Assembly: GCA_024641325.1 (NCBI GenBank)
Contig: JAHEDJ010000002.1
Coordinates: 74,365 to 138,364, forward strand
DNA from: a bacterium
Lineage (GTDB): Bacteria > Actinomycetota > Acidimicrobiia > Spongiisociales > JAHEDJ01
Length of the DNA stretch: 64,000 nucleotides
Reading direction: 5' to 3'
Shown: positions 1 to 64,000 of the stretch, piece after piece
Layout of the letters: every line of letters starts with the position of its first letter
Numbering within the stretch: position 1 is the first letter of the stretch
Notes under the pieces: generated by a model
What the model was told of the DNA's origin: nothing
The model's database searches: none
What the model saw: the letters and a program-made list of their open reading frames with translations, nothing else
Position numbers and translations under genes: made by a program

Positions 1-420
1 ATCGGTATAACTGCCGATTCGCCGTTGGAGGGGAAACTCGAGGATCTGGCTCTCAGCATTGGCGCTTGCCCTTTCAAGCTCGAAGACGGCCGGCGCCCGC
101 TCTATCACGCGGCCGCCGCCTGCGCGGCGAACTACGTGCTGACCGCGCTTGCGCTGGCAGAAGAACTGTTCGAAGCTGCCGGAGTGCCGTTTGGATTGGC
201 CCGGCCGCTGGTTTCCGAGGTAATCGCCAATGCGTTCGATGTGGGGCCCCGTGATGCACTGACGGGCCCTATTGCCAGGGGCGATTTGGGGACGGTGGCG
301 GCGCAGATAGCGGCTGTGGCAGAGGTCGATCCCGACCTGGCAGCCGACTTCAAGGCGTTCGGCCGCGCAACTGCGAGGCTGGCAGGCGCAGACGCTTCGA
401 TGCACGAGATGCTCCGATGA
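1..420 (+). CDS. C-terminal fragment of a Rossmann-like DUF2520 oxidoreductase-type protein, the usual panC-upstream gene in Actinobacteria; its N-terminus lies outside the window.
   Basis: ORF 25..420 runs to the left edge. It has the TGPIARGD-type motif and an Ala-rich C-terminus, and its stop overlaps the panC start (ATGA) as in the mycobacterial panC neighbourhood. Confidence 0.5.
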   Translation: MGITADSPLEGKLEDLALSIGACPFKLEDGRRPLYHAAAACAANYVLTALALAEELFEAAGVPFGLARPLVSEVIANAFDVGPRDALTGPIARGDLGTVAAQIAAVAEVDPDLAADFKAFGRATARLAGADASMHEMLR

Positions 421-1310
421 AGATCGTGCAACGTTTCGCTGAAGTGCGGGCTTCGACCGCCGGCAGGCTGGGGCTCGTTCCGACGATGGGGTTCCTGCAC
501 GAGGGACATCTGGCTCTGGTCGACGCGGCACGTCGCGACTGTGACACGGTGGTGATGAGCCTCTTCGTGAACCCACTCCAGTTCGATGAAACGCGCGACC
601 TCTCTCGTTATCCGCGTGACCTGGATCGGGACGCCGAACTGGCAGAGGGCCGAGGTGTCGACGTTCTCTTTGCTCCCGAGCTCGATGAGATGTACCCGCA
701 GGAACCGCTAACGAGAGTGACCGTTTCCGGGACTACAGACGAAATGGAAGGCGCTCACCGCCCGGGCCATTTCGACGGTGTGGCGACGGTTGTCGCCAAG
801 TTGTTCGTTGGGATTAGAGCCGATCGAGCCTATTTCGGCAGAAAGGATGCGCAGCAGTTGGCCACCGTTACCAGGATGGCAGCGGACCTTTCGATTCCCA
901 TCGAGGTGGTTCCGGTGTCGATCGTACGGGAGCAGGATGGATTGGCGCTGTCGAGTCGCAACGTGTTTCTCTCATTAGACGAGCGCCGCAGAGCTTTGGG
1001 TATCTCAACGGGACTGATGGCAGCAGCCGATGCGGCAGAAGGCGGAGAACGGGATGGGTTGCAGCTCGAATCCATCGTGCGAGCTCGTCTCGATGGGGTT
1101 CTCATCGACTACGTTGCTCTGGCCGGGGCTTTGTCCGCCAGGAGGGTCGACAACCTGGAGGAGGATGCCGTCCTGGCAGTGGCGGCGCGGGTCGGTGAGA
1201 CCCGACTCATCGACAACGTGTTTCTGACCGTTCGCGGCGACACCATCGTCGCCGACCGCGGAACCCGGCTCGACGAACCGAGCATTCTGTACGCCGCACA
1301 CCGCGACTAG
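417..1310 (+). CDS. panC: Pantoate--beta-alanine ligase (pantothenate synthetase).
   Basis: Carries the VPTMGFLHEGHLALV (HIGH-like) and SLFVNPLQF motifs at a length of 297 aa. Confidence 0.9.
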   Translation: MKIVQRFAEVRASTAGRLGLVPTMGFLHEGHLALVDAARRDCDTVVMSLFVNPLQFDETRDLSRYPRDLDRDAELAEGRGVDVLFAPELDEMYPQEPLTRVTVSGTTDEMEGAHRPGHFDGVATVVAKLFVGIRADRAYFGRKDAQQLATVTRMAADLSIPIEVVPVSIVREQDGLALSSRNVFLSLDERRRALGISTGLMAAADAAEGGERDGLQLESIVRARLDGVLIDYVALAGALSARRVDNLEEDAVLAVAARVGETRLIDNVFLTVRGDTIVADRGTRLDEPSILYAAHRD

Positions 1311-1329
1311 ACCAAGCGTGACGACGCTC

Positions 1330-1357
1330 TCGCGATTCGCAATTCGCGATTCGCAAC
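1330..1357. repeat. Tandem heptamer array TCGCGAT-TCGCAAT-TCGCGAT-TCGCAAC in the panC-lysS spacer.
   Basis: A direct read gives four tandem 7-mers. Related arrays occur at 19602-19622, 53604-53631 (opposite orientation) and 62621-62655. Confidence 0.8.
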
Positions 1358-1405
1358 CGGCAAGCCAACGCCCGCGACCAGCTCTGGAACTAAGGTCTGT
1401 TCCCC

Positions 1406-2977
1406 ATGACCGACGAAAATCCGTCAGACGAATCGCAGGACATCCCAGAAGACGCCGGCCTCGCCGCGCACCCGATCACGGCGCGCCGACTCGAGAAGCT
1501 CTCCGAGATCCGGGATGGAGGCGGTGAACCGTATGCCTACCGCTTTGACCGTACGGCAACGGCCGCCGATCTGCATGCGGAGTACGGCGACCTGCAACCG
1601 GGGGCCGAGACCGGCAGGATTGTCGCGGTCGCAGGCAGAGTGCTCAATGTGCGTAGCTTTGGGAAGCTCATGTTCCCGGTACTCCTTGATCAGACGGGAA
1701 GGATTCAGCTGTTCGTCGCCAGCAACACACTCGGAGCAGATGAGTTCGAGCGATTCGGCGGCGTTGATTCAGGAGATTGGGTGGGTGCCGAGGGCGAGAT
1801 AATCACCACCAAGAAGGGTGAGCTCAGCGTTCGCGTCCAGTCGTGGGTGTTGCTTTCGAAATCGCTCCGACCTTTGCCGGAGAAGTGGCACGGGCTCAAA
1901 GATGTCGAACGACGCTACCGCCAGCGATATCTAGATCTCATTGTGAGCGATGAGGCGCGCCGCATCGCAATGACCCGGTCGCGGATTCTTGCAGAGCTTC
2001 GCAAACAGTTCACCGACCGCGGCTACATCGAGGTGGAGACGCCGGTGCTTCAGTCACAAGCGGGCGGAGCCCTGGCGCGGCCGTTTGAGACCCATCACAA
2101 CGCGCTCGACATCGACATGTATCTGCGTATCGCGACCGAACTCCACCTCAAGCGGTTGGTAGTCGGAGGGATGGAGCGCGTGTTCGAACTGGGCCGGATC
2201 TTCCGCAACGAAGGGGTGGACACGACACACAACCCCGAGTTCACGACACTCGAGGCCTATGAGGCATTCGCCGATTACCGGGACATCATGGAGTTGGTGG
2301 AAGAGGTAGTGGCGGCAGTGGCCGAGGCTGCGACCGGATCGATGCAGATCGAATACGACGGTCGACCGATCGATTTCACGCCTCCCTACCGGCGGGCCAC
2401 CCTGCTCGACCTGCTATCTGAGGCGCTTGGGGAATCGGTGGGGTTCGACCTGTCGCTGACGGAAATGCGTGATCTGGCCCTTTCCAAGGGCATCACGCCT
2501 GATGCTGCCTGGGGCAAGGGCAAGCTGATCACCGAGTTGTACGAACACCTGGTTGAACCGAATCTGTGGGAACCCATCTTCGTGATCGATCATCCGAAAG
2601 AAACGTCGCCCCTTGCAAGAGTCCATCGCCGGGACTCGAACCTGACGGAGAGATTCGAGTTGTTCGCAGGAGGTATGGAGCTGTGCAACGCCTTTTCGGA
2701 ACTCATTGATCCACTCGATCAGCGAGAGCGCTTCGAGCAGCAGGCAAAGGCGAAGGCCGCCGGCGACGAGGAAGCCCACCCGATCGATGAGGACTTCATT
2801 CGCGCGCTCGAATACGGTATGCCTCCGACCGGTGGTCTCGGCATCGGCGTCGATCGTTTGGTCATGCTTTTAACGGGGCAATCGACGATCCGCGAAGTCC
2901 TGTTGTTCCCGCATCTGAAGCCGGAGACCAGCAACCGGCGGCCGCCGCCGGATCAGAGCTCAACGACGATCGGGTGA
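1406..2977 (+). CDS. lysS: Lysyl-tRNA synthetase, class II.
   Basis: Has the class II motifs FRNEGVDTTHNPEFTTLEAYEAF and GGLGIGVDRLVMLL with an N-terminal OB-fold region, and the panC-lysS order is conserved in Actinobacteria. Confidence 0.9.
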   Translation: MTDENPSDESQDIPEDAGLAAHPITARRLEKLSEIRDGGGEPYAYRFDRTATAADLHAEYGDLQPGAETGRIVAVAGRVLNVRSFGKLMFPVLLDQTGRIQLFVASNTLGADEFERFGGVDSGDWVGAEGEIITTKKGELSVRVQSWVLLSKSLRPLPEKWHGLKDVERRYRQRYLDLIVSDEARRIAMTRSRILAELRKQFTDRGYIEVETPVLQSQAGGALARPFETHHNALDIDMYLRIATELHLKRLVVGGMERVFELGRIFRNEGVDTTHNPEFTTLEAYEAFADYRDIMELVEEVVAAVAEAATGSMQIEYDGRPIDFTPPYRRATLLDLLSEALGESVGFDLSLTEMRDLALSKGITPDAAWGKGKLITELYEHLVEPNLWEPIFVIDHPKETSPLARVHRRDSNLTERFELFAGGMELCNAFSELIDPLDQRERFEQQAKAKAAGDEEAHPIDEDFIRALEYGMPPTGGLGIGVDRLVMLLTGQSTIREVLLFPHLKPETSNRRPPPDQSSTTIG

Positions 2978-3534
2978 TCCACGGTGGCTCGGCCCCTCAG
3001 CGACTCGATTTCTTCGAGAAGCGATCCGGCCTGACGGTTCTCGCCATTCTGTACCGCCACCAGCGTGAATACGGCTCTCAGGGTCAGGGATTCCAGATGT
3101 TCGGACTCCAGTCGGAGGATCGTGGCCAGGCGATCGAGAAGTGCCGTGACCCCCTCGACCTTGAACTCCCTCAGCACGGCTACATAAGTCAGGTGATCGA
3201 GATGGCCGATTTTGTCGACGCCTCTCAATGTTGCGCTCATCACGGCTTCGAGGTGCTTGTCCAGCCAGCGGTGGTCGTCATCGGCTGAGGTCGGCGGATC
3301 TGGGAGTCCCTCCACCTCGATGAGAAGAATCCCGAACTGGTCCTTTCGTCGGGAAAGCCAGTTCAAGGCCTCCTGGATTGCATCGAGTAGACCGTTCCGA
3401 TTGAGCGTGCCGGATGCAGGGTCGATCGGAGACAGTACGTCCAGTGCAAGCCTTAGGCGGCGGATCTCTTCATCACGTTCGAAGAGCGCCTTTTCGATGT
3501 CTTCGGGTTCGTCGTTGGTGGGGTCAATATCCAT
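2953..3534 (-). CDS. Degenerate GGDEF-domain protein whose GG(D/E)EF motif is replaced by HLDHLT while the RxxD I-site (RGVD) is retained; a likely c-di-GMP binding effector rather than a cyclase.
   Basis: The GGDEF fold signature is visible (LNRNGLLDAIQEAL; ILLIEVEGL in place of the IDLD metal site; RGVDKIGHLDHLTYVAVL in place of RxxD...GGDEF). The ORF track extends to 3708, but that N-terminal extension is Arg/Ser-rich low complexity, so the internal ATG at 3534 (MDIDPTNDEPED...) is preferred. Confidence 0.55.
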   Translation of the reverse strand: MDIDPTNDEPEDIEKALFERDEEIRRLRLALDVLSPIDPASGTLNRNGLLDAIQEALNWLSRRKDQFGILLIEVEGLPDPPTSADDDHRWLDKHLEAVMSATLRGVDKIGHLDHLTYVAVLREFKVEGVTALLDRLATILRLESEHLESLTLRAVFTLVAVQNGENRQAGSLLEEIESLRGRATVDHPIVVEL

Positions 3535-3990
3535 TGGCAAGTCGAGGATAGTGATCACCGGCCGAATTCGTGCCTTATCGATAGCGCAAGCTTGCCGACT
3601 GGAGAGTCGTGCGGGCTCTGAAACGCAGGTTGATGAGGCCGACGACCGAAATCCGTCCCTCCGGGAGACATCAATGAGGATTGCCGAACAATTTCTGTCC
3701 CGGTTCATGGAGCAGGCGACCCTTCAGGCGAAAAGCCGTACCGTTGGTGAACCGGATTGCGCTCCAGCGCCCGGCCCTGATGCCCTTCCACCTCGGGTCA
3801 ACTCTGCTCACTCGGCTGCGCCCGTCGCTGAGCTCCAGAGGCGCACCGCCGCCTATCAGGCGACCGTTGAGGTTCTGTCGAAGTCACTCCAGCCTTCGCT
3901 GGTCGACTTCCTGAGATAACCGACGGGCTTCGCTCGAGCGCATAGTCCGTTGCGCGGCTCGAGGGCGGTTCCTTCGGTGAGATACCGGCC

Positions 3991-4431
3991 CTAGCAGGCT
4001 GCAGCTCGTCCGAAGGCAAGATGGGCTGCTTCCAATCGTTCCCGCGCAAGCCCGACGATCGAAAGCCTCAAGGAATCCACTGAGCGAGTGATCTCGAGCA
4101 GTTCGTCGAGGTCGGCTCTGAGGGCGATTGCCTGCTCGGGGTCTGACCGCTGGATGATGGCGCGGAGCGAGAAGTCGTATTCGGGTTCACCCCACAGGTC
4201 TGCGATCCCGGCGACGACGACGGCTCGGAGCACTTCGTTAGTACCGAGCTGCCGTTCGAGCTTGGCGATCTGCCGGGCCGCCGAAACAAGTGCGAGGTCG
4301 CGTTCGGAAGCAATCAAGGCCGCCATTTCCCCGAGTCTTGCTTCGAGTTCCACTAGAAGCCGGCGTTCACGATTGAGTATCTCCAGCAGGGAGTCGATTC
4401 CGGGCTGCTGGATGAGATTCAGTTCGTTCAC
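3991..4431 (-). CDS. Coiled-coil protein, FlgN-like or anti-sigma-like, lying divergent from the sigma-28 family gene.
   Basis: Predicted all-helical with a heptad-like Leu/Glu/Arg pattern (LLEILNRERRLLVELEARLGEMAAL). A GAGGAG Shine-Dalgarno sits 9 nt upstream of the GTG at 4431; the track start at 4449 is also a GTG. Confidence 0.5.
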   Translation of the reverse strand: MNELNLIQQPGIDSLLEILNRERRLLVELEARLGEMAALIASERDLALVSAARQIAKLERQLGTNEVLRAVVVAGIADLWGEPEYDFSLRAIIQRSDPEQAIALRADLDELLEITRSVDSLRLSIVGLARERLEAAHLAFGRAAAC

Positions 4432-4653
4432 GCGCGATCTCCTCTTCACGGCTCTCGTCTGATGGTTCCCGTCGGCGGGTTCCCGCGTACTTCAAGCCAT
4501 CATTTCGAAGTCCGGGCAAGGTGCATCATGAGAAGTCAAATGGAGCCTGTGCGAATAGGGCTCAAGAGGACCCTCCCGGGGTGCCGATGACAAGTGAAGC
4601 GCTACCAAGTATTCGCAGTTGTCTCCGGAGACAAGTCGAACAGGGACTGGACA

Positions 4654-5484
4654 ATGGCCGCCTTGGATCGAAACCAGCTGGCAGTCGAGCACATCGATCT
4701 CGTAGGTCACATCGTGGCTGAGGTGTCGGTTCGCTACCCACGTCACGTCGACAGGAAAGAATTGTGGAATGCCGGCGCGCTCGGCCTCGTCGAGGCCTCG
4801 AGGCGCTTCAACATCGAGAGCGGAGTTCCATTCGCTCGATACGCCGCCATCCGGATTCGGGGGGCGATCATCGACTCGACGAGATCTCGCGATTGGGCGA
4901 CCCGGTCCGTACGCAGGAATCTTCGTGAGATCCAGCAAGCGACATCGGATCTCGAAGAACGAACCGGCCGCCGTCCTGATGATGATGACCTCGCCGGCGC
5001 GCTGGGCATCACCGTCGCAGAGCTCTTGGACAGGCAAGCGCAGGCGAGTTACAGCACTCTCCTGCACCTAGATCAAGATGACTCGGAAGAGGCGCCGCTT
5101 CGAGACCAGGTAGCCGAAGAGCGCCCGTCGGTTCTCCCCGAGGAAGCACTCGAGAATCGCGAACTTCTGGGTACCCTCAAGGCCGCGATCGGGTTCTTAG
5201 CGCCGGCTCAAGCCGAAGTGGTCAGCCGTTACTACCTGTACGGCGATCTCCTGCAGGATATTGCCGACGATCTAAAGGTGACTGAAGCCCGGGTCTCGCA
5301 GATCCGGGCTGAGGCGCTGGCATCCATGCGGTCGTATTTCGCAACTCTCTACGAGGGCCTGCCGGATGTCGACGATTCTGCACCGGGCAAACGTGCAAGA
5401 GCGGCCTACCTGTCGGTGCTGTCGGAGAACACCACGTGGCGCTCCCGGCTGGAGCAGGATGAGCTTCTAACCACAGGTCCCTAG
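4654..5484 (+). CDS. FliA/WhiG-family (sigma-28 type) RNA polymerase sigma factor.
   Basis: Region 2 reads LWNAGALGLVEASRRFNIESGVPFARYAAIRIRGAIIDSTRSRDW, region 3 reads SVRRNLREIQQATSDLEERTGRRP, and region 4 reads YYLYGDLLQDIADDLKVTEARVSQIRAEALASMR. The start is taken at the internal ATG 4654 (MAALDRNQ...); the upstream Met at 4594 is less likely. Confidence 0.8.
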   Translation: MAALDRNQLAVEHIDLVGHIVAEVSVRYPRHVDRKELWNAGALGLVEASRRFNIESGVPFARYAAIRIRGAIIDSTRSRDWATRSVRRNLREIQQATSDLEERTGRRPDDDDLAGALGITVAELLDRQAQASYSTLLHLDQDDSEEAPLRDQVAEERPSVLPEEALENRELLGTLKAAIGFLAPAQAEVVSRYYLYGDLLQDIADDLKVTEARVSQIRAEALASMRSYFATLYEGLPDVDDSAPGKRARAAYLSVLSENTTWRSRLEQDELLTTGP

Positions 5485-5543
5485 GACTCGTTCCTATGCC
5501 ATCGACGTTTGATGCTTCGGGCCTCTGGTTTGCGGCCTAATGC

Positions 5544-6947
5544 TCAAGGCTCCTGCGTCTTGAACCCGCGACGCTCGAGAGTTCCCCAAGTGTGGTCCCC
5601 ACGCAGAGCCGAGAAGAGTCCGCGAATTCGCCACCAGGTAGCAAGTTGTCGATAGCCCAGGTTCTCGATGAACGCAACCAGTATCAAGCGTCCGAGATCG
5701 CGCGGGCGTGAGTATCGCTGGAACGACAGTTCTTCTAGAGCAACTGCCGCGACCGACAGAGCTACTCCGGCCGCCACCGCGAGGCCGAGGAATGCCAAGA
5801 TGTACGACATTGGAGCGACCCCTGCAATCAGCGCCCACAGAAAGACGACGAAGCCGGATGCCTCGATGAGCGGTCCGATGACCTCGAAAATGCCGTAGTA
5901 GGTGAATCCAATGAGCGCAGGCGGTCCGTAGAGGGGGTTGCCGAACATTTGCCGGTGCCGCCACAGGGTTTGGACCAGGCCGCGTTGCCAGCGGTTTCGC
6001 TGTCTGCCAAGGCTCCCCAAATCCTCCGGTGCTTCGGTCCACGCAACGGGGTCGGGGATGAAGGCGACCCGGTAGTCGATATCGTTCTCCCGGCAATGGC
6101 GGTGGAGTCGGACCACCAGTTCCATGTCCTCCCCGACAGTGTCGGTGGCGAATCCGCCTACGTCGACAACTATGCCTCGTCTAAAGACACCGAAAGCGCC
6201 CGAAATGATCAATGTTGCCCGAAGGACATCCCATCCAACCCGAGCCGCGAGAAACGCCCTGAGATACTCGACGACCTGGAACCGAGCGACCATGTTCTTC
6301 GGCAACAGGACCTGACGGACGATACCTCCGTCGACTACGCAGCCGTTGGCGATGCGCACGATGCCGCCCGCCGCCACGGTGTCGCGGTTCTCCAGGAAAG
6401 GCCGAACGAGGCGCGGGAGGGCTTCAGGTTCGAGCAGCGTGTCGGCGTCCATTGCGCAAAACAGAGGTGTTCTTGCGTAATTGAGACCTGCATTCAAGCT
6501 GTCGGCCTTGCCCCCGTTTTCCTTGCTGACGACCCAGAGGTTTGGATGGCGAGCGGCCCGGTGAACAGTCCTGACGGGCGCGGTGTGCAAATTGGCGCTC
6601 GGTGCACGAGCGGCCGGTTTGAGCTGGAATGCCTCGATCAGGCTGCCGAGGGTTCCGTCCGTAGAACCATCGTCCACGACGACTATTTCGTAGTCGGAGT
6701 ACTGAAGGGTGAGCAGCGAACGAACCGACTCGACGATGCCGGCTTCCTCGTTGAAAGCCGGGACAACGAGGGTGATCGGGACACCTCCGGCTGCGTTCAC
6801 CAGGTCTCCTATGTGTAACGACTTCAGCCTCCCGACGTACTTCTTCAGATCGATGAAGGCCAGAACGCTCGTCGTCATGTAGACGAAGTTCATGGCGAGG
6901 AAATAGACCAGAATCACCAGGCTCACTACGTATACGAGAGTGATCAC
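5544..6947 (-). CDS. Processive family-2 glycosyltransferase of the PgaC/IcaA/NodC/HAS-like membrane synthase type.
   Basis: Has DDGSTDGT, DAD (AMDADT) and QRNRWQRG (QxxRW) motifs, with one N-terminal and several C-terminal transmembrane segments, and overlaps the upstream HEAT gene by 4 bp. Confidence 0.85.
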   Translation of the reverse strand: MITLVYVVSLVILVYFLAMNFVYMTTSVLAFIDLKKYVGRLKSLHIGDLVNAAGGVPITLVVPAFNEEAGIVESVRSLLTLQYSDYEIVVVDDGSTDGTLGSLIEAFQLKPAARAPSANLHTAPVRTVHRAARHPNLWVVSKENGGKADSLNAGLNYARTPLFCAMDADTLLEPEALPRLVRPFLENRDTVAAGGIVRIANGCVVDGGIVRQVLLPKNMVARFQVVEYLRAFLAARVGWDVLRATLIISGAFGVFRRGIVVDVGGFATDTVGEDMELVVRLHRHCRENDIDYRVAFIPDPVAWTEAPEDLGSLGRQRNRWQRGLVQTLWRHRQMFGNPLYGPPALIGFTYYGIFEVIGPLIEASGFVVFLWALIAGVAPMSYILAFLGLAVAAGVALSVAAVALEELSFQRYSRPRDLGRLILVAFIENLGYRQLATWWRIRGLFSALRGDHTWGTLERRGFKTQEP

Positions 6948-8011
6948 GTGACCCCCCCGGCAATCATTTCTTGTGCCAGCGTCGATTGCGGAAGTTCGCT
7001 CTGTGCTATCTCGTGTAGCCGCTCACGGCCACCTGCTTCGAGGAGCGCACGGGCTGCGTTGATTGCGACCCATGGGTCGGCGTCGAACATCCCCAGCTCG
7101 AGCACTTCGATGTCGGAGGCGTCGCCGATGGTGCCGAGGGCACTGAGGGCCAGCGCTCTGAGTGTGTGGTCGCGACCCGACGCGTAGGTGCGGACAATTG
7201 ATACGTGCTCCGGACCCCCCACCGTCCTGAGCAGCCGGAGCAGAGCGGCAGCCAGCTCCCGGTTCGGGCTGCCGGTCAGCACCTTGACCGCTATGTCCCC
7301 GGCCACCGGATCCGTTAGAAGGCCGAGGGCCTCTGCGGCAACCGCCCTATCGATCGGGTTGCCCTCGGTCAGGAGAAAGGATCGGAGCGCGGGTGCCACC
7401 TCGACTCCGAGTGAGGCGAGCATGCTGGCCAGAAAACGACTGTTCCATTCCGAGTAGCGGTGCAGGTTCGAGAGCACTCTGACGATGTATTCCGGGTGAT
7501 GGGACCCGGCGAGAGACCGTGCGGCCACCATCGAGACGAGCGGAGAAGGATCATCGAGTGCCCGGGCGATTCTGGCCCCGTGCTCATCGATGCCCAATGT
7601 GGCGAGCGTCTGCACGGCCAGCGCTCTCCGTGAGGCCGAGCGGGCCTGCAGGTCTCCGAGAATGCCGGGCAGGACTGGTGCGGCAATGTCGGTGATCGTG
7701 AGGTTGTCGTTGCCGACCAGCAATCTGGCGTATCGCACCAGGAAGCGGAGGAAGTGTCGGGAAGACCGGGGAGTGACCGTGTTGAGTAGGTCGGATATTG
7801 GGAGTGACCCGGCCATTACCTCCAGGAGCAAGGGCTCCCAGGTTGCCTCGTAACTCGAGTAGCGACGTGCCCGTATGACGTTCCGGAACCGCATCGCGAA
7901 GGCGGAAGCGGCGAGGTATGCGACTACTCCGACGATAACGAGGGTCGACCACAGGACGACGCCAATGAGTGCCTCCGAGGCCCATACGGACGAGGTGCCG
8001 CCAGACCACAT
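6944..8011 (-). CDS. Membrane-anchored HEAT (PBS-lyase type) repeat protein.
   Basis: An N-terminal transmembrane segment is followed by at least five HEAT-like repeats (…DPSPLVSMVAARSLAG…, …NPIDRAVAAEALGLL…, …DADPWVAINAARALLEAG…). It is translationally coupled to the GT2 gene and sits 8 nt after the receiver gene. Confidence 0.7.
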   Translation of the reverse strand: MWSGGTSSVWASEALIGVVLWSTLVIVGVVAYLAASAFAMRFRNVIRARRYSSYEATWEPLLLEVMAGSLPISDLLNTVTPRSSRHFLRFLVRYARLLVGNDNLTITDIAAPVLPGILGDLQARSASRRALAVQTLATLGIDEHGARIARALDDPSPLVSMVAARSLAGSHHPEYIVRVLSNLHRYSEWNSRFLASMLASLGVEVAPALRSFLLTEGNPIDRAVAAEALGLLTDPVAGDIAVKVLTGSPNRELAAALLRLLRTVGGPEHVSIVRTYASGRDHTLRALALSALGTIGDASDIEVLELGMFDADPWVAINAARALLEAGGRERLHEIAQSELPQSTLAQEMIAGGVT

Positions 8012-8019
8012 ACCGGCGG

Positions 8020-8424
8020 CTACCGGGCCAGCAGTCGTTGTACCCTGAGGGCGAGTTCCGTAGGCGAGAAGGGCTTCAGTATGTAGTCGTCGGCGCCACC
8101 CGAGAGTGCGCGAACAACGTCCTGTTCCGTTCCCATTCCCGTCAACATCACCACTGGAATGGGTGCCAGCCTGGGGTCCTCCTTCAGACGGCCGAGTAGT
8201 TCAAAGCCGTCCATGCGAGGCATCTTCACGTCGAGAATCGCCAGCGAAAAGGGTTCGGAATCTGGAGCTTGGGCAGATTCGAGGGCGCTTTGGCCGTCTT
8301 GGCAGTGGAACACTTCGTAGCCCTCGCGCTCGAGGCGGTGGACGATCAGCCTGGCGGTAAGAGCATCATCCTCGGCGAGGAGGATTCTTGGGCGCTGGTT
8401 GGCCGGATTGGCCTCAGAGTGCAC
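8020..8424 (-). CDS. Single-domain CheY-like response-regulator receiver.
   Basis: Has LLAEDD, the phospho-acceptor [11 protein letters not shown], and VVMLTGMG...DYILKPF at 134 aa, with no output domain. Confidence 0.85.
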
Positions 8425-8606
8425 TCAGTCACCTCTTCTTCGTGTGCATAGTCTCTAAGTGGCTTGTCTCCTCGATCATTCGGAGCCGGTCACCTAGCCA
8501 CATCGTAGAGGGCGAAACTGAGTTAGCGGCGGACCGTTCCATAGCCTCGGGCGGTCCACTCACTTCGTGGCGCATGGCCCATTGCACACGGCTCACAGTC
8601 CGTTTC

Positions 8607-9665
8607 TTACCCGCTCATCGCTCGCGCGACTTCAACGCGGTCGATGAGGTAGGTTCCGAGGGACTTCAGAACATCACGCGCGGGCGAATCGGGCAGTTCG
8701 GCGATCGAGTCTTCCGCTACGGCGATTCGACGGGCAGCTTCGTTGAGGGCACCTTCGACATACCCGCCGGCACGGACCAGGCCGATGACCTCGGCCACCG
8801 CCTCGGGAGAGTACGGGCGCGCCGCGGTGAGCAACTCGCCGATGCGGGTTCCCTCCGGGCCTCGCAGAGCTTCGAGAACTGGGAGAGTGAACTTGCCTTC
8901 TGAGATGTCGGATCCGGCCGGCTTCCCGAGAAACGCATCGGTCGCGACGAGATCGAGGGCGTCGTCGCTGATCTGGAAGACGATTCCCAGTTCCCAGGCC
9001 CAGCGGCTGACTCGTTCAACATTCTCATCGGATGCATCGGCAGCCATTGACCCCAGCCGGGCGGCCGTCTGGATCAGGCTGGCCGTCTTGCCTTCGATCA
9101 CCTTGAAGTACTCGTCGGTGCCGTGGTGAATGTCCCAGTCGAGTTGCAGCTCGCGCGTCTGACCTTCAACGAGTTCGGCGTAAGTTCTGGCCAGAATCTC
9201 GACGGATCGCTGACCGAGCGTTTTCGCCGCTACCTCCGATGCTCGTGCCATCAGGAAGTCGCCGGCCAGGATGGCCACCGTATTGCCCCAGTTCGTGTTG
9301 GCAGAGGCCGTACCGCGCCTGGTCGTCGCCTCATCGATCACATCATCGTGATAGAGGCTTCCGACGTGGATCAACTCGACGGCGACGGCTGCGTCGATTG
9401 ATCTTTGATCGTCGGCCGGTCCGAACTCGGCGGCCAGCTGAGCGAGGAGAGGCCTGAAGCGTTTTCCACCTGCGATCAGCAGGTGCTGAGCCGCCTTCGT
9501 GAGAAACTCATCCTCGGACTGCGATACATCCAGCAGACGCGCTTCGACACGATCGAGCCTTTGCCAGATCTGCGGCAGTGGGACGAGATCTTCGAGGGTT
9601 GGAGCGTCCAATGTGCGACCTTCTGAGGAGATGCGGGCGCATGGTAGTGCGCTGCAGAAGAACAA
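8607..9665 (-). CDS. Polyprenyl diphosphate synthase (trans-isoprenyl diphosphate synthase).
   Basis: Carries the two DDxxD motifs (LIHVGSLYHDDVID and FQISDDALD) and the GKPAGSDISEGK motif. Confidence 0.85.
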   Translation of the reverse strand: MFFCSALPCARISSEGRTLDAPTLEDLVPLPQIWQRLDRVEARLLDVSQSEDEFLTKAAQHLLIAGGKRFRPLLAQLAAEFGPADDQRSIDAAVAVELIHVGSLYHDDVIDEATTRRGTASANTNWGNTVAILAGDFLMARASEVAAKTLGQRSVEILARTYAELVEGQTRELQLDWDIHHGTDEYFKVIEGKTASLIQTAARLGSMAADASDENVERVSRWAWELGIVFQISDDALDLVATDAFLGKPAGSDISEGKFTLPVLEALRGPEGTRIGELLTAARPYSPEAVAEVIGLVRAGGYVEGALNEAARRIAVAEDSIAELPDSPARDVLKSLGTYLIDRVEVARAMSG

Positions 9666-9809
9666 GGTTTCCAGGCCCGATTACGCAGGTCGCCGGGATC
9701 CCTGCCGACTGGTGTATTGCACCCATCTGGATTGCCGGGGGGTAGCGTTATACTCACCTCCGCGGCCGATAGACGGCCCATTGAGGAATTGGCAGGAGGC
9801 CACTAGACC

Positions 9810-12305
9810 TTGTTCGAACGCTTCACAGACCGGGCTCGAAGAGTTGTTGTACTTGCTCAGGAGGAGGCGCGCCTTCTCAACCACAACTACATCGGCACCG
9901 AGCACATCCTCCTCGGGCTCATACATGAGGGCGAGGGTGTAGCTGCGCGCGGTCTGGAGAGCCTCGGCATCAACCTCGATTCGGTCCGGCAGCAGGTTGT
10001 CGAGATCATCGGTCAGGGCCAGCAGGCTCCGAGTGGACACATCCCGTTCACTCCTCGTGCCAAGAAGGTGCTGGAGCTGAGCCTGCGCGAAGCACTCCAG
10101 CTCGGTCACAACTACATCGGGACGGAGCACATTCTGCTCGGCCTCATCCGCGAAGGTGAGGGCGTTGCCGCCCAGGTGCTTCAAAAGCTCGGCGCCGATC
10201 TTCCGAAGGTCCGCCAGACCGTCATTCAGCTGTTGTCCGGAGTCCAGGGCGATGATCAGCCCTCGGTGTCTTCTTCTGCGAAAGGTCGGTCCGAGCAACC
10301 CTCGGGCGGGTCAACCATTCTCGACCAATTCGGTCGCAACCTCACACAATCTGCGCGTGAGCAGAAGCTCGATCCGGTCATCGGTCGTCAGACAGAAATC
10401 GACCGGGTCATGCAGATTCTTTCGCGGCGCACGAAGAACAACCCCGTCCTGATCGGTGAACCGGGGGTCGGCAAGACCGCCATTGTGGAGGGACTCGCCC
10501 AACGCATCGTTGCGAGCGACGTTCCCGATACGCTGACGAACAAGCAGCTCTATACCCTCGACCTGGGTTCGCTCGTGGCCGGCTCCCGCTACCGGGGGGA
10601 CTTCGAGGAGCGCCTGAAGAAGGTTCTGAAGGAGATCCGCACACGGGGCGATATCATTTTGTTCATCGATGAGATCCACACTCTCGTCGGTGCAGGAGCT
10701 GCGGAGGGCGCAATCGACGCGGCCAGTATTCTCAAGCCGATGCTGGCTCGGGGTGAGCTACAGACCGTCGGCGCCACCACACTCGAGGAGTATCGCAAAT
10801 ACCTCGAGAAAGACTCGGCCCTCGAGCGTCGCTTCCAGCCCATCCAGGTTGAAGAGCCGACTGTCGCCGAGAGCATTCAGATTCTGCAGGGCCTTCGCGA
10901 TCGATACGAGGCTCACCACAAAGTCCGTTTCACCGACCAGGCGCTCGTCAACGCCGCCAACCTCGCCGATCGCTACATCTCAGACCGTTTTCTACCGGAC
11001 AAGGCCATCGATCTGATCGATGAAGCGGGCAGCCGCATGCGCATCCGGCGGAAGGGTGGTATGCCGGAGCTGGAGGAGCTGGACGACCGAATCTTTGAGG
11101 TCAGAACCTCCAAACTGGAGGCCGTGCAGTCTCAGCAGTTCGAGCGAGCGGCGCAGCTGCGCGATCAGGAACGGAGCCTCACATCCGACCGAATGGCCAG
11201 AGAGCGTGAAGCAACGGAGTCTGGCATTCAGTCCACCTGGGTGATCGATGAAGAGGAAATCGCCGAAGTCCTGGCACAGTGGACCGGGATCCCGGTTCAT
11301 CGCCTGACCGAAGAGGAAACCGCCAGGCTCGTCCGAATGGAGGACGAACTCCACAAGCGGATCATCGGGCAACACGATGCGATCGCGGCGGTCAGCCGTG
11401 CGATCCGTCGGACCCGGGCCGGGCTCAAGGACCCCAAGCGTCCTGCCGGTTCGTTCATCTTCCTCGGACCATCTGGTGTTGGAAAGACCGAGACGGCCAA
11501 GGCGCTGGCCGAGTTCCTGTTCGGCGACGAGGCCGCGCTCATTCAGCTCGACATGTCCGAGTACATGGAAAAGCACACGGTGAGCCGCCTGGTTGGGTCT
11601 CCGCCCGGATACGTCGGTTACGACGAAGGCGGTCAGCTCACAGAAGCTGTGCGTCGCAAGCCGTTCTCCGTCGTCTTGTTCGACGAGATCGAGAAGGCAC
11701 ATCCCGACGTCTTCAATACGCTTCTCCAGATCCTCGAAGACGGCCGACTGACCGACGCGCAGGGCCGAACGGTCGACTTCAAGAACACGGTCATCATCAT
11801 GACTTCCAACCTCGGCACCTCCGAACTGCGCAAGAAGGCAGTCGGGTTCCACAAGGGCGATGAGGAAGTCACCTACGAGTACATGAAAGAACGGGTTACT
11901 GAAGCCCTGAAGAAGAACTTCCGCCCCGAATTCTTGAACAGGATCGATGAGGTCATCGTCTTCCACGAACTCCGCAAGGACGAGGTCAAGGAGATCGTCG
12001 ATCTCATGCTGGCCAGGGTGTACGACCAACTGCAGTCGCAGGGCCTCCAGTTGGCGCTGTCCGACGCCGCGAAGGGATACCTGGCCGACAGAGGGTACGA
12101 CCCCGAGTTGGGAGCGAGGCCGCTGCGCCGGGCGATCCAGCGCCGGCTCGAAGACGCTTTGTCCGAGAAGGTGTTGCTCGGAGAGTTCCGTGCCGGAACA
12201 ACTATCGTTGTGGATGTCGATCCGGAGACGAACGAACTCGTTTTCGAGGACGTTGAAGCCCCGGATCAGCCACCGGTAGAGATGGTCGACTCGCAGGACT
12301 CGTAG
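9810..12305 (+). CDS. clpC: ATP-dependent Clp protease ATP-binding subunit ClpC.
   Basis: The N-terminus [21 protein letters not shown] matches ClpC1, with duplicated Clp-N repeats, two AAA+ modules ([15 protein letters not shown] and [15 protein letters not shown]) and a TTG start with AGGAGG 10 nt upstream. Confidence 0.95.
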
Positions 12306-12393
12306 CCAATCAGGTCATAGGTTCTGCGTTCCAGGTCAAGAGCCTCGCCCCACGCTGGGTGCTGGTGACGTCGCTCACTACACTCCCGGGCCC

Positions 12394-13071
12394 ATGACCG
12401 CCCGCTCTCTCGAAGTCACCCGCGCCTACAAAATCCTGACGATCGTTGTCTCGGCATATATAGCTGCGCAGGTGCTGGCCGACGTCGCCAGCCTCAGGAT
12501 TGTTTCTGTCGGTGGGTTCTCGGTGGACGGCGGCACGCTGATCTATCCGTTCACTTTCACGATCCGCGATCTTGTGCACAAGATCGCAGGCAAGGAGATA
12601 GCTCGCCTCGTGATCTTTCTGGCCGCAGGGATCAATCTGGTCATGGCCGGAGTGTTCCGGCTCGTGGCTGCGCTTCCGGCCGATCTCGAGGTCGGAACCC
12701 AGACTGATTTCGGCGCCGTGCTGGCGCCGGTGTGGACCATCGTGGCGGCATCGATCATCGCTGAAGTCGTTTCCGAGCTCGTCGATACCGAGGTCTATCA
12801 GCGGTGGGTGCGGAGCTTCGGTGAGCGGTGGCAGTGGGGCCGGGTTCTGGCCTCGAATACGATTGCCGTGCCCATCGATTCGGCTCTTTTCGTTTGGCTG
12901 GCGTTCGGTGGGCTACTTCCGGGTTCAGAATCGCTGGCGACCGACGTTCTGGTCAGCATCTTCTGGGCCAATGTGCTGATCAAGGGAGCGGTTACTCTCA
13001 TCTCCATTCCGTGGATCTATCTGGTTCGAGTTTCTCCGATAACTGTGGCCGAAAGCGCTCAGCCGGATTGA
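12394..13071 (+). CDS. yhhQ: YhhQ/DUF165-family queuosine-precursor transporter.
   Basis: A multi-transmembrane protein with IYPFTFTIRDLVHK and the characteristic length of about 225 aa. Confidence 0.7.
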   Translation: MTARSLEVTRAYKILTIVVSAYIAAQVLADVASLRIVSVGGFSVDGGTLIYPFTFTIRDLVHKIAGKEIARLVIFLAAGINLVMAGVFRLVAALPADLEVGTQTDFGAVLAPVWTIVAASIIAEVVSELVDTEVYQRWVRSFGERWQWGRVLASNTIAVPIDSALFVWLAFGGLLPGSESLATDVLVSIFWANVLIKGAVTLISIPWIYLVRVSPITVAESAQPD

Positions 13072-13140
13072 GCGCTCCGCGGGACTGTAGAATGGCTGAG
13101 GTGGGCACAGTTCCCACGCAACATAAGAAAGGATTCGTAG

Positions 13141-14340
13141 ATGCATTCCAAGACTTGGACGCGTCTCTTGGCGCTCGTAGCGGTCTTCGCACTTGTGCTG
13201 GCCGCGTGCGGCGATTCAACTGAAGACACAACCGAGACGACGGCGGCGGATACGCCGGCGACGACGGCAGCACCCGATACCACCATGGCCGATACTCCGG
13301 ACACCACCATGGCCGATACTCCGGACACAACGGCGGCACCGATGGCTGATGCCGTGAAGACGTGTCTGGTGACCGACTTGGCCGGTGTGGACGACCGTAG
13401 CTTCAACGCCAGTGCCTGGCAGGGTGTTGAGGATGCGATGGATGCCGGCTACGCGACGGCCGACTCGACCTATCTGGAGTCGAGCGACGCCTCGGACTGG
13501 CAGCCGAATATCGACCAGTTCATTTCGCAAGGTTGCGAGCACATCGTCACGGTCGGTTTCGCGCTCGGTGAGGTGACGGCGATCAACGCTGCTGCCAATC
13601 CGGACATCATTTGGACCATGATCGACAATGTCCTGACGGATGCGAACTTCGCCCCGCTTGGCCTTGCCAACGTGCGCGAGCTTGTCTATCAGACCGACCA
13701 GGCTGCCTTCGCAGCGGGTTATCTGGCAGCCGGCATGTCACAAACCGGTGTCTTGTGCACCTACGGTGGCGGCAACTTCCCGACGGTGTCCATCTTCATG
13801 GACGGATTCACTCGTGGAGCTGCGCACTACAACGACGTCAAGAGCACGAATGTCAACGTCCTCGGATGGGATGTTGATGCCGCGGACGGTACGTTCACAG
13901 GTAGCTTCACGGACATGGGGCTCGCCCGCCAGACGGCAGAGTCAATGTTCCAAGAAGGCTGTGACATGATTATCCCGGTCGGCGGTGCCATCAACTTGCC
14001 TGCCGGCGATGCCATCAACGATCTCGGCCTCGATGCGGCCCTGATCGGCGTCGACGCCGATGCGTATTTCGCGATGGATACGCAGTATCAGCCGCTCTGG
14101 CTGACGACCGTTGAGAAGGCGATCGCTCCGTTCATCACGTTGTCGGTTCAGGAGCACACCGAGGGCACATGGACAAGCGGTGCCTTTGTCGGAGATCTCA
14201 GCAACGATGGAGTCGGGCTGTCCGATTACCACGACTGGGACTCGCGAGTCTCGCCTGAACTCAAGGCAGAGGTCGAGCAACTCCTGCAAGATATCAAAGA
14301 CGGCGTCATCAAAGCTGACTTCACGCCCGTCGGTTACTGA
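13141..14340 (+). CDS. BMP-family (PnrA/Med-like) ABC transporter substrate-binding lipoprotein, probably nucleoside-binding.
   Basis: Has a signal peptide with lipobox LAAC-G, a Thr/Asp/Pro-rich linker and the BMP fold motifs. A TAGAAT -10 lies at 13097-13102. Confidence 0.85.
   Translation: MHSKTWTRLLALVAVFALVLAACGDSTEDTTETTAADTPATTAAPDTTMADTPDTTMADTPDTTAAPMADAVKTCLVTDLAGVDDRSFNASAWQGVEDAMDAGYATADSTYLESSDASDWQPNIDQFISQGCEHIVTVGFALGEVTAINAAANPDIIWTMIDNVLTDANFAPLGLANVRELVYQTDQAAFAAGYLAAGMSQTGVLCTYGGGNFPTVSIFMDGFTRGAAHYNDVKSTNVNVLGWDVDAADGTFTGSFTDMGLARQTAESMFQEGCDMIIPVGGAINLPAGDAINDLGLDAALIGVDADAYFAMDTQYQPLWLTTVEKAIAPFITLSVQEHTEGTWTSGAFVGDLSNDGVGLSDYHDWDSRVSPELKAEVEQLLQDIKDGVIKADFTPVGY
13283..13336. 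repeat. Tandem 27-bp in-frame repeat (x2) encoding TTMADTPDT in the lipoprotein linker.
   Basis: Direct read: accaccatggccgatactccggacacc occurs twice. Confidence 0.8.
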
Positions 14341-14444
14341 GCCGAATAGGTATTCACAATTCGAATGGGACCCCCATGATGGGGGTCCCATTCCTCTAAG
14401 CGGGGTCGTCTCCGACGTTGTAGGGTTCTGGTTGAGCGACACTT

Positions 14445-15974
14445 GTGGAGGGTCGGTTGAGGCTCGAGCTGAAGGGCATCACTAAGCAGTTCCCGGGCGT
14501 ACTTGCCAACGACGACGTCCATCTGAGTGTCGGCGAGGGTGAGATCGTGGCTCTGCTCGGCGAGAACGGAGCAGGCAAGACCACTCTCATGAACATCCTC
14601 TACGGGCTCTACACGCCGACGTCCGGTGAGGTGCTCATCGACGACGAGCCGCTCGAACTCCACTCGCCGAGCGACGCCATCGCCGCCGGAATCGGCATGG
14701 TCCACCAGCACTTCATGCTCGTTCCGGTGTTCACGGTCGCTGAAAACGTGATTCTTGGTGACGAGCCTGCGAAGAGGGCCGGATGGCTGGATAAGCAGCG
14801 AGCGCGCAAGACGGTGCGTGATATCTCCAGCCGCTACAAGCTCGATGTCGATCCGGACGCGGTCATCGAGGATCTTCCGGTCGGCATTCAGCAACGGGTC
14901 GAGATCATCAAAGTGCTCGAACGCGAGGCGAGATTCGTTGTCTTCGACGAGCCGACGTCGGTGCTCACACCGACGGAGGTCGAGGGTTTCTTCAACATTG
15001 TGAACGGACTGAAGAACGACGGCAAGGGAATCATCTTCATCAGTCACAAACTGGGTGAGGCACTGGAGATCGCAGATCGCATAGTCATCATGCGCCGCGG
15101 TAGGACCGTTGCCGAGGTGCTGCCTGCTGACGTCGACGAGGAGAAGCTGGCGGAGCTGATGGTTGGGCGGCCTGTCGACCTCCGGGTACACAAGGAGGAG
15201 GCGACTCCGGGAGATGTCGTGCTCTCGGTTGAACACCTCGTTGTTCTCGACGATCGACATCAGCGCGCCGTCGATGGGCTCTCTCTTGAAGTCCGCGCCG
15301 GCGAGATTGTGGGAATTGCCGGCGTTCAGGGGAACGGGCAGACGGAACTCGTTGAATCGCTGACAGGAATGCGGCCATCCCTCGGCGGCATCGTGCGGCT
15401 CAACGGCGAAGACATCACGACCAACTCGCCTCGGTCGATCCACAAACGAAACGTCGCCCACGTTCCCGAGGACCGCCAGAAGAGCGGCCTGGTTCTGTCT
15501 TTCACGGTAACCGAGAACATCGTGCTGGACTCCTATTACGAGGCCCCCGTCTCACGGGGAATCCTGATGAACTGGAGCGCCGCCGAGGAGCGTGCTCTGC
15601 GACTGGTGGAGGAATACGACGTGCGAACGCCGAGTGTCGATGTCGCAGTTTCGACGCTTTCTGGCGGAAACCAGCAGAAAGTCATCGTCGCGCGGGAGTT
15701 CGACCGTGATGTCGCCCTGGTGATTGCGTCCCAGCCAACTCGCGGCATCGACGTCGGATCTATCGAATACATCCACTCTCGAATCGTCGAAGAGCGCGAC
15801 AACAACGCCGCGGTGCTCATAGTCTCTTCGGAACTGGATGAGATCACGGCCCTGTCCGATCGTATTCTGGTGATGTACGACGGAAAGATCGCAGGCGAGT
15901 TCGACCCGTCGGCCTCCACCACAGAGATTGGACTAGCAATGTTGGGCAGCCAGGGAGAGGCGGGTGCAATGTGA
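14445..15974 (+). CDS. ABC transporter ATP-binding protein with duplicated ABC domains, part of the BMP/nucleoside system.
   Basis: Has two Walker A sites (GENGAGKTT and the second half) plus LSGGNQQK signatures at 509 aa, with a GTG start. Confidence 0.9.
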   Translation: MEGRLRLELKGITKQFPGVLANDDVHLSVGEGEIVALLGENGAGKTTLMNILYGLYTPTSGEVLIDDEPLELHSPSDAIAAGIGMVHQHFMLVPVFTVAENVILGDEPAKRAGWLDKQRARKTVRDISSRYKLDVDPDAVIEDLPVGIQQRVEIIKVLEREARFVVFDEPTSVLTPTEVEGFFNIVNGLKNDGKGIIFISHKLGEALEIADRIVIMRRGRTVAEVLPADVDEEKLAELMVGRPVDLRVHKEEATPGDVVLSVEHLVVLDDRHQRAVDGLSLEVRAGEIVGIAGVQGNGQTELVESLTGMRPSLGGIVRLNGEDITTNSPRSIHKRNVAHVPEDRQKSGLVLSFTVTENIVLDSYYEAPVSRGILMNWSAAEERALRLVEEYDVRTPSVDVAVSTLSGGNQQKVIVAREFDRDVALVIASQPTRGIDVGSIEYIHSRIVEERDNNAAVLIVSSELDEITALSDRILVMYDGKIAGEFDPSASTTEIGLAMLGSQGEAGAM

Positions 15975-17179
15975 CCGACGGGGTAGCCCCACCCGGCAAC
16001 GAAAGGCCGGAAGGAGAACCGGGTTGGTACTCTCGAGTGACTGGTGTCGGGAGTTCGATCCGCCAGGCGACCGTTATCCCGGCGCTTGCGCTGGTCAGTG
16101 CCCTCATCATCGGGGCCTTCATCATCGCGGTCACCGACGTCGACACTATCCGTATTTGGGGGGATGATCCCGGCGAGGCTTTCCGGCTGACCTTCAGCGG
16201 GATTGCAGATGCATACAAGGCTCTGTTCGTTGGCTCGTTCGGATCCATCCGGGCGATAACCGAGACGCTCTACGCCGCCACCCCACTGATCTTCGCCGGA
16301 CTGGCGGTTGCCGTCGGCTTCCAGGCCGGTCTCTTCAATATTGGTGCCAACGGTCAGATGCACATCGGTGGTATGGCGGCGCTCTGGGTGGGGTTCAGTA
16401 TCTCAGTCCCTGCGTTCGTCCATATTCCAGTGGCGCTGATGGCTGCAATTGTGGCCGGGGCGATCTGGGGTGGCATCGCCGGGCTCCTCAAGGCGCGGAC
16501 CGGCGCGCATGAGGTCATCACGACCATAATGCTGAACTTCATCGCGCTGTACCTCGTCGACTACTGGCTGAAGTCGTCGGTGTTTCAGCAGCCGGGTCGA
16601 AACGACCCCATTTCCCAACCTGCGGCTGAATCGGCTCAGTTTCCGACGCTTATCGGGAACTACCGGTTGAATATCGGTTTCCTCCTTGCACTGGCTGCGG
16701 TTTGGTTCGTGTGGTGGCTGATGTATCGCTCGACGGTCGGTTATGAGTTCCGCGCCGTCGGTGCCAACCCCAGCGGAGGGAAGTACGCAGGGATGAGTGT
16801 CGCCTGGATCTACGTCTCAGTCATGGCCGTCTCCGGCGGGCTGGGCGGGCTGGCCGGCGCGAATCAGATTCTTGGCCTGGAGCCGTACCGCGGGCTGTCC
16901 AACTTCGCCGGCACGATCGGCTTCGATGCGATCGCACTGGCGCTACTCGGCCGATCGCATCCGATCGGAGTGCTGCTGGCGGGATTGCTCTTTGGTGCGC
17001 TTCGCTCCGGGGGCCGTGAGATGCAAGGCGCAGCAGGCATTCCCATCGATCTTGTATTGGTTGTGCAAGCACTGATCATTGTCTTCATCGCCGCGCCTGC
17101 GCTCGTGCGGGCGATCTACCGAATCAAGGCGCCCGATCAGGACGGCGGTACCACGGTTTCGACGGGGTGGGGCACATGA
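15971..17179 (+). CDS. ABC transporter permease (BMP-associated), first of two.
   Basis: A multi-transmembrane protein whose ATG overlaps the TGA of the ATPase gene. Confidence 0.85.
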   Translation: MTDGVAPPGNERPEGEPGWYSRVTGVGSSIRQATVIPALALVSALIIGAFIIAVTDVDTIRIWGDDPGEAFRLTFSGIADAYKALFVGSFGSIRAITETLYAATPLIFAGLAVAVGFQAGLFNIGANGQMHIGGMAALWVGFSISVPAFVHIPVALMAAIVAGAIWGGIAGLLKARTGAHEVITTIMLNFIALYLVDYWLKSSVFQQPGRNDPISQPAAESAQFPTLIGNYRLNIGFLLALAAVWFVWWLMYRSTVGYEFRAVGANPSGGKYAGMSVAWIYVSVMAVSGGLGGLAGANQILGLEPYRGLSNFAGTIGFDAIALALLGRSHPIGVLLAGLLFGALRSGGREMQGAAGIPIDLVLVVQALIIVFIAAPALVRAIYRIKAPDQDGGTTVSTGWGT

Positions 17180-18453
17180 CCGCCAACGCACCGACAGTGA
17201 CCGCGGAGGTCAAGACGCGCGCTACGCCCGAGGAACGACGGGCGACCGCGATCGGCGTGATCCTCGTGCTGCTCGGCGCGTTCGTGTTCTGGATATTCGG
17301 GCTCGGTGTCGAGTCCGGAGCTCGCTCCAACTTCAACCTCTCGTTGCCCGGCGAGCGATTCGAGAATCTCAGGTGGGAGGTCAGCTCCCAATGGCTGGCC
17401 TTCATCGTCGCGGCGACCCTGGCGTTCCTCGGTGGATTCGTGTTGCGCCGGTCTCAGGTCAAGCGAACCAACCTGGCTCTGGCTATCGGCCTCAGCCTCT
17501 TCGTGCTTGCTTTCCTCACCTGGGCGGCAGCCGATGGGTCATTCAGCCTGGTTGGCATGCTTCGTTCGTCGGTGCTGCTCTCGGTACCGGTTACCTTGGG
17601 AGCACTCAGCGGCTTGATGTGTGAGCGGGTCGCCGTTATCAACATAGCCATCGAGGGCCAGTTACTCACCGCCGCGTTCGTCGGCACGATCATGGGTTCA
17701 GCCTGGGGGATCTGGGCAGGTCTCATTGGGGCAATGCTCACCGGAGCCCTTCTAGGCGCGGTCCTCGCCGTGTTGGCGATTCGCTACCGGATAGACCAGA
17801 TCATCGCGGGAGTGGTCATCAACATCTTCGCCCTGGGGCTCACTTCGTTCCTTGCCCGGCGTGTCCTCTCCGAGGCTCAAGAACTGAATTCTCCCGGTCG
17901 CTTCCCTTCGATCAAGATCCCCGTTCTGGGCGACATACCGGTGGTCGGCTCGCTGCTCTTCAATCACAATATGTTCGTCTATGTGACCTTCCTGTTGGTG
18001 ATCGCCCTCCACTTCGGGTTGTTTTACACGCGGTGGGGCCTGCGATCGCGGTCGGTCGGCGAGCATCCCAAGGCTGCCGACACTGTAGGGATCGATGTGT
18101 ATCGCATCCGCTATCGCAATGTGATCTACGGAGGTTTGATCGCCGGCTTTGGCGGGGCGTTTCTCACACTGGCTCAGGTGTCGCGTTTTGAGGAGAACCT
18201 GACGGCGGGTATCGGATTCATCGGACTCGCCGCCATGATCTTCGGGCGGTGGATGCCGCTGGGAGCTCTCGGCGCAGGATTGGTGTTCGGGTTTGCCCGC
18301 GCCCTACAACAGAAGCTCGGGATCTTGGGAACACCAATTCCTTCGGAGTTCCTCTCGATGACGCCCTACATAGTCACGATCATCGTCGTCGCCGGAGTCG
18401 TCGGTAGGGCCCGCCCACCGGCAGCCGATGGCCAGCCTTATATCAAGGATTAG
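17167..18453 (+). CDS. ABC transporter permease (BMP-associated), second of two.
   Basis: A multi-transmembrane protein that overlaps the previous permease. Confidence 0.85.
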   Translation: MGHMTANAPTVTAEVKTRATPEERRATAIGVILVLLGAFVFWIFGLGVESGARSNFNLSLPGERFENLRWEVSSQWLAFIVAATLAFLGGFVLRRSQVKRTNLALAIGLSLFVLAFLTWAAADGSFSLVGMLRSSVLLSVPVTLGALSGLMCERVAVINIAIEGQLLTAAFVGTIMGSAWGIWAGLIGAMLTGALLGAVLAVLAIRYRIDQIIAGVVINIFALGLTSFLARRVLSEAQELNSPGRFPSIKIPVLGDIPVVGSLLFNHNMFVYVTFLLVIALHFGLFYTRWGLRSRSVGEHPKAADTVGIDVYRIRYRNVIYGGLIAGFGGAFLTLAQVSRFEENLTAGIGFIGLAAMIFGRWMPLGALGAGLVFGFARALQQKLGILGTPIPSEFLSMTPYIVTIIVVAGVVGRARPPAADGQPYIKD

Positions 18454-18508
18454 GGCCTGAAGGTCGCTCGTTCCCTTCACCTGGTGCCGTACCGTCAGGT
18501 CGCCGGAC

Positions 18509-19426
18509 TCAGCTACTGGGCTTGCCGTAGAACTCCAGCTCTGCCAGCGCCAGCTCCGAGAACGGTATTCCGACGTTTCCGGTGTCGGGGTCGGTATAGG
18601 CCTCGGCCGGATAGGTTCCGGTGACCCTTATGGTCAGCTCAGTTGTGGCGAGTGTCTGAATCCTCACCGACTGAGGCTGCGACCTGTCGTCCAATGTGAA
18701 GTTGAACGGCGAGGTGACATCGTCGGCGATGATCTCGAGGTCCTTGATCCGGTAGTTCCGCTTGAACTTCTCCTCATCGTTCACGTTCATGATGACGATC
18801 GTCTCGAGTTGGACGGGAGAACCGAAGGTGATGACGAACTCTGCGCCTTCGCCCTCCAGGCTCTTGTCGTTCCAGTAGGTCTCGACAGATTCATCCTTGA
18901 GGTTCTCGCACGGGAGGCTGGCGAATTCCGAGGAGCATGAGATCAGCAACACCGGCAGTTTCTGGGTGGCCGGAACGGTCGCAGGGGTGGCGACGGTACT
19001 AGAGGTATCGGTGGCAGCCGTGTCGTCTGGGGAATCCCCGGTGAGGGCGCCGAAGGCCCATGCAATGAGGAGAACTCCTGCCAGGACGGCGGTGATCATG
19101 ATTGCCGCGCGGACTCCGGCGGATACCTGTAGGAGCGGCTGCGGGGCAATCGGGAGTGGCCCCTGTGAGAGGCGAGCTCCGCACTCTTCGCAGTGCCGGT
19201 TCGTTTCCGGGTTGCCTGCCCCACACGACGGGCAGGTGACGGAGTCGTAAGGAATGGTGGCGACGCCAGAGCCGGCGTCTTCCAGATAATCGTCGGGCGG
19301 CGCGGTATCGAGATCGAACTGCTCGAACTCATCATCCGCCAGGGGGTCGACCCATTGACCGCATTGCGGACAGAACTGATCATCTGAGAAGTGGGTTCCA
19401 CAGTTAGTGCAGGTGTGTTCGCTCAA
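18509..19426 (-). CDS. Membrane protein with an N-terminal double zinc-ribbon, a transmembrane helix and a C-terminal F5/8-type C (discoidin-like) domain.
   Basis: Two CxxC...CxxC ribbons (CTNCG...CPQCG and CPSCG...CEECG), a hydrophobic helix AAIMITAVLAGVLLIAWAF, and then ETYWNDKS...GEGAEFVITF. It uses a TTG start with GAAGGAAGGA 7 nt upstream. Confidence 0.6.
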   Translation of the reverse strand: MSEHTCTNCGTHFSDDQFCPQCGQWVDPLADDEFEQFDLDTAPPDDYLEDAGSGVATIPYDSVTCPSCGAGNPETNRHCEECGARLSQGPLPIAPQPLLQVSAGVRAAIMITAVLAGVLLIAWAFGALTGDSPDDTAATDTSSTVATPATVPATQKLPVLLISCSSEFASLPCENLKDESVETYWNDKSLEGEGAEFVITFGSPVQLETIVIMNVNDEEKFKRNYRIKDLEIIADDVTSPFNFTLDDRSQPQSVRIQTLATTELTIRVTGTYPAEAYTDPDTGNVGIPFSELALAELEFYGKPSS

Positions 19427-19657
19427 CCAGAGTCCTTCCTTCGTGGGTTATTGTGCCACGCATCGATGGTGCTTTGGGCGATCAGGACCGCTGAAACATG
19501 GAGTCCGGGAGATTTTGTCGGTCTCCTGGTGTTGCTGATCGTCCTTCTTGCGGCTGGTTACTGGCTACGTCGGGCTCGCAACCACAGGGATTGAGCTCCT
19601 CTCGCGATTCGCAAACCGCGCTTCTTTCCTGTCACATGCCGCCGATAAGATCGCCGC

Positions 19658-20947
19658 ATGACTTTTCATTGCGGCGAATGTGGCTACCGATCAGGCAAGT
19701 GGATGGGGTTCTGCCCCCAGTGTCGATCGGACGCCGGTTTGGTCGAGGATGACCGGGCTCGAAATCCCCGACCCCTTCCGACTCCGGTCCCGCTTTCGGC
19801 TGCCGGCAACAAGAACGTAGTACGAGCGGCCGTTGGGATTGCCGAGATCGACAGGGTGCTCGGCGGCGGCCTGGTACCCGGCTCAGTTGTGCTCGTGGGC
19901 GGCGAGCCCGGTGTCGGCAAGTCGACCCTGCTCCTCCAGGTGGCCGGGAGTCTTGCGAGGGCAGGCAGAAAGGTGTTGGTCGCGACTGCCGAGGAGTCCG
20001 AGGATCAGGTGGGGCTGCGGGCCCGTCGGCTCGATGTGATCGACGATGATGTCTTCCTCCTCGCAGAGGAGGATGTTGATGCCGTCATTGCAGCTACCGA
20101 AGAGTTGCGTCCTGATGTACTGATAGTCGACTCGATTCAGGCTGTGAGTGTCGCCGAGGTCGGGAGCGGAGCGGGCTCTGTGGCTCAGGTTCGTGAATGC
20201 GGTGCTCGCCTCACGAGGTTCGCGAAGGAGGAGGACGTCGCGGTGATATTGGTTGGTCATGTCACCAAGGACGGTGGGATCGCCGGGCCCAAACTTCTCG
20301 AGCATATGGTTGACGTTGTGTTGTACCTCGAGGGGGAGTCCGACCGGGGTTTACGTACCCTACGCAGCCTCAAGAATCGATTCGGCGCCACCCACGTCGT
20401 TGGACTCTTCGAAATGGCGACGAGCGGCCTCACCGAGGTTGCTGATCCATCTGCGGTCTTCCTGGCAGGTTGGCGCCATGCCGTGGCGGGATCCGTGGTG
20501 GTGCCCGCAGTCCAGGGCCGCCGGCCGGTGCTGGTCGAAGTTCAGGCTCTCGTCGCCCCCACGAGGCTCGTCCAACCGCGCCGCAGCACACGCGGCTTGG
20601 AAGCCGCACGCCTTCACCAATTGCTCGCGGTCCTGGCCCGTCATGGAGGTGTCCCGTTCGACGATCGCGAGGTCTATGTCGGCCTCGTTGGTGGCCTGCG
20701 CGTAGTCGAGCCGGCGATCGACGTGCCGGTGGCTCTGGCGTTGGTTTCGTCGCTACTCGATGAGCCGCTCGGCAAGCTGGCCGCATGGGGTGAGGTTGGG
20801 CTTACCGGGGAAATCAGAGCGGTGCCTCACGAATCTCGACGCCGGGAGGAAGCCCAACGGTTGGGAGTTGAGCGCATCGTTTCTCCTTCCGACGTTGCCT
20901 CATTGTCGGAAGCGCTGGAGTGGGCAGGCCTGACTCCCGGTAGCTGA
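19658..20947 (+). CDS. radA: DNA repair protein RadA/Sms.
   Basis: Has an N-terminal C4 zinc finger, Walker A GEPGVGKST, the KNRFG motif and a Lon-like C-terminus. A TAAGAT -10 lies 6 nt before the ATG, so the transcript is probably leaderless. Confidence 0.9.
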   Translation: MTFHCGECGYRSGKWMGFCPQCRSDAGLVEDDRARNPRPLPTPVPLSAAGNKNVVRAAVGIAEIDRVLGGGLVPGSVVLVGGEPGVGKSTLLLQVAGSLARAGRKVLVATAEESEDQVGLRARRLDVIDDDVFLLAEEDVDAVIAATEELRPDVLIVDSIQAVSVAEVGSGAGSVAQVRECGARLTRFAKEEDVAVILVGHVTKDGGIAGPKLLEHMVDVVLYLEGESDRGLRTLRSLKNRFGATHVVGLFEMATSGLTEVADPSAVFLAGWRHAVAGSVVVPAVQGRRPVLVEVQALVAPTRLVQPRRSTRGLEAARLHQLLAVLARHGGVPFDDREVYVGLVGGLRVVEPAIDVPVALALVSSLLDEPLGKLAAWGEVGLTGEIRAVPHESRRREEAQRLGVERIVSPSDVASLSEALEWAGLTPGS

Positions 20948-20953
20948 TCGCGA

Positions 20954-20993
20954 GCTGCTACCTGCCACCTGCCACCTGTTACCTGCTACCTCC
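20954..20993. repeat. Tandem heptamer array (GCTGCTA CCTGCCA CCTGCCA CCTGTTA CCTGCTA CCTCC) in the radA-disA spacer.
   Basis: Direct read of five to six 7-mers with consensus CCTGCYA. Confidence 0.8.
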
Positions 20994-21021
20994 CCGGCAC
21001 GTGTAGTACCCTCTGCAGGAA

Positions 21022-22089
21022 ATGTCTGGCCCCGTCACTCTTCACCAGGTTCTCGAACGCTTGGCACCGGGAACTCCGCTTAGACAAGCCGTCGAGCGCA
21101 CCATCCAGCAGCGAAACGGCGCGCTCGTCATCCTCGGTTTCGATTCGACCGTCGAGGGACTCTGCAGTGGCGGTTTCGAACTCGCCAACTCTGTGTTCAC
21201 CCCTGCCAAGCTCGCCGAACTGGCGAAGATGGACGGGGCAATCGTGATGAACAACGCCGGCGATCAGATACTCCGCGCCAACGTGCACCTCTTGCCGGAT
21301 CCGAAATATGGTACGGATGAGACCGGCGCCCGCCATCGGACTGCCGAACGAACGGCCCAGCACACCGGCAAGCCGGTGCTCAGCGTGAGCGAGGACCGTC
21401 GTACAGCGACCCTGTTCATCGACGGAACGAAGCACGAACTTCTGAGCCCGACTCTGGTGGCCGCCAGTGTCAATCAATCCCTCCAGACTCTCGATCGCTT
21501 CCGGAGACGGCTAGACGACGCAGAAGAGATCCTCACTCGCTCGGAGATTGCGGATCTCGTCACGTTCCGCACGGTTCTCGCGGTGCTGCAGCGATCAGAG
21601 TTGGTCCGAAGGATCGGTCAGGAAATCAAGCAGGACGCGGTTGGCCTTGGCGAAGAGGGAAGTCTGATTTCCCTCCAGATCGCCGATCTGATTCATGGGG
21701 TCGACGAGCTTCGACAGCTCATTCTGGCGGACTATGTTCGCCCTAATCGTCGCAGTCGCGTTCAAGGAGCGCTAAGCGACCTCGAGGCTATCCCGACGGC
21801 AGATCTCACCAGCGCCGAAGCCGTGGCTCAGGCGCTCGGCCTTGATGAGCCGGATAACGAGGCGAAGGCCCGCGGGGTGCGGCTCTTGTCACAGGTTCCC
21901 AGGCTGCCCGACACCGTTCGGACGGCCATAGTCCGGCATTTCCGCAATCTCCAAGGGCTGCTCGCTGCTTCGGCGGCCGATCTCGAGCGAGTGGAAGGTG
22001 TGGGGGCCGCCCGCGCTGAACAGATTCGACAGTTCTTCGATCGGATGCAGGACCGAACACAGATGTGGCAGTCAACCTTCCCCGACTGA
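21022..22089 (+). CDS. disA: DNA integrity scanning protein DisA (diadenylate cyclase).
   Basis: Has DAC-domain motifs (DGAIVM, RHRTAERTAQHTG) and a C-terminal HhH, and follows radA as in Bacillus and Mycobacterium. Confidence 0.9.
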   Translation: MSGPVTLHQVLERLAPGTPLRQAVERTIQQRNGALVILGFDSTVEGLCSGGFELANSVFTPAKLAELAKMDGAIVMNNAGDQILRANVHLLPDPKYGTDETGARHRTAERTAQHTGKPVLSVSEDRRTATLFIDGTKHELLSPTLVAASVNQSLQTLDRFRRRLDDAEEILTRSEIADLVTFRTVLAVLQRSELVRRIGQEIKQDAVGLGEEGSLISLQIADLIHGVDELRQLILADYVRPNRRSRVQGALSDLEAIPTADLTSAEAVAQALGLDEPDNEAKARGVRLLSQVPRLPDTVRTAIVRHFRNLQGLLAASAADLERVEGVGAARAEQIRQFFDRMQDRTQMWQSTFPD

Positions 22090-22139
22090 CGGGCTGGGGC
22101 CGACGCGAGGTACACTGACTCGCCCCTACGAGAGTTTCC

Positions 22140-22997
22140 ATGGCCACGAAGAAAACCCCTGCAACTGAGAAGCCTGCCGCCAAGAAGGCTGCGGCGAAAA
22201 AGCCTGCTGCCAAGAAGACTGCCGCGGCAGCCAAGCCCGCTGCGTCCAAGAAGGCAGCCGTTGCCAAATCTGGTACTAAGGCGGCGGGAGTGAAGAAGCC
22301 TGCTGCTAAGAAGACTGCCGCGGCAGCCAAGCCCGCTGCGTCCGAGAAGGCAGCCGTTGCCAAATCTGGTACTAAGGCGGCGGCAGTGAAGAAGCCTGCT
22401 GCTAAGAAGACCGCGGCCGCTCCGACGGCTGCTGCCAAAAAGGCGGCCGGTGCTGAGGCTACCGGCAAGGCAGCAGCACCGCGACGTAAGAAGAAGACGT
22501 CGCCGTTCAGCGTGGGCGACAAGGTAGTTCATCCACATCATGGAGCCGCCGTGATTACGAAGAAGGTCAAGCAGGAAGTCGCCGGGGAGAAGCGGGACTA
22601 TTTCGTTCTCGCGATCGCTACCGACCAGCTCACCGTCTTTGTCCCTATCGACAACATCGAGGACACGATTCGGCCGGTCATCTCCAAAGCTGCGGCCAAG
22701 CGTGTCTTTCAGCTCTTCAAGGACGAACCACAGGAAGCCGGCAGCAACTGGTCGCGTTGGTACAAGGTCCTGAACGAGAAGATGACGAGCGGCGATATCT
22801 ACCAGGTTGCTGAAGTCGTCCGGGACCTGACGTTCGCTCAGCAGACCAAAGGCATCTCGCCCGCACTCAAGCGCATGTTGAGCAAGGCCCGTCTCACGCT
22901 CACCAGCGAACTCCAGTTTGCGCTGGCCATTGATGACGAAGAGGCGACCAAGAGGCTCGATCGAGCACTTCCCAAAGTAGAGACCGAAGAAAGTTAG
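22140..22997 (+). CDS. carD: CarD/CdnL-family RNAP-binding transcription regulator carrying an N-terminal histone-H1-like AKKA-repeat extension of about 125 aa.
   Basis: The CarD N-domain FSVGDKVVHPHHGAAVITKK...DYFVLAIATDQLTVFVPIDNIE is preceded by the lysine/alanine repeat AAKKPAAKKTAAAAKPA. Confidence 0.85.
   Translation: MATKKTPATEKPAAKKAAAKKPAAKKTAAAAKPAASKKAAVAKSGTKAAGVKKPAAKKTAAAAKPAASEKAAVAKSGTKAAAVKKPAAKKTAAAPTAAAKKAAGAEATGKAAAPRRKKKTSPFSVGDKVVHPHHGAAVITKKVKQEVAGEKRDYFVLAIATDQLTVFVPIDNIEDTIRPVISKAAAKRVFQLFKDEPQEAGSNWSRWYKVLNEKMTSGDIYQVAEVVRDLTFAQQTKGISPALKRMLSKARLTLTSELQFALAIDDEEATKRLDRALPKVETEES
22200..22391. repeat. 96-bp tandem direct repeat (x2, plus a 19-bp partial third copy) inside carD.
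   Basis: Units 22200-22295 and 22296-22391 differ at 3 of 96 positions; each encodes KPAAKKTAAAAKPAAS(K/E)KAAVAKSGTKAA(G/A)VK. Confidence 0.9.
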
Positions 22998-23008
22998 GGA
23001 GGACCGCT

Positions 23009-24073
23009 GTGGTCGTTGAGGCCGTTCGCCTGCTGATCACGTTGGTCCTGACCGCCGTCGGCTTCCAGCTCGGAGATGCCCTTTCCGACCGATATCCGGA
23101 GGTTATGGGGTTGTCCGATACAGCCTCCGTGGTCGGCGCAGTGCTGGGTGCCGGAGTGGGCTATGTCGGTGGCGGTATGTTCGGCCGTGCCTTTCGCACC
23201 CGTCTGGAGGTCGCGCCGGAGCGTTTGGTGGCACGAGTGTCGGGACCAAGCCTGTTTGCCGGCGCATTCGGGGTTGTAACCGGCTTGCTCGTGGGGATTG
23301 TCTTCTCGATTCCCGTCGTCCTGTTTCTTCCGCCGGCGATTGGCTGGCCGCTGGCGGCACTCGTCGTGTTGCTGCTCATCTTGATAGCAGTCCGGGTCTT
23401 CATGGCGCGCGCCGAGGATCTGCTCGCGGTAGCGGGTCTGCGCAGCCGGGGACCCTTGCGAGGCGTCAGTCTCGAGGAGGATGAGCGGGCACATCTAATC
23501 GACTCTTCTGCGGCCATCGACGGTCGCCTGCTTGCGCTCGTGCAAACCGGCCTGGTGGAAGGCAGATTGTGGGTCCCGGCCTTCGTCGTCGACGAGCTGC
23601 AGGGGCTCGCCGACGCTGGTGACGCTGGTCTCCGCAGGCGCGGGCGTCGGGGCCTCGAGGCACTCGAAGCGCTGCACGGCGCTACTTCCGAGTTCATGGT
23701 TCTCGAAGAGGCCGTGCCGGAGTTCGAGGATGTCGACGCCAAACTGCTCCAACTCGCTTCCCGGGCCGGCGCCCGCCTGGTCACGACCGACTACAACCTT
23801 TCCAAGGCGGCGGAACTGCGCGGCATAGTCGTTCTCAATCCGAGCGTTCTGGGGGAGAAGCTGAAGCCGATTGTGAGCACCGGGGAGACCCTCACTGTGA
23901 CCGTTTCCAAGCCCGGCAAGGGAGCCGGGCAGGGTGTCGCCTATCTGGACGACGGGACGATGGTGGTCGTGGAGGAGGCCGGCAAACTGGTGGGTCAGGA
24001 CATCGAGGTGGTCGTGACGAGTACTACCAGGACGGCTGTGGGCCGTATGTTGTTTGCCCGCCCCGCTTCATGA
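23009..24073 (+). CDS. PIN and TRAM domain membrane protein, YacL-like.
   Basis: N-terminal transmembrane helices are followed by a PIN-like domain and a C-terminal TRAM beta-barrel (GETLTVTVSKPGKGAGQGVAYLDDGTMVVV). Its position between disA/carD and ispD matches B. subtilis yacL. Confidence 0.7.
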   Translation: MVVEAVRLLITLVLTAVGFQLGDALSDRYPEVMGLSDTASVVGAVLGAGVGYVGGGMFGRAFRTRLEVAPERLVARVSGPSLFAGAFGVVTGLLVGIVFSIPVVLFLPPAIGWPLAALVVLLLILIAVRVFMARAEDLLAVAGLRSRGPLRGVSLEEDERAHLIDSSAAIDGRLLALVQTGLVEGRLWVPAFVVDELQGLADAGDAGLRRRGRRGLEALEALHGATSEFMVLEEAVPEFEDVDAKLLQLASRAGARLVTTDYNLSKAAELRGIVVLNPSVLGEKLKPIVSTGETLTVTVSKPGKGAGQGVAYLDDGTMVVVEEAGKLVGQDIEVVVTSTTRTAVGRMLFARPAS

Positions 24074-24675
24074 GTATCTCGGGCATCGTTGTTGCCGCAG
24101 GTTTAGGGCGTCGGTTCGGCGCCATGAAGCAACATGTAGAACTCGATGGTGTGCCTCTATGGCAATGGGCGCGGAGGGCGCTAATCGAGGGTGGCGTCGA
24201 CGAAGTCGTTGTCGTTGGTCCGGTCGAGGGTGGCATTGCCGGCGGGGAGCGCAGGCGTGACTCTGTTGCGGCCGGGCTTGGAGAGATATCCGATCAGGCC
24301 ACGTTCGTTCTCGTGCATGATGCGGCTCGGCCGCTTGCAAGCGCCGATCTGGTCGGTCGCGTCATCAAACGCCTGGAACAGGGAGATGTTGACGGCGTAG
24401 TTCCGGTTGTTCCCGTCCGGGACACGTTGAAGGAAGTTTCCGGGCAGGACATTGTCTGCACCGTTGATCGGCTGAACCTGGTCACGGCACAGACACCTCA
24501 AGGGTTCCGTGTCTCGACACTCGCTCGGGCGCATGCATCAATCACTGGAGATGCCAGCGACGATGCGTCGATGGTCGAGGCTGTCGGCGGCACCGTTGCC
24601 TGGGTGACCGGCCATCCGGGTAATTTGAAGCTGACTTATCCAGAGGACCTGAAGGTATTGGAGGCCCTGTTGTGA
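24070..24675 (+). CDS. ispD: 2-C-methyl-D-erythritol 4-phosphate cytidylyltransferase.
   Basis: Has VAAGLGRRFG and the VHDAARP motif. At 201 aa it is short for IspD, so the start is uncertain. Confidence 0.8.
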   Translation: MSISGIVVAAGLGRRFGAMKQHVELDGVPLWQWARRALIEGGVDEVVVVGPVEGGIAGGERRRDSVAAGLGEISDQATFVLVHDAARPLASADLVGRVIKRLEQGDVDGVVPVVPVRDTLKEVSGQDIVCTVDRLNLVTAQTPQGFRVSTLARAHASITGDASDDASMVEAVGGTVAWVTGHPGNLKLTYPEDLKVLEALL

Positions 24676-25151
24676 CCAGTGTCGGTTGGGGTTATGACGT
24701 TCATGCCTTTGGCGGGCTCGGACCACTGGTGCTGGCGGGTGTGATCATCGATCCAGATCGCGGATTGGCCGGGACATCTGATGCAGACGTGGTGGCGCAC
24801 GCCGTCTGTGATGCACTCCTCGGTGCGGCCGCCCTGGGTGATCTGGGTCAACTGTTCCCTTCTTCCGACCCTCGGTGGCTGGGTGCCGATTCGATGGCAT
24901 TGCTCGGCGATGTGGTCACTCGCTTCGTCGGCGCCGGGTTCGGCGTCTTGCATCTCGACGTGTCTGTGGTTGCAGAGCGGGTTCGAATCGCGCCGCACCG
25001 AACTGCCATGCGGGAGCGTCTGGCGGCGACGGTGGAGGTCGGAATCGAGAGAGTCTCTGTCAAAGCGACAACGACAGACGGCCTCGGTTTCGTCGGCCGT
25101 GACGAGGGATTGGCCGCCGTGGCGGTGGTGACCGCCTCTAGACCCGCCTAG
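24672..25151 (+). CDS. ispF: 2-C-methyl-D-erythritol 2,4-cyclodiphosphate synthase.
   Basis: Has GYDVHAF, SDADVVAHAVCDALLGA and the GDLG motif at 159 aa. Confidence 0.9.
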   Translation: MTSVGWGYDVHAFGGLGPLVLAGVIIDPDRGLAGTSDADVVAHAVCDALLGAAALGDLGQLFPSSDPRWLGADSMALLGDVVTRFVGAGFGVLHLDVSVVAERVRIAPHRTAMRERLAATVEVGIERVSVKATTTDGLGFVGRDEGLAAVAVVTASRPA

Positions 25152-25164
25152 CATCCGACCCCGC

Positions 25165-26565
25165 ATGCAGTTCTTCAACACACTCGGTCGGACCCTCGAA
25201 ACGTTCGTCCCGCGCGATCCGGGCAAGGTCTCGATGTATGTCTGCGGCCCCACCGTGCAATCGGAACCTCACCTGGGTCATGGACGCGCGGCTGTGGCGT
25301 TCGACGTGATTCGTCGTTACTTGCGGTGGCGAGGATTTGAGGTGACACATGTTCAAAACGTCACCGACATCGAAGACAAGATCATCGCCGCGGCAAACGA
25401 ACGTGGGATGCCGGTAGCCGACCTCGCCGCTGAGATGACCGCACGCTTTGATGCTGCCTATCGCAGCCTCGGGGTCGAACGACCCGATATCGAGCCCCGG
25501 GCAACAGAGCATATCGACCAGATGCTCGACCTCATCTCGACTCTCATCGAGCGCGGTCTGGCATATCCCGCCGGCGGGGACGTCTACTTCTCCGTTCGCT
25601 CCCTGCCTGGATACGGGAAGCTCTCTGGCAGGAACCTGGACGACCTCCTGGCAGGTGCGCGCGTCGCAGTGGGTGAGGACAAGAGAGACCCTCTCGACTT
25701 TGCCCTGTGGAAGGGAGCCAAAGAGGGAGAACCCCAGTGGGATTCTCCGTGGGGCCCCGGTCGACCCGGCTGGCATATCGAGTGCTCGGCAATGGCGGCT
25801 GAGTACCTGGGGGATGGCTTCGACATTCACGGCGGGGGAGTGGACCTTGTCTTCCCGCATCACGAGAACGAGATCGCCCAATCTGAGGGCGCAGGGGCTG
25901 CTTCCTTCGCTCGCTACTGGCTGCACAACGAGATGTTGAACCTGGGCGGAGAGAAGATGGCCAAGTCCACCGGTCACGTCATCGACCTCGCCACGGCCAT
26001 CCGTCGGTTCGGGGGGCCAACGGTGCGGCTCTTCTACCTGCGCGCTCACTATCGGTCGCCGCTCGAGTATTCGGAGCAACTACTCGATGACGCCGGAGCG
26101 TCGCTGGAGCGGTTGCAGGCCTTTCGCCGGCGTTCGGCCGCCGGCGAGTCTCCGGCGGACCCGGAGCTGATGGAACGGTTCACCATTGCCATGGACGATG
26201 ACTTCAACACGCCGGACGCCCTCGCCGTTGTCTTTGAGGCGGTGAAGGAAGGAAATCGCCGGCTCGACGAGGGCCTCGATGCCGGTCCGACGATCGCCGC
26301 GTTTTCCTCGATGATCGACGTCCTCGGCCTCGATCTGACGGAATCAGGTGGGGATGATTTGGGGACGCTGCTCGGCGTGATCGCCAGACGATTCGGTGTG
26401 ACGGGCCGGTCGATCGAAGACATCATGGCTGGTCTTCTGGCATTGCGAGCCCAGGCGAGAGGTGAGCGGGACTGGGTGACCTCCGATGGCATTCGGGACG
26501 AACTAGCCGGTATCGGAGTGATTGTGGAGGATGCGGTCGATGGTGCCCGCTGGCATCGGGGATAG
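25165..26565 (+). CDS. cysS: Cysteinyl-tRNA synthetase.
   Basis: Has CGPTV, HLGHGR (HIGH) and KMAKSTG (KMSKS) at 466 aa. Confidence 0.9.
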
Positions 26566-27262
26566 CGTCGAAGGCGTTCACGCGGTGCGGGCGGCGCTCG
26601 CAGCAGGGCGCGTTGACAAACTGCTGGTCGACCGGCGCCGTCGAGATGACGTCGACGACATGATCGGTACGTCGGGAGTCCCATTCGAGTTTGTCGACGA
26701 TATTCGGGCCCACGCGAGGACTGAGGTTCCGCAAGGGTTTGTGGCTCGATGCCGTCCGATCGCAACGGTCTCGCTGGAAGAGGCGATAGGGCTCACCGAT
26801 CCACCCGCTTTGATGGTGCTCGATCACGTGGAGGATCCACACAATCTCGGGGCTGTGGCGCGTTCGGCGCGCGCCGCCGGTGTACCTTCGATCGTTGTCG
26901 GTGGGCGGAGATCCGCACCTATCGGGGCGGTGGCGTTCAAGGCGGCCGCCGGTGCCCTGGAGCAAGTGCGAGTGTGCATCGTCAACTCGATCCCGGACGG
27001 GGTGGCCAGACTGAAGAGGGCGGGAGTGTGGACGGTTGGACTGTCTGCACACGCTTCAGACAGTCTCTTCGGCCTGCCGCTTCTCACCGAGCCCGTCGCC
27101 GTCATTGCCGGAGCTGAGGGCAAGGGCTTGAGCCGGCTCGTGGAAGAACGGGTCGACGTGCGGGCCTCGATTCCGATGACCTCCGGTGCCGAGAGCCTCA
27201 ACGTCTCGGTGGCATCCGCGTTGGCGATGTTTGAGATAGGCAGAGCGCGCGGAAATCTATGA
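26540..27262 (+). CDS. rlmB: SpoU/TrmH-family 23S rRNA 2'-O-methyltransferase, RlmB-like.
   Basis: Has an N-terminal substrate-binding region ([12 protein letters not shown]) and SPOUT motifs (LDHVEDPHNLGAVARSA, GAEGKGLS, ESLNVSVA). It overlaps the cysS end, and the track ATG at 26522 is an alternative start. Confidence 0.75.
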   Translation: MVPAGIGDSVEGVHAVRAALAAGRVDKLLVDRRRRDDVDDMIGTSGVPFEFVDDIRAHARTEVPQGFVARCRPIATVSLEEAIGLTDPPALMVLDHVEDPHNLGAVARSARAAGVPSIVVGGRRSAPIGAVAFKAAAGALEQVRVCIVNSIPDGVARLKRAGVWTVGLSAHASDSLFGLPLLTEPVAVIAGAEGKGLSRLVEERVDVRASIPMTSGAESLNVSVASALAMFEIGRARGNL

Positions 27263-27376
27263 CGTTATGCGAGTCAAGTACCGCAACTCTGTTCCGTTGC
27301 GAATCTGCACTTGCCATGGCTCCTAGCTTCAAACTCAACACTCATGACCGCGCAAATCATGGGGTTCGCCGTCCGA

Positions 27377-28015
27377 TCAGGTGGTCACATCCGGTGTCGG
27401 CAGTGGTTGTCGATGACTGGGCCCCAGCATCGCTTTGGCGAACTCGCCCCAAACTTGCGCCATCCCGTTGATGACGTGGAGTAGAACAAACCCGACCAGG
27501 ACGGCCAACACTGCCAGGATGATCGCCTCACCCAATGTGTCGATTACCCACACTTCGTCCATCCATTCACGGCCGTCCAGGAACCAGGACCGCTCGTAGA
27601 AGAATGGTGTGGCGATCAGAGCGAATACCGAGGCTGTAAAGGTGATCATCACAAAGGAAACGATCCCGAAGGCGAACTCGGTAAACAGGTAGAAAACCCG
27701 TTTCCATGTCTCCGAACTCGTCACCAGGGCCTTGACTTTGGGCCACAATCCACCGTTGACCTCCAGTCGATGGGATGGCGGCGTATCTTGGCCGAGGAGG
27801 AGGTTGGTGGTGGTTCGTTCGAATTCGCCCATGCCGTATGCGGCTGCCAGCACCCCCACCAGGATGGGCATTCCCAGCAAGGTGATGAACAATCCGAATC
27901 CCAGTGACAGGCCGGTCACGAGGAACACGAAATAGAATATCCCCAGCGGGAAGGTCAACAAAAGGTATCCGACGTTTTTCCACGTCTGTGGTTTGGCTAC
28001 GACATCAAAGAACAC
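27377..28015 (-). CDS. Four-transmembrane sensor-domain-like membrane protein (actinobacterial 'putative sensor' family).
   Basis: Has two transmembrane hairpins (LLTFPLGIFYFVFLVTGLSLGFGLFITLLGMPILVGVL and a second pair). Family assignment rests on pattern memory only. Confidence 0.45.
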   Translation of the reverse strand: MFFDVVAKPQTWKNVGYLLLTFPLGIFYFVFLVTGLSLGFGLFITLLGMPILVGVLAAAYGMGEFERTTTNLLLGQDTPPSHRLEVNGGLWPKVKALVTSSETWKRVFYLFTEFAFGIVSFVMITFTASVFALIATPFFYERSWFLDGREWMDEVWVIDTLGEAIILAVLAVLVGFVLLHVINGMAQVWGEFAKAMLGPSHRQPLPTPDVTT

Positions 28016-28174
28016 TGCGAACCTCCTCTCAGTGACCCTACGCCGAAATCGATTCGCCTGATTCGTACATGAGGGGCCGGCTGGTCGGCCGGCCGCACGT
28101 CCCTGGAGAGCATTACGGCCCTGTCGGTCGCACCGTCTGCCCTGATACCCTTATGGAACTCGGCTCGCCCGGCT

Positions 28175-28933
28175 TTGCCGATTCATCCTCCGTGGGATGA
28201 GGTGACGGAACTGCGGGAGCAGATTCCCGTGGCTTATCGAATTGAGGCGGTGCGGACCGTGTGCTTTTCCCCCGAGGCGGATCTCATCGCCGGAATCGTC
28301 ATCACCGCCATCGGTGTTGACACCCTTCGCAGCGTCGAGCATCCAGCCGAGCGACCGTTGGCTCTACTCCCCTTGATCTTCGGGGCTCATCAGCTGATTG
28401 AAACGGTCGTCTGGTGGGGGGTTGATGGCTGTGTCGGAGAAGGCGCCTCGCAGTGGTCCACCTGGCTCTATCTGGCCATCGCGTTCGGCCTGCTTCCCTG
28501 GTTCGTTCCATGGGCAGTGCAGCGGATCGAGCCGCGGCCCCGGAGAAGGTCACTGATGGTGCAACTGACAGTTCTCGGAGCGGCCGTCAGTGTGATCTTG
28601 ATGTGGGCTCTTTCCCTCGGGACTGTCGAAGTCGCCGATGCCGGATATCACCTCGATTACTCGGTTCCCATCTCGTACGGTGGCCTCGTCGTCGCGCTGT
28701 ACGTCGCCGCCACGTGCGGATCACTTCTCCTGTCTTCCGACCGGTATTTGGCGATCTACGGAGCAGGCAACCTCATGGTCGTTGCTGCACTTTCGGTTCT
28801 GCTCTATACGGGCGTCATATCGCTCTGGTGTGTATGGGCTGCGATCACCAGTGTGGCCATTGCGGTGCACCTGCGACGGACCGACTCACATCGAAATCGG
28901 CTTCGAGTGATCAGCGTAGGCCAAGGCGGATAG
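28175..28933 (+). CDS. Polytopic membrane protein of unknown function.
   Basis: A long ORF with about 6 hydrophobic helices and GC3-rich codon usage. Confidence 0.45.
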   Translation: MPIHPPWDEVTELREQIPVAYRIEAVRTVCFSPEADLIAGIVITAIGVDTLRSVEHPAERPLALLPLIFGAHQLIETVVWWGVDGCVGEGASQWSTWLYLAIAFGLLPWFVPWAVQRIEPRPRRRSLMVQLTVLGAAVSVILMWALSLGTVEVADAGYHLDYSVPISYGGLVVALYVAATCGSLLLSSDRYLAIYGAGNLMVVAALSVLLYTGVISLWCVWAAITSVAIAVHLRRTDSHRNRLRVISVGQGG

Positions 28934-28991
28934 GCCTCCCGCAAGCGATCGGGGGGTCTCTGTTGCCTTGACGGCGACGATTGAGAATCAC

Positions 28992-29384
28992 CTAGCCGGC
29001 AGCTGTGCGCTTCGTCGGTCGCGGTCGAGGGTGCTCGCAAAGCTCGTAGAAGTTGCCGTCGGGCGCCCTGAAGTAGAACCAGCCGTGCCCGTCCCTTCCC
29101 CGGTCGATGTCCGTTAGGCCATCGACTCCGGCTTTTTCGAGTTCGCGATGAGCGGCTTCGACATTGTCCACCCACAAACCGGCAACCGGACCCGTGTCGA
29201 GTTGGCCGTGTTCAATCGAGTCGGGATCGAAGAGCTCGAGGCGGTCTCCGTTCTCCGCGATGAGTTGTGTAAACCCCGGAACATTCACTCCGACCCGCAA
29301 TCCAAGGTGCTCGGCGAAGAATTCGGAGGTCGCCTGCCTGTTCCCGGTGGCCGAACCCACCCAGATAATCCCTTTGATTCGCAC
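28992..29384 (-). CDS. VOC (glyoxalase/bleomycin-resistance) family protein.
   Basis: Has a VOC beta-alpha-beta-beta-beta signature (IIWVGSATGNRQATSEFFAEHLG ... GWFYFRAPDGNFYEL). Confidence 0.65.
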   Translation of the reverse strand: MRIKGIIWVGSATGNRQATSEFFAEHLGLRVGVNVPGFTQLIAENGDRLELFDPDSIEHGQLDTGPVAGLWVDNVEAAHRELEKAGVDGLTDIDRGRDGHGWFYFRAPDGNFYELCEHPRPRPTKRTAAG

Positions 29385-29453
29385 GTGCCCTCCTCGGGTG
29401 GCGGCAGTTTACAGAGACCCGGTCGGCTAGATTCGATTCAAGGAGGGACCGAA

Positions 29454-30512
29454 ATGCCGATCGAATCACCGCAGGATCTTCGAGAACACATTGAACTCGC
29501 CATCAAGGTGGAGTTGGCGACCATTCCGCCCTACCTCTTCGCCATGTACTCGATCGAGGATCGAGACTCTGAACCGGCGCTCTTGATCAGGAGCATCGTG
29601 GCCGAGGAGATGCTGCACGCGGCGCTTGCCAGCAACCTGCTCCTTGCGGTTGGTGGGCGCCCCCGGTTCGATACAACCGCTCTTATGACGACCTATCCGG
29701 GCTTGCTGCCTCACCATGTACCGCCTCTCGAGCTTCGCCTCGCACCCCTCTCGCAGACGCTCATCCGCGACGTGTTCATGAAGATCGAACAGCCGGAAGA
29801 CCACGACGCGCCCGCCCAGCCGGACGTGTTTGAAAGCCTTGGCCAGTTCTATCACGCGCTGGAGCTCGGCATTGCCGACCTCTCAGAACGTTTCGACCTG
29901 TTTGGAGACCCGCAGACAAGTAGCCAACTCTCCGATCCGGCCTTCTATGCTCCGGTCGCCTTTGACGCCGACGACAGCGGCGGCCTGCTGCTCATTGACA
30001 GCCCCGAATCTGCCGAGGCTGCTATTGAGGTAATCGTGCATCAAGGAGAGGGTTTGAGTACCGAACGTTGGGCCGATCCCGGCCACCAAGAGCTCACCCA
30101 CTACGCCAAACTGCTGCAAATCGCCTCTGGCGTGAGCCCGCTCGGAAACGTGCTGGCGGTGAGACCGGACCAGCGCACTGCGGAATTGCCTGAGGTGCTG
30201 CAACCCGTGTCCAACGTGTTCAACGCCAGCTACCGCTACCTCTTCTTCGTCCTGGCCGACCTCTTCGGGCCTCTTGAAGACAAAGGCAGGACCGTAGATC
30301 GCCTGTATCAGCTCATGGTGGATGTAATGTCTGAACTCGCCCACTTCCTGGTGCGACAACCGATCGGCGGGGGCGAGTTCGCGGGACCCACGTTTGAGAT
30401 ATTCGAATTCGACTCAGAGGATCGCAAGGGCGAACTGGCCGGCCTCGCCGGACGAGTTGTCGAACTCCATCCAGATCTTGGCCACGTCGCTGAGACCATC
30501 GCATCCCTGTAG
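29454..30512 (+). CDS. Ferritin-like domain protein.
   Basis: The motif IELAIKVELATIPPYLFAMYSIE is typical of the ferritin-like family. The start was moved to the internal ATG 29454, which has a perfect AAGGAGG 6 nt upstream, because the track ORF start at 29148 lacks support. Confidence 0.65.
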   Translation: MPIESPQDLREHIELAIKVELATIPPYLFAMYSIEDRDSEPALLIRSIVAEEMLHAALASNLLLAVGGRPRFDTTALMTTYPGLLPHHVPPLELRLAPLSQTLIRDVFMKIEQPEDHDAPAQPDVFESLGQFYHALELGIADLSERFDLFGDPQTSSQLSDPAFYAPVAFDADDSGGLLLIDSPESAEAAIEVIVHQGEGLSTERWADPGHQELTHYAKLLQIASGVSPLGNVLAVRPDQRTAELPEVLQPVSNVFNASYRYLFFVLADLFGPLEDKGRTVDRLYQLMVDVMSELAHFLVRQPIGGGEFAGPTFEIFEFDSEDRKGELAGLAGRVVELHPDLGHVAETIASL

Positions 30513-30994
30513 CCGCTCCCCTGGGTGCCCCAATTCCGGTCAGGTCGGGGTGGGGTTGGTAGGTTCTAGTGGATGGCTTTGGAAGTATGTGAGATTCGGT
30601 GCTGGTGATTGGTGGTGTTCAAGCGGCTGCGTTCGGATGCGACAGCAGAGACCGGATCATTGCGGGAGGGTTCGAACCGGACCGTGCTGTGGATCGAATG
30701 GCAGATGGTGTCGTCATGATCACCTATCGCCGGTTCGGACGCCCAAATCCCGATACTGAAGGGCGGTGATGGTTACGAAACGTTTCCGTTGGAGCGAAGT
30801 CGAGAAGCCGGGCAAGTTCCATAAGAGGGCGTCCATGGCCTCCGTCGTTGTGACCATTCTTGGTCCCGTCGTGCTGCTGGCATCGGGCGTGCGAATGGCG
30901 TCCGTGGAGTATGCAACACGGTCGAATACGATGTTCTCGAACCCGTTTGTGACTACCTGGAGCGCCTCTTCGCCTAGCAGGTCGAAATCGACAG

Positions 30995-31372
30995 TTACAA
31001 GAAACTAGCGACCAGCAGCAACACAGCGGAGGCCGTCAAGAGCACAGGGCAGATCTTGAACCAGATCACGGCAGTCCGAGCACCAGTGACTGAGGTCAGA
31101 ACCGCCAGACCGAGGAGCAGGCCTGCCACGGCGCGGTAAACCCACGCTGCTACGGAGGTTCCGCTCCCTTCCAAAGTGGCCACCACCACGATTGCGGCCA
31201 GGCCCCACATCGTGAAAGCTTCTGCAAGCCACTCCTGGGTCAGAACGCGCCGATTGTCGGGCTCGATCGGAGCGAATCCGGCAATCACCTGTCGCGTCGG
31301 GATGGCATGGGCCACCCCCCAAAGGGCGACAAGCACGGCAGCTACGTAAGCAAGCACCGAAGCCATGCCCAC
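30995..31372 (-). CDS. Small three-to-four-transmembrane membrane protein.
   Basis: A hydrophobic 125-aa ORF. Confidence 0.4.
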   Translation of the reverse strand: MGMASVLAYVAAVLVALWGVAHAIPTRQVIAGFAPIEPDNRRVLTQEWLAEAFTMWGLAAIVVVATLEGSGTSVAAWVYRAVAGLLLGLAVLTSVTGARTAVIWFKICPVLLTASAVLLLVASFL

Positions 31373-31580
31373 ATGTTGCCACTATCGCGGGACGCTGAGA
31401 AATCAGCGTTCGCGCCGGTCAGCACAGACTCAGGCCGCCGGGTCGGGAACGAGGTCGACGACCCGGGACGCAACATCGAGTTCTCGTCAACCGCAAAACG
31501 GTCTAACGGGGAGGTTCTTTCCCGGGTGCCGCCGCAAAGGCTCCCATCCGGTCACCCTGGTGGAACCGTACAAGTTGCAT

Positions 31581-33527
31581 ATGCTCACCACCTATCCCAA
31601 TGAAGTTGCAGGAGCAACAGCCACGCTGGCGCCATTGTCCGGTGGTGCCGGAGTGCTAGAAGGTTTGCGGGCGCTTCCACGCATCGTCGAGTTCGCACGG
31701 CGGCACGCTTTCCCCGATGAGATCGCCGGCACACTTGTCGACGTTGCCGAGGGCCACGCCGAAGACCCTCTGGCTGCCTACGTTGCGCTTCAAGCTGCAT
31801 CCCGGGTTCCGTCGAAGATCGTGGACCAGGCTTTGTCGCGATTCATCAAGAGCGATCATTCCGGCTTGCGAGAGCATTCCGCGTGGGCGTTGAGCCGCCG
31901 TCGTCCCATGCCCTCTGCCGTCCCGGACCTCGTCGACATGGCTGATGCCGGCGGATTCGGCCGGATGATGGCGGAATTGACTTTGGAGAACTGGCTGCAG
32001 CTCGATCCCTCATTGCCGCTGCCGCCTTCCGTGGACGGCTCGCCGCTCGGCGCTCGCCTGCGGTGGCTGGCTTCGACACCTGAGCCCCCGCGTCCGGGCA
32101 CTCGGCGATCGGCAGGGTTGCGGATCGCCCAAGTGCTCATGCAGGGAAGAGTCGATAGCCGTCTTACCTCGGCCGGGTCCGGAGACGGAGGCGGTCTGGC
32201 GACCTTGCAGGTAGGTCTTACCGGGGCATTGGCCGACCATGATGCAGTAGCCGACACCTACCTCATCACCCGGCGGTTGCCCGCCGGTGAGGGCGTATTC
32301 CATCTGGAGAGGGAGCGTATTGGGCAGCATGGGACACTTGCCCGGCTCGACTTCGGGCCGCCCCGATATCTCGCGACATCCGAGATGTGGCCCTGGCGGG
32401 CGGACCTCGAACGCTCCATCCGCCGTCTGCTGATCTCCGAAGGCCCTTTTGATGCACTCCACCTCCGCTTCGCCGACGCCGGTACGTTCGCAGCGGCCCG
32501 GGTCGGCCGGGCTCTGGGTATCCCCATCTACTTCACCCTCGCTCCCGACCCCCACTCAGTCGTTGCGGCCGACGAGGCGTCGGGCCGACTGAGCCGAGCC
32601 AACTTCGCGGCTGCCGATCTGGAGCATCACTACGTGTTCAGGACCTGGTTGATCGAATGGATGCTCGAGCATGCCAGGCGACTGGCCCTCATCCCTCGAC
32701 CGGATCACACCAGACAACTTCTGGATCTGGTCGGCGTCGACATCACGGCCGATCCCGGCCGATTCCAGTCGATAGCGGAAGGAGTCGACTTCGGGGTGAC
32801 CGAGCGCGCGGCGCGACAGGTGCAGACGGCTCAGGACGGAGTTCCGCGGCAGGGGATATTGTCGGACCTCAAGGACGCCATCGATCGGCTTCCGTCAGAC
32901 AGACGCGGACTGCCGCTCATCGTCACAGCCGGGCGGCTGCATCCCGTCAAGGGAATGCACCGGCTGGTGGAGGCCTGGTTGACCGATCCGGCAATGCAGG
33001 AATCGTTCAACTTGGCCGTCATCGGCGGCAACCTGGTCGAACCCAGCAACGAGGAGAGGCGAATTCTGGACGCGTTGGAGGCGCTGCTCGGTGACCGCCG
33101 GGTCGAAGATGTAGGTCTCTTGATGCTCGGCAATCGAACGCACGAAGAGGTGGCGATCCTGCTGGCCGCCTCCGTCGTTGGAGTGCCCGGACTCGTTGCA
33201 CCGAATGGGATCTACGCCTGCGCGAGCGACAAGGAGGAGTTCGGACTGGCCATCCTGGAGGCTCTGGCTGCAGGCCTACCCGTAGTTGCTCCCAGGGTGG
33301 GCGGTCCGGCTACCTACCTGGATCACGGCTTCACCGGGCATCTAACCGACACTCGCTCCGTTCCGGATCTGCAACAAGCACTGCATTGGGCTCGTGAGGT
33401 CCGGTTCTCCGAGATTCGGGCCGATGCCGGCCGCCGGCTCGTCAAGACGGGCTACAGCCTCGCGGCCATGGCTGATGAGCTGGTCGACTTCTATCAGGCC
33501 GATGATCTGGAGGAGGCGGCCGGGTGA
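31581..33527 (+). CDS. HEAT-repeat N-domain fused to a GT4 (GT-B, RfaG-like) glycosyltransferase.
   Basis: HEAT-like repeats near the N-terminus (DPLAAYVALQAASRVPSK, REHSAWALSRRRP) are followed by a C-terminal GT4 signature EEFGLAILEALAAGLPVVAPRVGGP. The start is taken at ATG 31581; the track start at 31365 overlaps the upstream minus-strand gene. Confidence 0.65.
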   Translation: MLTTYPNEVAGATATLAPLSGGAGVLEGLRALPRIVEFARRHAFPDEIAGTLVDVAEGHAEDPLAAYVALQAASRVPSKIVDQALSRFIKSDHSGLREHSAWALSRRRPMPSAVPDLVDMADAGGFGRMMAELTLENWLQLDPSLPLPPSVDGSPLGARLRWLASTPEPPRPGTRRSAGLRIAQVLMQGRVDSRLTSAGSGDGGGLATLQVGLTGALADHDAVADTYLITRRLPAGEGVFHLERERIGQHGTLARLDFGPPRYLATSEMWPWRADLERSIRRLLISEGPFDALHLRFADAGTFAAARVGRALGIPIYFTLAPDPHSVVAADEASGRLSRANFAAADLEHHYVFRTWLIEWMLEHARRLALIPRPDHTRQLLDLVGVDITADPGRFQSIAEGVDFGVTERAARQVQTAQDGVPRQGILSDLKDAIDRLPSDRRGLPLIVTAGRLHPVKGMHRLVEAWLTDPAMQESFNLAVIGGNLVEPSNEERRILDALEALLGDRRVEDVGLLMLGNRTHEEVAILLAASVVGVPGLVAPNGIYACASDKEEFGLAILEALAAGLPVVAPRVGGPATYLDHGFTGHLTDTRSVPDLQQALHWAREVRFSEIRADAGRRLVKTGYSLAAMADELVDFYQADDLEEAAG

Positions 33528-34819
33528 CCGCGGCGCTCATCATCAGTCCCGACTATGCCTCCCACTACTTTCCTCTTGCCACTCTTGGGAAAGCGCTTAC
33601 CGGGCGGGGATACCAGGTTACGGTCGCGACCGGTCCCACTCTCGAACCGAATGTGGTGGCGGACGGATTCGGATACTGCCGGCTGGTGCTGGGTCCGGGG
33701 AGCAATCCCGGTCTTATCACCGAAGATGACCAACCGCCGGGTGAAGACCAAAATCTGGCTGGCTTCTTCGAGGCAAGCCGGCGGGGCATGGTCCCGACCC
33801 TTCTGTATCAGGCCCGTCACCGTCTCAACGATTTGCTTTGGCAACCCGATCAGGTGATAAGCCGCCTCGGCGAAATAATTGGCCGATTGAAGCCTTCCGT
33901 CGTCATTTGCGACCAGCTCTCCTTCAACGCCACCGCCGCCCTGCGAGCCCTGGAACAGCCTTATGTGGGTTTTCTGCCCGGCCACCCTTCTGCGGTTGCG
34001 ACAGACGTTCCATATGGGTATCCGCCCCGCCATCCTGTCCGACTTGCCGCCGCTAGTTGGGAGCTCGCCGAGCTTCACGAGGTCTGCCGCGGGGTTGCCG
34101 AGCAGTTCACCGTCCGGTTCAACGAGGCGGTGGCGCGATTCAATCCGAACGTGGACGGCGTCGAAGATGCGTTCGCCACAACGTCGGGACTGCTGACCCT
34201 CGTGAACTACCCGGGCGTGCTCGGTCGGTCTTACCGGTTGCCGGCCGATTGTCGCTTCATCGGTTCGGCCGTTCGACCGGTCGAGCTGTCGGCGCGGCTG
34301 CGAGAAGGGATCATTACTCGGGCGCGGACACGGATCTATGTTTCCCTCGGGAGCTTCTTCTCGACGCGTCGCGAGATACTGCAGAAGCTGGTGGATGCGT
34401 TCCGGCAGCTCCCGGTTGATCTGATACTCGCCACAGGAGTAACCCTCCCAAGTGAACTGAACTCGCTCCCCGAGTCGTGGATCGTCGAACCGTACCTACC
34501 TCAACCAGCTCTGCTTCCTCATTGCGACCTGGTAGTGACCCACGGTGGAAACAACACCGTGACCGAGGCCCTCACGGCCGGTAGACCCTTGCTGGTTGGA
34601 CCGCTTTCCACAGATCAGTTCGCCGGAGCCGCCGACCTCGAGCAAGCCGGCTTCGGCCTGGTGTTCGACCCCAATCACGATGACCCGGGTACCATTTCCG
34701 ACCTCGCCGAGCGGGTGCTGGGAGGTTCAGCAGTCGATGAGGCGAGGCGCCTCGGCAACGAGTTGCGGGCGAATCCAGGCCCGGAACTGGCAGCAGATCT
34801 CATCACGCCGTTAGGGTGA
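33524..34819 (+). CDS. GT1-family (UDP-glycosyltransferase/MGT-like) glycosyltransferase.
   Basis: Has the UGT signature HGGNNTVTEALTAGRPLLVGPLSTDQ at 431 aa and overlaps the previous gene by 4 bp. Confidence 0.75.
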   Translation: MTAALIISPDYASHYFPLATLGKALTGRGYQVTVATGPTLEPNVVADGFGYCRLVLGPGSNPGLITEDDQPPGEDQNLAGFFEASRRGMVPTLLYQARHRLNDLLWQPDQVISRLGEIIGRLKPSVVICDQLSFNATAALRALEQPYVGFLPGHPSAVATDVPYGYPPRHPVRLAAASWELAELHEVCRGVAEQFTVRFNEAVARFNPNVDGVEDAFATTSGLLTLVNYPGVLGRSYRLPADCRFIGSAVRPVELSARLREGIITRARTRIYVSLGSFFSTRREILQKLVDAFRQLPVDLILATGVTLPSELNSLPESWIVEPYLPQPALLPHCDLVVTHGGNNTVTEALTAGRPLLVGPLSTDQFAGAADLEQAGFGLVFDPNHDDPGTISDLAERVLGGSAVDEARRLGNELRANPGPELAADLITPLG

Positions 34820-34832
34820 TGGTCACAGCAAG

Positions 34833-34855
34833 AAACCCCTGTTCGACAGGGGTTT
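34833..34855. terminator. Bidirectional stem-loop AAACCCCTG-TTCGA-CAGGGGTTT between the GT1 gene and tRNA-Thr.
   Basis: A perfect 9-bp stem read directly. No strong U-tract follows, which is common in high-GC genomes. Confidence 0.5.
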
Positions 34856-34859
34856 CCTA

Positions 34860-34935
34860 TGGAGCCGGGTATCGGAATCGAACCGATGACCACTTCTTTA
34901 CAAGAGAAGAGCTCTACCGACTGAGCTAACCCGGC
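34860..34935 (-). tRNA. tRNA-Thr(TGT): tRNA-Thr (anticodon TGT) with CCA encoded.
   Basis: Manual cloverleaf: acceptor GCCGGGT/ACCCGGC, D-arm GCTC-AGTCGGTA-GAGC, anticodon arm CTTCT-CTTGTAA-AGAAG, T-arm ATCGG-TTCGATT-CCGAT. Confidence 0.85.
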
Positions 34936-35028
34936 GATGGCGGACAGAATAGCGCCGTCCGGCGAGGAGCCGATATTAGGTGAAATACCCCGGTTTTCAT
35001 GGCTCCTTCGATAGCCTCATGAACAGAC

Positions 35029-35277
35029 GTGGCCTTTTCCCAACGCGACCAGTCGGTCCTCGACTTCGAACGCTCCTGGTGGTTGATTCCGGGGCCGAAA
35101 GATCGCGCCATCAGAGAGCACCTGGGAATGAGTGCGACTCAGTACTACCGAACATTGAAGCGCCTGGCAGACGATCCCGCCGCGGTGCAGTACGATCCAT
35201 TGACGGTTCGACGACTCCAACGGTCGGCCAGTAAGAAGAATGTGCGGGTATTGGCCGCGGAAGGAGAAGACGTCTAG
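35029..35277 (+). CDS. DUF3263-family small protein.
   Basis: An 82-aa ORF with the conserved LSxRDxxxLxFE...WW core typical of actinobacterial DUF3263. Confidence 0.55.
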   Translation: MAFSQRDQSVLDFERSWWLIPGPKDRAIREHLGMSATQYYRTLKRLADDPAAVQYDPLTVRRLQRSASKKNVRVLAAEGEDV

Positions 35278-35862
35278 ATGGGCAGGCATGCTTCGCCCGG
35301 CTACGGGCGATTCACGCGGGAGCTCTCATCGTTCGCGGTGAGGCTATTCCTTGTCGCGATCGTCTTCTTCGGGGCGATCTGGTTCCTGGTCACCGTTGTT
35401 CCAGACTGGCTGGGCAACGGCGGCGATGAAGAGATCGCACAGGCGACGGTCGATCAAACTACGTCTACAACTGACGAGACGATCTCTTCAGTTCTCGACT
35501 CCTCCATCACTTCCCCGATCAGCAGTGTGCCTACCACTACCTCTTCGACTCCAGAGACTACGACAACGGTGCCCTCTGAACGTTCGCCGGCCGACGTCGT
35601 GGTTCTGGTACTCAACTCGACGAGCAGGAGCGGATTAGCGGCGTCGGCGACCGCGTTGTTGGCCGATCTCGGCTATCAGACCCTCGAACCCGGCAACGCG
35701 ACCACTGTGTTGAACGATTCAGAGATCCACTATGCATCGGGGTTCGCGCTGGAGGCATTCGCAGTGGCGGCGCAGTTCCCGGACGGCGTGGTATCGCCGG
35801 ACCCGGAAACTGATCTCGCCGCCGATATCGTGGTCATCCTCGGGACGAGCTACGTTCCGTGA
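35278..35862 (+). CDS. LytR_C domain membrane-anchored protein.
   Basis: An N-terminal transmembrane segment and Ser/Thr-rich linker precede a C-terminal VVLVLNSTSRSGLAASATALLADLGY (LytR C-terminal domain). Confidence 0.65.
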   Translation: MGRHASPGYGRFTRELSSFAVRLFLVAIVFFGAIWFLVTVVPDWLGNGGDEEIAQATVDQTTSTTDETISSVLDSSITSPISSVPTTTSSTPETTTTVPSERSPADVVVLVLNSTSRSGLAASATALLADLGYQTLEPGNATTVLNDSEIHYASGFALEAFAVAAQFPDGVVSPDPETDLAADIVVILGTSYVP

Positions 35863-36734
35863 CCGGGCAAACGGGCAGACGGTTCTCGAGCGTCTGGCCG
35901 ATCTGGGCCTGGATCATGGTCGCCTTCGGGTTCGTAGTGACCGGGATCGGCGTATTCGGCGGAGTATTCGCCCGATCGTTGGTGCTCGACCTCATCTCGT
36001 TCTGGCCGGGTCTGATCCTCGTGATGCTCGTCGCAGCAGCTTTGTATCCATTTCATCGAGGGGAATGGACCCGGTTGGCGGCCGTCGTGCCGCTGCTCAT
36101 CCTGTCGTGGCTCGGATCCACGATCGCCCTTCATTTGGCCGAATGGAGCGTGCTTCCTTCGGCGGCTGCCGACTTCGCGGGCCCTTCGGCCGATGGTATT
36201 GAGCAGGCGAGCCTGACCATCGTCACCGGTGGCGACCTGTCTATTGGCTTTTCTGGAGCAGCTTCGTTGTATGAAGTGAAGACGGTGCGGCGAGGGGGTT
36301 CTGTACCCGCAGCACGGAGCTTCGAGCGGATCGACGGCCGGTCGGCGCAAGTGGTGATCGATCAGCGCCCGCCGGACACCTGGTTCCTCACCCGGGGGTG
36401 GCGTGTGGTGCTGAACGACGATGCATCCTGGAGTCTCGACCTGAATGCGGCTGCCATCGCAGCCGACTTCAGCGGAGGTGGTTTGTCGTCCCTACGATTA
36501 GTCGGAACGGGTGATGTCCACCTCTCGGAGCCGTCGGGAGACGTACAGGTGGTCGTTGATGGCCGGTTCGGGCTGAGTCTTCCGGCAGGGGTGGCGATGG
36601 TGGTGACCGGGGATGACGTTTCCGTGCCTGCCGGTTGGACCGGCGCCGATGGCGAGTGGCAGTCGCCGGGAGCCGGGGAGGGATACATGGTTACGGTAAC
36701 GAGTGGAGCCTCATTGGTGGTCAAAGACGCATGA
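35859..36734 (+). CDS. Membrane protein with a C-terminal beta-rich LiaF/DUF4097-like domain.
   Basis: Four N-terminal transmembrane segments are followed by a repetitive beta segment (VVLNDDASWSLDLNAAAIAADFSGGGLSSLRLVGTGDVHLS...). Confidence 0.45.
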   Translation: MTGQTGRRFSSVWPIWAWIMVAFGFVVTGIGVFGGVFARSLVLDLISFWPGLILVMLVAAALYPFHRGEWTRLAAVVPLLILSWLGSTIALHLAEWSVLPSAAADFAGPSADGIEQASLTIVTGGDLSIGFSGAASLYEVKTVRRGGSVPAARSFERIDGRSAQVVIDQRPPDTWFLTRGWRVVLNDDASWSLDLNAAAIAADFSGGGLSSLRLVGTGDVHLSEPSGDVQVVVDGRFGLSLPAGVAMVVTGDDVSVPAGWTGADGEWQSPGAGEGYMVTVTSGASLVVKDA

Positions 36735-37972
36735 CGGTACCAACGCCCTATGAGCGCATCCGCAAGGTGGGTGTCACGATCTGGACGGCCATCGGCGGAT
36801 TCGCCCTCCTAGGCCTCGTCACCTGGACTCTCATTCAGATGCACGTCATCTGGTCCCCGGTTGTGTTCGCCATCGCCATCGTTTATGTGCTCAATCCGCT
36901 GGTCAATCGTCTCGAGTCTCGCCACATCCACCGGTTGTTCGGTTCGTGTCTGTCCTATCTGATCCTCGTTTCGGTGTTGACCGCGATAGGTTTCCTGGTG
37001 GTCCCGATAATCCGCACTCAGGCGGTAGCCCTCGCCGAAGAAATGCCGGTGATCATCGATCGAATCGCGGAAGCTGCGCAGGATCTCGGCGATCGTTTCA
37101 ACGTCACCATTGAAATGCCCGGATTCGACGCGGTCAGTGACTGGTTCTCACAGACTGAGAATCAACAGCGTTTGACCGACGTGGCTTCCGGGGTTTTCGA
37201 TGTTGCAGCAACCGTCGTAGAAGCGGTCCTTCTGTTCTTGCTGGCTCCCGTGCTGGCTTTCTACATGCTCGTAGACGCACCTGCCACGCGAAGAGTTGCG
37301 CGCAGCCTGGTGCCGGAGGACCTGCGTGACGAGGTCATGCACGTATCCGGCCTCGTCGGAAGGGCTCTCGGCGGCTTCGTGCGTGGGCAGTTGCTCGTTG
37401 CGCTGATCGTAGGAGTGCTGACGAGCCTCGCTCTGTGGATAATCGGCCTGCCCTTGTGGTTGATCATCGGAGCGATCGCCGGCCTCCTCAACCTCGTTCC
37501 CTTTGTCGGTCCCACCTCCGGCGGAGTCCTGGCCGTGGCGGTATCACTGGTTCTCGGCGACTGGCGTATGGCTCTCTGGGCTGCGGTAGCAATGATCATC
37601 GTGCAGCAGATCGACAACCATCTCATCAGCCCGATCATTCTGCGGGCGACCGTCAAGCTGCATCCGGTAATAATCATCCTGGCTCTGCTGGTCGGGGGCT
37701 CGCTCGCAGGGTTGCTCGGTGTGCTGGTCGCCGTCCCGACGGCCGCGATTGCCAAGATCATCGTTGCGCACATGTGGCGTACCCGCGTCCTCGGCCAGTC
37801 GTGGGATGAGGCAACAGAGGCGGTCCTGTATGAATACGATCCTCCATCGGCCGAGAATCTCCTGAGTCGATTCCAACTGATCCGCGACCTGCAGGTGTCA
37901 AAGGGCGACGTCTCGCACCAACCGCACGGGGTACCGGACGACTCGAGGGACGATCTCGAATCAGAGGAGTGA
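36731..37972 (+). CDS. AI-2E family transporter (PerM/YdiK-like).
   Basis: A multi-transmembrane protein with the LLNLVPFVGP motif. The start is taken at ATG 36731, which overlaps the previous stop. Confidence 0.8.
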   Translation: MTVPTPYERIRKVGVTIWTAIGGFALLGLVTWTLIQMHVIWSPVVFAIAIVYVLNPLVNRLESRHIHRLFGSCLSYLILVSVLTAIGFLVVPIIRTQAVALAEEMPVIIDRIAEAAQDLGDRFNVTIEMPGFDAVSDWFSQTENQQRLTDVASGVFDVAATVVEAVLLFLLAPVLAFYMLVDAPATRRVARSLVPEDLRDEVMHVSGLVGRALGGFVRGQLLVALIVGVLTSLALWIIGLPLWLIIGAIAGLLNLVPFVGPTSGGVLAVAVSLVLGDWRMALWAAVAMIIVQQIDNHLISPIILRATVKLHPVIIILALLVGGSLAGLLGVLVAVPTAAIAKIIVAHMWRTRVLGQSWDEATEAVLYEYDPPSAENLLSRFQLIRDLQVSKGDVSHQPHGVPDDSRDDLESEE

Positions 37973-38098
37973 TCGGCAAGAGGCTGGCCCGCCGGTGGTT
38001 CCGGCGCCAAGAACACGCGCCGGAAAGCAACCTTTTTGGACCTGTCGCCTGAGGACCTTGGCCAGCGGCCTTCGGCCGGCGGCCCGCCGAAAGCCGAC

Positions 38099-38821
38099 CT
38101 ACTCCATCTCGCCGAGATAGGCGTCCGACAGCTTGGGATGCTCGAGGAGGTTGGCGGCGGTGTCTTCGAGGACGATCGAACCGGTCTGAAGAACGTATCC
38201 GCGGTCGGCGATCGAGAGGGCCATATGTGCGTTCTGTTCGACCACGAAGATCGTTGTTCCCTGCGAGTTGATTTCCTGGATGGTCTCGAAGACCTGCTCC
38301 ACGAGAATAGGGGCAAGCCCCATCGACGGTTCGTCCAACAGGAGCACCTTGGGTCGGGCGGTCAGCGCCCGACCTATAGCCAGCATCTGTTGCTCGCCAC
38401 CAGAGAGCGTTCCCGCACGCTGACGAATTCGCTCCTTGAGCCGCGGGAAGAGAGAGAAGACTCTCTCGATATCTTCCTGGATCTCGGCCTTGTCGTCGCG
38501 CAGATTGGCGCCGATCTCGAGATTCTCCTTGACCGACATCTTGCCGAACAAACGGCGATTCTCCGGAACCATCGTCAAGCCACGGCTGACGATTTCGGGG
38601 GTGGTCAAACCTTCGATTCGCTCACCGTCGAAGACGATCTCGCCAGCGTTCGCCCTCGTCATCCCAAGGATGGTACGAAGTGTGGTTGATTTGCCGGCGG
38701 CGTTGGAACCAAGCAGGCAGACGATCTCGCCCTCGTTCACATCGATGGAGATGTCGTCGAGCGCCCGCACCGGTCCGTAGGAAGCGCTGACATGGCGGAG
38801 GCTGAGGATTGCGTCGCTCAT
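38099..38821 (-). CDS. livF: Branched-chain amino-acid ABC transporter ATP-binding protein, LivF-like.
   Basis: Has GSNAAGKSTTL and LSGGEQQM at 240 aa. Confidence 0.9.
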   Translation of the reverse strand: MSDAILSLRHVSASYGPVRALDDISIDVNEGEIVCLLGSNAAGKSTTLRTILGMTRANAGEIVFDGERIEGLTTPEIVSRGLTMVPENRRLFGKMSVKENLEIGANLRDDKAEIQEDIERVFSLFPRLKERIRQRAGTLSGGEQQMLAIGRALTARPKVLLLDEPSMGLAPILVEQVFETIQEINSQGTTIFVVEQNAHMALSIADRGYVLQTGSIVLEDTAANLLEHPKLSDAYLGEME

Positions 38822-39606
38822 TGCTGCTCTTCCGATCCGGCCTTGCCGAGGTAGGCGGCTATGACCTGAGGGTCGGCTGCGACCTCGTCGTAGCTGCCTT
38901 CCGCGATCTTTTTTCCGTAGTCGAGAGCGACGACTCGATCAGACACTCCCTTGATGACGGGCATGTCGTGCTCGATGAGAACGATCGCGTATCCCTTCTC
39001 ATCCCTGAGCCGGCCGATCAACTCGATCAACCCTTCCTTCTCTGCCGGGTTCATGCCGGCAGCCGGTTCGTCGAGGAGAAGGAGTTGCGGTTCGGTAGCC
39101 ATTGCCCGTGCGATTTCGAGGCGCCGGCGGTCGGCGTAGGCGAGTTCGGAGGCGAGGGAGTTGATCCGCGGAGTCAACCGCTCACCGAAGAAGGACAGAG
39201 ACTCGATGGCGGAAGTGTGAACCTTCTGTTCTTCATTCACTGTACGGCGGGTGTTGAACAGCGCTCCATAGATACCGGCCTTGGTTCGGGTGTGCTGGCC
39301 GACCATCGCATTCTCGAGGACGGTCATAGCCGCAAAGAGGCGTACCGATTGGAATGTGCGAGAGATGCCGACCCTGGTGATCTGGTTCGGCTTGAGTCCG
39401 ACGAGGTTATGTCCATCGAAGTTGATCTTGCCTGCATCCGGCGAATAGAAGCCGGTGACGATGTTGAACAGCGTTGTCTTACCGGCGCCATTGGGTCCAA
39501 TAACTCCGACGATCTCGCCGGGATCCGCGAAGAAATCGACGCTATCAACTGCCTGCACGCCCCCAAAACGCTTTGAAACGCCCTCGAGCTCGAGGAGGTG
39601 GCTCAT
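38818..39606 (-). CDS. livG: Branched-chain amino-acid ABC transporter ATP-binding protein, LivG-like.
   Basis: Has GPNGAGKTTLFN and the LIEHDM signature at 262 aa. Confidence 0.9.
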   Translation of the reverse strand: MSHLLELEGVSKRFGGVQAVDSVDFFADPGEIVGVIGPNGAGKTTLFNIVTGFYSPDAGKINFDGHNLVGLKPNQITRVGISRTFQSVRLFAAMTVLENAMVGQHTRTKAGIYGALFNTRRTVNEEQKVHTSAIESLSFFGERLTPRINSLASELAYADRRRLEIARAMATEPQLLLLDEPAAGMNPAEKEGLIELIGRLRDEKGYAIVLIEHDMPVIKGVSDRVVALDYGKKIAEGSYDEVAADPQVIAAYLGKAGSEEQQ

Positions 39607-41300
39607 GATGGCCCCTCTTTCGTGAGGTCCACGGCGGCGAGATCTTGCCCTTCGTGAAGCTCGCGCTGACGGCGCTTGTTCGGCAAGAGGCCTTCCGGCC
39701 GGAAGATCATGATTGCGATGAGGATGGCACCGTAGATCAGCAGGCGGAACTCACCGAACTCGCGCAGCAGTTCGGGCAATCCGACCAGGGCGGCGGCACC
39801 GACGATGACGCCCGGAATCGATCCGATCCCGCCGAGAATGATGACTGCCAGCACGTTAATCGATACCTGGAGCCCGAAGCTGTTGGGGAAGATCGAACCG
39901 ATCTTGGCCGCGAAGAAGACTCCACCCAGACTGCCAACGCCCGCACCCATGGCGAAAGCGAGGAGCTTGTAGCGAACCACACTGATTCCCATCGCCTCGG
40001 CTACGTCTTCGTCCTCACGCATGGCTGCCCAGGCACGCCCAACGCGTGAATCGACGAGCCGGTAGGAGATGTAGGCCGCGATGAGGCTGAAGGCGAGGAT
40101 CAGGTAGTAAATGTGCTGTGGGTTGCGCAGATCGAATGAACTGGGCGGCGCCGCCGGGACTCTGGTCAGACCTTGCGCTCCACCGAGATAGGGAGACAGC
40201 CAATCGGATAGAACCAGCGTCCGAATGATTTCACCGAAACCAAGTGTCACGATCGCCAGATAGTCGCCGCGCAGCCGGAGAACAGGGGCGCCGATGGCCG
40301 CGCCGATCACCACGGCGATGATGACAACGAACGGAAGCGCAACCCAGAGGTTCGTGAAGCCGGCCTCAGCGAACTGTTGCCCTTCCTCGGTTACCAGGAA
40401 AGAGGCAGGCGACGTGAAGATTGCCGCGGCGTAGGCGCCGACTGCGAAGAACGCAACATAGCCAAGGTCGAGGAGTCCGGCATAGCCGACGACGATGTTG
40501 AGGCCCAGACCGAGCAACACATAGAGACCGACGGTTCCGAGCACATCACTGACAAACGGTCCAACGATCCAGGGGAGAGCGACCAGAGCCACGATGGCGG
40601 CCATCAACGATGCCCGACCCCAAGTGCGACGGGTTGCCTCCGGCATCTGGGCGGCGGCCTCCCGGCGCGTATCAGCGCGGCTCATCCACCACCAACGAAG
40701 GCCGAACGCAAGGGCGAGGACGATGATTGTTCCGGCGATCGTGAGGCCGCCGAGTTCGTAGAGCCAACCGGTCGGAATCTGCAGGTTGCCGAGGGTGACT
40801 CGCAGAATGGGTTCGCCGAGGCTCATGAGCAGTGTGATGCCGATCGCGAATACCACCGCCGACCGGAGGTGGTATTCGAGTCCTACCAGGACGCCGGAAA
40901 CGGCCCCAACTGCAGTCGACGCGACGACCATCATGAAGGCACCGACAACCGGATTGAGGCCGAACTCGAGGGTCTCCAACAACCCGGGAGTGATACTGAC
41001 AAACATGCCGCGCACGTCGAGCCCGGCGTTGATCAAACCTTCAAACCCCATGGTCACGATTGCGACGAAGGCACCGGAGATGAAGCCGACGGCGACGCCG
41101 GTCAGGAGTGATGAATCACTCTTGCGAGCGGCCGTGTAGGAGGTGATCGCAAAGGCAACCAGCATCAGGACGACGCCGAGCCCGACTAAACCGGTGATGA
41201 CGTTGCGGTCCTGGAAACGTTCGACCATGCCGATCGCAGACAGGTAGACGACGACGATACCGCCGACAAAACCGGGTTTGAGTGCGGATCGCAAATTCAT
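39603..41300 (-). CDS. livM: Branched-chain amino-acid ABC permease, LivM-like, with an extended N-terminal transmembrane domain.
   Basis: A polytopic 565-aa protein in operon position. Confidence 0.8.
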   Translation of the reverse strand: MNLRSALKPGFVGGIVVVYLSAIGMVERFQDRNVITGLVGLGVVLMLVAFAITSYTAARKSDSSLLTGVAVGFISGAFVAIVTMGFEGLINAGLDVRGMFVSITPGLLETLEFGLNPVVGAFMMVVASTAVGAVSGVLVGLEYHLRSAVVFAIGITLLMSLGEPILRVTLGNLQIPTGWLYELGGLTIAGTIIVLALAFGLRWWWMSRADTRREAAAQMPEATRRTWGRASLMAAIVALVALPWIVGPFVSDVLGTVGLYVLLGLGLNIVVGYAGLLDLGYVAFFAVGAYAAAIFTSPASFLVTEEGQQFAEAGFTNLWVALPFVVIIAVVIGAAIGAPVLRLRGDYLAIVTLGFGEIIRTLVLSDWLSPYLGGAQGLTRVPAAPPSSFDLRNPQHIYYLILAFSLIAAYISYRLVDSRVGRAWAAMREDEDVAEAMGISVVRYKLLAFAMGAGVGSLGGVFFAAKIGSIFPNSFGLQVSINVLAVIILGGIGSIPGVIVGAAALVGLPELLREFGEFRLLIYGAILIAIMIFRPEGLLPNKRRQRELHEGQDLAAVDLTKEGPS

Positions 41301-42391
41301 GCGCGCTTCTCCTCGGATGCTCCGAGGAAGCCGCCGGGCAGGAAGATCAATACGAGTACGAGGATTCCGAAGGCGATGACCGGCTGAAGTTGGTTCGGTG
41401 AGGGGACCTCGGCGCCGGTGAGGAAGAGGTTCGGCCCTACCGCCTCGAGAATTCCGAGGATCAGGCCGCCCATGGCCGCTCCGGTGATGCTTCCGATACC
41501 GCCCAGCACCGCTGCAGTGAAGGCCTTGATACCCGGCAGAAAGCCCATGGTGAAAATCACTTGATTGAAGAGGAAAACGTAGAGGATGCCTGCCGCCCCG
41601 GCCAGCGCACCTCCGATCGCGAAGGTAGCAACGATTGTCCGGTCGACGTTGATGCCCATCAGGGAAGCAATCTCACGATCTTCGCCGACTGCCCGCATCG
41701 ACCGACCGGTCTTGGTTCGTGCCACGAAGAGGTAGAGCAGGAACCAGAGGAACAGGGCGGCCACGATGACTATTGCCTGTGTCTTGAGCATCTGGATGCC
41801 AAAGATCGTCCACTTGCCCTGGAGGATCTCAATCGTGGGGTATGCACGGACGTTGGCGCCGTAGAAACCGCGGAAGGTGTATTGCAGGAAGAACGAGGCG
41901 CCGATGGCCGTGATGAGCGGCACGAGGCGCGGTGCGCCGCGGAGCGGCCGATAGGCGAGTCGCTCGAGAAGCACGGCGATGAAGACTGAGACGGCCATCG
42001 AGACCAGCAGCAAGATGGCAATCGACAACAGGGGGTTGGAGTTCAGAAAGCCGTTGCCCGCAAAGGCGACTGCTACGAAATACGCCGTGTAGACGCCGGC
42101 CATGAACACTTCGCCGTGTGCGAAGTTGATCATGAAGAGGATGCCGTAGACGAGGGTGTACCCGATGGCGATCAGGGCATAGACGCTGCCGCGGGCTAGG
42201 CCGTTGATGAACAGCGACTGCCAGTCTTCTGCAGTGAAGACCCCGGTTCGAAGAGTTGCGGTGCTTCCGGCCACCACCCCATAGATGATCGACACGCTCA
42301 GGACGATCAGGATTATCCGACGCATCGGGATGCGTTCGAATCGAAGCCTGCGGCTCGACTGTTCGGCGGGGGCGGGGGCGGGGGCGCTCAT
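41297..42391 (-). CDS. livH: Branched-chain amino-acid ABC permease, LivH-like.
   Basis: A polytopic permease. ATG 42391 (MSAPAPAPAE...) is preferred over the track start at 42445, because 42445 falls inside the upstream stem-loop region. Confidence 0.8.
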   Translation of the reverse strand: MSAPAPAPAEQSSRRLRFERIPMRRIILIVLSVSIIYGVVAGSTATLRTGVFTAEDWQSLFINGLARGSVYALIAIGYTLVYGILFMINFAHGEVFMAGVYTAYFVAVAFAGNGFLNSNPLLSIAILLLVSMAVSVFIAVLLERLAYRPLRGAPRLVPLITAIGASFFLQYTFRGFYGANVRAYPTIEILQGKWTIFGIQMLKTQAIVIVAALFLWFLLYLFVARTKTGRSMRAVGEDREIASLMGINVDRTIVATFAIGGALAGAAGILYVFLFNQVIFTMGFLPGIKAFTAAVLGGIGSITGAAMGGLILGILEAVGPNLFLTGAEVPSPNQLQPVIAFGILVLVLIFLPGGFLGASEEKRA

Positions 42392-42408
42392 GTGTTTCTG
42401 TGTGTGAG

Positions 42409-42438
42409 GAGGGGGGAAGCTGAGCAGCTTCCCCCCTC
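42409..42438. promoter_or_regulatory. Intercistronic perfect palindrome GAGGGGGGAAGC-TGAGCA-GCTTCCCCCCTC between the binding-protein gene and livH.
   Basis: A 12-bp perfect GC stem with a 6-nt loop read directly. It lies 18 nt upstream of the livH ATG on the mRNA strand and is a likely attenuator or partial terminator that sets binding-protein to permease stoichiometry. Confidence 0.6.
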
Positions 42439-42451
42439 TGGTCACATCGTC

Positions 42452-43780
42452 TTAGCTATCGAGGCTCGCGACTTCGCTGTAGACCGGGTTGGCGCTGTCG
42501 TAGTTACCGCCAACGACCTGGTACACGGCGATGGTGGCAGTCGACTGACAGTCACCGAGGTCGTTGCAGTTCAGCGTGCCGGTGATGCCCTGAACGCCGG
42601 ACGTGGCGAACAGTGCGTCCTTCAGCGCCGTCCTCGGGATGAACAGCGTCCCATCCTCGTCGATCGCTACCTCTTTGATGGCATCGAAGAGCATGTTGGC
42701 TGCGTCGTAGGAATGCGCGTGGAAGGCCGCGGCCGGCTCACCGCCCCACAACTCCTGGTAGGCGGTCTTGAACTCGCCCTCGTAGAAGTCCTGGTCGCCG
42801 GTGAAGGCAGACAGGTCCGGTCCCGACAGGTAGACGCCTTCAACAGCCTCGCCTGCGGCTGCGACGTAGTCGGCCGACAGCATGCCGTCGGATCCGATCA
42901 GTGTCGTGTCGGCCAGGCCGTCGGTCTGACGTGCCTGCTGTGTGATCAGGCCACCTTCGGCAGCGAAGATCGGGAAGTAGAGCACGTCCGGGCTGTCTGC
43001 GCCGATGGAAGTCAGCACCGACGTGAAGTCGGTCTCTTGGACCTGGATGGCTTCACGGACGGTGATCGTGCCGCCGAGGGACTCAAACGTGTCTGCAAAC
43101 ACGGCCTGGAGGCCGTCTGCGTAAGGGCTGCCATCGTGGATGGTTGCTGCGGTGCGGGCTCCGAGTTCGTTGTAGGCGAACTTGGCAACCGCGGCACCCT
43201 GCAACTTGTCGTTGTGGGCGGTACGCAGATAGAAGGCCTGGTGTTCCTCGGGCGTTGTCAGCGCCGGACCGGTGTTGGACGGCGAGATGATCGCGATGCC
43301 CTTGTCGCTGAGGATTGTGTCGGCAACGCCGAGCGCGGCGCTCGAACAACTCGTACCGATGACACCAACGGTACTGGGGTCTGCGGCGAGCGCCTGAGCG
43401 CCTGCCTGGCCGCCTTCGGCCGAGCAGCCATCATCTTGATGGTTGAAAGCGATCGCGTGGCCGAGGAGTTCGCCGTTGGTTCCGTCGAATGTTCCGTCGA
43501 GGTGATCTGCTGCCATGACGACGCCGTTCTGGCTGTCCTGGCCGAGGCTGGCGTTAGGGCCGGAAATGACGAGCAGTGTGCCGATCGTGATGGCCTCACC
43601 GTCTCCCACCTCCACGCAGCCGAATGGGTCGGCATCGCAAGCTGCTGCAGCTCCGCCGTCGCCACCGTCTCCGGTGTCGGCCGTGGTCGTGTCCGTGCTG
43701 TCGCCGCCGCAAGCGGCGACTATGAGCGCGAAAACCATGAGCAGCAGAACGAGCTTCCCTAAGGATGAGTAGTTCCGCAT
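42452..43780 (-). CDS. Branched-chain amino-acid ABC transporter substrate-binding lipoprotein, LivJ/K-like.
   Basis: Has a signal peptide with lipobox IVAAC-GG and the type-I periplasmic-binding fold at 442 aa. Confidence 0.85.
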   Translation of the reverse strand: MRNYSSLGKLVLLLMVFALIVAACGGDSTDTTTADTGDGGDGGAAAACDADPFGCVEVGDGEAITIGTLLVISGPNASLGQDSQNGVVMAADHLDGTFDGTNGELLGHAIAFNHQDDGCSAEGGQAGAQALAADPSTVGVIGTSCSSAALGVADTILSDKGIAIISPSNTGPALTTPEEHQAFYLRTAHNDKLQGAAVAKFAYNELGARTAATIHDGSPYADGLQAVFADTFESLGGTITVREAIQVQETDFTSVLTSIGADSPDVLYFPIFAAEGGLITQQARQTDGLADTTLIGSDGMLSADYVAAAGEAVEGVYLSGPDLSAFTGDQDFYEGEFKTAYQELWGGEPAAAFHAHSYDAANMLFDAIKEVAIDEDGTLFIPRTALKDALFATSGVQGITGTLNCNDLGDCQSTATIAVYQVVGGNYDSANPVYSEVASLDS

Positions 43781-43955
43781 TTAGTTTCCTCCTTGAGTAC
43801 CGACGAGCGGTACCGTTTCTTCCCTTTGAACCTGCCGAAGGCAGGATGTGAGGGGGAAGTTTAGGCACGTTGCAGCAAGGGTGACGGAGGGATCGGCCAA
43901 TCAGTGAGATTTCTTGGGCTTGCTGTACTCTGTCTCGACCGACCTAAGGAGTGTC

Positions 43956-44666
43956 GTGACCGAAGAGATAGCCGCTGTGGACGCCTATCAGCGTTCCGTA
44001 AGCGCCGTCGTCTTGGGTGTCGACGAGGGTGGTGTGGTTCTCGACCGCACTGTGTTCTACCCGCGCGGCGGCGGACAGCCGGGTGACACCGGATTCCTGC
44101 GCGTGGGTGGAACCGAAGTGCGCGTAATCGACACCTTCAAACGGGGCGGAGAGCTCTGGCATCGGATCGATGGAGGGAACCTCGAGGCGGGTATGAGCGT
44201 TGTGGCGGTGATCGACTGGGAACGGCGGCACATTCTGATGAGAACCCACACGGCGCTGCATGCGCTATCGGCGGTCATCTGGAGAGACTTCGATGCCAAG
44301 GTGACGGGCGGGAACATGGAGCCGGGTTCGGCCCGAATGGATTTCGAGCTCGATTCGATATCGGTGGACTTCGGCCGAGAAGTTGAGCGGGTCCTCAATG
44401 AGGAGCTCGCCGGGGATCTCCCGGTGTTCGTGCACTTCCTTGCCAGAGAAGAAGCGCTTGCCGACCCGGATCTAATCCGAACGAAGGTGAACTTGCTGCC
44501 TGAGTTCCTCGATCCCATTCGCGTCATCGAGATCCAGGGCCTCGACAAGCAGGCCGACGGCGGGACTCATGTTCGATCGACCGCCGAGGTCGGCCGAGTT
44601 TCGGTGACCAAGACGGAGAGCAAGGGCAAGGCAAACAAGCGAATCCGGATCGAGCTGGCCGGCTGA
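43956..44666 (+). CDS. AlaX-like alanyl-tRNA editing domain protein (Ser-tRNA(Ala) deacylase family).
   Basis: Has the HTALHAL (HxxxH) and DGGTHV zinc-binding motifs of the AlaRS editing domain. The start is taken at GTG 43956, which has AAGGAG 4 nt upstream. Confidence 0.7.
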   Translation: MTEEIAAVDAYQRSVSAVVLGVDEGGVVLDRTVFYPRGGGQPGDTGFLRVGGTEVRVIDTFKRGGELWHRIDGGNLEAGMSVVAVIDWERRHILMRTHTALHALSAVIWRDFDAKVTGGNMEPGSARMDFELDSISVDFGREVERVLNEELAGDLPVFVHFLAREEALADPDLIRTKVNLLPEFLDPIRVIEIQGLDKQADGGTHVRSTAEVGRVSVTKTESKGKANKRIRIELAG

Positions 44667-45635
44667 ATGCTCGATTTCATTCTCGGCCTCTACTTCGCCG
44701 GATTGTTCGTTCGAGGTTGGCTCCGTGGCTTCGTCAAGGAAGCTCTCGACCTTGCAGGGATGCTCATCGGCCTGGCGCTCGCCTTTCGATTGAGTGGACC
44801 GGCGGGCTCGGCCGTTGAGGCAATAACGGGGGTGAGCGACCCGACCGCCCCGCTGCTGGGAGGCGTCATCATCTTCCTGGTGGTCGGTCTGGGTGTCACC
44901 ATCGCCGCCCACTTCTTGAACAAGGTGGCCAGGTTGCCGGGTCTCAATCTGAGCAACCGGTTGTTCGGCGGGGTGATGGCTTTGAGTTGGGCGCTGTTTC
45001 TCGCCACGCTGATCTTGTCGCTGGTTCGGGTACTGCCCCTTTCGGAGTCGATGCAAGATTCAATCGAGGGATCTGCCGTTGCCTCGACTCTCACCGACCC
45101 AGGTTTCGTTACGCACCAGGCGTTTTCTGCCATCTCCGGTGATGACATCATCTCGAATCTCTTGAGCCTTCAGGAAGTACTTGGCGAGAGATCGGTCATC
45201 TTGGATGAGGATGATCGGATCGAGTTCGAGGCGGTTCCGGTCGACGAACTGGAGGAGGCGCCGGATGCCGCGCAGGAGATTTTCGAGATGTTGAACCTCG
45301 CCAGAATCGAGGAAGATCAGGCTCCGTTAGCCTTCTCCGATGGCCTGGCGAGTGTTGCCCTCGGCCATGCTCGGGCTATGTATGCCCAGGGCTATTTCTC
45401 TCATGTATCTCCTGCGACCGGGAGCGTTGCCGACCGGGTCGACGCTGCCCAGATCCCGTACAGACTCGTTGGTGAGAATCTCGCCCTGGCCGTTACGCCG
45501 TCTCAGGTACACGACGGTTTGATGAACAGCCCCGGCCATCGTGAGAACATTCTCCGACCGGAGTTCCGCCGGGTCGGGATCGCGGCGATCAAGGGACCAT
45601 TGGGGTATATGGTTGTTCAGGTCTTCAGCGGGTAG
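44667..45635 (+). CDS. Fusion of an N-terminal CvpA-like membrane domain and a C-terminal CAP/SCP (PR-1-like) domain.
   Basis: Four N-terminal transmembrane segments (CvpA-like) are followed by CAP motifs GHARAMYAQGYFSHVSP, GENLA and HDGLMNSPGHRENIL. Confidence 0.65.
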   Translation: MLDFILGLYFAGLFVRGWLRGFVKEALDLAGMLIGLALAFRLSGPAGSAVEAITGVSDPTAPLLGGVIIFLVVGLGVTIAAHFLNKVARLPGLNLSNRLFGGVMALSWALFLATLILSLVRVLPLSESMQDSIEGSAVASTLTDPGFVTHQAFSAISGDDIISNLLSLQEVLGERSVILDEDDRIEFEAVPVDELEEAPDAAQEIFEMLNLARIEEDQAPLAFSDGLASVALGHARAMYAQGYFSHVSPATGSVADRVDAAQIPYRLVGENLALAVTPSQVHDGLMNSPGHRENILRPEFRRVGIAAIKGPLGYMVVQVFSG

Positions 45636-45700
45636 CGCTATTGCGCCACCCGCAGCCCCGTTGGCCGTTAGCCGTAACCCTGATTCGCTACGCTCCTCCC

Positions 45701-46459
45701 ATGCCCCTCTCTGACGTCGCGCAAGCCCTTTTCGTTGAGTTCACTTCTGTGTATAGACCAACGATGGAGGAACGTCTCGGAGCCGGTGGGTTCGTGTTGT
45801 CGACCGAAGTCGACCTGGCGATCAGTAACGGTGAGCAATGGCTACGCAGGCAGTTGGCCGAGCTACTAGAGCAACCTTTCGCGAAGCAGCAGCGGAGTCC
45901 GCTCGAACTCTTCCAGGCCGCGGCCCGCTTTCCGACCGAGGCGCTGAGTGCGGCAGGAGCGCCGCCGGTGATCAGAGATCACGCCGCATCTGCCGCTTTG
46001 CCGGGTGATGTGTACGGACTGGCACCCGCCTCATCGCAGGAACTCACATCCGAAGCCTGGCGAGCTCATCTCGCCTGGGGTGCGAGCAAAGCTCAGGCGA
46101 TGGCCCACCGGGTGCGGCGGCCGCTGGCCGGTGTGTACAGCCGAAATCTGATGGACCGTTCGAGGATCGAGTTGGAACTGCACGCAGCCGGGTTCGACGT
46201 CTTTCTACTTCGAAACCTCGACCTGGTCCGTAAAGCAATGGCGGGAAAGAAGCCGTCTGTTGCCTTCGTTGACCTCGAGAGCCCCGACGTCGACGAGGTC
46301 GTGCTTGTACTTACCGGTGCCGGCATCCGAGTCGTCGCATACGGTCCCCATGTAGACGACCTGGGCCTCCAACGGGCCCTCACTCTTGGTGCGGCCGATG
46401 CGGTGCCGCGGGCACGGTTCTTCGGGCGGGTGCAGGAGTACCTACCCCAGATCGTGTGA
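45701..46459 (+). CDS. Hypothetical protein.
   Basis: An ORF with GC3 bias whose C-terminal third looks faintly receiver-like (SVAFVDLESPDVDEVVLVLTGAG). The start is uncertain, since the track gives 45641. Confidence 0.35.
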   Translation: MPLSDVAQALFVEFTSVYRPTMEERLGAGGFVLSTEVDLAISNGEQWLRRQLAELLEQPFAKQQRSPLELFQAAARFPTEALSAAGAPPVIRDHAASAALPGDVYGLAPASSQELTSEAWRAHLAWGASKAQAMAHRVRRPLAGVYSRNLMDRSRIELELHAAGFDVFLLRNLDLVRKAMAGKKPSVAFVDLESPDVDEVVLVLTGAGIRVVAYGPHVDDLGLQRALTLGAADAVPRARFFGRVQEYLPQIV

Positions 46460-47353
46460 CAGGGCCGGTGGGCGAACCGACCCTTTCCAAGTTACGAACG
46501 CGATGCCGCTGAGGATCAGTGCCACGCCAATTCCCTGCGTCGGAGAGATTGCTTCACCGAGAAGGGTGGTGCCCCAGACGAGTCCAAGCACTGGTTGCAG
46601 GAGGATGAGGAACGATCCGGCGAGCGCAGGCAGGAGAGGAAGAGTCGACCCAATGAGCAGCCAGCCGACTGCCTGCACCATGAACGCCATGAGCAGCAGC
46701 CATCCGTGCGACGGCCAGGAGGGGACGAGGTCGAAGCCGGAGTCGAACATGCCGAGAACGAGTGCCCCGGCGGCGGTTCCGTAGGTTGCATCGAGCAGTG
46801 GCCCGGCAGGCGGTGCTGGTGTCGAGTTCGCGGATCTGAACATCAAGATAAAGCCGGCGTAGGCCATTGCCGCGCCTACTCCGAGAGCGACGCCGAGGCC
46901 GGGCTGCGCCCCGTAGGTGTCGACTCTGCCAAAACCCGAGAGGAAGGCTGCGCCCATCAGTACTGTGGGAAGGGCGATGAACGCCGCCCGGCTCGGTCGA
47001 TCTCGATACACCACAAAGGCTGCAAATGCCACGAATAGCACCTGGAGATTTGCCAGAACCAGGCCGAGCGCCGCACCGATTGCATCGATCGCGGCGTGAA
47101 AAAGCATCAGGTCGACCGACAACATGAGGCCGGCTCCGATGGCCATCGCTCTCTCCCGTGTGGAGCGGCGGTCTCGCGACCGATTGGGGCGCCAAATCAG
47201 AACGAGCATGGGAATCGCGTAGAGAGCCCTGAAGAAAGTCACCGTGTTGGGCGACGCGTCGGACAATTTCACGAGAGTGGACGAGAAGGAGATGAACGCG
47301 ACACCGACCGCGCCGCGCAGGTAGATGCTCGTCGGGGTTCTGTCGGGCGGCAC
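46442..47353 (-). CDS. EamA/DMT-family transporter.
   Basis: Ten transmembrane segments with a duplicated EamA pattern at 303 aa. Confidence 0.7.
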   Translation of the reverse strand: MPPDRTPTSIYLRGAVGVAFISFSSTLVKLSDASPNTVTFFRALYAIPMLVLIWRPNRSRDRRSTRERAMAIGAGLMLSVDLMLFHAAIDAIGAALGLVLANLQVLFVAFAAFVVYRDRPSRAAFIALPTVLMGAAFLSGFGRVDTYGAQPGLGVALGVGAAMAYAGFILMFRSANSTPAPPAGPLLDATYGTAAGALVLGMFDSGFDLVPSWPSHGWLLLMAFMVQAVGWLLIGSTLPLLPALAGSFLILLQPVLGLVWGTTLLGEAISPTQGIGVALILSGIAFVTWKGSVRPPALSHDLG

Positions 47354-47354
47354 G

Positions 47355-48764
47355 TCAGATGGCGGCCGTTAGAGCATCGAGAGAAGACTGGATGGCATCG
47401 CCGAAGTAGCGAAGATCGGGGACAAGATCCCGATCGGCATTTAAACCCCATGTCAGCGTGCCGTCGTAGCTGAATTGCGCCATCCCGAGTCCGTGTTGAG
47501 CCCAAAGGGGTACCAAAGGAATCTGGAGCCTCATCCGAGATCCGAGGAGGAACAGCGGAAACTGTGGTCCCGGAACGTTGGTGATTGTCATATTGAACGG
47601 CCTGATCGTTCCGGCTGCCAGCCTTGCCCCCATCGAAACGAGCGTGCTCGGTGCCCCGGCACTGAGTTGCACGAGCGTAGAGGCTCCGAGCGCCTGGTCG
47701 CTTTCCTTGAGTGCCTTGGTCTCCTGCTGGACTCGCCTCAGGCGCTCGAGCGGGTCCGGCTCGTCGAGGGGGAGCGACATGAGCCACATCGCAACCTGGT
47801 TGCCGAGTTGACCGCGCTGATCGGCAGAGCGAACGCTGACCGGTGCCATGATGCGGTAGTCGATATCATCAACGGGGAAATCCCTGCGTTCGATCAAGTA
47901 CTGCCTGATAGCACCGGTCGCGACGGCCAGAACGGTGTCGTTGACGGTTCCGCCGAGAGCGTTCTTGACTGCCTTGATTTGACCGAGGTCGGTCACCTGC
48001 CAATCGACTCGCCGGTTCGGGCTCATCTGTTGATTGAGGGGAGTTTCCGAAGCCGAGCTGAGCCAGCCAGAACCCAACGATTGTGTCATCGCTCGCAATC
48101 GCCTCCCCGCCTCTCCGGTGAGCCGCTGTGCGTCCTTCGTGAACCGTCCGAGGTCCTTGACCAGGTCGATCGAAGCCCGGAGGCGTCTTCCTGCCTCGCC
48201 GGCAACGAGTTCGGCACCCGAGGGAATGGGGCGCGGCACCCACAACGGCGACTCTTCGATGTCGTCAGAAGGGATGACGTTGAACATCACCGCCATGAGG
48301 TCTACACCTGCGATGCCGTCGATCATGCAGTGGTGGACCTTGGCGACGACGGCGAGCCTATCGTCTTCGAGGCCCTCGATTATCGATAGCTCCCACAGCG
48401 GTTTGGCCCTGTCGAGGTTTCGAGAGGCCATGTGGCCGACCAGTTCTTGCAGTTGTTGGTCTGTACCGGGTTTCGGCAGGCTGGAGTGACGGACGTGGAA
48501 AGACAGATCGAATTCAGGGTCATCTACCCAGACCGGGTGTCTTTCGAACGGAACCCAGGCGAGCTTCTGACGATATCTGGGTACGAATTGCAGCTTCGAT
48601 TCAACGAAGGCACGGATCCGATCAATGGCGATTCCACCGTCGGCGCCGCGCAAGGGTCCCGCTTCGAAGATGCCGATTGCCGCGACGTGCATGTGAAGAT
48701 CGGGTGTCTCGAGAGCCAGAAACGATGTATCCAACGCTGAGAGACGTTCGTAGCCGGCGGCCAT
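47355..48764 (-). CDS. Wax ester synthase/diacylglycerol acyltransferase (WS/DGAT).
   Basis: Has the HHCMIDGIAG (HHxxxDG) catalytic motif at 469 aa. Confidence 0.85.
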   Translation of the reverse strand: MAAGYERLSALDTSFLALETPDLHMHVAAIGIFEAGPLRGADGGIAIDRIRAFVESKLQFVPRYRQKLAWVPFERHPVWVDDPEFDLSFHVRHSSLPKPGTDQQLQELVGHMASRNLDRAKPLWELSIIEGLEDDRLAVVAKVHHCMIDGIAGVDLMAVMFNVIPSDDIEESPLWVPRPIPSGAELVAGEAGRRLRASIDLVKDLGRFTKDAQRLTGEAGRRLRAMTQSLGSGWLSSASETPLNQQMSPNRRVDWQVTDLGQIKAVKNALGGTVNDTVLAVATGAIRQYLIERRDFPVDDIDYRIMAPVSVRSADQRGQLGNQVAMWLMSLPLDEPDPLERLRRVQQETKALKESDQALGASTLVQLSAGAPSTLVSMGARLAAGTIRPFNMTITNVPGPQFPLFLLGSRMRLQIPLVPLWAQHGLGMAQFSYDGTLTWGLNADRDLVPDLRYFGDAIQSSLDALTAAI

Positions 48765-48781
48765 GGAGGTCTTCCTTTCGG

Positions 48782-48854
48782 CGCCCGCGGCAGGAATCGA
48801 ACCTGCGACCTACTGCTTAGGAGGCAGTTGCTCTATCCCCTGAGCTACGCGGGC
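48782..48854 (-). tRNA. tRNA-Arg(CCT): tRNA-Arg (anticodon CCT) without encoded CCA.
   Basis: Manual cloverleaf: acceptor GCCCGCG/CGCGGGC, D-arm GCTC-AGGGGATA-GAGC, anticodon arm ACTGC-CTCCTAA-GCAGT, T-arm GCAGG-TTCGATT-CCTGC. Confidence 0.85.
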
Positions 48855-48972
48855 GGTTGGTTGCAAGCGTACTAGGAGGACCCGCAGTTGACAGCGCCGT
48901 GGATTGGAGAGCCGTTGCTTTGGCGGGTCGGGTAAAGCGAACCGAGACCAACTATCGCGCTTTATATTCTCG

Positions 48973-51543
48973 TCAGCCTGTGCGAAGTTGCCGGACAGTG
49001 TTCGAGTACTCCAGTGGTTCGATCATCCGTCTCGGCGCCATCTCGATGGCCTCGTCGATCGACACGGCGGGAGACAGGTAGAACCCCTGGACGTGTCTGC
49101 ATCCGAGTTCTCTCAGCCTCGTGAGCTGTTCACGGGTCTCGACGCCTTCGACGATCGAGCCCAAGCCCAGAGAGTTACCGATGGTCAAGACGGTGCGAAC
49201 CAGTGAGGTCTCTCCCTTTCCGAGTTTCTCTACGAATGAACGGTCGATCTTCACGATATCCAGCGGCAGCCGATCGAGATAACTCAAGGAGGAGTAACCC
49301 GTTCCGAAGTCATCGATGGCGAGATGGATTCCCAGCGACTTCAACTGCTCCAACTTCTGCACCGCGGTGTGCATGACTACGTTCTCGGTGATTTCAAGAG
49401 TGAGGTGATCGGCCGCGAGGCCGCTATCGGCCAGCGCGTGGCGAACTTCGTCGACGATGTCACGTTCGCTGAGTTGCTTTGGAGAGATGTTGACGGCTAC
49501 ACCGGTCGCAGAGCCCGGGTTTGCGAGCTGCCATTTCCTCGCGTCTGTGCATGCCTTTTCGAGGGCCCACCGGCCGAGGCGAACGATGAGCCCCGATTCC
49601 TCGGCATAGGGTATGAACTCGTTCGGTTGGATGGTTCCCAATGCCGGATGGTTCCATCGCATGAGCGCTTCGAAACGCGTGATGGCTCCAGTGGTGGTAT
49701 CGACGATCGGTTGGTAATGCAGCTCCAGTTGGTTCAACTGGAGGGCAGATTGCAGTGACGTCCGGAGCTCGAGAGTCTTAGTCACCTCGTCATGCATTGC
49801 GTCTTCATACTGCCGATAGGTTCCCTTGCCCTGGTGCTTGGCCGCGTACATCGCCGCGTCTGCGTTGCTGAGTAGCTCTCCCGGACCGTCGTCGGGGGTC
49901 GAGAGGGCAATGCCGATGCTGGCCCGGCTCAGGATCTGGTGGCCATCGATGAGGAATGGAAGTTCCAAGGAGTCGATCATGCGGGAGGCAAGTCCGACAG
50001 GAGCGGTGGTGTCTCGTGTTGAAGGGATCAGGATGGCGAACTCGTCACCTCCGATACGGGCAATTGTGTCGTCGCTGCGACACTCGCCTTGCAGTCGCTC
50101 CGCTACGCCGATGAGTAGCTGGTCACCTGCGGCGTGCCCGAGACCGTCGTTGACGCTCTTGAAATCGTCAAGGTCGAGGAACATGACGGCGGCCGAGGCG
50201 CCTTCCTCGAGGTTGCTCAAGGCGTCATTCACACGGGCGGTGAAATTCGCTCGATTGGCGAGGCCGGTCAAGGAGTCATGGAGTGCCTGGTACTTCAGTT
50301 CTTCTTTCAAGATGGTCAAGCTGGCGAGTGAGTCGACGAGTTTGCCGTTTTCCAGCGAGACGGCGACCTGTCGGGCAAAGGTTTCGAGGAGTTTGATGTC
50401 GCGGGGTTTGTAAGAGCTCACATCGTCGAGCTTGTTCGCCACGAGAAGGATGCCTCCGACCGCCTCATCGACGAAAAGCGGTGTGGCGATGCCTTCCCGG
50501 ATGGACGGGCAGTCGCCCATCCGCGTGAACGCCTCATCGTCCTTGTCGAACAACCTGCTGGCACGGGTCGATGCGATCTCATGCCAGACAGGACGTTCGT
50601 GATCGAGCGGAATCAACTTCATCTGGAGTTCCCCGTCGGCCGGCCCGACTCGGGTCCGGTATGCGGCATTGTGGGAGTCGTCGATGAACAGAGTTATCTC
50701 CGCGAACTCCGCAGCAAACATCGCGCGTGCCCGGTCGGCTGCTACCAGCATCGCTTGTTCGATTTCGGGCGTCTGGTGCAGGACTCTCGTCGCGTCGTAG
50801 AGAGACTCGAGGCGTGTGCGTTGTTCGCGCTGGCTCATATAGGCCCGGTAGGAAAGGAAGAGAATGGCAGGCGGTATCATCGCCAGGAAGGCCATCCCTG
50901 GTGCCAATTGGGTCATGGTGACGGCGATCAACGCCAGACTCGAACTCATCAGTGTGGCAAGTGTGCTCAGCCCGATGACTTCGCTGAGCCCGGGCCTGCG
51001 GAAAGACCCGGAAACCAGGAAGATGGCCAGGTTGACGAGGAACATTGCCGTGGTGAGCGCGGCCAGAGCTGCAATGAGCGCTCCTGCCCATCCCGCAATT
51101 CCCAGCGGCTCCCCGAGCCGCGCGATGCTCCGGAACACCACGATGGCCATCCCGAACACAAGTGTGAATTGAGAGACGTTGAAGAGGAGTTTCAAAAGGG
51201 GTTGGCGGCGGTGGATGCTCAGCACGAGCGTCGAGCCGATCAGGACCGAAAGCATCATGTGAGCCGGAGCGAAGAAGAAGAGGCCGAAGATCAGCGGGAT
51301 TTCGCTCATCGAGAAAGAATGAGCGTCGCGTTTCCCGCGGAAATGGACGACCGTGATCTCGCTCAAATATACGGCCGGGATCAAGACCCACCATGGCACG
51401 CTGGGCGCACCCGGCATGACCGCCCAGTCGGAAACGATCATGGCGATCAGCAGGGCGGCAGCTGCGATGGCGGCCGTGAGGAAGAGAACACGTGTCGATC
51501 CGGACCTACGGGTCGATTTGGTGGGGGCTGGTCGTGTCTTCAT
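48973..51543 (-). CDS. Membrane sensor with GAF, GGDEF and EAL domains (diguanylate cyclase/phosphodiesterase).
   Basis: Has an N-terminal polytopic domain, an intact GGDEF (RIGGDEFAIL) and EAL motifs (EALMRW, DDFGTGYSSLSYL). Confidence 0.9.
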   Translation of the reverse strand: MKTRPAPTKSTRRSGSTRVLFLTAAIAAAALLIAMIVSDWAVMPGAPSVPWWVLIPAVYLSEITVVHFRGKRDAHSFSMSEIPLIFGLFFFAPAHMMLSVLIGSTLVLSIHRRQPLLKLLFNVSQFTLVFGMAIVVFRSIARLGEPLGIAGWAGALIAALAALTTAMFLVNLAIFLVSGSFRRPGLSEVIGLSTLATLMSSSLALIAVTMTQLAPGMAFLAMIPPAILFLSYRAYMSQREQRTRLESLYDATRVLHQTPEIEQAMLVAADRARAMFAAEFAEITLFIDDSHNAAYRTRVGPADGELQMKLIPLDHERPVWHEIASTRASRLFDKDDEAFTRMGDCPSIREGIATPLFVDEAVGGILLVANKLDDVSSYKPRDIKLLETFARQVAVSLENGKLVDSLASLTILKEELKYQALHDSLTGLANRANFTARVNDALSNLEEGASAAVMFLDLDDFKSVNDGLGHAAGDQLLIGVAERLQGECRSDDTIARIGGDEFAILIPSTRDTTAPVGLASRMIDSLELPFLIDGHQILSRASIGIALSTPDDGPGELLSNADAAMYAAKHQGKGTYRQYEDAMHDEVTKTLELRTSLQSALQLNQLELHYQPIVDTTTGAITRFEALMRWNHPALGTIQPNEFIPYAEESGLIVRLGRWALEKACTDARKWQLANPGSATGVAVNISPKQLSERDIVDEVRHALADSGLAADHLTLEITENVVMHTAVQKLEQLKSLGIHLAIDDFGTGYSSLSYLDRLPLDIVKIDRSFVEKLGKGETSLVRTVLTIGNSLGLGSIVEGVETREQLTRLRELGCRHVQGFYLSPAVSIDEAIEMAPRRMIEPLEYSNTVRQLRTG

Positions 51544-51555
51544 GGTGACCGCTTC

Positions 51556-53385
51556 TTATCGATCGAGCCAGAGGTTGCCGGACCAGCTGAGGCCGCTCCA
51601 CGATAGGCCCGACCACGACAAGCCGTTCCACCCGTTGGCCCACTCGCCAGTCGACCAGCTGAGGCCACTCCATGAGAGACCGGACCAACTGAGTCCCGAC
51701 CAGCTGAGGCCGCTCCACGAGAGACCCGACCAACTGAGTCCCGACCAATCGGCTCCGGCCCAGTCATTGCCGTTCCAGCTTCCGCCGGACCAGCTGAGGC
51801 CGCTCCACGAGAGACCCGACCACGACAGGCCGTTCCACTCCATACCGAAGATGTCCTGTTCGCCGGTGAGTTCCACCCCGTCGATAGTGACGTGTGAATC
51901 GCCCCTGGCCAGCTCCAGGGAGCCGGTGCCGGTAGACGGTATCCAACTCTGACTCGCTTTGTTAGTCCTGGGTGTTCTCGTCGACGAGGCCCTCTTGAGG
52001 TTAAGGACACCGCCGCCCTGGCATTCGCTCGACACGCCGCGGATCGAAGAGGATCCCGCCACCAGGAGATTCTTCACCTGATCCGGAGTCAGCTCGGGGC
52101 GTTCCTCGATCAGCAAAGCGACGCCGCCCGACACAACCGCGGCAGCCTGAGATGTTCCGCTGCCGCGGAAGAACCGGAAACCTGCAACGGCCTCGGGATG
52201 TGCCTGATCGATAAACGATCCGTAGTCGCGCAAGCTTACGATTGATCGGCCGGGGGCCACCACATCCGTCGTCCTGTTGCCCGTACCGCAGTTGGAGAAG
52301 CTGGGTATCACATCGTCTCGAGGCGTTGCCGTGCCCATGGGATCGACCGCACCGACCGCAATCACAAAGGGGTCGTAGGCCGGATTGCGGACCGGATAGG
52401 AGTTGCCGTCGTTTCCGGTGGCGGCGATTACGACGATGCCGTGGTTCCAGGCCGCCTCGACCGCGTATGCCAGAGGGTCGATGGTGTAGGACTGATTTCC
52501 AGTTGTACCGAACGAGAGGTTGAGGACCCGGATGTTCAGACCGTTGTCGTTGCGATGCTGGACTACCCAGTCGATGCCTGCGATCACCTGGGAAACATCC
52601 ACGGCACCGTTTGAGGCGGCGACCTTGACGTTGACGATGCGGGCGTCGGGCGCCATGCCGAGGAAGAAGTACTGACCGTCGCTGCCGGTGATCGAGGAGG
52701 GAGCTAACTCGTCACGCCCGGCGATGATGCCGGCCATGTGGGTGCCGTGGCCGTATCCGTCCAGGTATCGCATCGACTCGTTCTGTGAATCGAACGACAG
52801 ATCCGGACCGTTGACGACCTTTGCGGGATTCATCAGCCCGTATACCGGAGCTACTCCAGAGTCGATGATTGCGACATCGATCCCGGCTCCGGTATAACCC
52901 TGATCCCACATCCAAGTCGCCATGGTGATCTCGTTTGTCACTTCATACATCGTTCCGTCGCCGACGGGAGGAGCCTCTGAACTCCAGCCACTGTCGACCG
53001 TCTTGAGTTCTGCACTTGCTTCTCCCGTCAGATATCCGGAGTCGCCGGCCAGGCTGGCCAGGGTTACGGGGTAATCCGGGGTCACGGCGGTAACGTCGGG
53101 GTGCAATCTGACGGTGACGAGTTCATTGGCAGGAATCCGTGCCGCGAATCCATCGAAGATGCCGAACTCGTGGGTGATCGTTCCACCCAGCGTTTCGACG
53201 AGGGCCTGGACGGCACCGTTCGATCCGGCGTCTTCGAGGACGATGACTGAGATTATCTCGGAGGCGGCAGGAGGGGAGGCTGCCGCGGCTGGCGCGACGA
53301 TGAGGCTCAGAACAATCAGGAGAATGGCCATCCTCCGGGATTTGCCACCGTCCCAACTCAATCCGATATGCATCATTCCGTCCAT
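51556..53385 (-). CDS. Secreted S8 (subtilisin-like) serine peptidase with a C-terminal Trp-x4 pentapeptide repeat array.
   Basis: Catalytic triad contexts are DSGV, HGTHMAG and GTSQAAA, with a signal peptide and an AGGAG SD 6 nt before the ATG at 53385. The C-terminal 100 aa is a repeat of the form (WSGLS)n. Confidence 0.85.
   Translation of the reverse strand: MDGMMHIGLSWDGGKSRRMAILLIVLSLIVAPAAAASPPAASEIISVIVLEDAGSNGAVQALVETLGGTITHEFGIFDGFAARIPANELVTVRLHPDVTAVTPDYPVTLASLAGDSGYLTGEASAELKTVDSGWSSEAPPVGDGTMYEVTNEITMATWMWDQGYTGAGIDVAIIDSGVAPVYGLMNPAKVVNGPDLSFDSQNESMRYLDGYGHGTHMAGIIAGRDELAPSSITGSDGQYFFLGMAPDARIVNVKVAASNGAVDVSQVIAGIDWVVQHRNDNGLNIRVLNLSFGTTGNQSYTIDPLAYAVEAAWNHGIVVIAATGNDGNSYPVRNPAYDPFVIAVGAVDPMGTATPRDDVIPSFSNCGTGNRTTDVVAPGRSIVSLRDYGSFIDQAHPEAVAGFRFFRGSGTSQAAAVVSGGVALLIEERPELTPDQVKNLLVAGSSSIRGVSSECQGGGVLNLKRASSTRTPRTNKASQSWIPSTGTGSLELARGDSHVTIDGVELTGEQDIFGMEWNGLSWSGLSWSGLSWSGGSWNGNDWAGADWSGLSWSGLSWSGLSWSGLSWSGLSWSGLSWSTGEWANGWNGLSWSGLSWSGLSWSGNLWLDR
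51570..51850. repeat. About 19 tandem 15-bp coding repeats (consensus ccagctgaggccgct in plus orientation) encoding WSGLS pentapeptides.
   Basis: Direct read of the periodic DNA and protein (W every fifth residue). Confidence 0.85.
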
Positions 53386-53758
53386 TGCGGCTCCTGGTTC
53401 CTGTCTTTGTATGGGAGGTATCGACCAAAGGAACCGAGAACTTGGGAACCGTTTGCCAGACGCTCGAGGTAACTAGTTATTTGCCGTCGCCCGGTTTGGC
53501 GATTTGCGAGTGGTATACCCCATCCGTTTTCGCCGGCAGGCGGAAGCATCCAACCCACTGGAATCATCGCTGCGCCGGGGTGGCGTGGCGCAGAGACCGA
53601 TCCGCTTCGAATTGCGAATCGCGAATCGGGTTTCTCCCCTTCCGATTCCGGTTGCCGGCGACCACCTCGCGCCGAAGGCATTAGGGGAGATGTATCCACG
53701 AGAAAGCCGAACCGGAAGCCCGGTTCGGCTTTCACTGGACAACTCTGTCGGTCTGGGA

Positions 53759-54007
53759 CTACGACCAGGACACTCCTCTCATGGAGTACGAACCCGACGG
53801 ATAGATCGGGTAACCACCGGATCCGGTCGGATAGCCCCAGGCGACGACGGCAGTGTCACCGTCCGCCAGCTCCAGGGAATCTGCGGCCTGAGCGTTCGGC
53901 AAGAAGCTGACCACCAGCAGCACCGCCATGGCGACGGCAACGAGGAGGATGGCGATTCGTTTGGACCTACTGTCGTCCCAGGCGATTCCTAAGTTCGGAC
54001 TTTGCAT
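53759..54007 (-). CDS. Small secreted peptide precursor (83 aa) whose leader is paralogous to that of the subtilase.
   Basis: The start at 54007 has a GGGAGAG SD 5 nt upstream. The N-terminus LGIAWDDSRSKRIAILL parallels the subtilase IGLSWDGGKSRRMAILL, with a predicted cleavage after AQA. The mature roughly 45-aa Gly/Tyr/Pro/Ser-rich peptide ends in SWS. Confidence 0.45.
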   Translation of the reverse strand: MQSPNLGIAWDDSRSKRIAILLVAVAMAVLLVVSFLPNAQAADSLELADGDTAVVAWGYPTGSGGYPIYPSGSYSMRGVSWS

Positions 54008-54141
54008 TTGCTCTCCCAGTCTTCGCTTCTGGACTTCATCGGCGCTCATCTCGGGAACTTGGGGACTGTTTCAAGGACGTTCCGAGTAACTAGTCCTTGT
54101 TGGCGGTAGGGGGCGAGCTGCAACGACGCTACGCTGAACTC

Positions 54142-55206
54142 ATGGCAGCTGAAGAAGAACGTATTGCCCTGTTCCTGGACTACGAGAACCTGGCGATTGG
54201 AGCGCGTGACAACCTCGGGGTCACCTTCGACTTGAAGCCGATTGCCGATGCTCTTGCCGAACGCGGCAGAGTGATCGTGCGGAAGGCTTACGGCGATTGG
54301 TCGATGTTCGACGAGGATCGCCGGATGCTCACCCGGAACCACGTGGAACTGATCGAGATCCCCCAGCGGATGGGTGCCTCACGCAAGAACGCGGCCGATA
54401 TCAAGATGGCCGTTGATGCGCTTGAACTCGCTTTCGAGCGCGACTATCTCACAACATTTGTCATCGGCACGGGTGACAGCGATTTCACACCCCTGGTTCA
54501 CAAACTTCGAGAGTTGAACCGGAAGGTGATAGGGGTCGGCATCAAGGACTCGACGAGTGCGCTGCTGCCCCCCGCCTGCGACGAATTCCTGTTCTATGAA
54601 CGACTCGAGGGGGTGGAGGTGCCCGCCGGCGCGCGGCCGGGAGCCCAGCGGCCCCATCGCCGGACGAGCGATCAGCAGGAAGAGCCGAAAATCGAAGTTG
54701 AGGTCAAGGGCCTCGACGACCTCGACAAGCTGGTCACCCAGACACTCTCTGGCCTCCAGCGCTCCGCTCCGGGCGCCGTCCTTGCCTCCTCCCTCAAGCG
54801 GGCATTGATCCGGAAGGATCCGACCTTCAGTGAGGCCGACTTCGGCTTCCGGGCGTTCGGAGAGCTCCTGAGGCATATGGAGAAGCGGAAGGTTGTCGCA
54901 CTGAGCGAAGGTAGCGCAAAGGGTGATCCAGTCGTAGATTTCCGCTCAGGTGACAGCGGTGAAGATGAGGCATTCTCGCTCTTGCTGTCGGTTGTGGCGG
55001 GTTTGGAGACGGCAGACGGTCCACCTGCTCTATCCGGTCTGAAGAACCAGTTGCGAAAGCAGGATTCGAAGTTCACCGAGAAACGGTATGGATTCGGGGG
55101 ATTCCTGCAGTTCTGCAAGGCGGCGCAAGCCCGGGGCCTCATCGAACTCGAGTGGAACGACGCTGCAGACGACTACCTGGTGAGGGTCGCTCTACCGGAT
55201 CGGTAG
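54142..55206 (+). CDS. NYN-domain ribonuclease-like protein with two C-terminal OST-HTH/LOTUS domains.
   Basis: The NYN motif is IALFLDYENL...RKAYGDW...GTGDSDF, followed by two LOTUS-like modules (LKRALIRKDPTFSEADFGFRAFGELL and LKNQLRKQDSKFTEKRYGFGGFLQFCK). Confidence 0.7.
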   Translation: MAAEEERIALFLDYENLAIGARDNLGVTFDLKPIADALAERGRVIVRKAYGDWSMFDEDRRMLTRNHVELIEIPQRMGASRKNAADIKMAVDALELAFERDYLTTFVIGTGDSDFTPLVHKLRELNRKVIGVGIKDSTSALLPPACDEFLFYERLEGVEVPAGARPGAQRPHRRTSDQQEEPKIEVEVKGLDDLDKLVTQTLSGLQRSAPGAVLASSLKRALIRKDPTFSEADFGFRAFGELLRHMEKRKVVALSEGSAKGDPVVDFRSGDSGEDEAFSLLLSVVAGLETADGPPALSGLKNQLRKQDSKFTEKRYGFGGFLQFCKAAQARGLIELEWNDAADDYLVRVALPDR

Positions 55207-55283
55207 CTGCCGGGGGCCGGACAACCGGCCGCGACCAAGGCGTAGACTGAGGACTCTTCGCCTCGAATCCTCAGGAGGTCATT

Positions 55284-56678
55284 GTGGAACAACGCCGTCG
55301 CAGCTGGGCAGAGCCCTACAAGATCAAGATGGTTGAACCCATCAAGATGACCACCCGAGAGCATCGCGAGAAGGCGATCGCGGAGGCCGGATACAACAGC
55401 TTCCTGCTCCGCTCTGAGGACGTCTATATCGATCTGCTGACAGACTCGGGCACTTCAGCGATGTCCGACTATCAGTGGGCGGGTCTGATGCTCGGCGATG
55501 AGTCGTACGCCGGTTCGAAGAGCTTCTACAACCTGGTCGATGCCGTGCAAGAGGTGTACGGCTATCCCGAGTTGATCCCGACGCACCAGGGCCGTGGTGC
55601 CGAGCACATTCTGAGCCAGCTCATGATCAAGCCGGGCGATTACGTGCCCGGCAACATGTACTTCACGACAACTCGTTTCCACCAGGAGTATGCCGGTGGG
55701 GTATTCGTCGACGTGATCATCGATGAGGCTCATATGCCGTCGGTCGAGCACCCGTTCAAAGGCAACGTCGATCTGGGCAAGCTCCAGAAACTGATCGATG
55801 AAGTGGGCGCCGACAAGATCCCCTACATCTCGGTTGAGACGAACGTCAACATGGCCGGCGGTCAGCCGCTATCCATGGCCAACCTCAAGGCGACCTATGA
55901 ACTGTGCAAAAAGCACGGTATCCCTGTGATGCTCGATGCCACGCGTGCGGTTGAGAACGCCTACTTCATCCAGCAGCGTGAAGGCGGCTATGAGGACAAG
56001 TCCGTCAGAGAGATCATGCTCGAGATCTGTTCCTATTCAGATGGCGCAACCGTGTCGTCCAAAAAGGACAACCTCGTCAACATCGGCGGATTCCTGGCAG
56101 TGCGCGACCCGGAGCTGGCCACGCGGGCCCGTGCCATGCTCGTTCAGTTTGAAGGTCTGCATACCTACGGGGGAATGGCAGGCCGTGATATGGAAGCGCT
56201 TGCCCGCGGTATCCACGAGATGGTTGAAACCGATGATCACGCAAGGGCGCGAGTAGGTCAGGTCGAATACCTCGGGAACTCGCTGCTGAAGGCCGGTATC
56301 CCGATCGTCATGCCTGTCGGTGGCCACGGGATCTTCATGGACGCGGCTGCGATCCTGCCGCACCTTTCGCAGGACCAGTTCCCGGCCCAAGCGTTGACTG
56401 CGGCGCTGTACGTCGACTCGGGTGTACGCGGGATGGAGCGCGGAATTGTTTCCGCCGGGCGGGATCCGAAAACCGGCGACCATCGTTACCCGAAACTCGA
56501 ACTCGTGCGGATGGCCATTCCCCGCCGGGTCTATACACAGGCGCACATGGACGTCACCGCCGAGTCGGTCATCGAGGTCTTTGAGAACCGGGAAAGCGTC
56601 GGCGGTTTGAAGTTCACCTATGAACCGCCGGAACTCCGCTTCTTCCAGGCCCGCTTCGAAGAAGTAGCGAGTCGCTAG
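55284..56678 (+). CDS. Beta-eliminating lyase of the tryptophanase/tyrosine phenol-lyase family; tryptophanase is most likely.
   Basis: Strongly resembles TnaA along its whole length (FLLRSEDVYIDLLTDSGT, IPTHQGRGAEHIL, SKKDNLVNIGGFLA with the PLP-lysine context). Confidence 0.8.
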   Translation: MEQRRRSWAEPYKIKMVEPIKMTTREHREKAIAEAGYNSFLLRSEDVYIDLLTDSGTSAMSDYQWAGLMLGDESYAGSKSFYNLVDAVQEVYGYPELIPTHQGRGAEHILSQLMIKPGDYVPGNMYFTTTRFHQEYAGGVFVDVIIDEAHMPSVEHPFKGNVDLGKLQKLIDEVGADKIPYISVETNVNMAGGQPLSMANLKATYELCKKHGIPVMLDATRAVENAYFIQQREGGYEDKSVREIMLEICSYSDGATVSSKKDNLVNIGGFLAVRDPELATRARAMLVQFEGLHTYGGMAGRDMEALARGIHEMVETDDHARARVGQVEYLGNSLLKAGIPIVMPVGGHGIFMDAAAILPHLSQDQFPAQALTAALYVDSGVRGMERGIVSAGRDPKTGDHRYPKLELVRMAIPRRVYTQAHMDVTAESVIEVFENRESVGGLKFTYEPPELRFFQARFEEVASR

Positions 56679-56726
56679 TCGCGGGTCGCGGGTAAAACTC
56701 GCGACCCGGAACTCGTGACCCGCGAC
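56679..56726. terminator. GC-rich nested stem-loop between the convergent lyase gene and gdhA.
   Basis: GTCGCGGG...CCCGCGAC forms an 8-bp outer stem with an inner stem GGGTCGCG/CGCGACCC. Confidence 0.55.
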
Positions 56727-56730
56727 TCTT

Positions 56731-58086
56731 CTACGGCCAGATGCCTCGTTCCATTAGCGTTTTGACACACCGTCCCACGGCCACGACATAGGCGGCCGTG
56801 CGAATGGTCGGCGCGTCCAGGGGCGATTCATCTGGGTGATCGACGGCCCACTCCGCTCGATAGTGGTCTATCGCATCGACCAGAGCGGCCCTGGAAGTCA
56901 CTACGACGTTGGTCGCTCGATACATCTTCTTCTTGAGCTTCTCCTGAACCTCGTGTTCCTCCCATTGCTGGTTCTGGAGATTCTGTACCCACTCGTAGTA
57001 GCTGACCACGACGCCGCCGGCGTTTGCCAGGATGTCGGGAAGCACGATGATGCCGTTGTCGTGAAGGATGACATCGGCTTCAGGAGTCGTCGGACCGTTG
57101 GCGGCTTCGACCACCAACCTCGCTTGGACCCGACCGGCATTGCTCTCGACAATCTGGTTCTCCATCGCGGCCGGTATCAGGATGTCGCAAGGCACTTCGA
57201 GTACTTCCCTGGGTGCCAGTGCCTTCGTGCTCGGGAAATCCACGACTGATCCTGTTGCATCCTTGTGATCCGCGACCCGTTTCACGTCGAGTCCGCCCGG
57301 CTCGAAGATCCCGCCCTGAGAGTCGCTGACTGCCACGATTCGGGCGCCCGCGTCGTCGTAGAGCCTGGCAGCCCATCGGCCGGCGTTTCCGAAACCCTGG
57401 ATGGCGACATCAGCCCCCTTGAGCGAGGTCAAGCCGGGGAGGCCGCCCAGCTCGAGGAAGTGCTCGGTCACATACAGACTGCCCATGGCGGTGGCGCTAT
57501 CGCGCCCGAGCGATCCTCCGAGGTCCACCGGCTTACCTGTGACCACCGGAAAGCAGTTCTCGCCGGGATGCATCATCGAATAGGTATCGAATACCCATGC
57601 CATCGTTTGCTGGTCCGTATATAGGTCCGGGGCCGGTATATCCGTATGAGGTCCTATGTTGTCGCCCAGAGCAGAGATGTACCTGCGCGTGACCCGGGCT
57701 TTCTCACCCTCCGAAAGCAGGCGGGCATCGCAGGCGACTCCACCCTTTGCCCCGCCAAACGGCACATCGACCAGGGCGCACTTCCACGTCATCCACGCCG
57801 CCAGGGCACGGACTTCTTCTTCGTTGACCGTCGGATGAAACCGGAAGCCTCCCTTGCCGGGACCGCGGGCGTTTGAGTGCAAAACGCGATACCCACGGAA
57901 CATCTCGACACATCCGTCATCCATGCGCACCGGTAGGGATACCCTGACTACCTGTTCGGGTTCGAACAGCCACTCGCGCATGCCCGTGCATTCCTTGAAC
58001 TGATCGAGGAATGGAACAGCCTGGTTGAACTGGTGGTTGGCTACACGGAGCGGATTCAGCTCTCCTTCGGTGATCACCGCAGTCAT
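56731..58086 (-). CDS. gdhA: Glutamate dehydrogenase (Glu/Leu/Phe/Val dehydrogenase family).
   Basis: Has KGGFRFHP, the catalytic-Lys motif FGGAKGGV and a Rossmann GFGNAG at 451 aa. Confidence 0.8.
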   Translation of the reverse strand: MTAVITEGELNPLRVANHQFNQAVPFLDQFKECTGMREWLFEPEQVVRVSLPVRMDDGCVEMFRGYRVLHSNARGPGKGGFRFHPTVNEEEVRALAAWMTWKCALVDVPFGGAKGGVACDARLLSEGEKARVTRRYISALGDNIGPHTDIPAPDLYTDQQTMAWVFDTYSMMHPGENCFPVVTGKPVDLGGSLGRDSATAMGSLYVTEHFLELGGLPGLTSLKGADVAIQGFGNAGRWAARLYDDAGARIVAVSDSQGGIFEPGGLDVKRVADHKDATGSVVDFPSTKALAPREVLEVPCDILIPAAMENQIVESNAGRVQARLVVEAANGPTTPEADVILHDNGIIVLPDILANAGGVVVSYYEWVQNLQNQQWEEHEVQEKLKKKMYRATNVVVTSRAALVDAIDHYRAEWAVDHPDESPLDAPTIRTAAYVVAVGRCVKTLMERGIWP

Positions 58087-58210
58087 CCTTTCCGGAATGG
58101 ACGCCGCTCACCGGCCCCCACTCTTTTCATGGTCCTCCCGGTCGCCTCGTGTCCCAAGGGGCCGAATGGCCTTGGACTTGAGACACCCGGCCCTCAGCCA
58201 TACTGGGGTG

Positions 58211-58624
58211 ATGCAAAAGATTGCCTCAGCAATTCATGACGAAGGCATCGCCTTCAACGTTCGAACCCGCTCCGGTCATGACATTCGAGTCGAGGGCTCG
58301 GATGCCGAGGTGCAGTCGGGACCGGGGCCCATGGAGTTGCTTCTCGTCGGTTTGGCTACCTGCAGCAGTACCAATGTTGTAGAGATGCTGACGAAGATGC
58401 GACAGCCGTTCATGTCGCTCGAGGTGGACGTCTCGGGCGAGAGGGCTCCGGATCCGCCGCGGATTTGGACGGACATCGCACTGCACTATCGGATAGTGGG
58501 CAACGTCGACCCGCGCCGGTTGGAACGAGCGATCTGGCTGAGCGACAACAAGATTTGCTCGGCATACACCATGCTGTCCGCGGTTGCGAACATCCAAAGC
58601 ACCTATGAGATAAGCCCTGAGTGA
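58211..58624 (+). CDS. OsmC/Ohr-family peroxiredoxin-like protein.
   Basis: Has the OsmC fold motifs (LLLVGLATCSSTNV, ICSAYTML). The start was moved to the internal ATG 58211. Confidence 0.65.
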   Translation: MQKIASAIHDEGIAFNVRTRSGHDIRVEGSDAEVQSGPGPMELLLVGLATCSSTNVVEMLTKMRQPFMSLEVDVSGERAPDPPRIWTDIALHYRIVGNVDPRRLERAIWLSDNKICSAYTMLSAVANIQSTYEISPE

Positions 58625-58643
58625 TACGCCGAGGGATCTTCGC

Positions 58644-59534
58644 TCAGCTCGAGATGTAGCTCACCCGATCCCGGCCCATCCGGTCCCAGAGGGCCACGCC
58701 GGTCACGGCTGCCCACACGGGGGAGAGCGCCACGATTCCCGCTCCTCCCGCCATGGCGAAGGCAAGGAGACCCGTGCCCAGCGCGCCCATCCGGGCGCTC
58801 TGCAGGCGCCCGACCTCCAGGAGGGTGTTGGTGTGATCGGCGCGGGTAGCGGGTTCGTAGATCCGGAGGCTGAGCCCGGCGAAGAGGCCGACGCCCAGGA
58901 TCATGATCGCTCCCAGTGTCGGGAGCTGCCAGCTAGTGGGCAGGCCGGTTACCACGGCGCCTGCGGTCGCTGAAGCGGCAACCAGGAAGGCGCCGATGAG
59001 TTGGAACCTCGGCGCAGGCGTAGGCAGCCGGTGGTCTCTGGCAACGGCGAACGCAAGTGCCAGGCCGGCTGCCCAACCGGCGGTCGAAGTTCCGCCAGCG
59101 TAGGCGACGCCGACCAGCGCAAGCACGTCGAAGAGGGTAGGGGGCAGGCCCGTGGATCGGTGAAGTACCCGGCTCGTCACGAGTGCCAGAGTCACCGGGA
59201 GCAGGAGGGCCTCTCCGAAGAAGGCGATCGTGGCTCCGGCGAAGATGCCGCTCAGCGCTGCCGAGTTCGGGCGATCTGGGTCGAGTTCCCGCGCGACTGC
59301 CCAACCGAGGAATGATCCGACACCCGCGTTGAATGCGTACCCGAGCGCGCCTTTCGTGTCGAGGTTGACGGCGAGCGCGAGTGCCCCCGAGGCGATAGAG
59401 ATCAGAAGCGCTTTTCGATGCGACGGCAAACGCGGGTCGATGGCTCGTGCAAGCGTGGTCAGACGAAGCGCGGACCGACCGGAGTCTGCGGCGGGTTGCG
59501 AATTCTCGAGGTCGTTTTCCATGTCATCGTTCAT
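58644..59534 (-). CDS. Polytopic membrane protein of unknown function.
   Basis: A 296-aa ORF with about 8 hydrophobic helices. Confidence 0.45.
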   Translation of the reverse strand: MNDDMENDLENSQPAADSGRSALRLTTLARAIDPRLPSHRKALLISIASGALALAVNLDTKGALGYAFNAGVGSFLGWAVARELDPDRPNSAALSGIFAGATIAFFGEALLLPVTLALVTSRVLHRSTGLPPTLFDVLALVGVAYAGGTSTAGWAAGLALAFAVARDHRLPTPAPRFQLIGAFLVAASATAGAVVTGLPTSWQLPTLGAIMILGVGLFAGLSLRIYEPATRADHTNTLLEVGRLQSARMGALGTGLLAFAMAGGAGIVALSPVWAAVTGVALWDRMGRDRVSYISS

Positions 59535-59889
59535 ACGTCGCGCCCCCGCCTGCCGGATGTCACCCCGGCGGGCGGTGCCGTCGTGGCGTTCTCAAAGGTA
59601 GTACAGCCACCAGTTCGTCGTGGCGACCCGGGATGGGTTCACGGCCGACGTCTCTGCGAGCGGTCTCGTGATCCCACTTCTCATACATTTCCCAGCACGA
59701 TTCAGAGCAGAACTCTGATGCTTCGTCACGTTTGCCTCCGTCCCACAGACAACGCGTGTACGAGGCCCGCAGCCAGGGCGGGTCCCACACCGGGTGATAA
59801 GCCCGATCGGGGAAGCTCACGTCGGTCATCAACTACCAGTCTGCCCCAACGAGAGGAAAATCCCTAGCGCTCTCCCTGAACTGAAGGGA

Positions 59890-60354
59890 TCAAGCAGTCC
59901 GGTGGAGTTCTGCTTCGAGATGAAACTGGAATGGCTGGCCGACGGCCTCCATATCAAGGCGATAGCGCAGGCCGTTGCCCGTCGTCTCGAGTCTCCGTCC
60001 AACGGTCACGATCTGTTTGGCGGTCGGAGTAAGGAGCACTCCGGTGCTCTTGAGGTCAATAGTTGAACCGTCGAGACTGCCAACGTGGACCTCGGCGATG
60101 CCGCTCGGCTGGGCAAGGACGAGTTCGACCCCGGCATCGCCCATTCGGAAATAGCCCGCCTCCGTATGCAGCGGAGCGCCACCCGGCCGTCGCCAGGTTC
60201 TCTGGTGATAGAACAGAAACGGCTTGCCCACATGGTTGATGCTGATCTCCTCGTCGTACTCGAACGGATCAATCGTTGGGTACTCGCCGCGACCCTTCCC
60301 GTTCCAGGTTCCCAACAGGAATGCAAGTGGTTGAATGTCGGGATGCATGTCCAC
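59890..60354 (-). CDS. Nitrobindin/THAP4-like heme-binding beta-barrel protein (DUF1794).
   Basis: Has LLGTWNGKGRGEYPTIDPFEY and the conserved His context at 154 aa. Confidence 0.7.
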   Translation of the reverse strand: MDMHPDIQPLAFLLGTWNGKGRGEYPTIDPFEYDEEISINHVGKPFLFYHQRTWRRPGGAPLHTEAGYFRMGDAGVELVLAQPSGIAEVHVGSLDGSTIDLKSTGVLLTPTAKQIVTVGRRLETTGNGLRYRLDMEAVGQPFQFHLEAELHRTA

Positions 60355-60433
60355 CGTTGTGCCTCCTCTTTCGGGATTGGAGTTCTGAGGCTAGGGCATT
60401 CGATACGCCTATTCGGTTGGGCGTAGTGCGGTT

Positions 60434-62524
60434 GTGCCTACTCTGTCCTCGATGTTCGACCGGATAACGCAAGCCTTCAGCGCCTCTCGTCGTGCGGCCG
60501 GTGAAACCGGCGATACCGCCTGGACGTTGGCGCTCGCCGCTCTCGTGGGTGTCGGCGTCGGCGGTGCTGCAGTTCTCTTGATTGCCGCGGTTGAGCTAAT
60601 CGCCGACGTCTTCTCCGAAGCGGGGGAAATGTCGGGCATTGGTGACTGGATGGTCTTCATTTCTCTTCCCTTCGGATTCTTAGGTGCCTGGTGGGTTGCA
60701 AAACACTTCGCTCCTGAGGTCGAGGGCGATGGCGTCCCCGAAGCAGCCGAGGGCCTGGCCTTGCATGGTGGATATCTGGGGAGTAGATCGGTGCCCTTCA
60801 AGATCATCGCAACTGCCCTGACGCTCGGAGGGGGAGGGTCCGCGGGCAGGGAAGGCCCTGTGGTGCAGATCGGGGCGGCGGTCGGCTCGTTCGTTTCACG
60901 AAAGGCCCGTCTCGGTGAGGATCAGATCAGGAGCATGGTGGCTGCCGGCGCAGGTGCTGCGATCGGCGCGAGTTTCAATGCTCCGATCGCCGGGATGTTG
61001 TTCGCTATGGAGGTCATTCTTCGCAGCTTCGCCGCCCGACATCTGAGCTCGGTCGTGGTCGCTTCTGTCGCCGCTGCCGTGACGACCGAGGGGTTGTCCA
61101 ACACCTTTGGTTTGGACGAGGTGCTGCTGGTGGCTTTCCCATTCGGGATGGAAGATTCCCGGGAATTCTTCCTGTATCTGCTGCTTGGTCTGGTCGTAGT
61201 CGTAGTGGCCTGGGCATTTCTGCGGTCGCTCGACATCATGGAGACGGTGGCGGCTCGTTTACCGGGGCCGACATGGCTTCGGCCGGTGCTGTTTGGACTC
61301 GTCGTTGCCCTGATCGGTTTCTTCGAGCCGCAGGTGCTGGGAACCGGCCAGGAATTCACTCGCCAAACGCTTCAGCTGGTCTCGGAGGGCGATGACGTTT
61401 GGTGGGCGCTGCTGTTGCTGGTTCTCCTCAAGCTGGTCGCCACCTCGGTGACTCTTTCGTCGCGCGGTTCCGGCGGCGCCTTTATGCCTTCGCTGTTCCT
61501 CGGTGCAGCGCTGGGGGCAGCATTCGGGGAGTTTCTCGCTCCGCACTGGACGATCTCTGTGCTGGCGCCCGGCGCTTTCGCCATCGTCGGGATGGCCGCC
61601 ATGTTCGCGGCCGTTGCCCGCGCCCCCTTGACAGCCATCCTGATCGTGTACGAAATCATCGGCCGCGACTATGCGCTGATTCTTCCCTTGATGCTGGCGG
61701 CGGCCATAGCGACGACGCTTACGGAACTCATCCATCCGGAAAGCGTCTACACCATGCCACTCAGGCGTCGCGGCATAGTGTTGACCAGCGTCGGCGAAGT
61801 CGATCTCCTGGACACGATTTCTGTTGGCGAGGTCATGTCTGCCAGCGCTGCGTTCGCGGAACCGGCTATGACGCTGCTCGAGGTGCAGCAGTTGTTGGAT
61901 CGCAACCGGCATCATGGTGTGGCAGTGCTTCATGAAGATCGTCTCGTCGGCTTGATCACAGTTAGCGACATCATGCGCGCCGGAGGGGCACGTGACGACC
62001 TCACCGTCTCGCAAGCAATGACTGCCAGACCCATAACCGTTCAACCATCGACACCGGTGTCTGCCGCCCTCGAGCGCATGGCGGCACTGGGAATCGGCCG
62101 GATGCCGGTCGTGGCCGATGACGATCCGGGACGTCTCGTTGGAATGTTCCGCCGTGAGGACGCGGTGCGGTCTTATCACTATGCACTCGCTACCACTACC
62201 GGACGAAGGCTCGATCGTCAACGAATGGCGACCCGAACAGACCCCGGCACCAGGTTCTTCGACTTCCGTGTGCCGCCCGGCTCTTTTGCAGACGGGCGCC
62301 CGCTTCGCGAGATCGCCTGGCCGGAAGGGTGCACCATCGTCTCGGTTCGGCGTCACACAGAAGTCACCGTGCCAACGGGAGACACGCATTTACGTGCCGG
62401 TGACGTGGTGACCGCTTTCGGTACGACCCGCGGGCAGAATCGGATGATTGAACGGCTGAACGCTACGGGCGATGAGCCGACGGCAGAAATCCAGCTAGAG
62501 GACCGCATCGAAGACGAGCAGTGA
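60434..62524 (+). CDS. ClC-family chloride channel/antiporter with C-terminal CBS pair and TrkA-C domain.
   Basis: Has the selectivity motifs GREGPVVQIG and GSGGAFMPSLFLGAALG, followed by two CBS modules and a C-terminal RCK_C-like VVTAFG segment. Confidence 0.85.
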   Translation: MPTLSSMFDRITQAFSASRRAAGETGDTAWTLALAALVGVGVGGAAVLLIAAVELIADVFSEAGEMSGIGDWMVFISLPFGFLGAWWVAKHFAPEVEGDGVPEAAEGLALHGGYLGSRSVPFKIIATALTLGGGGSAGREGPVVQIGAAVGSFVSRKARLGEDQIRSMVAAGAGAAIGASFNAPIAGMLFAMEVILRSFAARHLSSVVVASVAAAVTTEGLSNTFGLDEVLLVAFPFGMEDSREFFLYLLLGLVVVVVAWAFLRSLDIMETVAARLPGPTWLRPVLFGLVVALIGFFEPQVLGTGQEFTRQTLQLVSEGDDVWWALLLLVLLKLVATSVTLSSRGSGGAFMPSLFLGAALGAAFGEFLAPHWTISVLAPGAFAIVGMAAMFAAVARAPLTAILIVYEIIGRDYALILPLMLAAAIATTLTELIHPESVYTMPLRRRGIVLTSVGEVDLLDTISVGEVMSASAAFAEPAMTLLEVQQLLDRNRHHGVAVLHEDRLVGLITVSDIMRAGGARDDLTVSQAMTARPITVQPSTPVSAALERMAALGIGRMPVVADDDPGRLVGMFRREDAVRSYHYALATTTGRRLDRQRMATRTDPGTRFFDFRVPPGSFADGRPLREIAWPEGCTIVSVRRHTEVTVPTGDTHLRAGDVVTAFGTTRGQNRMIERLNATGDEPTAEIQLEDRIEDEQ

Positions 62525-62720
62525 GCGATGAGCAAGAATGCCCCCGGCCATTGGCCGCCGGCCGGCTGTGACGGCAGTCGTCACGGTTTCGCGCAGACGA
62601 TTCTCGCGCGACAGTCGGATTTCGCGCTTTCGACTTCGCAGTTCGCGATTGTCGTATTCAATGCGGGTGTTGATCGCCGATACATATCCGAAGGTTCGCA
62701 GGCCAGAGGCCAATGGCCCC

Positions 62721-63197
62721 TCAGAGATACACCCCGGGGTAGTCTTCGTTTTCCTCTGTTGCCGGCAGGGCGGGAGGTTTCTGCATCTGCTGGAGTTGTG
62801 CCCGTGTGGCCAGTTGCTGGCTGAACAGCGACGCCTGGATGCCATGGAACAAGCCTTCGAGCCAGCCGATTAGCTGTGCCTGAGCGATGCGTAGCTCAGA
62901 CTCGCTCGGGGTGTCGTTGGTGATGGGAACGAAGATGTCGTTGAACTCCTCGCGGAGATCTTCCGATAGGACGCCCTCGAGTTCGGCCAATGTGCGCTTG
63001 TGAACGTCCAGCAAGCGACGCCTGCCTGCTTCGTCGATCGGCGCTTGTCGCACTTCATCGAGCATCGCTCTGGTCATCGAGGCAAGCCTGATCAGTTTCG
63101 TCGGATGGGTGACGAAACTCTCTTCGCCGTTGGTGCCGGTCGATTGGGGGGTTTCGACGACCTCGGGATGAAGCGGTTCTCCGTGTTCGGTGGGCAT
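62721..63197 (-). CDS. bpa: Bacterial proteasome activator Bpa (PafE).
   Basis: Closely matches the mycobacterial Bpa core ELRIAQAQL(I/V)GWLEGLFHGIQ(A/T)(S/A)LF(S/A)QQ(L/M)A(T/A)RAQLQQM. The C-terminus is GVYL where GQYL is canonical. Confidence 0.8.
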   Translation of the reverse strand: MPTEHGEPLHPEVVETPQSTGTNGEESFVTHPTKLIRLASMTRAMLDEVRQAPIDEAGRRRLLDVHKRTLAELEGVLSEDLREEFNDIFVPITNDTPSESELRIAQAQLIGWLEGLFHGIQASLFSQQLATRAQLQQMQKPPALPATEENEDYPGVYL

Positions 63198-63360
63198 CGT
63201 CCTCCTTGGATGCTGCTGCTTCGAAGCTTAGAGGCGTCCATGGCCTCGCAGACTGTGCATCGCAGAGAAGACCCGCCTCCCACGAAAGGGAAGGCCGGCT
63301 CCATGGATGTTCGTTGCATTTCGCCTATGTTTGTGTCTCGACAAACGGAGGGGACCTACC

Positions 63361-63990
63361 TTGTTGACGATCGTGCGCCGAATACTCGCCTTCTGGCGAC
63401 CGCATCGCTGGCTCGGCGCCGGTCTGATTGCGACCATGCTCCTCAAGGCGCTGTTCACCGTGGTCTTGGCGCTCAGCATCAAGGTAATCATCGACGGTGT
63501 CCTCGCGGATGGCCCGGATACGTCGCCGGGTTCCATCCTGGTTCTACTCGTCGTGGGATTCCTCGTCTCGGCGTCGGCCGGGATTGCCAACGGCTATCTG
63601 GCCGCGAGGGCAGGAGCCGAGATCCTGGCCGACGTGCGGCTTTCGTTGTTTGATCGGCTCCAGGAGCTATCTATCGGGTTCCATAGGAAATCGCAAACGG
63701 GTGACCTCCTCGCCCGCTTCGCCACCGATGTCGCGCAACTCTCGAACGGCGTGATTCGGCAACCACTTGTCGGTATGACGAGCTTCGCGGCCGTCCTCTT
63801 CTATGTGCCGGTCATGATGTTGCTGGAACCTCGGCTGGCGACTCCGGCGGTCCTGATGATGCCCATTGTCGTCTACCTCGTCAATCGGCTGGCACCGGAC
63901 GCGGATCAGGCACTTGACGAAGAGAAGCGACAGATCGCCGCCGTCCTCAGCAGCGTGTCGGAGAATCTTCGGGCTCAGCCGATCGTGCGC
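63361..63990 (+). CDS. N-terminal transmembrane domain of an ABC exporter (MsbA-like type I), running off the right edge.
   Basis: The open frame reaches the window end with an ABC-exporter N-terminus ILAFWRPHRWLGAGL. A TTG start at 63361 has GGAGGGG 7 nt upstream; an in-frame ATG at 63307 is an alternative. Confidence 0.65.
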
Positions 63991-64000
63991 GCTTTCGGGT

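Follow-up and report, generated by a model that had tools for sequence, protein, structure and literature searches.

What does a bacterium make with a glycosyltransferase that carries a HEAT-repeat head and whose gene runs directly into that of a second glycosyltransferase? Such a gene pair lies in the middle of the window, the 64,000-nucleotide stretch of bacterial DNA analysed here. The original prediction read it as a 648-residue fusion of HEAT/PBS-lyase repeats to a GT4 enzyme, overlapping by 4 bp a UGT-like GT1 enzyme and followed by a tRNA-Thr gene. Neither curated families nor solved structures nor papers assign the pair a function, and we found no characterised homologue.

Organization of the HEAT-GT4 and GT1 genes

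The features of the locus are as follows.

31581–33527, plus strand: HEAT-GT4 fusion gene, 648 aa from ATG 31581; more than 262 homologues have 600–750 aa
GTG 31560, plus strand: alternative start of the HEAT-GT4 gene, giving 655 aa
31599–32075, plus strand: N-terminal PBS-lyase-type HEAT solenoid, aa 7–165, ten helices
32118–33524, plus strand: GT4 GT-B catalytic module, aa 180–648
33510–33527, plus strand: coupling junction, read directly from the sequence; Shine-Dalgarno GGAGGAGG at 33510–33517 within the 3′ end of the GT4 gene, followed by GTGA
33524–34819, plus strand: GT1 (MGT/UGT-type, inverting) gene, 431 aa, GTG start
34860–34935, minus strand: tRNA-Thr(TGT), convergent with the GT1 gene

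The longest open reading frame over the fusion gene spans 31365–33527 on the plus strand and encodes 720 aa. Comparison with a 90%-identical relative revealed non-triplet indels upstream of ~31553, where the sequence is not conserved, so that the 720-aa frame is an overcall. The relative has an NCBI-called length of 655 aa, equivalent to a start at GTG 31560 in the window, and the alignment places the common start of the homologues at ATG 31581. The latter start gives the 648-aa protein described at the outset, with a solenoid and a complete GT4 GT-B enzyme, and a start so far downstream that no fusion would exist is not borne out. The fusion is independent of the exact start chosen. At the junction, the GT1 start codon GTG (33524–33526) and the GT4 stop codon TGA (33525–33527) share the four nucleotides GTGA, as had been predicted, and the Shine-Dalgarno sequence lies 7 nt upstream of the GTG. 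The tRNA-Thr gene does follow the GT1 gene, but it is on the opposite strand and is absent from all 60 related loci scanned, so its adjacency is incidental.

Conservation of the pair across Actinomycetota

The pair was surveyed in 80 genome loci and in 75 metagenome loci with downstream room. A GT1 gene is found directly 3′ of HEAT-GT4 on the same strand in 79 of the 80 genome loci, which cover Acidimicrobiia, Thermoleophilia and Actinomycetes, and directly 3′ in all 75 metagenome loci. The 4-bp NTGA overlap is retained in 63 of 78 loci and the intergenic gap stays within ±30 nt in 75 of 78; the coupling is thus strongly kept far beyond the source organism. The distance matrices of the two proteins are also correlated, with an r of 0.91 and a Mantel p of ~0.001, indicative of co-divergence. 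The genes flanking the pair vary by lineage, and any one of the other flanking families recurs in no more than ~20 of the 80 genome loci (by ORF clustering, 16 of 80), which argues that the HEAT-GT4 and GT1 genes are the functional unit. Altogether, they constitute an autonomous conserved module of pan-Actinomycetota distribution, found in no fewer than 520 species-level genomes as well as hundreds of metagenome contigs. In the closest genome relative (72% identity), the HEAT-GT4 gene has no adjacent GT1, so the GT4 enzyme can occur without a neighbouring partner gene. No HEAT-GT4-GT1 fusion protein was seen among the homologues. The carriers include many Microbacteriaceae of cold or soil habitats, as well as metagenome-assembled genomes of glacier or Antarctic origin.

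The N-terminal HEAT domain

Against Pfam HEAT_2 (PF13646), the window protein scores 19.1 bits at full length and 23.2 bits with the domain alone, both below the gathering threshold of 27.7. Despite this sub-threshold score, profile search confirmed the predicted HEAT identity of the N-terminal domain (aa ~7–165): HEAT_2 is matched by 18 of 22 homologous N-terminal domains, with a best E-value of 1.5e-10, and the profile of the N-terminal family retrieves thousands of multi-repeat HEAT proteins and matches alphaRep HEAT proteins at E-values of 1e-22 to 1e-28. The domain also carries an alphaRep-like C-cap, GGFxxMxAELxLExW. In the predicted model (pTM 0.89), it adopts a confident, packed α-solenoid fold of paired antiparallel helices. 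Compared to PBS-lyase HEAT-like proteins such as CpcE/CpcF (PDB 5n3u), YibA (PDB 1oyz) and the alphaRep designs, it is short, comprising only four to five hairpins, and forms part of the same polypeptide as a glycosyltransferase.

A second HEAT-glycosyltransferase association in the window had also been predicted, and the pair is indeed present.

5544–6947, minus strand: GT2 gene, overlapping the adjacent HEAT gene by 4 bp
6944–8011, minus strand: HEAT protein gene; the protein scores 54.9 bits against HEAT_2

The two HEAT domains of the window show no specific relationship, with an hhalign probability of 0.5%. The HEAT+GT2 module is also found in Rhodothermus, Longimicrobiales and other lineages, beside a GGDEF response regulator; it is real but is a separate, cross-phylum module. 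The proposal that HEAT scaffolds are a recurring accessory of glycosyltransferases in this organism was therefore overstated, as the window holds two independent widespread modules.

The GT4 enzyme and its kinship to sucrose-phosphate synthase

The GT4 protein matches Pfam Glycos_transf_1 (PF00534) over aa 444–604 with 65.2 bits against a cutoff of 26.4. Its AlphaFold2 model (pLDDT 90) has the two-lobe GT-B fold, and Foldseek assigned a probability of 1.0 to many GT4 structures, in agreement with the predicted GT-B identity. The EX7E motif (Glu552 and Glu560, nt 33234–33260) is present within the segment KEEFGLAILEALAAGLPV at aa 551–568, in addition to a glycine loop SGDGGG at aa 200–205 and an RxxFGP...W segment at aa 255–270. 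Alignment of 31 homologues showed that His325, Glu552, Glu560 and the R/K pair for the diphosphate (Arg452/Lys457) are invariant, and the acceptor lobe holds the invariant residues R231, R255, R273, R296, H325, H350, R354 and R373.

Sequence similarity search identified the sucrose-phosphate synthases (SPS; Halothermothrix orenii HoSPS, PDB 2r60; Thermosynechococcus SPS, PDB 6kih; TIGR02472) as the one characterised family whose alignment extends across both lobes (aa 199–640). HoSPS is matched over both lobes with an E-value of 5.5e-37. The SPS equivalog domain TIGR02472 (EC 2.4.1.14) gives 98.8 bits (E 3.1e-28), far under its 576-bit cutoff, with profile positions 20–429 of 439 aligned to aa 199–629. 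In the alignment, His325 corresponds to the histidine of the SPS GHS motif, Arg354 to the HRR arginine, which is one of the fructose-6-phosphate arginines, and Glu552 to the glutamate of the YEPFG segment; the catalytic and phosphate-binding roles of the SPS residues have been described (PMC7264703). The HMMER alignment to 6kih leaves out the region of TeSPS Arg105, the second of the phosphate-binding arginines, and the likeness comprises RxPFG...W, the catalytic histidine, one phosphate-binding arginine position, the R/K pair and EX7E. By these alignments, SPS are the closest characterised relatives of the enzyme, which is predicted to be of the retaining type and to belong to the SPS/sucrose-synthase branch. 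Nevertheless, the two share only ~22% identity. The fusion differs from SPS in its additional 165-aa HEAT domain, in a glycine loop that reads GDGGG, and in having an obligate GT1 neighbour in place of a sucrose-phosphatase partner; no phosphatase family is conserved near the pair in the 80 genome loci. A HAD gene lies near the pair at a single locus.

The top Foldseek matches of the model were SPS, sucrose synthase, MshA, BshA and GlgM, whose acceptors are in every case small and soluble. Sucrose synthase (Arabidopsis SUS1, PDB 3s27–3s29; Nitrosomonas, PDB 4rbn), a top match from the same branch, likewise has an extra non-catalytic helical region at its N-terminus, but its N-terminal domains are not HEAT and the sequence match is limited to the C-lobe. 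Sucrose synthase is known to act reversibly on sucrose. MshA, BshA and GlgM, of the mycothiol, bacillithiol and maltose-1-phosphate pathways, are retaining GT4 enzymes with small anionic acceptors and reach TM-scores of up to 0.82 on the target; they differ in that the sequence likeness covers only the C-lobe, the NCBIfam scores fall well short of their cutoffs, and both a HEAT domain and a GT1 partner are missing.

A match to the GT4 family of defence conflict systems (PF20706; 26.1 bits against a cutoff of 26.0) was rejected, as it covers only the generic EX7E region at aa 547–608. PADLOC returned no match for either protein, and no STAND, TIR or similar defence-type neighbour was seen in the neighbourhoods inspected.

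The GT1 partner

The GT1 protein exceeds the thresholds of Pfam EryCIII-like_C (50.7 against 31.7 bits) and UDPGT (44.0 against 19.5 bits), and the UGT motif HGGNNTVTEAL noted earlier is located at aa 340–350 (nt 34541–34573). It is followed by TDQF at aa 363–366, and the putative catalytic histidine, His14, lies in an N-terminal segment SPDYASHY. His14, Asp130, HGGNNTxTE and Asp364-Gln365 are invariant in the GT1 alignment; His14 is unchanged across 22 homologues and corresponds to the histidine of the CalG1 GTHGH motif. Both enzymes of the pair thus look catalytically intact from their motifs. The nearest solved structures are CalG1 (PDB 3otg), YjiC (PDB 6kqx) and OleD (PDB 2iyf), of which only the C-lobe aligns well. 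These enzymes and the TIGR01426 (MGT) family share with the window GT1 the donor lobe, HGGxxT..E, the DQ pair and the N-terminal catalytic histidine. Compared to such natural-product and macrolide enzymes, the window GT1 has an acceptor lobe that is barely alignable; it lies outside any biosynthetic gene cluster, and its position is always 3′ of HEAT-GT4. Membership in the MGT subfamily, or identity with the zeaxanthin glucosyltransferase CrtX, is not supported: the TIGR01426 score of 97.8 bits is below the cutoff of 260, and the “zeaxanthin” names of homologues are automatic JGI labels.

Proposed function of the pair

We propose, with a probability of about 0.5, that the pair is a self-contained bicistronic operon whose two active Leloir glycosyltransferases serve one pathway, carrying out a retaining and an inverting transfer in succession on one non-polymeric acceptor, with the HEAT domain as a docking element. 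A ribosome that ends the first gene meets the strong Shine-Dalgarno sequence and restarts on the overlapping GTGA, so that the GT4 and GT1 proteins would be made in amounts of roughly 1:1. Both transfers would use nucleotide-sugar donors and a single small acceptor and would take place in the cytoplasm or on the inner side of the membrane, the GT4 enzyme forming an α link and the GT1 enzyme a β link. Apart from the structural repeat positions, the HEAT solenoid appears to have no conserved pocket residues; it probably serves as a surface for protein docking, keeping the GT1 enzyme, or a small membrane partner, near the GT4 active site. Because the acceptor lobe of the GT4 enzyme keeps SPS-like features, namely the catalytic histidine and one phosphate-binding arginine, its acceptor is most likely a small hydroxylated compound that bears an anionic group, or alternatively the product of the GT1 enzyme.

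As to the final product, the diglycosyl lipid or glycosylated small molecule originally suggested is plausible. The SPS-like character of the GT4 enzyme over both lobes makes a small, possibly anionic acceptor no less likely than a lipid.

Clade-specific neighbourhoods and alternative products

The hints given by gene context are clade-specific. In 9 genome and 3 metagenome loci of Thermoleophilia, a divergent gene for a CarH/LitR regulator (MerR and B12-binding domains) adjoins the pair upstream. These loci are deeply diverged, with GT4 catalytic parts 46–91% identical (median 51%), and in many of them the operon also includes two tiny membrane proteins and DUF378. Photolyase-type genes belong to the Thermoleophilia context as well, and photolyase, DPRP, DUF2867-SDR, DUF1295 or amine-oxidase genes occur near the pair in further loci. 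The loci of Microbacteriaceae instead have a pyruvyl transferase and a GT-A-like gene beside the pair. An invertase-like GH100 gene was seen 6 kb from the pair at one locus. The small membrane proteins and the pyruvyl transferase of these other clades point towards a membrane or oligosaccharide product rather than a soluble solute.

The light-related context raises a minority possibility, that the pair makes a light-induced photoprotectant: the GT1 enzyme would add the first sugar to a lipophilic pigment or lipid, such as a carotenoid or other isoprenoid, and the GT4 enzyme would extend it, with the HEAT domain helping to bind the long hydrophobic substrate or tethering the enzymes to the small membrane proteins. 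Hydrophobic aglycones are used by the nearest solved GT1 structures, several GT1 homologues bear the name zeaxanthin glucosyltransferase, and carotenoid genes are among the members of CarH/LitR regulons, including one for a predicted glycosyltransferase in Myxococcus xanthus (PMC8156234). The name is an automatic assignment, however, and none of the loci examined showed a carotenoid gene next to the pair. Neither the window nor its close relative nor other Acidimicrobiia loci have a LitR, photolyase or crt gene beside the pair, and no LitR homologue is found anywhere in the 64-kb window. Moreover, an SPS-like acceptor lobe is unexpected for a lipid-sugar acceptor.

In another reading, the GT4 enzyme, like SPS, would glycosylate a sugar or organic-acid phosphate; an unlinked phosphatase would then remove the phosphate and the GT1 enzyme would attach a second sugar, to give a soluble osmo- or cryoprotective solute resembling a di- or trisaccharide. 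The match over both lobes with its retained histidine and arginine, the many invariant arginines and histidines, the small anionic acceptors of the structural neighbours and the cold or soil origin of many carriers are consistent with such a compatible solute. We consider it unlikely, given that TIGR02472 scores far below its cutoff and that no phosphatase is conserved near the pair. The glycine-loop motif of SPS is GGQ, which is apparently replaced by GGG in the window enzyme. In addition, we know of no GT1 enzyme of the MGT/UGT type in compatible-solute pathways.

Donor regeneration, in which the GT4 enzyme would run in reverse, as sucrose synthase and TreT can, and turn a disaccharide and NDP into an NDP-sugar for the GT1 enzyme, would be a natural counterpart of engineered SuSy-UGT cascades; kinship to sucrose synthase, the helical N-terminal region common to both, the strict 1:1 coupling to a UGT-type enzyme and the GH100 neighbour would fit it, but this is pure analogy, with a GH100 gene seen once, a HEAT domain unrelated to the sucrose synthase N-terminus and a match confined to the C-lobe, and we regard it as very improbable.

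Equally improbable is protein glycosylation, in which the solenoid would bind a protein or peptide and the two enzymes would build a short O-glycan. OGT has a TPR superhelix N-terminal to its GT-B catalytic domain, a general design like that of HEAT-GT4; GtfA/GtfB complexes combine a GT4 enzyme with a second GT-B protein from the adjacent gene; and protein contacts are the usual role of HEAT repeats. Both parallels are analogies, with no sequence relationship beyond fold class, and GtfB is non-catalytic, whereas the window GT1 keeps all catalytic motifs. The weak NCBIfam matches to the adhesin glycosyltransferases SdgA and GtfA are short and confined to the C-lobe (E 5e-4 to 2e-2), the GT4 enzyme keeps SPS-type acceptor-lobe features, and apart from the tiny membrane proteins of one clade no conserved candidate substrate gene lies near the pair.

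We return to two successive transfers onto one small acceptor. From the context in other lineages alone, the product may be a glycoside protective against light or oxidative stress. An extended version of this proposal, which we offer as speculation and consider quite doubtful, would place HEAT-GT4/GT1 at the centre of a hitherto undescribed actinobacterial pathway to a diglycoside that protects against light or oxidative stress and is built on a pigment, lipid or small redox cofactor. The HEAT domain would then be an active platform that brings together the GT1 enzyme and, in some clades, the two tiny membrane proteins in a single glycosylating complex, and in Thermoleophilia a B12-dependent CarH/LitR photoreceptor would turn on the operon.

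The module represents a natural case of an SPS-type enzyme with an acquired repeat-protein head and an obligate UGT-type partner, and offers enzyme engineers a candidate natural assembly of two glycosyltransferases. With its product identified, actinobacterial physiology would gain a further glycoside, perhaps one under light control, and the role of a HEAT domain on a Leloir glycosyltransferase would become apparent.

Architecture and conservation of the gene pair

Gene 1 and gene 2, which encode a HEAT-GT4 fusion and a GT1 enzyme, overlap by 4 bp and are followed by a tRNA gene, as listed below.

31365-33527 (+), open reading frame (ORF list) enclosing gene 1, 720 aa
31581-33527 (+), gene 1, HEAT-GT4 fusion, 648 aa
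33524-34819 (+), gene 2, GT1 enzyme (ORF list), 431 aa
40 nt past gene 2 (-), tRNA-Thr(TGT), found by Rfam and tRNA detection

Gene 1 starts near 31560-31581, not at 31365. In the alignment, 30 homologues begin where ATG 31581 sits, and for the orthologue in a syntenic Acidimicrobiia MAG (90 % identity) the NCBI call is 655 aa, corresponding to GTG 31560 in the window. Downstream of ~31553 the window and this relative are nearly identical, whereas upstream of it they differ by indels of 52, 4, 2 and 1 nt, in addition to many substitutions. The 720-aa frame was rejected as an overcall, as the segment 31365-31580 is unconserved and carries non-triplet indels against the same relative; a public protein collection also contains this longer version (P0001). 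With the start placed at 31560-31581, the fusion claimed by the original prediction stands whichever start codon is chosen. At the junction, GGAGGAGG (33510-33517) is followed by 6 nt and then by GTGA, in which gene 2 starts (GTG) and gene 1 stops (TGA).

Scanning one genome for each GTDB species yielded no fewer than 520 loci; the 80 best belong to Acidimicrobiia, Thermoleophilia/Gaiellales, Microbacteriaceae, Knoellia, Nocardioides, Nakamurella, Glutamicibacter and Cellulomonas. In 79 of these best 80 loci, HEAT-GT4 is followed immediately by a GT1 orthologue on the same strand, and this arrangement recurs in all 75 metagenome loci with room downstream. The two genes share an NTGA overlap in 63 of 78 loci and are spaced within +/-30 nt in 75 of 78, and the distances of the GT4 and GT1 proteins correlate with each other (r = 0.91, Mantel p ~0.001). 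The pair is a translationally coupled unit that is co-inherited. The sole exception to the adjacency is the nearest genome relative (72 % identity; L005/L081, contig CAVQVN010000005.1), in which HEAT-GT4 is followed by a GNAT acetyltransferase on the other strand, with a tRNA-Arg(CCT) directly upstream. A search of 120 GT1 homologues and 150 HEAT-domain hits for GT4-GT1 Rosetta-stone fusions found none. Two carriers outside the phylum, the ‘Synechococcus sp. UW140’ MAG (L072) and a ‘Pseudomonadota’ MAG (L024), were rejected as cyanobacterial and proteobacterial occurrences. Both carry actinobacterial-type clusters, and since L072 has the four-gene arrangement of Microbacteriaceae, it is probably a misbinned contig; with both MAGs probably misbinned, the HEAT-GT4/GT1 family appears to be restricted to Actinomycetota.

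Beyond the pair itself, all-against-all clustering of flanking ORFs revealed no other family common across lineages, and no phosphatase, carotenoid or transporter gene conserved beside the pair; what looked like additional clusters are antisense shadow ORFs, and the annotated neighbourhoods of the loci are unrelated to each other. The pair is flanked in the window by a glyoxalase, a ferritin-like protein, DUF3263, LytR_C, an AI-2E transporter and ABC ATPases, in the same order as in a close relative. On the other strand, the glyoxalase gene (28992-29384) overlaps the longest ferritin-like frame (29148-30512, 454 aa); as the relative's gene encodes 352 aa, the real start of the ferritin-like gene in the window is probably near 29450.

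The tRNA-Thr, whose adjacency had been pointed out in the original prediction, is on the opposite strand and absent from all 60 related loci scanned, and this association falls away. A mobile island at the tRNA was likewise rejected, given the same chromosomal synteny in a close relative, no plasmid matches and a GC content only slightly raised. The Rfam search of the region returned the tRNA alone, without a regulatory RNA; no sigma-70-like promoter was found there, and the frequency of terminator-like sites does not exceed that in shuffled sequence.

Domain structure of the HEAT-GT4 fusion

The N-terminal 165 residues of the gene 1 product comprise ten helices. The HEAT_2 match of the window's own sequence is sub-threshold (19-23 bits vs 27.7 in Pfam), whereas 18 of 22 homologous domains match HEAT_2, with a best E of 1.5e-10. 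Moreover, the family profile matches the alphaRep proteins, which were designed from PBS-lyase-type HEAT repeats, with E values of 1e-22 to 1e-28, and this match extends to the GF..... LE C-cap. A domain-profile search against 1.84 billion representatives retrieved generic multi-repeat HEAT proteins, along with proteins of 487-746 aa that are hit over a single stretch and are the HEAT-GT4 family itself. Altogether, the profiles identify the domain family clearly as HEAT; the predicted HEAT-like N-terminus is borne out at the level of the family, but not by the single sequence. The conserved positions are those of the repeat scaffold and the cap, which speaks for a scaffold and against a catalytic or ligand pocket.

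The C-terminal 470 residues form an ordinary GT4 (Pfam Glycos_transf_1, 65.2 bits). The sole family aligning over both Rossmann lobes is the glycosyltransferase domain of sucrose-phosphate synthase (SPS), TIGR02472 (aa 199-629, E 3e-28), with a score of 98.8 bits vs a cutoff of 576. The best solved relative is Halothermothrix SPS (PDB 2r60), with an E of 2e-18 for the single sequence and 5.5e-37 for the family profile. The AlphaFold2 model, built from 31 homologues, has a pLDDT of 90.1 and a pTM of 0.89. Its nearest structures by Foldseek are SPS, sucrose synthase (SuSy), MshA, cyanobacterial SPS, BshA and GlgM, all of them GT4 enzymes whose acceptors are small, soluble and mostly anionic. The invariant His325 aligns with the histidine of the SPS GHS motif; the corresponding His158 of TeSPS is essential (PMC7264703). 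Further invariant residues are Arg354, aligned with the arginine of the SPS HRR motif, Arg452/Lys457 and Glu552/Glu560. A defence-system reading was rejected: PADLOC gave no hits, and PF20706 was borderline, on a generic motif only. The paper defining conflict-GT4 describes architectures other than HEAT-GT4.

The GT1 partner

The gene 2 product matches Pfam EryCIII-like_C and UDPGT above thresholds, and scores under the cutoff of the MGT subfamily model TIGR01426. Its nearest structures are CalG1, YjiC and OleD, chiefly via the donor lobe. His14, Asp130, the HGGNNTxTE motif and Asp364-Gln365 are invariant in 22 homologues, and gene 2 is predicted to encode an intact GT1.

Genomic contexts in other clades

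Hints to the role of the pair come entirely from other clades, with none in the window. The loci concerned are as follows.

CarH/LitR-type regulator upstream of the pair: L007, L008, L009, L015, L018-L022, L102, L123, L162
Tiny membrane-protein genes: L020 (5081-5723), L022 (5342-5969), L003, L006, L007, L009, L011, L013, L015, L016, L018, L019, L021, L064, L076, L082, L095-L099, L102-L104, L121, L162, L167
Microbacteriaceae four-gene loci: L030, L035, L040, L041, L044, L045, L047-L049, L054, L059, L060, L068, L072, L074, L079, L086 and metagenome loci

In nine genome and three metagenome loci of Thermoleophilia/Gaiellales, a divergent CarH/LitR-type regulator (MerR plus two B12-binding domains) is located upstream of the pair. 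Across these loci, identity between the GT4 catalytic parts amounts to only 46-91 % (median 51 %), so the linkage is not just recent synteny. LitR/CarH proteins of class I sense light through B12 and control carotenoid, photolyase and related genes (PMC9758184, PMC8156234). Between regulator and pair sit two tiny membrane proteins and, in a few loci, DUF378; genes for DPRP, photolyase, DUF2867-SDR, DUF1295 and amine oxidase recur nearby. The two tiny membrane proteins (~73 aa and 57-81 aa, without a Pfam family) are encoded side by side; their genes accompany the pair in ~26 loci, including two Acidimicrobiia loci, and have no homologue in the window.

In Microbacteriaceae (18-19 genome and 14-15 metagenome loci), the pair has a polysaccharide pyruvyl transferase on one side and a 226-aa protein weakly resembling GT-A on the other, in the order pyruvyl transferase (divergent), HEAT-GT4, GT1 and 226-aa protein (convergent). 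Here the HEAT domain is longer, giving a protein of ~720-750 aa. A photolyase gene is found ~4 kb downstream in L047, L049, L086, L132 and L144. In one Acidimicrobiia-like MAG only, a GH100 gene of the alkaline/neutral invertase family (L084, 1864-3075, minus strand) lies 6 kb upstream of the pair. The Thermoleophilia and Microbacteriaceae contexts would suit a glycosylated compound that protects against stress and is possibly associated with the membrane.

A second, independent HEAT-glycosyltransferase module

The window holds another such association, on the minus strand.

6944-8011 (-), HEAT protein, 355 aa, HEAT_2 54.9 bits
5544-6947 (-), membrane GT2 synthase, 467 aa, 4-bp overlap with the HEAT protein gene

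Read directly, the HEAT protein sequence has at its N-terminus a hydrophobic segment that probably spans the membrane. The order [response regulator-GGDEF-response regulator]-HEAT-GT2 is retained by homologues in Rhodothermus, Longimicrobiales and other MAGs, with a YaiO barrel following once. This arrangement suggests an exopolysaccharide synthase module linked to c-di-GMP; in the window, no GGDEF gene adjoins the pair. The HEAT-GT2 pair is a separate module of exopolysaccharide-synthase type. A specific kinship of the two HEAT domains was rejected (hhalign probability 0.5 %), and with each pair widely distributed, the recurrence reflects two independent modules. Thus, HEAT domains do recur beside glycosyltransferases in the window, as originally proposed, but not as a peculiarity of this organism.

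Proposed role of the pair

The pair comprises two Leloir enzymes, predicted to be catalytically intact and of opposite stereochemical class. We propose that GT4 and GT1 would act consecutively on one non-polymeric acceptor, with the HEAT domain docking a partner. Alternatively, the pair may glycosylate a lipid or pigment in response to light, a reading close to the CarH/LitR-type regulators and tiny membrane proteins of other clades, with no carotenoid gene among the conserved neighbours. A soluble SPS-type solute is another alternative, in line with the Foldseek neighbours, at a TIGR02472 score far under the cutoff. Two further alternatives are unlikely: a SuSy-like GT4 might regenerate the donor for GT1, SuSy being one of several structural neighbours, or the pair might glycosylate a protein.

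We found the family covered neither by an NCBIfam, Pfam, PADLOC or PDB entry nor by a paper, and literature searches on HEAT plus GT4, actinobacterial SPS, LitR plus glycosyltransferase and Microbacteriaceae light responses returned nothing on it. The HEAT-GT4/GT1 family is abundant and well defined, and is built from known kinds of enzymes.

Follow-up and report, generated by a model that had tools for sequence, protein, structure and literature searches.

A tryptophan-pentapeptide tail on a family of predicted S8 subtilases and its possible link to a neighbouring c-di-GMP enzyme

A subtilase and a c-di-GMP enzyme at one locus

The stretch of DNA analysed here (64 kb, hereafter the window) carries at 51556..53385 of the minus strand a complete gene for a 609-aa S8 subtilase, followed by a gene for a polytopic membrane protein with GAF, GGDEF and EAL domains. 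The features of the locus, with the evidence for each, are as follows, from upstream to downstream.

53759..54049, minus strand: possible small secreted protein of 96 aa upstream of the subtilase gene, its membership of the module uncertain (tblastn, shared motif)
51556..53385, minus strand: S8 subtilase with a C-terminal Trp-pentapeptide tail (ORF, Pfam S8 and I9, database protein P0001, AF2)
53275..53385, minus strand: predicted N-terminal export signal, about aa 1-37 (sequence reading and an AF2 helix at 14-33)
53059..53259, minus strand: Inhibitor-I9 prodomain, aa 43-109 (Pfam PF05922 and AF2)
52051..52890, minus strand: S8 catalytic domain, Pfam span aa 166-445 (Pfam, alignment, AF2)
51838..51951, minus strand: conserved linker, aa 479-516 (alignment and AF2)
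51751..51837, minus strand: first five W units, aa 517-545, with the landmark SWSGG.WNG (AF2 and alignment)
51559..51750, minus strand: homogeneous W-x4 array, aa 546-609 (unit reading, AF2, codon comparison)
51544..51555, minus strand: 12-nt gap between the subtilase stop codon and the ATG of the partner gene (no terminator between)
48973..51543, minus strand: partner gene, 856 aa, polytopic-membrane GAF-GGDEF-EAL protein (Pfam)
50779-51543, minus strand: polytopic membrane domain of the partner, aa 1-255 (weak MASE9 match)
50350-50763, minus strand: GAF domain of the partner (Pfam)
49825-50286, minus strand: GGDEF domain of the partner (Pfam)
49069-49761, minus strand: EAL domain of the partner (Pfam)

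Pfam matches to both S8 and I9, together with 19 W units at residues 517-609, bear out an earlier note on this DNA, which had read the ORF as an S8 subtilase with an I9 region followed by a Trp-x4 tail. Judged from its sequence features, the ORF is a genuine and intact gene for a predicted exported subtilase; its product is 100% identical to database protein P0001, and the full-length AF2 model has a mean pLDDT of 82.9. The signal combines a long n-region containing G-L-S-W-D and S-R-R with a hydrophobic helix and the sequence A-A-A-S, in which cleavage is predicted before the serine, and a G[VIL]SW[DN] motif is present in about one third of the n-regions in the protease family. Inhibitor_I9 (PF05922) matches residues 68-109 in Pfam, with a confident AF2 fold for residues 43-105 of the prodomain and a low-confidence linker at 106-132. 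The catalytic domain matches Peptidase_S8 (PF00082) with 139.5 bits against a gathering cutoff of 21.8 (E 1.8e-40, residues 166-445), and the triad D174, H212 and S411 and the oxyanion residue N324 show no variation across a 99-sequence alignment. This domain adopts the subtilisin alpha/beta fold with pLDDT above 90 throughout, and Foldseek matched it to 3afg, 9ues and subtilisins (E down to 3e-27), Tk-SP (3afg) and 9ues being the closest solved structures. The linker at aa 479-516 is likewise modelled at pLDDT above 90 in the full-length protein and bears the family motif G.GSLE.ARG..H...DG..L.GEQDIFG, in which G485, G487, R493, G494, D510 and I511 are invariant or near-invariant in the 99-sequence alignment.

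The closest named S8 subfamily is that of the mycosins, the S8 proteases associated with T7SS. Mycosin (TIGR03921) is the best NCBIfam match to the catalytic domain, with 147.9 bits against an equivalog cutoff of 278.75 (profile positions 6-297 of 353). We reject this identity, because the score is far under the cutoff and the protein has neither a C-terminal transmembrane anchor nor an ESX locus: no ESX/T7SS genes occur among the nine neighbouring genes examined, where NYN, WS/DGAT, a lyase, GDH and others are found. In mycosins a C-terminal transmembrane helix serves as the anchor, whereas the C-terminus here is a W array ending in WLDR without a hydrophobic helix, so that the array occupies the place of the mycosin anchor. 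Tk-SP and other C-terminally extended subtilases likewise combine an S8 core with an accessory module behind it; however, the tail has no detectable relation to jelly-roll, PPC or P-domain extensions and is a short-period repeat array instead.

Since only 12 nt and no terminator separate the two genes, the subtilase and its partner are probably co-transcribed, and in related loci the corresponding gap is mostly 3-60 nt. Used as the sole query, the partner membrane domain turned up beside the protease gene at 61 of 80 loci. At 59 of these it lies immediately downstream in the same orientation, and at two it is divergent; about 10 of the 19 loci without a partner match have no downstream sequence. 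A reciprocal metagenome search with the partner membrane domain (8 close sequences) recovered a W-x4 array just upstream in 43 of 64 loci. The pairing is not obligate, since about one third of partner-family loci have no upstream S8 gene, including two whose product is 77% identical to the partner in the window.

Among partner orthologues, GGDEF is intact in 40/40 and EAL in 39/40, and by these signatures the enzyme is apparently bifunctional, both making and breaking c-di-GMP. Its membrane domain matches MASE9 (PF20972) with 19.6 bits, below the Pfam cutoff of 24.3 (E 9e-4, profile positions 80-180 of 203), and resembles MASE9-type sensor domains in its short loops and intramembrane polar residues. 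Passages on MASE9 in the paper that describes it (10.1101/2021.11.05.467447) mention no protease association. All extracytoplasmic loops of the partner are short, which implies that any contact with the protease would be made at or within the membrane.

Upstream, the N-terminus of the 96-aa ORF resembles that of the subtilase (tblastn, 40% over 25 aa, E 1e-4), and the upstream motif CCCAAGTTC[CT]CG is common to this ORF and the S8 gene. No homologue of the ORF was found by tblastn in the 80 loci (L001-L080), and it had no Pfam or NCBIfam match. An Rfam scan of the 373-nt region 5' of the S8 gene, for elements such as a c-di-GMP riboswitch, returned nothing meaningful, and a promoter and terminator scan at the locus gave chance-level matches only.

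An old array conserved by position

The last 93 residues of the protease (517-609) consist of 19 units, each beginning with W and most commonly WSGLS. Their order is WNGLS, WSGLS twice, WSGGS, WNGND, WAGAD and WSGLS six times, followed by WSTGE, the four-residue unit WANG, WNGLS, WSGLS twice, WSGNL and WLDR; the earlier count of about 19 units therefore stands, although the first block holds WSGLS twice and then WSGGS rather than WSGLS three times. Thirteen W-x4 units are contiguous (14 W chained at 5-residue spacing) and four more (5 W) lie beyond the 4-residue unit; pentapeptide repeats are recognised by at least eight contiguous five-residue repeats. Twenty Trp spaced exactly five residues apart cannot have arisen by chance. 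A six-frame scan of the 64-kb window revealed no second W-x4 array, and Pfam 'Lamprin' matches on the tail were below cutoff and represent low-complexity noise.

Structurally, the tail falls into two parts. The first five W units, in which W531, W536, G533, G534, N537 and G538 are invariant or near-invariant in the 99-sequence alignment, reach pLDDT values of 80-94 within the full-length protein but stay below 55 in the model of the tail by itself. The homogeneous array has values of 22-42, with residues 554-608 below 50 in the full-length model, and the isolated tail (24-sequence tail alignment) reaches a mean of 38, which makes that model unusable. The earlier note had proposed structure prediction as a check, with pure disorder counting against its reading; the first five units come out as confidently folded in the context of the whole protein, whereas the values for residues 554-608 and the isolated tail formally amount to predicted disorder for the homogeneous part. 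The landmark SWSGG.WNG and a mid-array S.N.WNG are both kept across the protease family, the C-terminal WLDR/K is conserved, and the reading frame is open through the whole array.

The best 120 homologues (47-79% identity) carry the tail without exception (120/120), with 6-29 units (median 17) in which W is present in 100%, S2 in 78%, G3 in 85% and S5 in 74%. The relative P0006 carries 30 units of WSGVS. The remaining residue, x, is mostly uniform within one protein and depends on the lineage (A, T, V, L, M, K, R, Q or N), and in arrays with K or R at x an acidic unit recurs regularly, as in WSGKS WSGKS WSGDA. Nearly all of at least 80 genome loci encode the tail, from Acidimicrobiia, Geodermatophilus, Blastococcus, Actinoplanes, Chloroflexia and others, and the carriers include cultured Geodermatophilus, Blastococcus, Actinoplanes, Paractinoplanes and Planosporangium. 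The array is thus not 'very unusual' in the sense of rare, as had been supposed. With the tail as the only query, 13 of 20 long matches were S8 proteases with other W-x4 units, and lipoproteins and cadherin-like proteins are among the other secreted bacterial proteins that contain [VI]DW[NS]G arrays. A phmmer search of 1.84 billion representatives with the 95-aa array as query gave 5152 matches, a number not usable as family size; translated eukaryotic satellite and microsatellite DNA (WNGME, WCGVV, WTGLD, WSGVE) dominates its top list. We found no Pfam or NCBIfam model, solved structure or published description of a Trp-pentapeptide tail, and the searchable literature held no description of either the tail or the S8 and GGDEF/EAL gene pair. 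Based on these comparisons of predicted proteins, the tail is a hallmark of a large S8 protease family, mainly from Actinomycetota and neighbouring phyla, which is apparently undescribed.

At the DNA level, the units are not the near-identical 15-bp repeats that the earlier note had described. In Tandem Repeats Finder, period-15 matches reach only 66-70%, a 45-bp (3-unit) higher-order repeat lies at 51652-51747 (94% over 2.1 copies), and the ten WSGLS units are written in six DNA versions with Ser as TCG, TCC, TCA, AGC or AGT. The mean pairwise identity of WSGLS unit DNA is 0.70, and that of adjacent units 0.57. Three orthologues from independent assemblies, compared at about 76% protein identity (~24% divergence), have 19 units each and a TCN/AGY pattern of Ser codons that matches position by position, with unit DNA identities of 0.84-0.875 between orthologous and 0.65-0.70 between non-orthologous units. 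Synonymous-only and amino-acid-changing codon differences in the tail stand at 26:6 and 30:10 (synonymous fraction 0.75-0.81); the corresponding fraction is 0.69-0.73 for the catalytic domain and 0.33-0.35 for the prodomain. Purifying selection is as strong on the tail as on the catalytic domain. Because the units diverge at synonymous sites, orthologues share the codon pattern and the tail is constrained at the protein level, the array is ancient, stable and conserved by position, with no ongoing expansion. This contradicts the suggestion of a recent, continuing expansion with length variation between strains. The array is identical in P0001, P0272, P0271, P0002 and P0003, except for one residue in P0003, and these proteins derive from independent NCBI, ENA and JGI assemblies, which confirms that it is no assembly artefact. 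Runs of N lie inside the tail region at two related loci (L006 and L033), indicating that the repeat can trouble assemblers or is masked.

Likeness to pentapeptide repeats

The consensus of pentapeptide repeats is [S,T,A,V][D,N][L,F][S,T,R][G] (PMC8145042). Read in the register x-S-W-S-G, the tail fits this consensus at 4/5 positions, with the central L/F replaced by W in 100% of units, so that the L/F centre of the pentapeptide family is absent. A search of the PDB with the tail profile returned eight matches, almost all of them pentapeptide-repeat proteins, among them AhQnr (3pss, E 0.002) and QnrB1 (E 0.007-0.009), both weak and the only ones near significance, and two further members. In the Qnr alignments the tail W is in register with the central L/F, and Qnr itself has W at some central positions. 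However, the Pfam pentapeptide models PF00805, PF13599 and PF13576 had no match to the S8 protein even at E up to 1. Two distant W-x4 relatives come nearer: P0206 scores 23.7 bits against the PF00805 cutoff of 20.2, yet none of its individual stretches passes, and P0124 matches a pentapeptide model below cutoff. The analogy with pentapeptide repeats drawn in the earlier note thus holds for sequence, in the consensus and the Qnr profile matches, and fails at the level of Pfam models.

Comparison with characterised proteins points both ways. [quoted passage not shown] Unlike them, the tail has Trp at the centre of every unit, no Pfam match and no AF2 fold, whereas AF2 usually folds pentapeptide-repeat proteins with confidence. 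In about one quarter of family members, x is K, R, Q or N, although this position (i-2) faces inward in canonical pentapeptide-repeat folds. Characterised pentapeptide-repeat proteins are also mostly cytoplasmic DNA mimics or proteins of the thylakoid lumen, in contrast to an extracytoplasmic tail fused to a protease.

One reading of these data, which goes back to the earlier note, is that the tail forms a rigid Trp-ladder beta-solenoid, a Trp-centred pentapeptide-repeat helix, that would bind cell-wall polymers or polysaccharide polyvalently and independently of the c-di-GMP gene; it is compatible with the tethering role proposed below, and we hold it to be unlikely, if worth serious attention. 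The consensus fit and PDB profile matches are joined by solved Qnr structures that tolerate W centrally, by the periodic acidic units in arrays with K or R at x, which suggest that units adjoin in three dimensions, and by the presence of [VI]DW[NS]G arrays in secreted proteins of other kinds. Choline-binding repeats offer a precedent, being aromatic-rich solenoids that bind wall polymers. Against such a solenoid stand the low AF2 confidence for the array and the isolated tail, the lack of any Pfam pentapeptide match, the bulky or charged x of many members, which fit poorly at an inward-facing i-2 beside Trp at i, and the near-exclusive occurrence of the array in one S8 subfamily rather than as a mobile module across enzymes.

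Possible roles of the tail

We propose that the tail serves to tether the protease to the membrane or cell surface and to couple it to the c-di-GMP enzyme, a role to which we give somewhat less than an even chance. Once exported and freed of its I9 prodomain, the mature enzyme would have no other anchor. The first five W units would pack against the catalytic domain, and the remaining tail would be a pentapeptide-repeat-like or semi-ordered Trp-rich module that provides this anchorage and links the protease physically to the co-translated membrane c-di-GMP enzyme. Extracytoplasmic proteolysis would thereby be linked to c-di-GMP turnover, in either direction, and the tail would stand in for the C-terminal transmembrane anchor of mycosins. 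Trp favours membrane interfaces. Mycosins act at the membrane with a membrane partner, and by analogy the tailed protease family may do the same.

A second precedent is LapG/LapD, where, as here, the genes for an extracytoplasmic protease and a membrane GGDEF-EAL protein lie side by side; this adjacency suggests that proteolysis outside the cell is linked to c-di-GMP inside it. The components themselves differ. LapG is a transglutaminase-like cysteine protease whereas the present enzyme is an S8 subtilase, and the LapD model scores the partner at 179 bits against a cutoff of 1020. LapD has degenerate GGDEF and EAL domains, HAMP and a periplasmic output domain, whereas in the partner GGDEF and EAL are intact, GAF replaces HAMP and a periplasmic output domain is absent. 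LapD and LapG have been described in Gram-negative bacteria, in contrast to the mainly actinomycetotal hosts of the present family and those in related phyla.

Several observations weigh against tethering and coupling. Adjacency of the genes could reflect co-regulation and not physical contact, the partner loops are short, and the pairing is not obligate. AF2 does not fold residues 554-608 or the isolated tail with confidence, no Pfam pentapeptide model matches, and about one quarter of members have K, R, Q or N at x.

It is improbable that the tail is a flexible Ser/Gly-rich spacer or low-complexity extension, disordered for the most part, that lacks specific binding and is kept mainly by repeat dynamics. 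Low AF2 confidence and a unit number ranging from 6 to 30 across the family are consistent with a spacer, but every fifth residue is Trp without exception in hundreds of sequences, and Trp is among the residues least compatible with disorder. Selection on the tail as strict as on the catalytic domain, units that remain orthologous by position across ~24% protein divergence and conserved landmark units also argue against it.

The tail could alternatively be a multi-copy precursor that the protease itself trims, freeing about 15-20 identical Trp pentapeptides with lineage specificity residing in x and sensing performed by the membrane domain of the partner. Uniformity of x within a protein, its differences between lineages and the tight association of the tail with a protease and a membrane sensor gene would fit, as would two analogies: in Bacillus, Phr peptides undergo subtilisin-type processing, and multi-core precursors are cleaved by proteases resembling subtilisin or kexin. 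We consider this very improbable, because irregular landmarks fixed in position and first five units that are confident only in the full-length AF2 model point to a structural role, the units are not separated by spacers or recognition sites, and about one third of partner genes have no protease. If the tail were the substrate of its own enzyme at P1, x would be expected to covary with residues of the catalytic domain; the top positions by mutual information are ordinary variable surface positions without a charge-complementary pattern, and none showed a link to the class of x that would implicate the S1 pocket.

That the array stems from misassembly, or is a hypervariable, microsatellite-like repeat of recent expansion, has a negligible chance, the N runs at L006 and L033 notwithstanding, and is ruled out by the recurrence of the 19-unit array in independent NCBI, ENA and JGI assemblies, unit orthology, the mostly synonymous codon differences in the tail, the DNA diversity of the units (0.57 identity between adjacent ones) and a frame open to the conserved C-terminal WLDR/K.

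Returning to tethering and coupling, a broader and doubtful extension would make the tail and the MASE-like domain of the partner a hitherto unrecognised transmembrane signalling pair, widespread in Actinomycetota, Chloroflexota and Dormibacterota and functionally analogous to LapD/LapG, that connects proteolysis outside the cell with c-di-GMP inside it. The Trp array might then serve as a membrane-interface coupler or as a self-processed multi-copy pentapeptide signal, and the tail might represent a new, Trp-centred class of pentapeptide repeat that structure predictors miss.

Subtilases and pentapeptide repeats are both well known, and what is apparently new is that an entire protease family has a Trp-centred pentapeptide array as its constant C-terminal module. 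If the tail does form a Trp-only pentapeptide solenoid, it would be a new fold variant and a test case for structure prediction. The family occurs in hundreds of genomes, including those of the cultivable and genetically tractable Actinoplanes, Geodermatophilus and Blastococcus. Its pairing with a c-di-GMP enzyme offers a testable handle on the stimuli of orphan membrane sensor domains and on how c-di-GMP is wired to the cell surface in Actinomycetota.

The subtilase and its tryptophan-pentapeptide tail

The S8 protease gene lies among the following features:

51556..53385, reverse strand: S8 protease ORF, 609 aa
48973-51543, reverse strand (as the S8 gene): partner gene, 856 aa, starting 12 nt past the S8 stop codon
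53759-54049, reverse strand (as the S8 gene): small ORF, 96 aa, separated from the S8 gene downstream by 373 nt (53386-53758)
54097-58086: upstream neighbours of the S8 gene, encoding an NYN-domain protein, a beta-eliminating lyase and a Glu/Leu/Phe/Val dehydrogenase

The gene encodes an exported subtilase whose active site is intact. Pfam assigns Inhibitor_I9 to residues 68-109 and Peptidase_S8 to residues 166-445 (E 1.8e-40), and D174, H212, S411 and N324 are unchanged throughout the family alignment of 99 sequences. In the AlphaFold2 model both the prodomain and the catalytic domain have pLDDT >90, and among solved structures Tk-SP 3afg and 9ues, along with classical subtilisins, come closest. 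The n-region of the signal peptide (53331-53385, reverse strand, aa 1-18; IGLSWDGGKSRR) contains a G[VIL]SW[DN] motif that looks like a single unit of the C-terminal W repeat, and in about one third of S8 family members this motif precedes basic residues in the cytoplasmic n-region. The S-R-R-M-A-I-L stretch found there is similar to a twin-arginine motif.

The tail occupies residues 517-609 and comprises 19 units, each opening with tryptophan: WNGLS, WSGLS twice, WSGGS, WNGND, WAGAD, WSGLS six times, WSTGE, WANG, WNGLS, WSGLS twice, WSGNL and WLDR. An S8 protein ending in a Trp-x4 array, as the earlier note had read it, is therefore correct at the protein level, except for one miscounted unit; no second W-x4 array occurs in any other reading frame of the 64-kb window. 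The near-identical 15-bp DNA repeats reported with it proved wrong, since period-15 matches in the tail DNA reach only 66-70% (Tandem Repeats Finder) and identity between adjacent units averages 57%. The ten WSGLS units are written in six DNA versions whose differences are synonymous, some of them exchanging a serine codon of the TCN family for one of the AGY family or vice versa, and a 45-bp (three-unit) period at 51652-51747 has a 94% match over 2.1 copies (Tandem Repeats Finder).

The N-terminus of the 96-aa ORF (LGIAWDDSRSKRIAILLVAV...) resembles that of the S8 protease (40% identity over 25 aa, E 1e-4), its C-terminal end reads ...MRGVSWS, and the motif CCCAAGTTC[CT]CG stands ahead of both start codons. 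Neither the 80 related loci nor Pfam and NCBIfam yielded a match to it; it may have arisen by partial duplication of the 5' end of the S8 gene, or may encode a small co-regulated secreted protein. The NYN, lyase and dehydrogenase genes are syntenic in L081, the contig of the 76%-identical orthologue P0002, and are not conserved across the wider S8 family.

Distribution, age and constraint of the array

A similar W-x4 array of 6-29 units (median 17) forms the C-terminus of every one of the 120 best database homologues (47-79% identity), most of which come from Acidimicrobiia and Actinomycetota MAGs. Within their units W is invariant (100%), with S at position 2 in 78%, G at position 3 in 85% and S/T at position 5 in 84%, while the fourth residue is mostly uniform within one protein and varies across proteins (A, T, V, L, M, K, Q, R or N). 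Irregular landmark units hold their position family-wide (SWSGG.WNG following unit three or four, S.N.WNG in the middle of the array), and the linker G.GSLE.ARG..H...DG..L.GEQDIFG is likewise conserved. A scan of one genome per species returned at least 567 related loci, and nearly all of the best 80 carry the array; these include cultured Geodermatophilus, Blastococcus, Actinoplanes, Paractinoplanes, Planosporangium and Motilibacter, as well as MAGs labelled Thermoleophilia, Chloroflexia, Dormiibacterota and Limnocylindrales. Some genomes (L002, L007, L042, L070, L078) have tandem S8 paralogues at this locus, two or three in number. The window gene itself is an ordinary member of a large family. 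Neither Pfam nor NCBIfam holds a model of the tail, and we found no solved structure covering it and no description of it in the literature. A family-defining, Trp-centred pentapeptide tail on a subtilase appears to be undescribed and unmodelled so far.

Searching with the array alone showed that bacterial W-x4 arrays are overwhelmingly attached to S8 proteases, which account for 13 of the 20 long matches and include unit types such as WDGIS, WTGNS, WTGID, WNALR and WNGAA. Other bacterial carriers are a few cadherin-like proteins and predicted lipoproteins (P0164, P0241, P0166, P0192, P0187) with [VI]DW[NS]G or WNG[LA][AG] arrays that Pfam pentapeptide models do not detect; [VI]DW[NS]G meets the pentapeptide-repeat consensus at all positions but the central W. 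An adhesion GPCR of eukaryotic type (P0121, 1154 aa; GPS motif and 7tm_2) bears about 90 extracellular units (WNGQV, WNGLV), a Trp-pentapeptide array in a wholly different protein context. Many of the tail matches P0129-P0270 are translated simple DNA repeats (WNGME, WCGVV, WTGLD, WSGVE), WNGME being the translation of (GGAAT)n satellite DNA, and spurious W-x4 sequences are numerous in predicted-protein collections.

Orthologue DNA from independent assemblies, P0272 (L082) and P0002 (76% protein identity), encodes 19 units each in the order of the window protein, which rules out an assembly artefact. The TCN/AGY serine-codon pattern matches position by position in all three tails, and orthologous units share DNA identities of 0.84 and 0.875 versus 0.65 and 0.70 for non-orthologous units. 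Synonymous codon differences in the tail outnumber amino-acid-changing ones by 26 to 6 and 30 to 10, giving synonymous fractions of 0.81 and 0.75, compared with 0.73 and 0.69 in the catalytic domain and 0.35 and 0.33 in the prodomain. The array is therefore older than the split of the compared lineages, stable in length, and constrained by purifying selection no weaker than that acting on the catalytic domain, rather than undergoing the recent, ongoing expansion proposed in the earlier note. The 45-bp codon super-period is also kept among orthologues. Two public assemblies (L006, L033) show N runs, translated as X, within the W-repeat region, which is either masked or breaks some assemblies.

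Fold of the tail

Read in the register x-S-W-S-G, where x is the fourth residue of WSGxS, the unit agrees in four of its five positions with the pentapeptide-repeat consensus [S,T,A,V][D,N][L,F][S,T,R][G] (PMC8145042); the exception is the central L/F, which is replaced by Trp. A tail profile compared with all PDB sequences matched almost only pentapeptide-repeat proteins (AhQnr 3pss, E 0.002; QnrB1, E 0.007-0.009; the designed repeat protein 4yfo; the thylakoid protein 3n90), with the tail W in register with their central residue, and Trp also occupies a few of the central positions in Qnr itself. These matches are weak but consistent, and to this extent the suggested analogy to pentapeptide repeats stands. 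However, Pfam pentapeptide models do not match the S8 protease, AlphaFold2 gives no confident fold (pLDDT 22-42 across residues 554-608 of the full-length model; mean pLDDT 38 for the isolated tail), and about one quarter of family members place K, R, Q or N at the position whose side chain faces inward in canonical pentapeptide helices, all of which disfavour the canonical fold.

The linker and first five units (517-545) are placed confidently only when AlphaFold2 models them together with the catalytic domain in the full-length protein, and therefore probably do not belong to the generic repeat but form a docked subdomain. Arrays in which x is K or R regularly carry an acidic or irregular unit, often every third and otherwise every fourth (WSGKS WSGKS WSGDA or WSGKS WSGKS WSDxx, e.g. 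in proteins P0042 and P0108 and loci L071 and L072), which hints that their units may lie near one another in space. Together with the conserved 45-bp super-period, this spacing points to a putative higher-order period of 15 residues.

The c-di-GMP partner and the possible role of the tail

The partner gene encodes a polytopic membrane domain (aa 1-255, about seven hydrophobic segments; 19.6 bits against MASE9, below the cutoff of 24.3) and GAF, GGDEF and EAL domains. No terminator separates it from the S8 stop codon, and the two genes are probably co-transcribed. Clustering all ORFs of the best 80 loci identified the partner as the sole conserved neighbour of the S8 gene. Its membrane domain, searched alone by tblastn, is present at 61 of these loci, directly downstream on the same strand in 59 and divergent in two; about 10 of the 19 negative loci lack downstream sequence. 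GGDEF is intact in 40/40 and EAL in 39/40 of the orthologues examined. Reciprocally, 64 metagenome loci with the membrane domain extend far enough upstream to be compared: a W-x4 array immediately precedes the partner gene at 43 of them, and an S8 gene is missing from that position at 21. The pairing is therefore strong across several phyla yet not obligate, and the partner also exists alone. Metagenome loci L084 and L085, with a membrane domain 77% identical to that of the window partner, have no S8 gene upstream. We found no paper describing this pairing, and the conserved partnership of a tailed subtilase with a membrane GAF-GGDEF-EAL enzyme appears to be undescribed so far.

We tentatively favour a role of the tail as a tether or coupling module for the protease at the membrane and the partner. 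Once the signal peptide and prodomain are removed, the tail would be the only candidate for keeping the protease at the cell, and could hold it at the membrane beside the partner's membrane domain; the tight gene coupling suggests stoichiometric co-production of the two. Tryptophan favours membrane interfaces, and mycosins, the closest named S8 subfamily by score although well below cutoff, have a transmembrane anchor where this protease has its tail and work with a membrane complex. The logic would be comparable to that of LapG/LapD, although the two systems are not homologous (179 bits with the LapD model, cutoff 1020).

A free-standing Trp-ladder solenoid binding wall polymers, close to what the earlier note envisaged, is doubtful, though compatible with tethering. 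A functionless flexible spacer is improbable and contradicted by the selection on the tail, and a self-processed, multi-copy pentapeptide signal is slightly more improbable still; an artefact or hypervariable repeat is refuted and has practically no standing. That the protease and its c-di-GMP partner constitute a new module for transmembrane signalling, with a novel repeat fold, we consider rather unlikely at present.

Follow-up and report, generated by a model that had tools for sequence, protein, structure and literature searches.

In the LapD-LapG-LapA system, a c-di-GMP receptor (LapD, with degenerate GGDEF and EAL domains and a periplasmic domain) controls LapG, a periplasmic cysteine protease that cuts a surface protein. 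In Bacillus subtilis, Epr, an S8 protease of the SigD regulon whose C-terminal repeats are dispensable for catalysis, trims pro-Phr peptides that have been exported by the Sec route, leaving the pentapeptide of their C-terminus (PMC8767453). The YSIRK/GXXS signal peptides of staphylococci and streptococci direct septal secretion (PMC5962339). Sigma-28 promoters have the -10 consensus GCCGATAA (PMC12784957); the E. coli FliA promoter tar reads TAAAGTTT-N11-GCCGATAA (PMC4183435, Table 2) and the consensus for WhiG promoters in actinobacteria is T(A/C)AA-N16-GCCGATAA (PMC12871210). Finally, 5 of the 12 WhiG promoters mapped in Rubrobacter radiotolerans precede DGC/PDE genes (PMC8325347).

The locus analysed here has points in common with each of these systems. 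It lies in a 64-kb stretch of DNA (the window) and groups the following features, the type of evidence being given in brackets:

48973-51543, minus strand: gene of a membrane GAF-GGDEF-EAL protein (Pfam, translation)
51556-53385, minus strand: subtilase gene, 609 aa, with a leader containing GLSWDGGKSRR, an I9 propeptide, an S8 domain, a linker and repeats (Pfam, translation)
53759-54007, minus strand: small gene, 82 codons plus stop, pre-protein MQSPNLGIAWDD...MRGVSWS with the MQSPN start (ORF listing)
53885-54007, minus strand: predicted signal peptide of the small protein, residues 1-41 (conservation, AF2 helix, BLASTP with the subtilase leader)
53762-53884, minus strand: predicted mature product, 41 aa, acidic and Gly/Ser/Tyr/Pro-rich (composition, AF2, conservation)
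53762-53776, minus strand: invariant C-terminal GVSWS of the small protein (17-sequence alignment)
54142-55206, plus strand: divergent NYN gene, with a faint OST-HTH in addition (Pfam, NYN 4.8e-32)

Epr (with AprE and Vpr) and the Phr pro-peptides (proCSF/PhrC) offer the closest working analogy. Here as well, an S8 subtilase with a repeat tail and sigma-28-like promoters accompanies an 82-aa predicted exported pro-peptide with an invariant C-terminal pentapeptide. Unlike the Epr/Phr case, the locus has no Rap/RRNPPA receptor gene or Opp transporter, and no TPR receptor of the Rap, NprR or PlcR type was found among the neighbours, which are the NYN, subtilase and GGDEF-EAL genes, a beta-eliminating lyase and a WS/DGAT. 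The pentapeptide is invariant and shows no pherotype diversity, a GGDEF-EAL enzyme is encoded next door, and peptide and protease have their leader and promoter in common. Moreover, the Epr repeats are Lys-rich 44-mers, whereas those found here are Trp pentapeptides. What the locus has in common with LapD-LapG-LapA is that a membrane GGDEF-EAL protein, a protease that is exported and a candidate substrate, exported as well, are encoded together. The protease is of the S8 class in this case, no homology links the two systems, and neither the GGDEF nor the EAL motif looks degenerate, which makes an enzyme likelier than a receptor.

On comparison with its homologues, the 82-codon ORF is a real, functional gene, conserved in a group of uncultured Acidimicrobiia. 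The family comprises 17 distinct homologues (identity 41-76%), counting P0001, which is 100% identical to the protein of the window, and 16 other distinct homologues; clustering at 50% identity yields only 4 clusters among 1.84 billion representatives. The start, the Shine-Dalgarno (SD) sequence and the C-terminus are kept across the 17 homologues, down to 41% identity, with no change in any of the 17 sequences at G7, W10 or the C-terminal GVSWS. The invariant Gly and Trp codons vary synonymously among the homologues, so the constraint acts on the protein. Pairwise dN/dS values range from 0.18 to 0.50 in 14 of 15 pairs; the value for L006-L014, the two most similar sequences, is 0.79 with a dS of 0.07, a divergence too low to inform. 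No family match was obtained in Pfam or NCBIfam (NCBIfam scan at E<=1), and the Pfam search returned neither S8 nor I9 for the small protein. The family thus defined appears to be new and lineage-restricted. A previous sequence-only reading of this DNA had proposed an 83-aa ORF preceded by GGGAGAG at 5 nt from the ATG; the gene stands, on the minus strand, with 82 aa plus a stop, and the spacing was approximately right, the SD (54017-54011) being separated from the ATG by 3 nt when counted from the full motif and by 5 nt from its GGAG core. None of the homologues uses the alternative ATG at 54049, which would give a protein of 96 aa and sits within the predicted promoter of the gene.

The small protein carries all the sequence hallmarks of Sec export, with a predicted cleavage after AQA. 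Its n-region contains the motif G7-I-A-W10-D (53975-53989) followed by the basic S-K-R, and the leader runs SKR / IAILLVAVAMAVLLVVSFL / P-N-A-Q-A, then A42-D43, with an h-region of 19 residues. Cleavage before A42-D43 was placed using the -3/-1 AXA rule. By rule, the elements of a Sec (SPase I) signal peptide are all present: a basic n-region, an h-region, and an AXA site with a helix breaker. P37, A41 and D43 are nearly invariant in the 17 sequences, and P-x-A-Q-A followed by A/G-D, a near-ideal signal-peptidase I site, is kept in most members; P0131 and the small protein of locus L021 have no clean AXA site (APISSPADS). AF2 predicts a helix over residues 13-34 with a pLDDT of about 90 (up to 91), against 58.6 for the whole protein, in which only this signal helix is confident.

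Comparing the small protein with the subtilase by BLASTP aligns NLGIAWDDSRSKRIAILLVAVAMAV with HIGLSWDGGKSRRMAILLIVLSLIV (subtilase residues 6-30; 10/25 identities, 21/25 positives, E 7e-6). The paralogy of the two leaders, as it had been proposed, is borne out, and it extends to the upstream DNA. In a six-frame scan of the whole window, the pattern G-[LIVMAFT]-[STA]-W-x precedes a hydrophobic core in the small gene and the subtilase only; over the window and about 100 kb of related loci, the leader motif is likewise confined to subtilases and the mini-protein. Among 120 subtilase homologues, 48 carry phi-G-phi-S-W-[DGN]-x-x-K/R at 7-15 residues ahead of the h-region. The G-phi-S-W-[DGN] leader motif characterises a very large family of actinobacterial subtilases with (G-x-S-W-S)n tails, and the supposedly atypical length of the leader is no peculiarity of this pair, being common to thousands of actinobacterial subtilases. 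Searching for the motif outside subtilases with a 42-aa profile against 5.8 billion proteins gave no match at E<=10, the profile being too short for a database of that size, and in limited checks the motif matched no curated signal model of NCBIfam.

The position of the motif recalls YSIRK/GXXS, KxYKxGKxW and the ESPR of autotransporters, in which a short conserved motif also precedes the h-region and is absent from the mature product; as with YSIRK/GXXS, it is common to a subset of exported proteins. Unlike in these systems, the motif reads phi-G-phi-S-W-[DGN]-x-x-K/R, occurs in another phylum and is found so far in one subtilase family and the mini-protein derived from it. An assignment to YSIRK/GXXS or KxYKxGKxW was rejected, as these motifs are absent and the NCBIfam search (E<=1) with the subtilase returned only protease families. 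Export by the Tat route was similarly rejected: there is no NCBIfam Tat-signal match and the RR pair is not conserved. Twin arginines, which a Tat signal has within S/T-R-R-x-F-L-K, are present in the subtilase (SRRMAIL) and in P0132/L022 (TRRIAVL), the other small proteins having KR, QR, KK, RK or RN, and the subtilase homologues are mostly K-rich or single-R at this position.

The mature part of 41 residues, and not of 45 or so as first estimated, contains 7 Ser, 7 Gly, 4 Ala, 4 Tyr and 3 Pro. Conservation reaches 0.90 in its last 9 residues, compared with 0.57 in the rest. The AF2 pLDDT is below 50 over residues 41-74 of the small protein, and the mature peptide is probably disordered according to this model. 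Many subtilases of the neighbour's family have GVSWS, the C-terminus of the peptide, as their repeat unit: the SWS ending does echo the protease repeats, as one whole subtilase repeat unit. Aligning the mature peptide with the subtilase using hhalign pairs only sMRGVSWS with an SxxGxSWS repeat, over 8 residues with a probability of 6%, and BLASTP gives SLELADGD/SLELARGD (E 0.069) and SYSMRGVS/SSSIRGVS, in an inconsistent order. An internal-deletion origin, in which the mature peptide would be homologous to an internal part of the subtilase, was dropped because the profile comparison aligns the last 8 residues only. We also rejected a RiPP or lanthipeptide morphogenetic peptide of the SapB/AmfS kind: no modification-enzyme genes lie nearby, the peptide contains no Cys, and a Sec signal takes the place of a RiPP leader. 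The findings lend no support to the morphogenetic role suggested by the sequence-only reading.

The neighbouring protease is an S8 peptidase with an I9 propeptide (Pfam Peptidase_S8, PF00082, 1.8e-40; Inhibitor_I9, PF05922, 1.7e-5), and its D/H/S triad is present in the translation as IIDSG, HGTHMAG and GTSQAAA. A conserved linker, GTGSLE...GEQDIFG, separates the S8 domain from a tail of about 20 G-L-S-W-S pentapeptide units (about 51568-51840). At least 7987 subtilase homologues were found at E<=1e-10, among 8000 candidates scored, most of them with the same (G-x-S-W-S)n tail. Modelled alone, the repeat tail has a mean AF2 pLDDT of 36 and almost no regular structure. It was not retained as an Rfr-fold pentapeptide-repeat domain, having no PF00805 match at E<=0.1 and almost no regular structure in AF2; one JGI record labels a subtilase homologue 'YjbI with pentapeptide repeats', at the level of annotation only. 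Limited literature searches on the tail repeats (SWSGASWS and similar) found no matching paper. In the subtilase homologues, the residue of the N-terminal motif equals that of the repeats in 12 of 48 cases for 4.1 expected, a suggestive count, but one confounded by phylogeny. The motif position is always hydrophobic, the repeat position being free.

The small gene and the subtilase gene resemble each other not only in the leader but also over some 90 nt ahead of each start codon. By sequence comparison, the two promoters and 5'UTRs are paralogous, like the leaders. They contain a common cassette, ACTAGTYAC-N23-CCAAGTT-N12/13-GYCGATRM, listed here with the gene of the sigma factor that may act on it and one further ORF:

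54036-54094, minus strand: small-gene cassette, ACTAGTTAC (54086-54094), N23, CCAAGTT (54056-54062), N12, GCCGATGA (54036-54043)
53418-53477, minus strand: subtilase cassette, ACTAGTTAC (53469-53477), N23, CCAAGTT, N13, GTCGATAC (53418-53425)
4594-5484, plus strand: gene of a FliA/WhiG-family sigma factor, candidate trans-acting factor (NCBIfam, Pfam)
3991-4449, minus strand: weak FlgN-like ORF

The same architecture was recognised in 12 cassettes from 8 sequences (the window and 7 related loci), with variable spacers. The nearest relatives of the subtilase cassette stand before the GGDEF-EAL gene in L005, L006, L015 and L022, loci without a subtilase. Within the window, ACTAGTYA-N23-CCMAAGTT has 2 matches for 0.26 expected and AAGTT-N12/13-GYCGAT has 4 for 0.09 expected. 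Compared with GCCGATAA, the putative -10 elements of the window (GCCGATGA and GTCGATAC) and of the relatives (GCCGATAC, GTCGATAA or TCCGATGA) agree at 6-7 of 8 positions, and all have the central CGA by which a sigma-28 -10 element is recognised. The -35 to -10 spacing is N15 for the small gene and N16 for the subtilase, within the 15-16 nt of the sigma-28 rule, and the 8+11+8 geometry is that of E. coli FliA promoters. The -35 reads CCAA, ACAA or GAAA and differs from T(A/C)AA by its first base; the GTT that follows matches the extended E. coli -35 TAAAGTTT. With 2-3 mismatches to the 12-nt consensus, the two promoters of the window fail the exact-match rule of PMC12871210. A promoter scan detected no sigma-70-type promoter in the region.

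The protein encoded at 4594-5484 matches TIGR02479 (FliA_WhiG) with an E-value of 1.4e-49 and 168.9 bits, just below the curated cut-off of 189.6 and to be compared with 70.6 bits for the next unrelated class (SigB/F/G); Pfam recognises the Sigma70 r2, r3 and r4 regions. The downstream half of the cassette fits a sigma-28/FliA/WhiG promoter, and the module is probably driven by a flagellar-type sigma factor. As in the WhiG/FliA regulons, for instance the RsiG-(c-di-GMP)-WhiG switch of Rubrobacter, promoters of the TAAA/GCCGATAA class would stand before DGC/PDE genes, and the sigma factor is encoded in the window. Unlike in those regulons, the -35 is CCAA or ACAA, there is one more conserved box (ACTAGTYAC) about 23 nt further upstream, the candidate targets include a secreted protease and a mini-protein, and RsiG was not identified. 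In the 2026 WhiG survey (PMC12871210), Acidimicrobiia have 0 mentions in the main text.

The spacer between the small gene and the subtilase gene (53386-53758) is 373 bp long, close to the 370 bp given before, and contains two features:

53702-53733, minus strand: terminator-like hairpin with a 14-bp stem, AAAGCCGAACCGGG/CCCGGTTCGGCTTT (terminator scan, RNA fold)
53608-53628, no strand assigned: three tandem 7-nt units in the TCGCRAT register (motif count)

The hairpin begins 26 nt past the stop codon of the small gene, folds at -35.8 kcal/mol (z -5.75, with 0 of 200 shuffles folding as well) and has an equivalent in L006. It is a plausible terminator of the small-gene transcript on this folding model. 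The heptamer array noticed earlier has only 3 copies and its motif is not specific to the locus: single TCGCRAT heptamers number 34 in the window for 31 expected, and the 6 doublets (0.28 expected) fall in four intergenic places (1330-1357, 19602, 53611 and 62636). Its role as a locus-specific operator was rejected, since doublets recur in three other intergenic regions. An Rfam search on 53200-54300 gave a chance-level match to a vertebrate lncRNA only (E 0.14) and no known riboswitch or leader RNA in the spacer.

The gene of the GAF-GGDEF-EAL protein starts 12 nt after the subtilase stop codon. Pfam assigns to it EAL (4.8e-76), GGDEF (3.3e-43), GAF_2 (6.9e-8) and a weak MASE9; the translation shows the GGDEF motif as well as the EAL motif, and the sensor part has only short extracytoplasmic loops. 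On the other side, the NYN gene is a conserved upstream neighbour, 90-98% identical in L005, L006, L010, L011, L014, L015 and L022. In the relatives, the gene orders are subtilase-small-GGDEF/EAL or small-GGDEF/EAL; the order small-subtilase-GGDEF/EAL was found only in the window. The small gene lies directly upstream of the GGDEF-EAL gene in nine loci (L005, L006, L015, L017, L018, L019, L020, L021 and L022), the gap being 13 nt in L017. A subtilase of the same clade adjoins it, in either order, in 5 of 9 informative loci (the window, L010, L017, L020 and L021). In L005, L006, L015 and L022 the subtilase is absent from the locus and the small gene is kept; with four such loci, the protease is dispensable in cis. 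No member of the conserved small-gene family was found near the distant subtilases of L012 and L013. The constant neighbour of the small gene is the membrane GAF-GGDEF-EAL enzyme and not the subtilase. The peptide-protease pair proposed by the sequence-only reading is thereby upheld in part, by the five loci with an adjoining subtilase, and has to make room for a more constant partner.

We propose, with a probability of about 0.55, that the small protein is a Sec-exported, disordered pro-peptide acting as an extracellular partner of the protease and expressed under common control with the protease and the c-di-GMP enzyme. The cassette would most likely have come from partial duplication of the 5' part of a same-clade subtilase gene, both copies having since been kept under selection. 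Since both cassettes fit sigma-28 and a FliA/WhiG sigma factor is encoded in the window, the hairpin-ended transcript of the small gene and the subtilase-GGDEF/EAL operon would be switched on together by a sigma-28-type factor. Export and cleavage behind AQA would then give an acidic, probably disordered 41-residue peptide ending in (M)RGVSWS-COOH. This peptide may be a substrate from which the protease releases a C-terminal peptide, or a ligand using the same docking unit, the docking being speculative, and it would act in one pathway with the membrane GAF-GGDEF-EAL enzyme. Proteolytic processing by the subtilase, the link to c-di-GMP output, the use of the sigma factor and the site of cleavage are what we infer from the genes. 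A bolder extension, which we hold to be improbable, would make (R)GVSWS an extracellular signal freed from the 41-mer and feeding back on the GAF-GGDEF-EAL protein, in a loop of peptide, c-di-GMP and sigma factor. The (G-x-S-W-S)n tail of the subtilase would possibly be cleaved too, as a polyprotein of the GVSWS-type unit. As all three genes have sigma-28/WhiG-type promoters and actinobacterial WhiG is gated by c-di-GMP, the loop would close. In a further twist, the cytoplasm-facing G-x-x-W-D of the cleaved signal peptide might serve as an intracellular reporter of secretion.

The constancy of the GGDEF-EAL neighbour could also mean that the small protein works with this enzyme as an exported modulator or signal, the shared leader being historical and the adjacency of the subtilase incidental. 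The small gene directly precedes the GGDEF-EAL gene in every relative that shows the downstream side, the 13-nt gap of L017 implies co-transcription, four loci do without the subtilase, and the latter comes in between only in the window. We find this reading doubtful in the light of the five informative loci out of nine in which a same-clade subtilase adjoins on one side or the other, of the promoter cassette that also drives the subtilase, and of GVSWS being a subtilase repeat unit; moreover, a sensor with only short outside loops has no obvious peptide receptor. That the G-phi-S-W-D leader would be a dedicated targeting signal for a site of the envelope, and the mini-protein a surface component with a Trp C-terminal wall anchor, is unlikely. 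In its favour, the motif is cut away with the signal peptide and yet is kept on two proteins whose mature parts are unrelated, and in 40% of a very large subtilase family; YSIRK/GXXS provides a precedent in septal secretion (PMC5962339), and these exported proteases repeatedly end in Trp-rich tails. However, over the window and about 100 kb of related loci the motif occurs only on subtilases and the mini-protein, which looks more like common descent than like a general signal; a single 5-residue unit is a weak anchor, and no YSIRK, KxYKxGKxW or Tat model is matched.

The long hydrophobic segment (19-20 residues, one confident AF2 helix), the invariance of G7 and W10, which would be discarded from a cleaved product, and the two members without a clean AXA site (P0131, L021) would suit an uncleaved single-pass membrane mini-protein, whose cytoplasmic G-x-x-W-D might contact, e.g., the GGDEF-EAL protein or the secretion machinery. 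We consider it very improbable given the near-ideal cleavage site of most members, the invariant C-terminus, which argues that the exported part matters too, and the subtilase with the same leader, which must be released for I9/S8 folding outside. Finally, there is hardly any chance that the small gene is a functionless piece of a duplicated and decayed subtilase 5' end, the remnant that the sequence-only reading had envisaged. Such debris does exist: upstream of two tandem subtilases, L012 has a paralogous 5' region with a frameshifted leader/propeptide remnant and a 46-aa ORF ending in GVSWS, and in L016 an ORF ending in an S8-like segment comes just before the small gene. Relatives with a full-length subtilase at this place, from which a pseudogene would have been concluded, are literally found beside the NYN gene (L010, L011), but the conclusion fails because L010 keeps the small gene downstream. 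The dN/dS of 0.18-0.50, the start, SD, cleavage site and C-terminus conserved over 17 sequences, and the retention of the gene where the subtilase is absent all speak against decay.

If the peptide were merely a co-regulated surface protein, the result would be an ordinary but well-documented note on a gene family. The n-region motif G-phi-S-W-[DGN] is apparently undescribed and shared by thousands of actinobacterial subtilases; why a stretch that the protein loses should be so well conserved needs to be explained, whether by targeting, quality control or signalling. Were signalling by (R)GVSWS true, it would represent a new type of cell-cell or envelope-state circuit in Actinomycetota. The proposed extracellular partner of the protease, if confirmed, would be a mini-protein that took over its promoter and signal peptide from a protease gene and was then kept, a clear case of the birth of a secreted mini-protein. 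It would also belong to a compact module of the Acidimicrobiia, a class in which little genetics has been done, where an exported protease and an exported peptide are linked to a c-di-GMP enzyme and to a promoter of the sigma-28/WhiG type, and this module would extend the recently described diversification of the WhiG regulon.

The small gene lies between a divergent NYN-domain gene and the subtilase, in the following order:

48973-51543, minus strand: membrane GAF-GGDEF-EAL protein of 856 aa, 12 nt past the subtilase
51556-53385, minus strand: subtilase of 609 aa, with Inhibitor_I9 and Peptidase_S8 domains, then about 20 GLSWS pentapeptide units
53759-54007, minus strand: small gene, an 82-codon ORF (MQSPNLGIAWDDSRSKRIAILLVAVAMAVLLVVSFLPNAQA, then ADSLELADGDTAVVAWGYPTGSGGYPIYPSGSYSMRGVSWS)
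54142-55206, plus strand: NYN-domain gene, upstream of the small gene, with a faint OST-HTH match

The ORF and its Shine-Dalgarno (SD) sequence GGGAGAG, as proposed in the sequence-only reading, were confirmed, with three corrections: the ORF lies on the minus strand, its SD precedes the ATG by 3 nt, and the predicted mature product has 41 residues. Purifying selection acts on the small gene, which is conserved. A search of 5.8 billion proteins recovered one identical protein together with nine relatives 81-87 aa long. Among 1.84 billion representatives, an exhaustive profile search gave just four clusters at 50% identity, besides two spurious repeat proteins, and a metagenome scan contributed four more homologues, the family totalling 17 distinct sequences. 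Among these, G7, W10, A28, L31 and the last five residues, GVSWS, are invariant, and P37, A41, D43, M76 and R77 nearly so; the conservation index is 0.90 in the last nine residues against 0.57 in the remaining mature part. Pairwise dN/dS among six small genes was 0.18-0.50 wherever dS was informative. The small protein matched no Pfam or NCBIfam model. Using the family alignment, AlphaFold2 yielded a single confident helix at residues 13-34 and pLDDT below 50 at residues 41-74, which is consistent with a signal peptide ahead of a probably disordered peptide. The protein is predicted to be exported by Sec and cut after AQA, leaving a 41-mer that is acidic, probably disordered and fixed at its C-terminus.

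The leader shared with the subtilase, also noticed in the sequence-only reading, was borne out: the two leaders align by BLASTP (E 7e-6), and in all six reading frames of the 64-kb window no other ORF has G-[LIVMAFT]-[STA]-W-x before a hydrophobic core. What the genes have in common extends beyond the leader to a promoter-UTR-leader cassette, the identity blocks of their aligned 5' regions beginning about 90 nt ahead of the start codons. Twelve cassette copies, from the window and related loci, read ACTAGTYA(C) - N21-23 - (C/A/G)(C/A)AAGT(T/A) - N12/13 - (G/T)(C/T)CGAT(A/G)(A/C/T), followed after about 20-25 nt by an SD of CTGGGAG form. The boxes are fixed and the spacers variable, which is a hallmark of protein-binding elements. 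The window contains two copies of ACTAGTYA-N23-CCMAAGTT (0.26 expected) and four of AAGTT-N12/13-GYCGAT (0.09 expected). The two further exact matches of the latter, at 49426-49448 (minus; coding strand, within the GGDEF-EAL coding region) and 21418-21441 (minus; in the DisA gene, antisense), may represent sigma-28-type promoters, internal or antisense, or have arisen by chance. If the promoter before the small gene is real, the ATG at 54049 falls inside it, in agreement with the shorter start of the homologues.

The leader is not a peculiarity of this pair, as had been thought, but a trait of the subtilase family. This family counts at least 7987 matches at E<=1e-10 among the 8000 listed, the few with a named source being Acidimicrobiia or Actinomycetota MAGs. 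Among the best 120, phi-G-[LIVM]-S-W-[DGN]-x-x-K/R precedes the hydrophobic core by 7-15 residues in 48, and in two (P0059 and P0098) it stands in tandem, GVSWDGPRL...GVSWTAPRL, thus behaving as a repeatable unit. The motif is apparently undescribed. Almost all of the 120 carry C-terminal G-x-S-W-S arrays (x being A, V, L, M, T, Q, K, N or R), and many end in G-[LV]-S-W-[DEKRQ]; a linker GTGSLEAARG...GEQDIFG is conserved ahead of the repeats in most family members. In the window's tail (51568-51840, minus strand), as in the family alignment, Trp recurs invariantly every fifth residue. For this tail we obtained no usable AlphaFold2 model (mean pLDDT 36), no Pfam Pentapeptide match and no match in the searchable literature. 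The mini-protein bears both family hallmarks, N-terminal motif and terminal GVSWS unit, without the protease between. Profile comparison with the subtilase aligned only the last GVSWS unit, other weak matches of the mature peptide not being credible.

The two downstream boxes of the cassette fit sigma-28 promoters, whose -10 consensus is GCCGATAA (PMC12784957). For actinobacterial WhiG the consensus is T(A/C)AA-N16-GCCGATAA (PMC12871210), and E. coli FliA sites such as tar read TAAAGTTT-N11-GCCGATAA, flgKL beginning TCAAGT (PMC4183435). The small-gene promoter reads CCAAGTTC-N11-GCCGATGA; the first base of the cassette -35 departs from the published consensus, so the -35 agrees only in part. 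The window also encodes a candidate factor:

4594-5484, plus strand: FliA/WhiG-family sigma factor gene (TIGR02479, 1.4e-49, 168.9 bits, just below the curated cut-off of 189.6)

For this gene, the highest-scoring unrelated sigma class reaches 70.6 bits. Of 12 WhiG promoters mapped in Rubrobacter, 5 lie in front of DGC/PDE genes (PMC8325347), a precedent which, with the sigma gene, supports a sigma-28 reading. Judging from consensus and context, a FliA/WhiG-type sigma factor would activate the small gene and the subtilase operon at the same time. Next to the sigma gene are a weakly FlgN-like ORF (3991-4449, minus; PF05130, 1.2e-4) and a 251-aa ORF (2953-3708, minus) that faintly matches SiaD-type diguanylate cyclases (E 0.0012); no RsiG-type anti-sigma was identified. 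In locus L013 (ENA ERZ25039603 contig_23858), a same-family subtilase lies about 7 kb from a response-regulator pair and FliM/FliN genes (16494-17821), indicating that at least some carriers of the family are flagellated.

A hairpin after the small gene (14-bp stem, -35.8 kcal/mol, z -5.75), kept in locus L006, suggests that the small gene is probably transcribed alone and the subtilase-GGDEF/EAL pair as a second transcript. The 373-bp spacer between small gene and subtilase contains a TCGCRAT heptamer array, which had been taken as a feature of that spacer; the same tandem units recur in three other intergenic regions of the window (doublets: 6 found, 0.28 expected):

1330-1357, plus strand
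19602-19615, plus strand
53608-53628, minus strand
62636-62649, plus strand

Four units lie between panC and lysS, and the heptamer is a dispersed motif, either a short repeat or operator-like.

Small gene, subtilase and GGDEF-EAL gene form a three-gene neighbourhood, found in three arrangements:

Type A (window's genome only): NYN<- ->small ->subtilase ->GGDEF/EAL
Type B (L017, L020, L021; partial in L010, whose contig ends inside the small gene, and L011, ending after the subtilase): NYN<- ->subtilase ->cassette, small ->(13-80 nt) GGDEF/EAL
Type C (L005 (MAG Ww199), L006/L007, L015, L022): NYN<- ->small ->(290-410 nt with second cassette) GGDEF/EAL, without subtilase

The upstream neighbour is always the NYN gene, then followed by a beta-eliminating lyase; this putative RNase is 90-98% identical where the small protein is only 42-71% (L005, L006, L010, L011, L014, L015, L022). 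The window's subtilase cassette most resembles that before GGDEF-EAL in type C. L006 and L015 keep before GGDEF-EAL a short vestige resembling a subtilase 3' repeat, so that type A may have become type C through loss of the subtilase ORF; this evidence is suggestive only. In L016 (ENA ERZ23499046 scaffold_178824), an ORF just upstream of the small gene (2-346) ends ALLLDERPGLSPDHVKKILTSSA, matching subtilase residues 423-445 (E 3e-5), the remainder being without Pfam match; possibly this ORF is a subtilase that was truncated or rearranged.

The sequence-only reading of a peptide-protease pair is supported in part: the peptide would be a substrate or ligand of the subtilase, its invariant C-terminal unit being the part recognised or released. 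A same-clade subtilase (76-79% identical) adjoins the small gene, on either side, in 5 of the 9 informative loci; no partner small gene was found near the distant family members of L012 and L013. The small gene stands directly upstream of GGDEF-EAL everywhere except in the window, and a partnership with that enzyme only is unlikely. We consider still less probable that the leader is a targeting motif and the mini-protein a small surface component; the motif is functionally comparable to the YSIRK/GXXS signal-peptide motifs, yet is not one of them (PMC5962339). An uncleaved membrane protein with an active cytoplasmic motif would suit the helix at 13-34 and not the predicted cut after AQA, and seems improbable.

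A remnant of a duplicated subtilase had been offered as the alternative. Partial 5' duplications do recur in the family, as the debris in L012 (JGI Ga0376077_0001142) indicates: upstream of the two tandem subtilases P0084 and P0025, at 5170-6210, are found a paralogous copy of their 5' region, a called 46-aa ORF, MRRRAANIKDRIRDRILGAAITLSVLGMGLFLFMLCRPAPTGVSWS, ending in the repeat unit GVSWS, and a frameshifted remnant of leader (GISWDDRKGR) and propeptide start (IGRIVSVIVR). A Peptidase_M73/signal-peptidase S26 (TasA/SipW-like) cluster lies 3-7 kb upstream on that contig. For the small gene itself, a dead fragment is very improbable: the conservation of its 17 sequences, the purifying selection and the invariant GVSWS speak against decay.

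For the peptide as substrate or ligand of the subtilase, B. subtilis Epr offers the best working analogy: this S8 protease belongs to the SigD regulon, has a repeat region at its C-terminus, trims Sec-exported pro-Phr peptides to their C-terminal pentapeptides and degrades secreted FlgM as well (PMC8767453). No Rap-type receptor occurs at the locus, which is thus not a member of the Epr-Phr system. The small proteins form a new, narrow family. Their arrangement is of a known kind: an exported peptide co-regulated with an S8 protease, control of sigma-28 type, and c-di-GMP enzymes within WhiG-like regulons. Should the C-terminal pentapeptide be a signal, the finding would matter far more.
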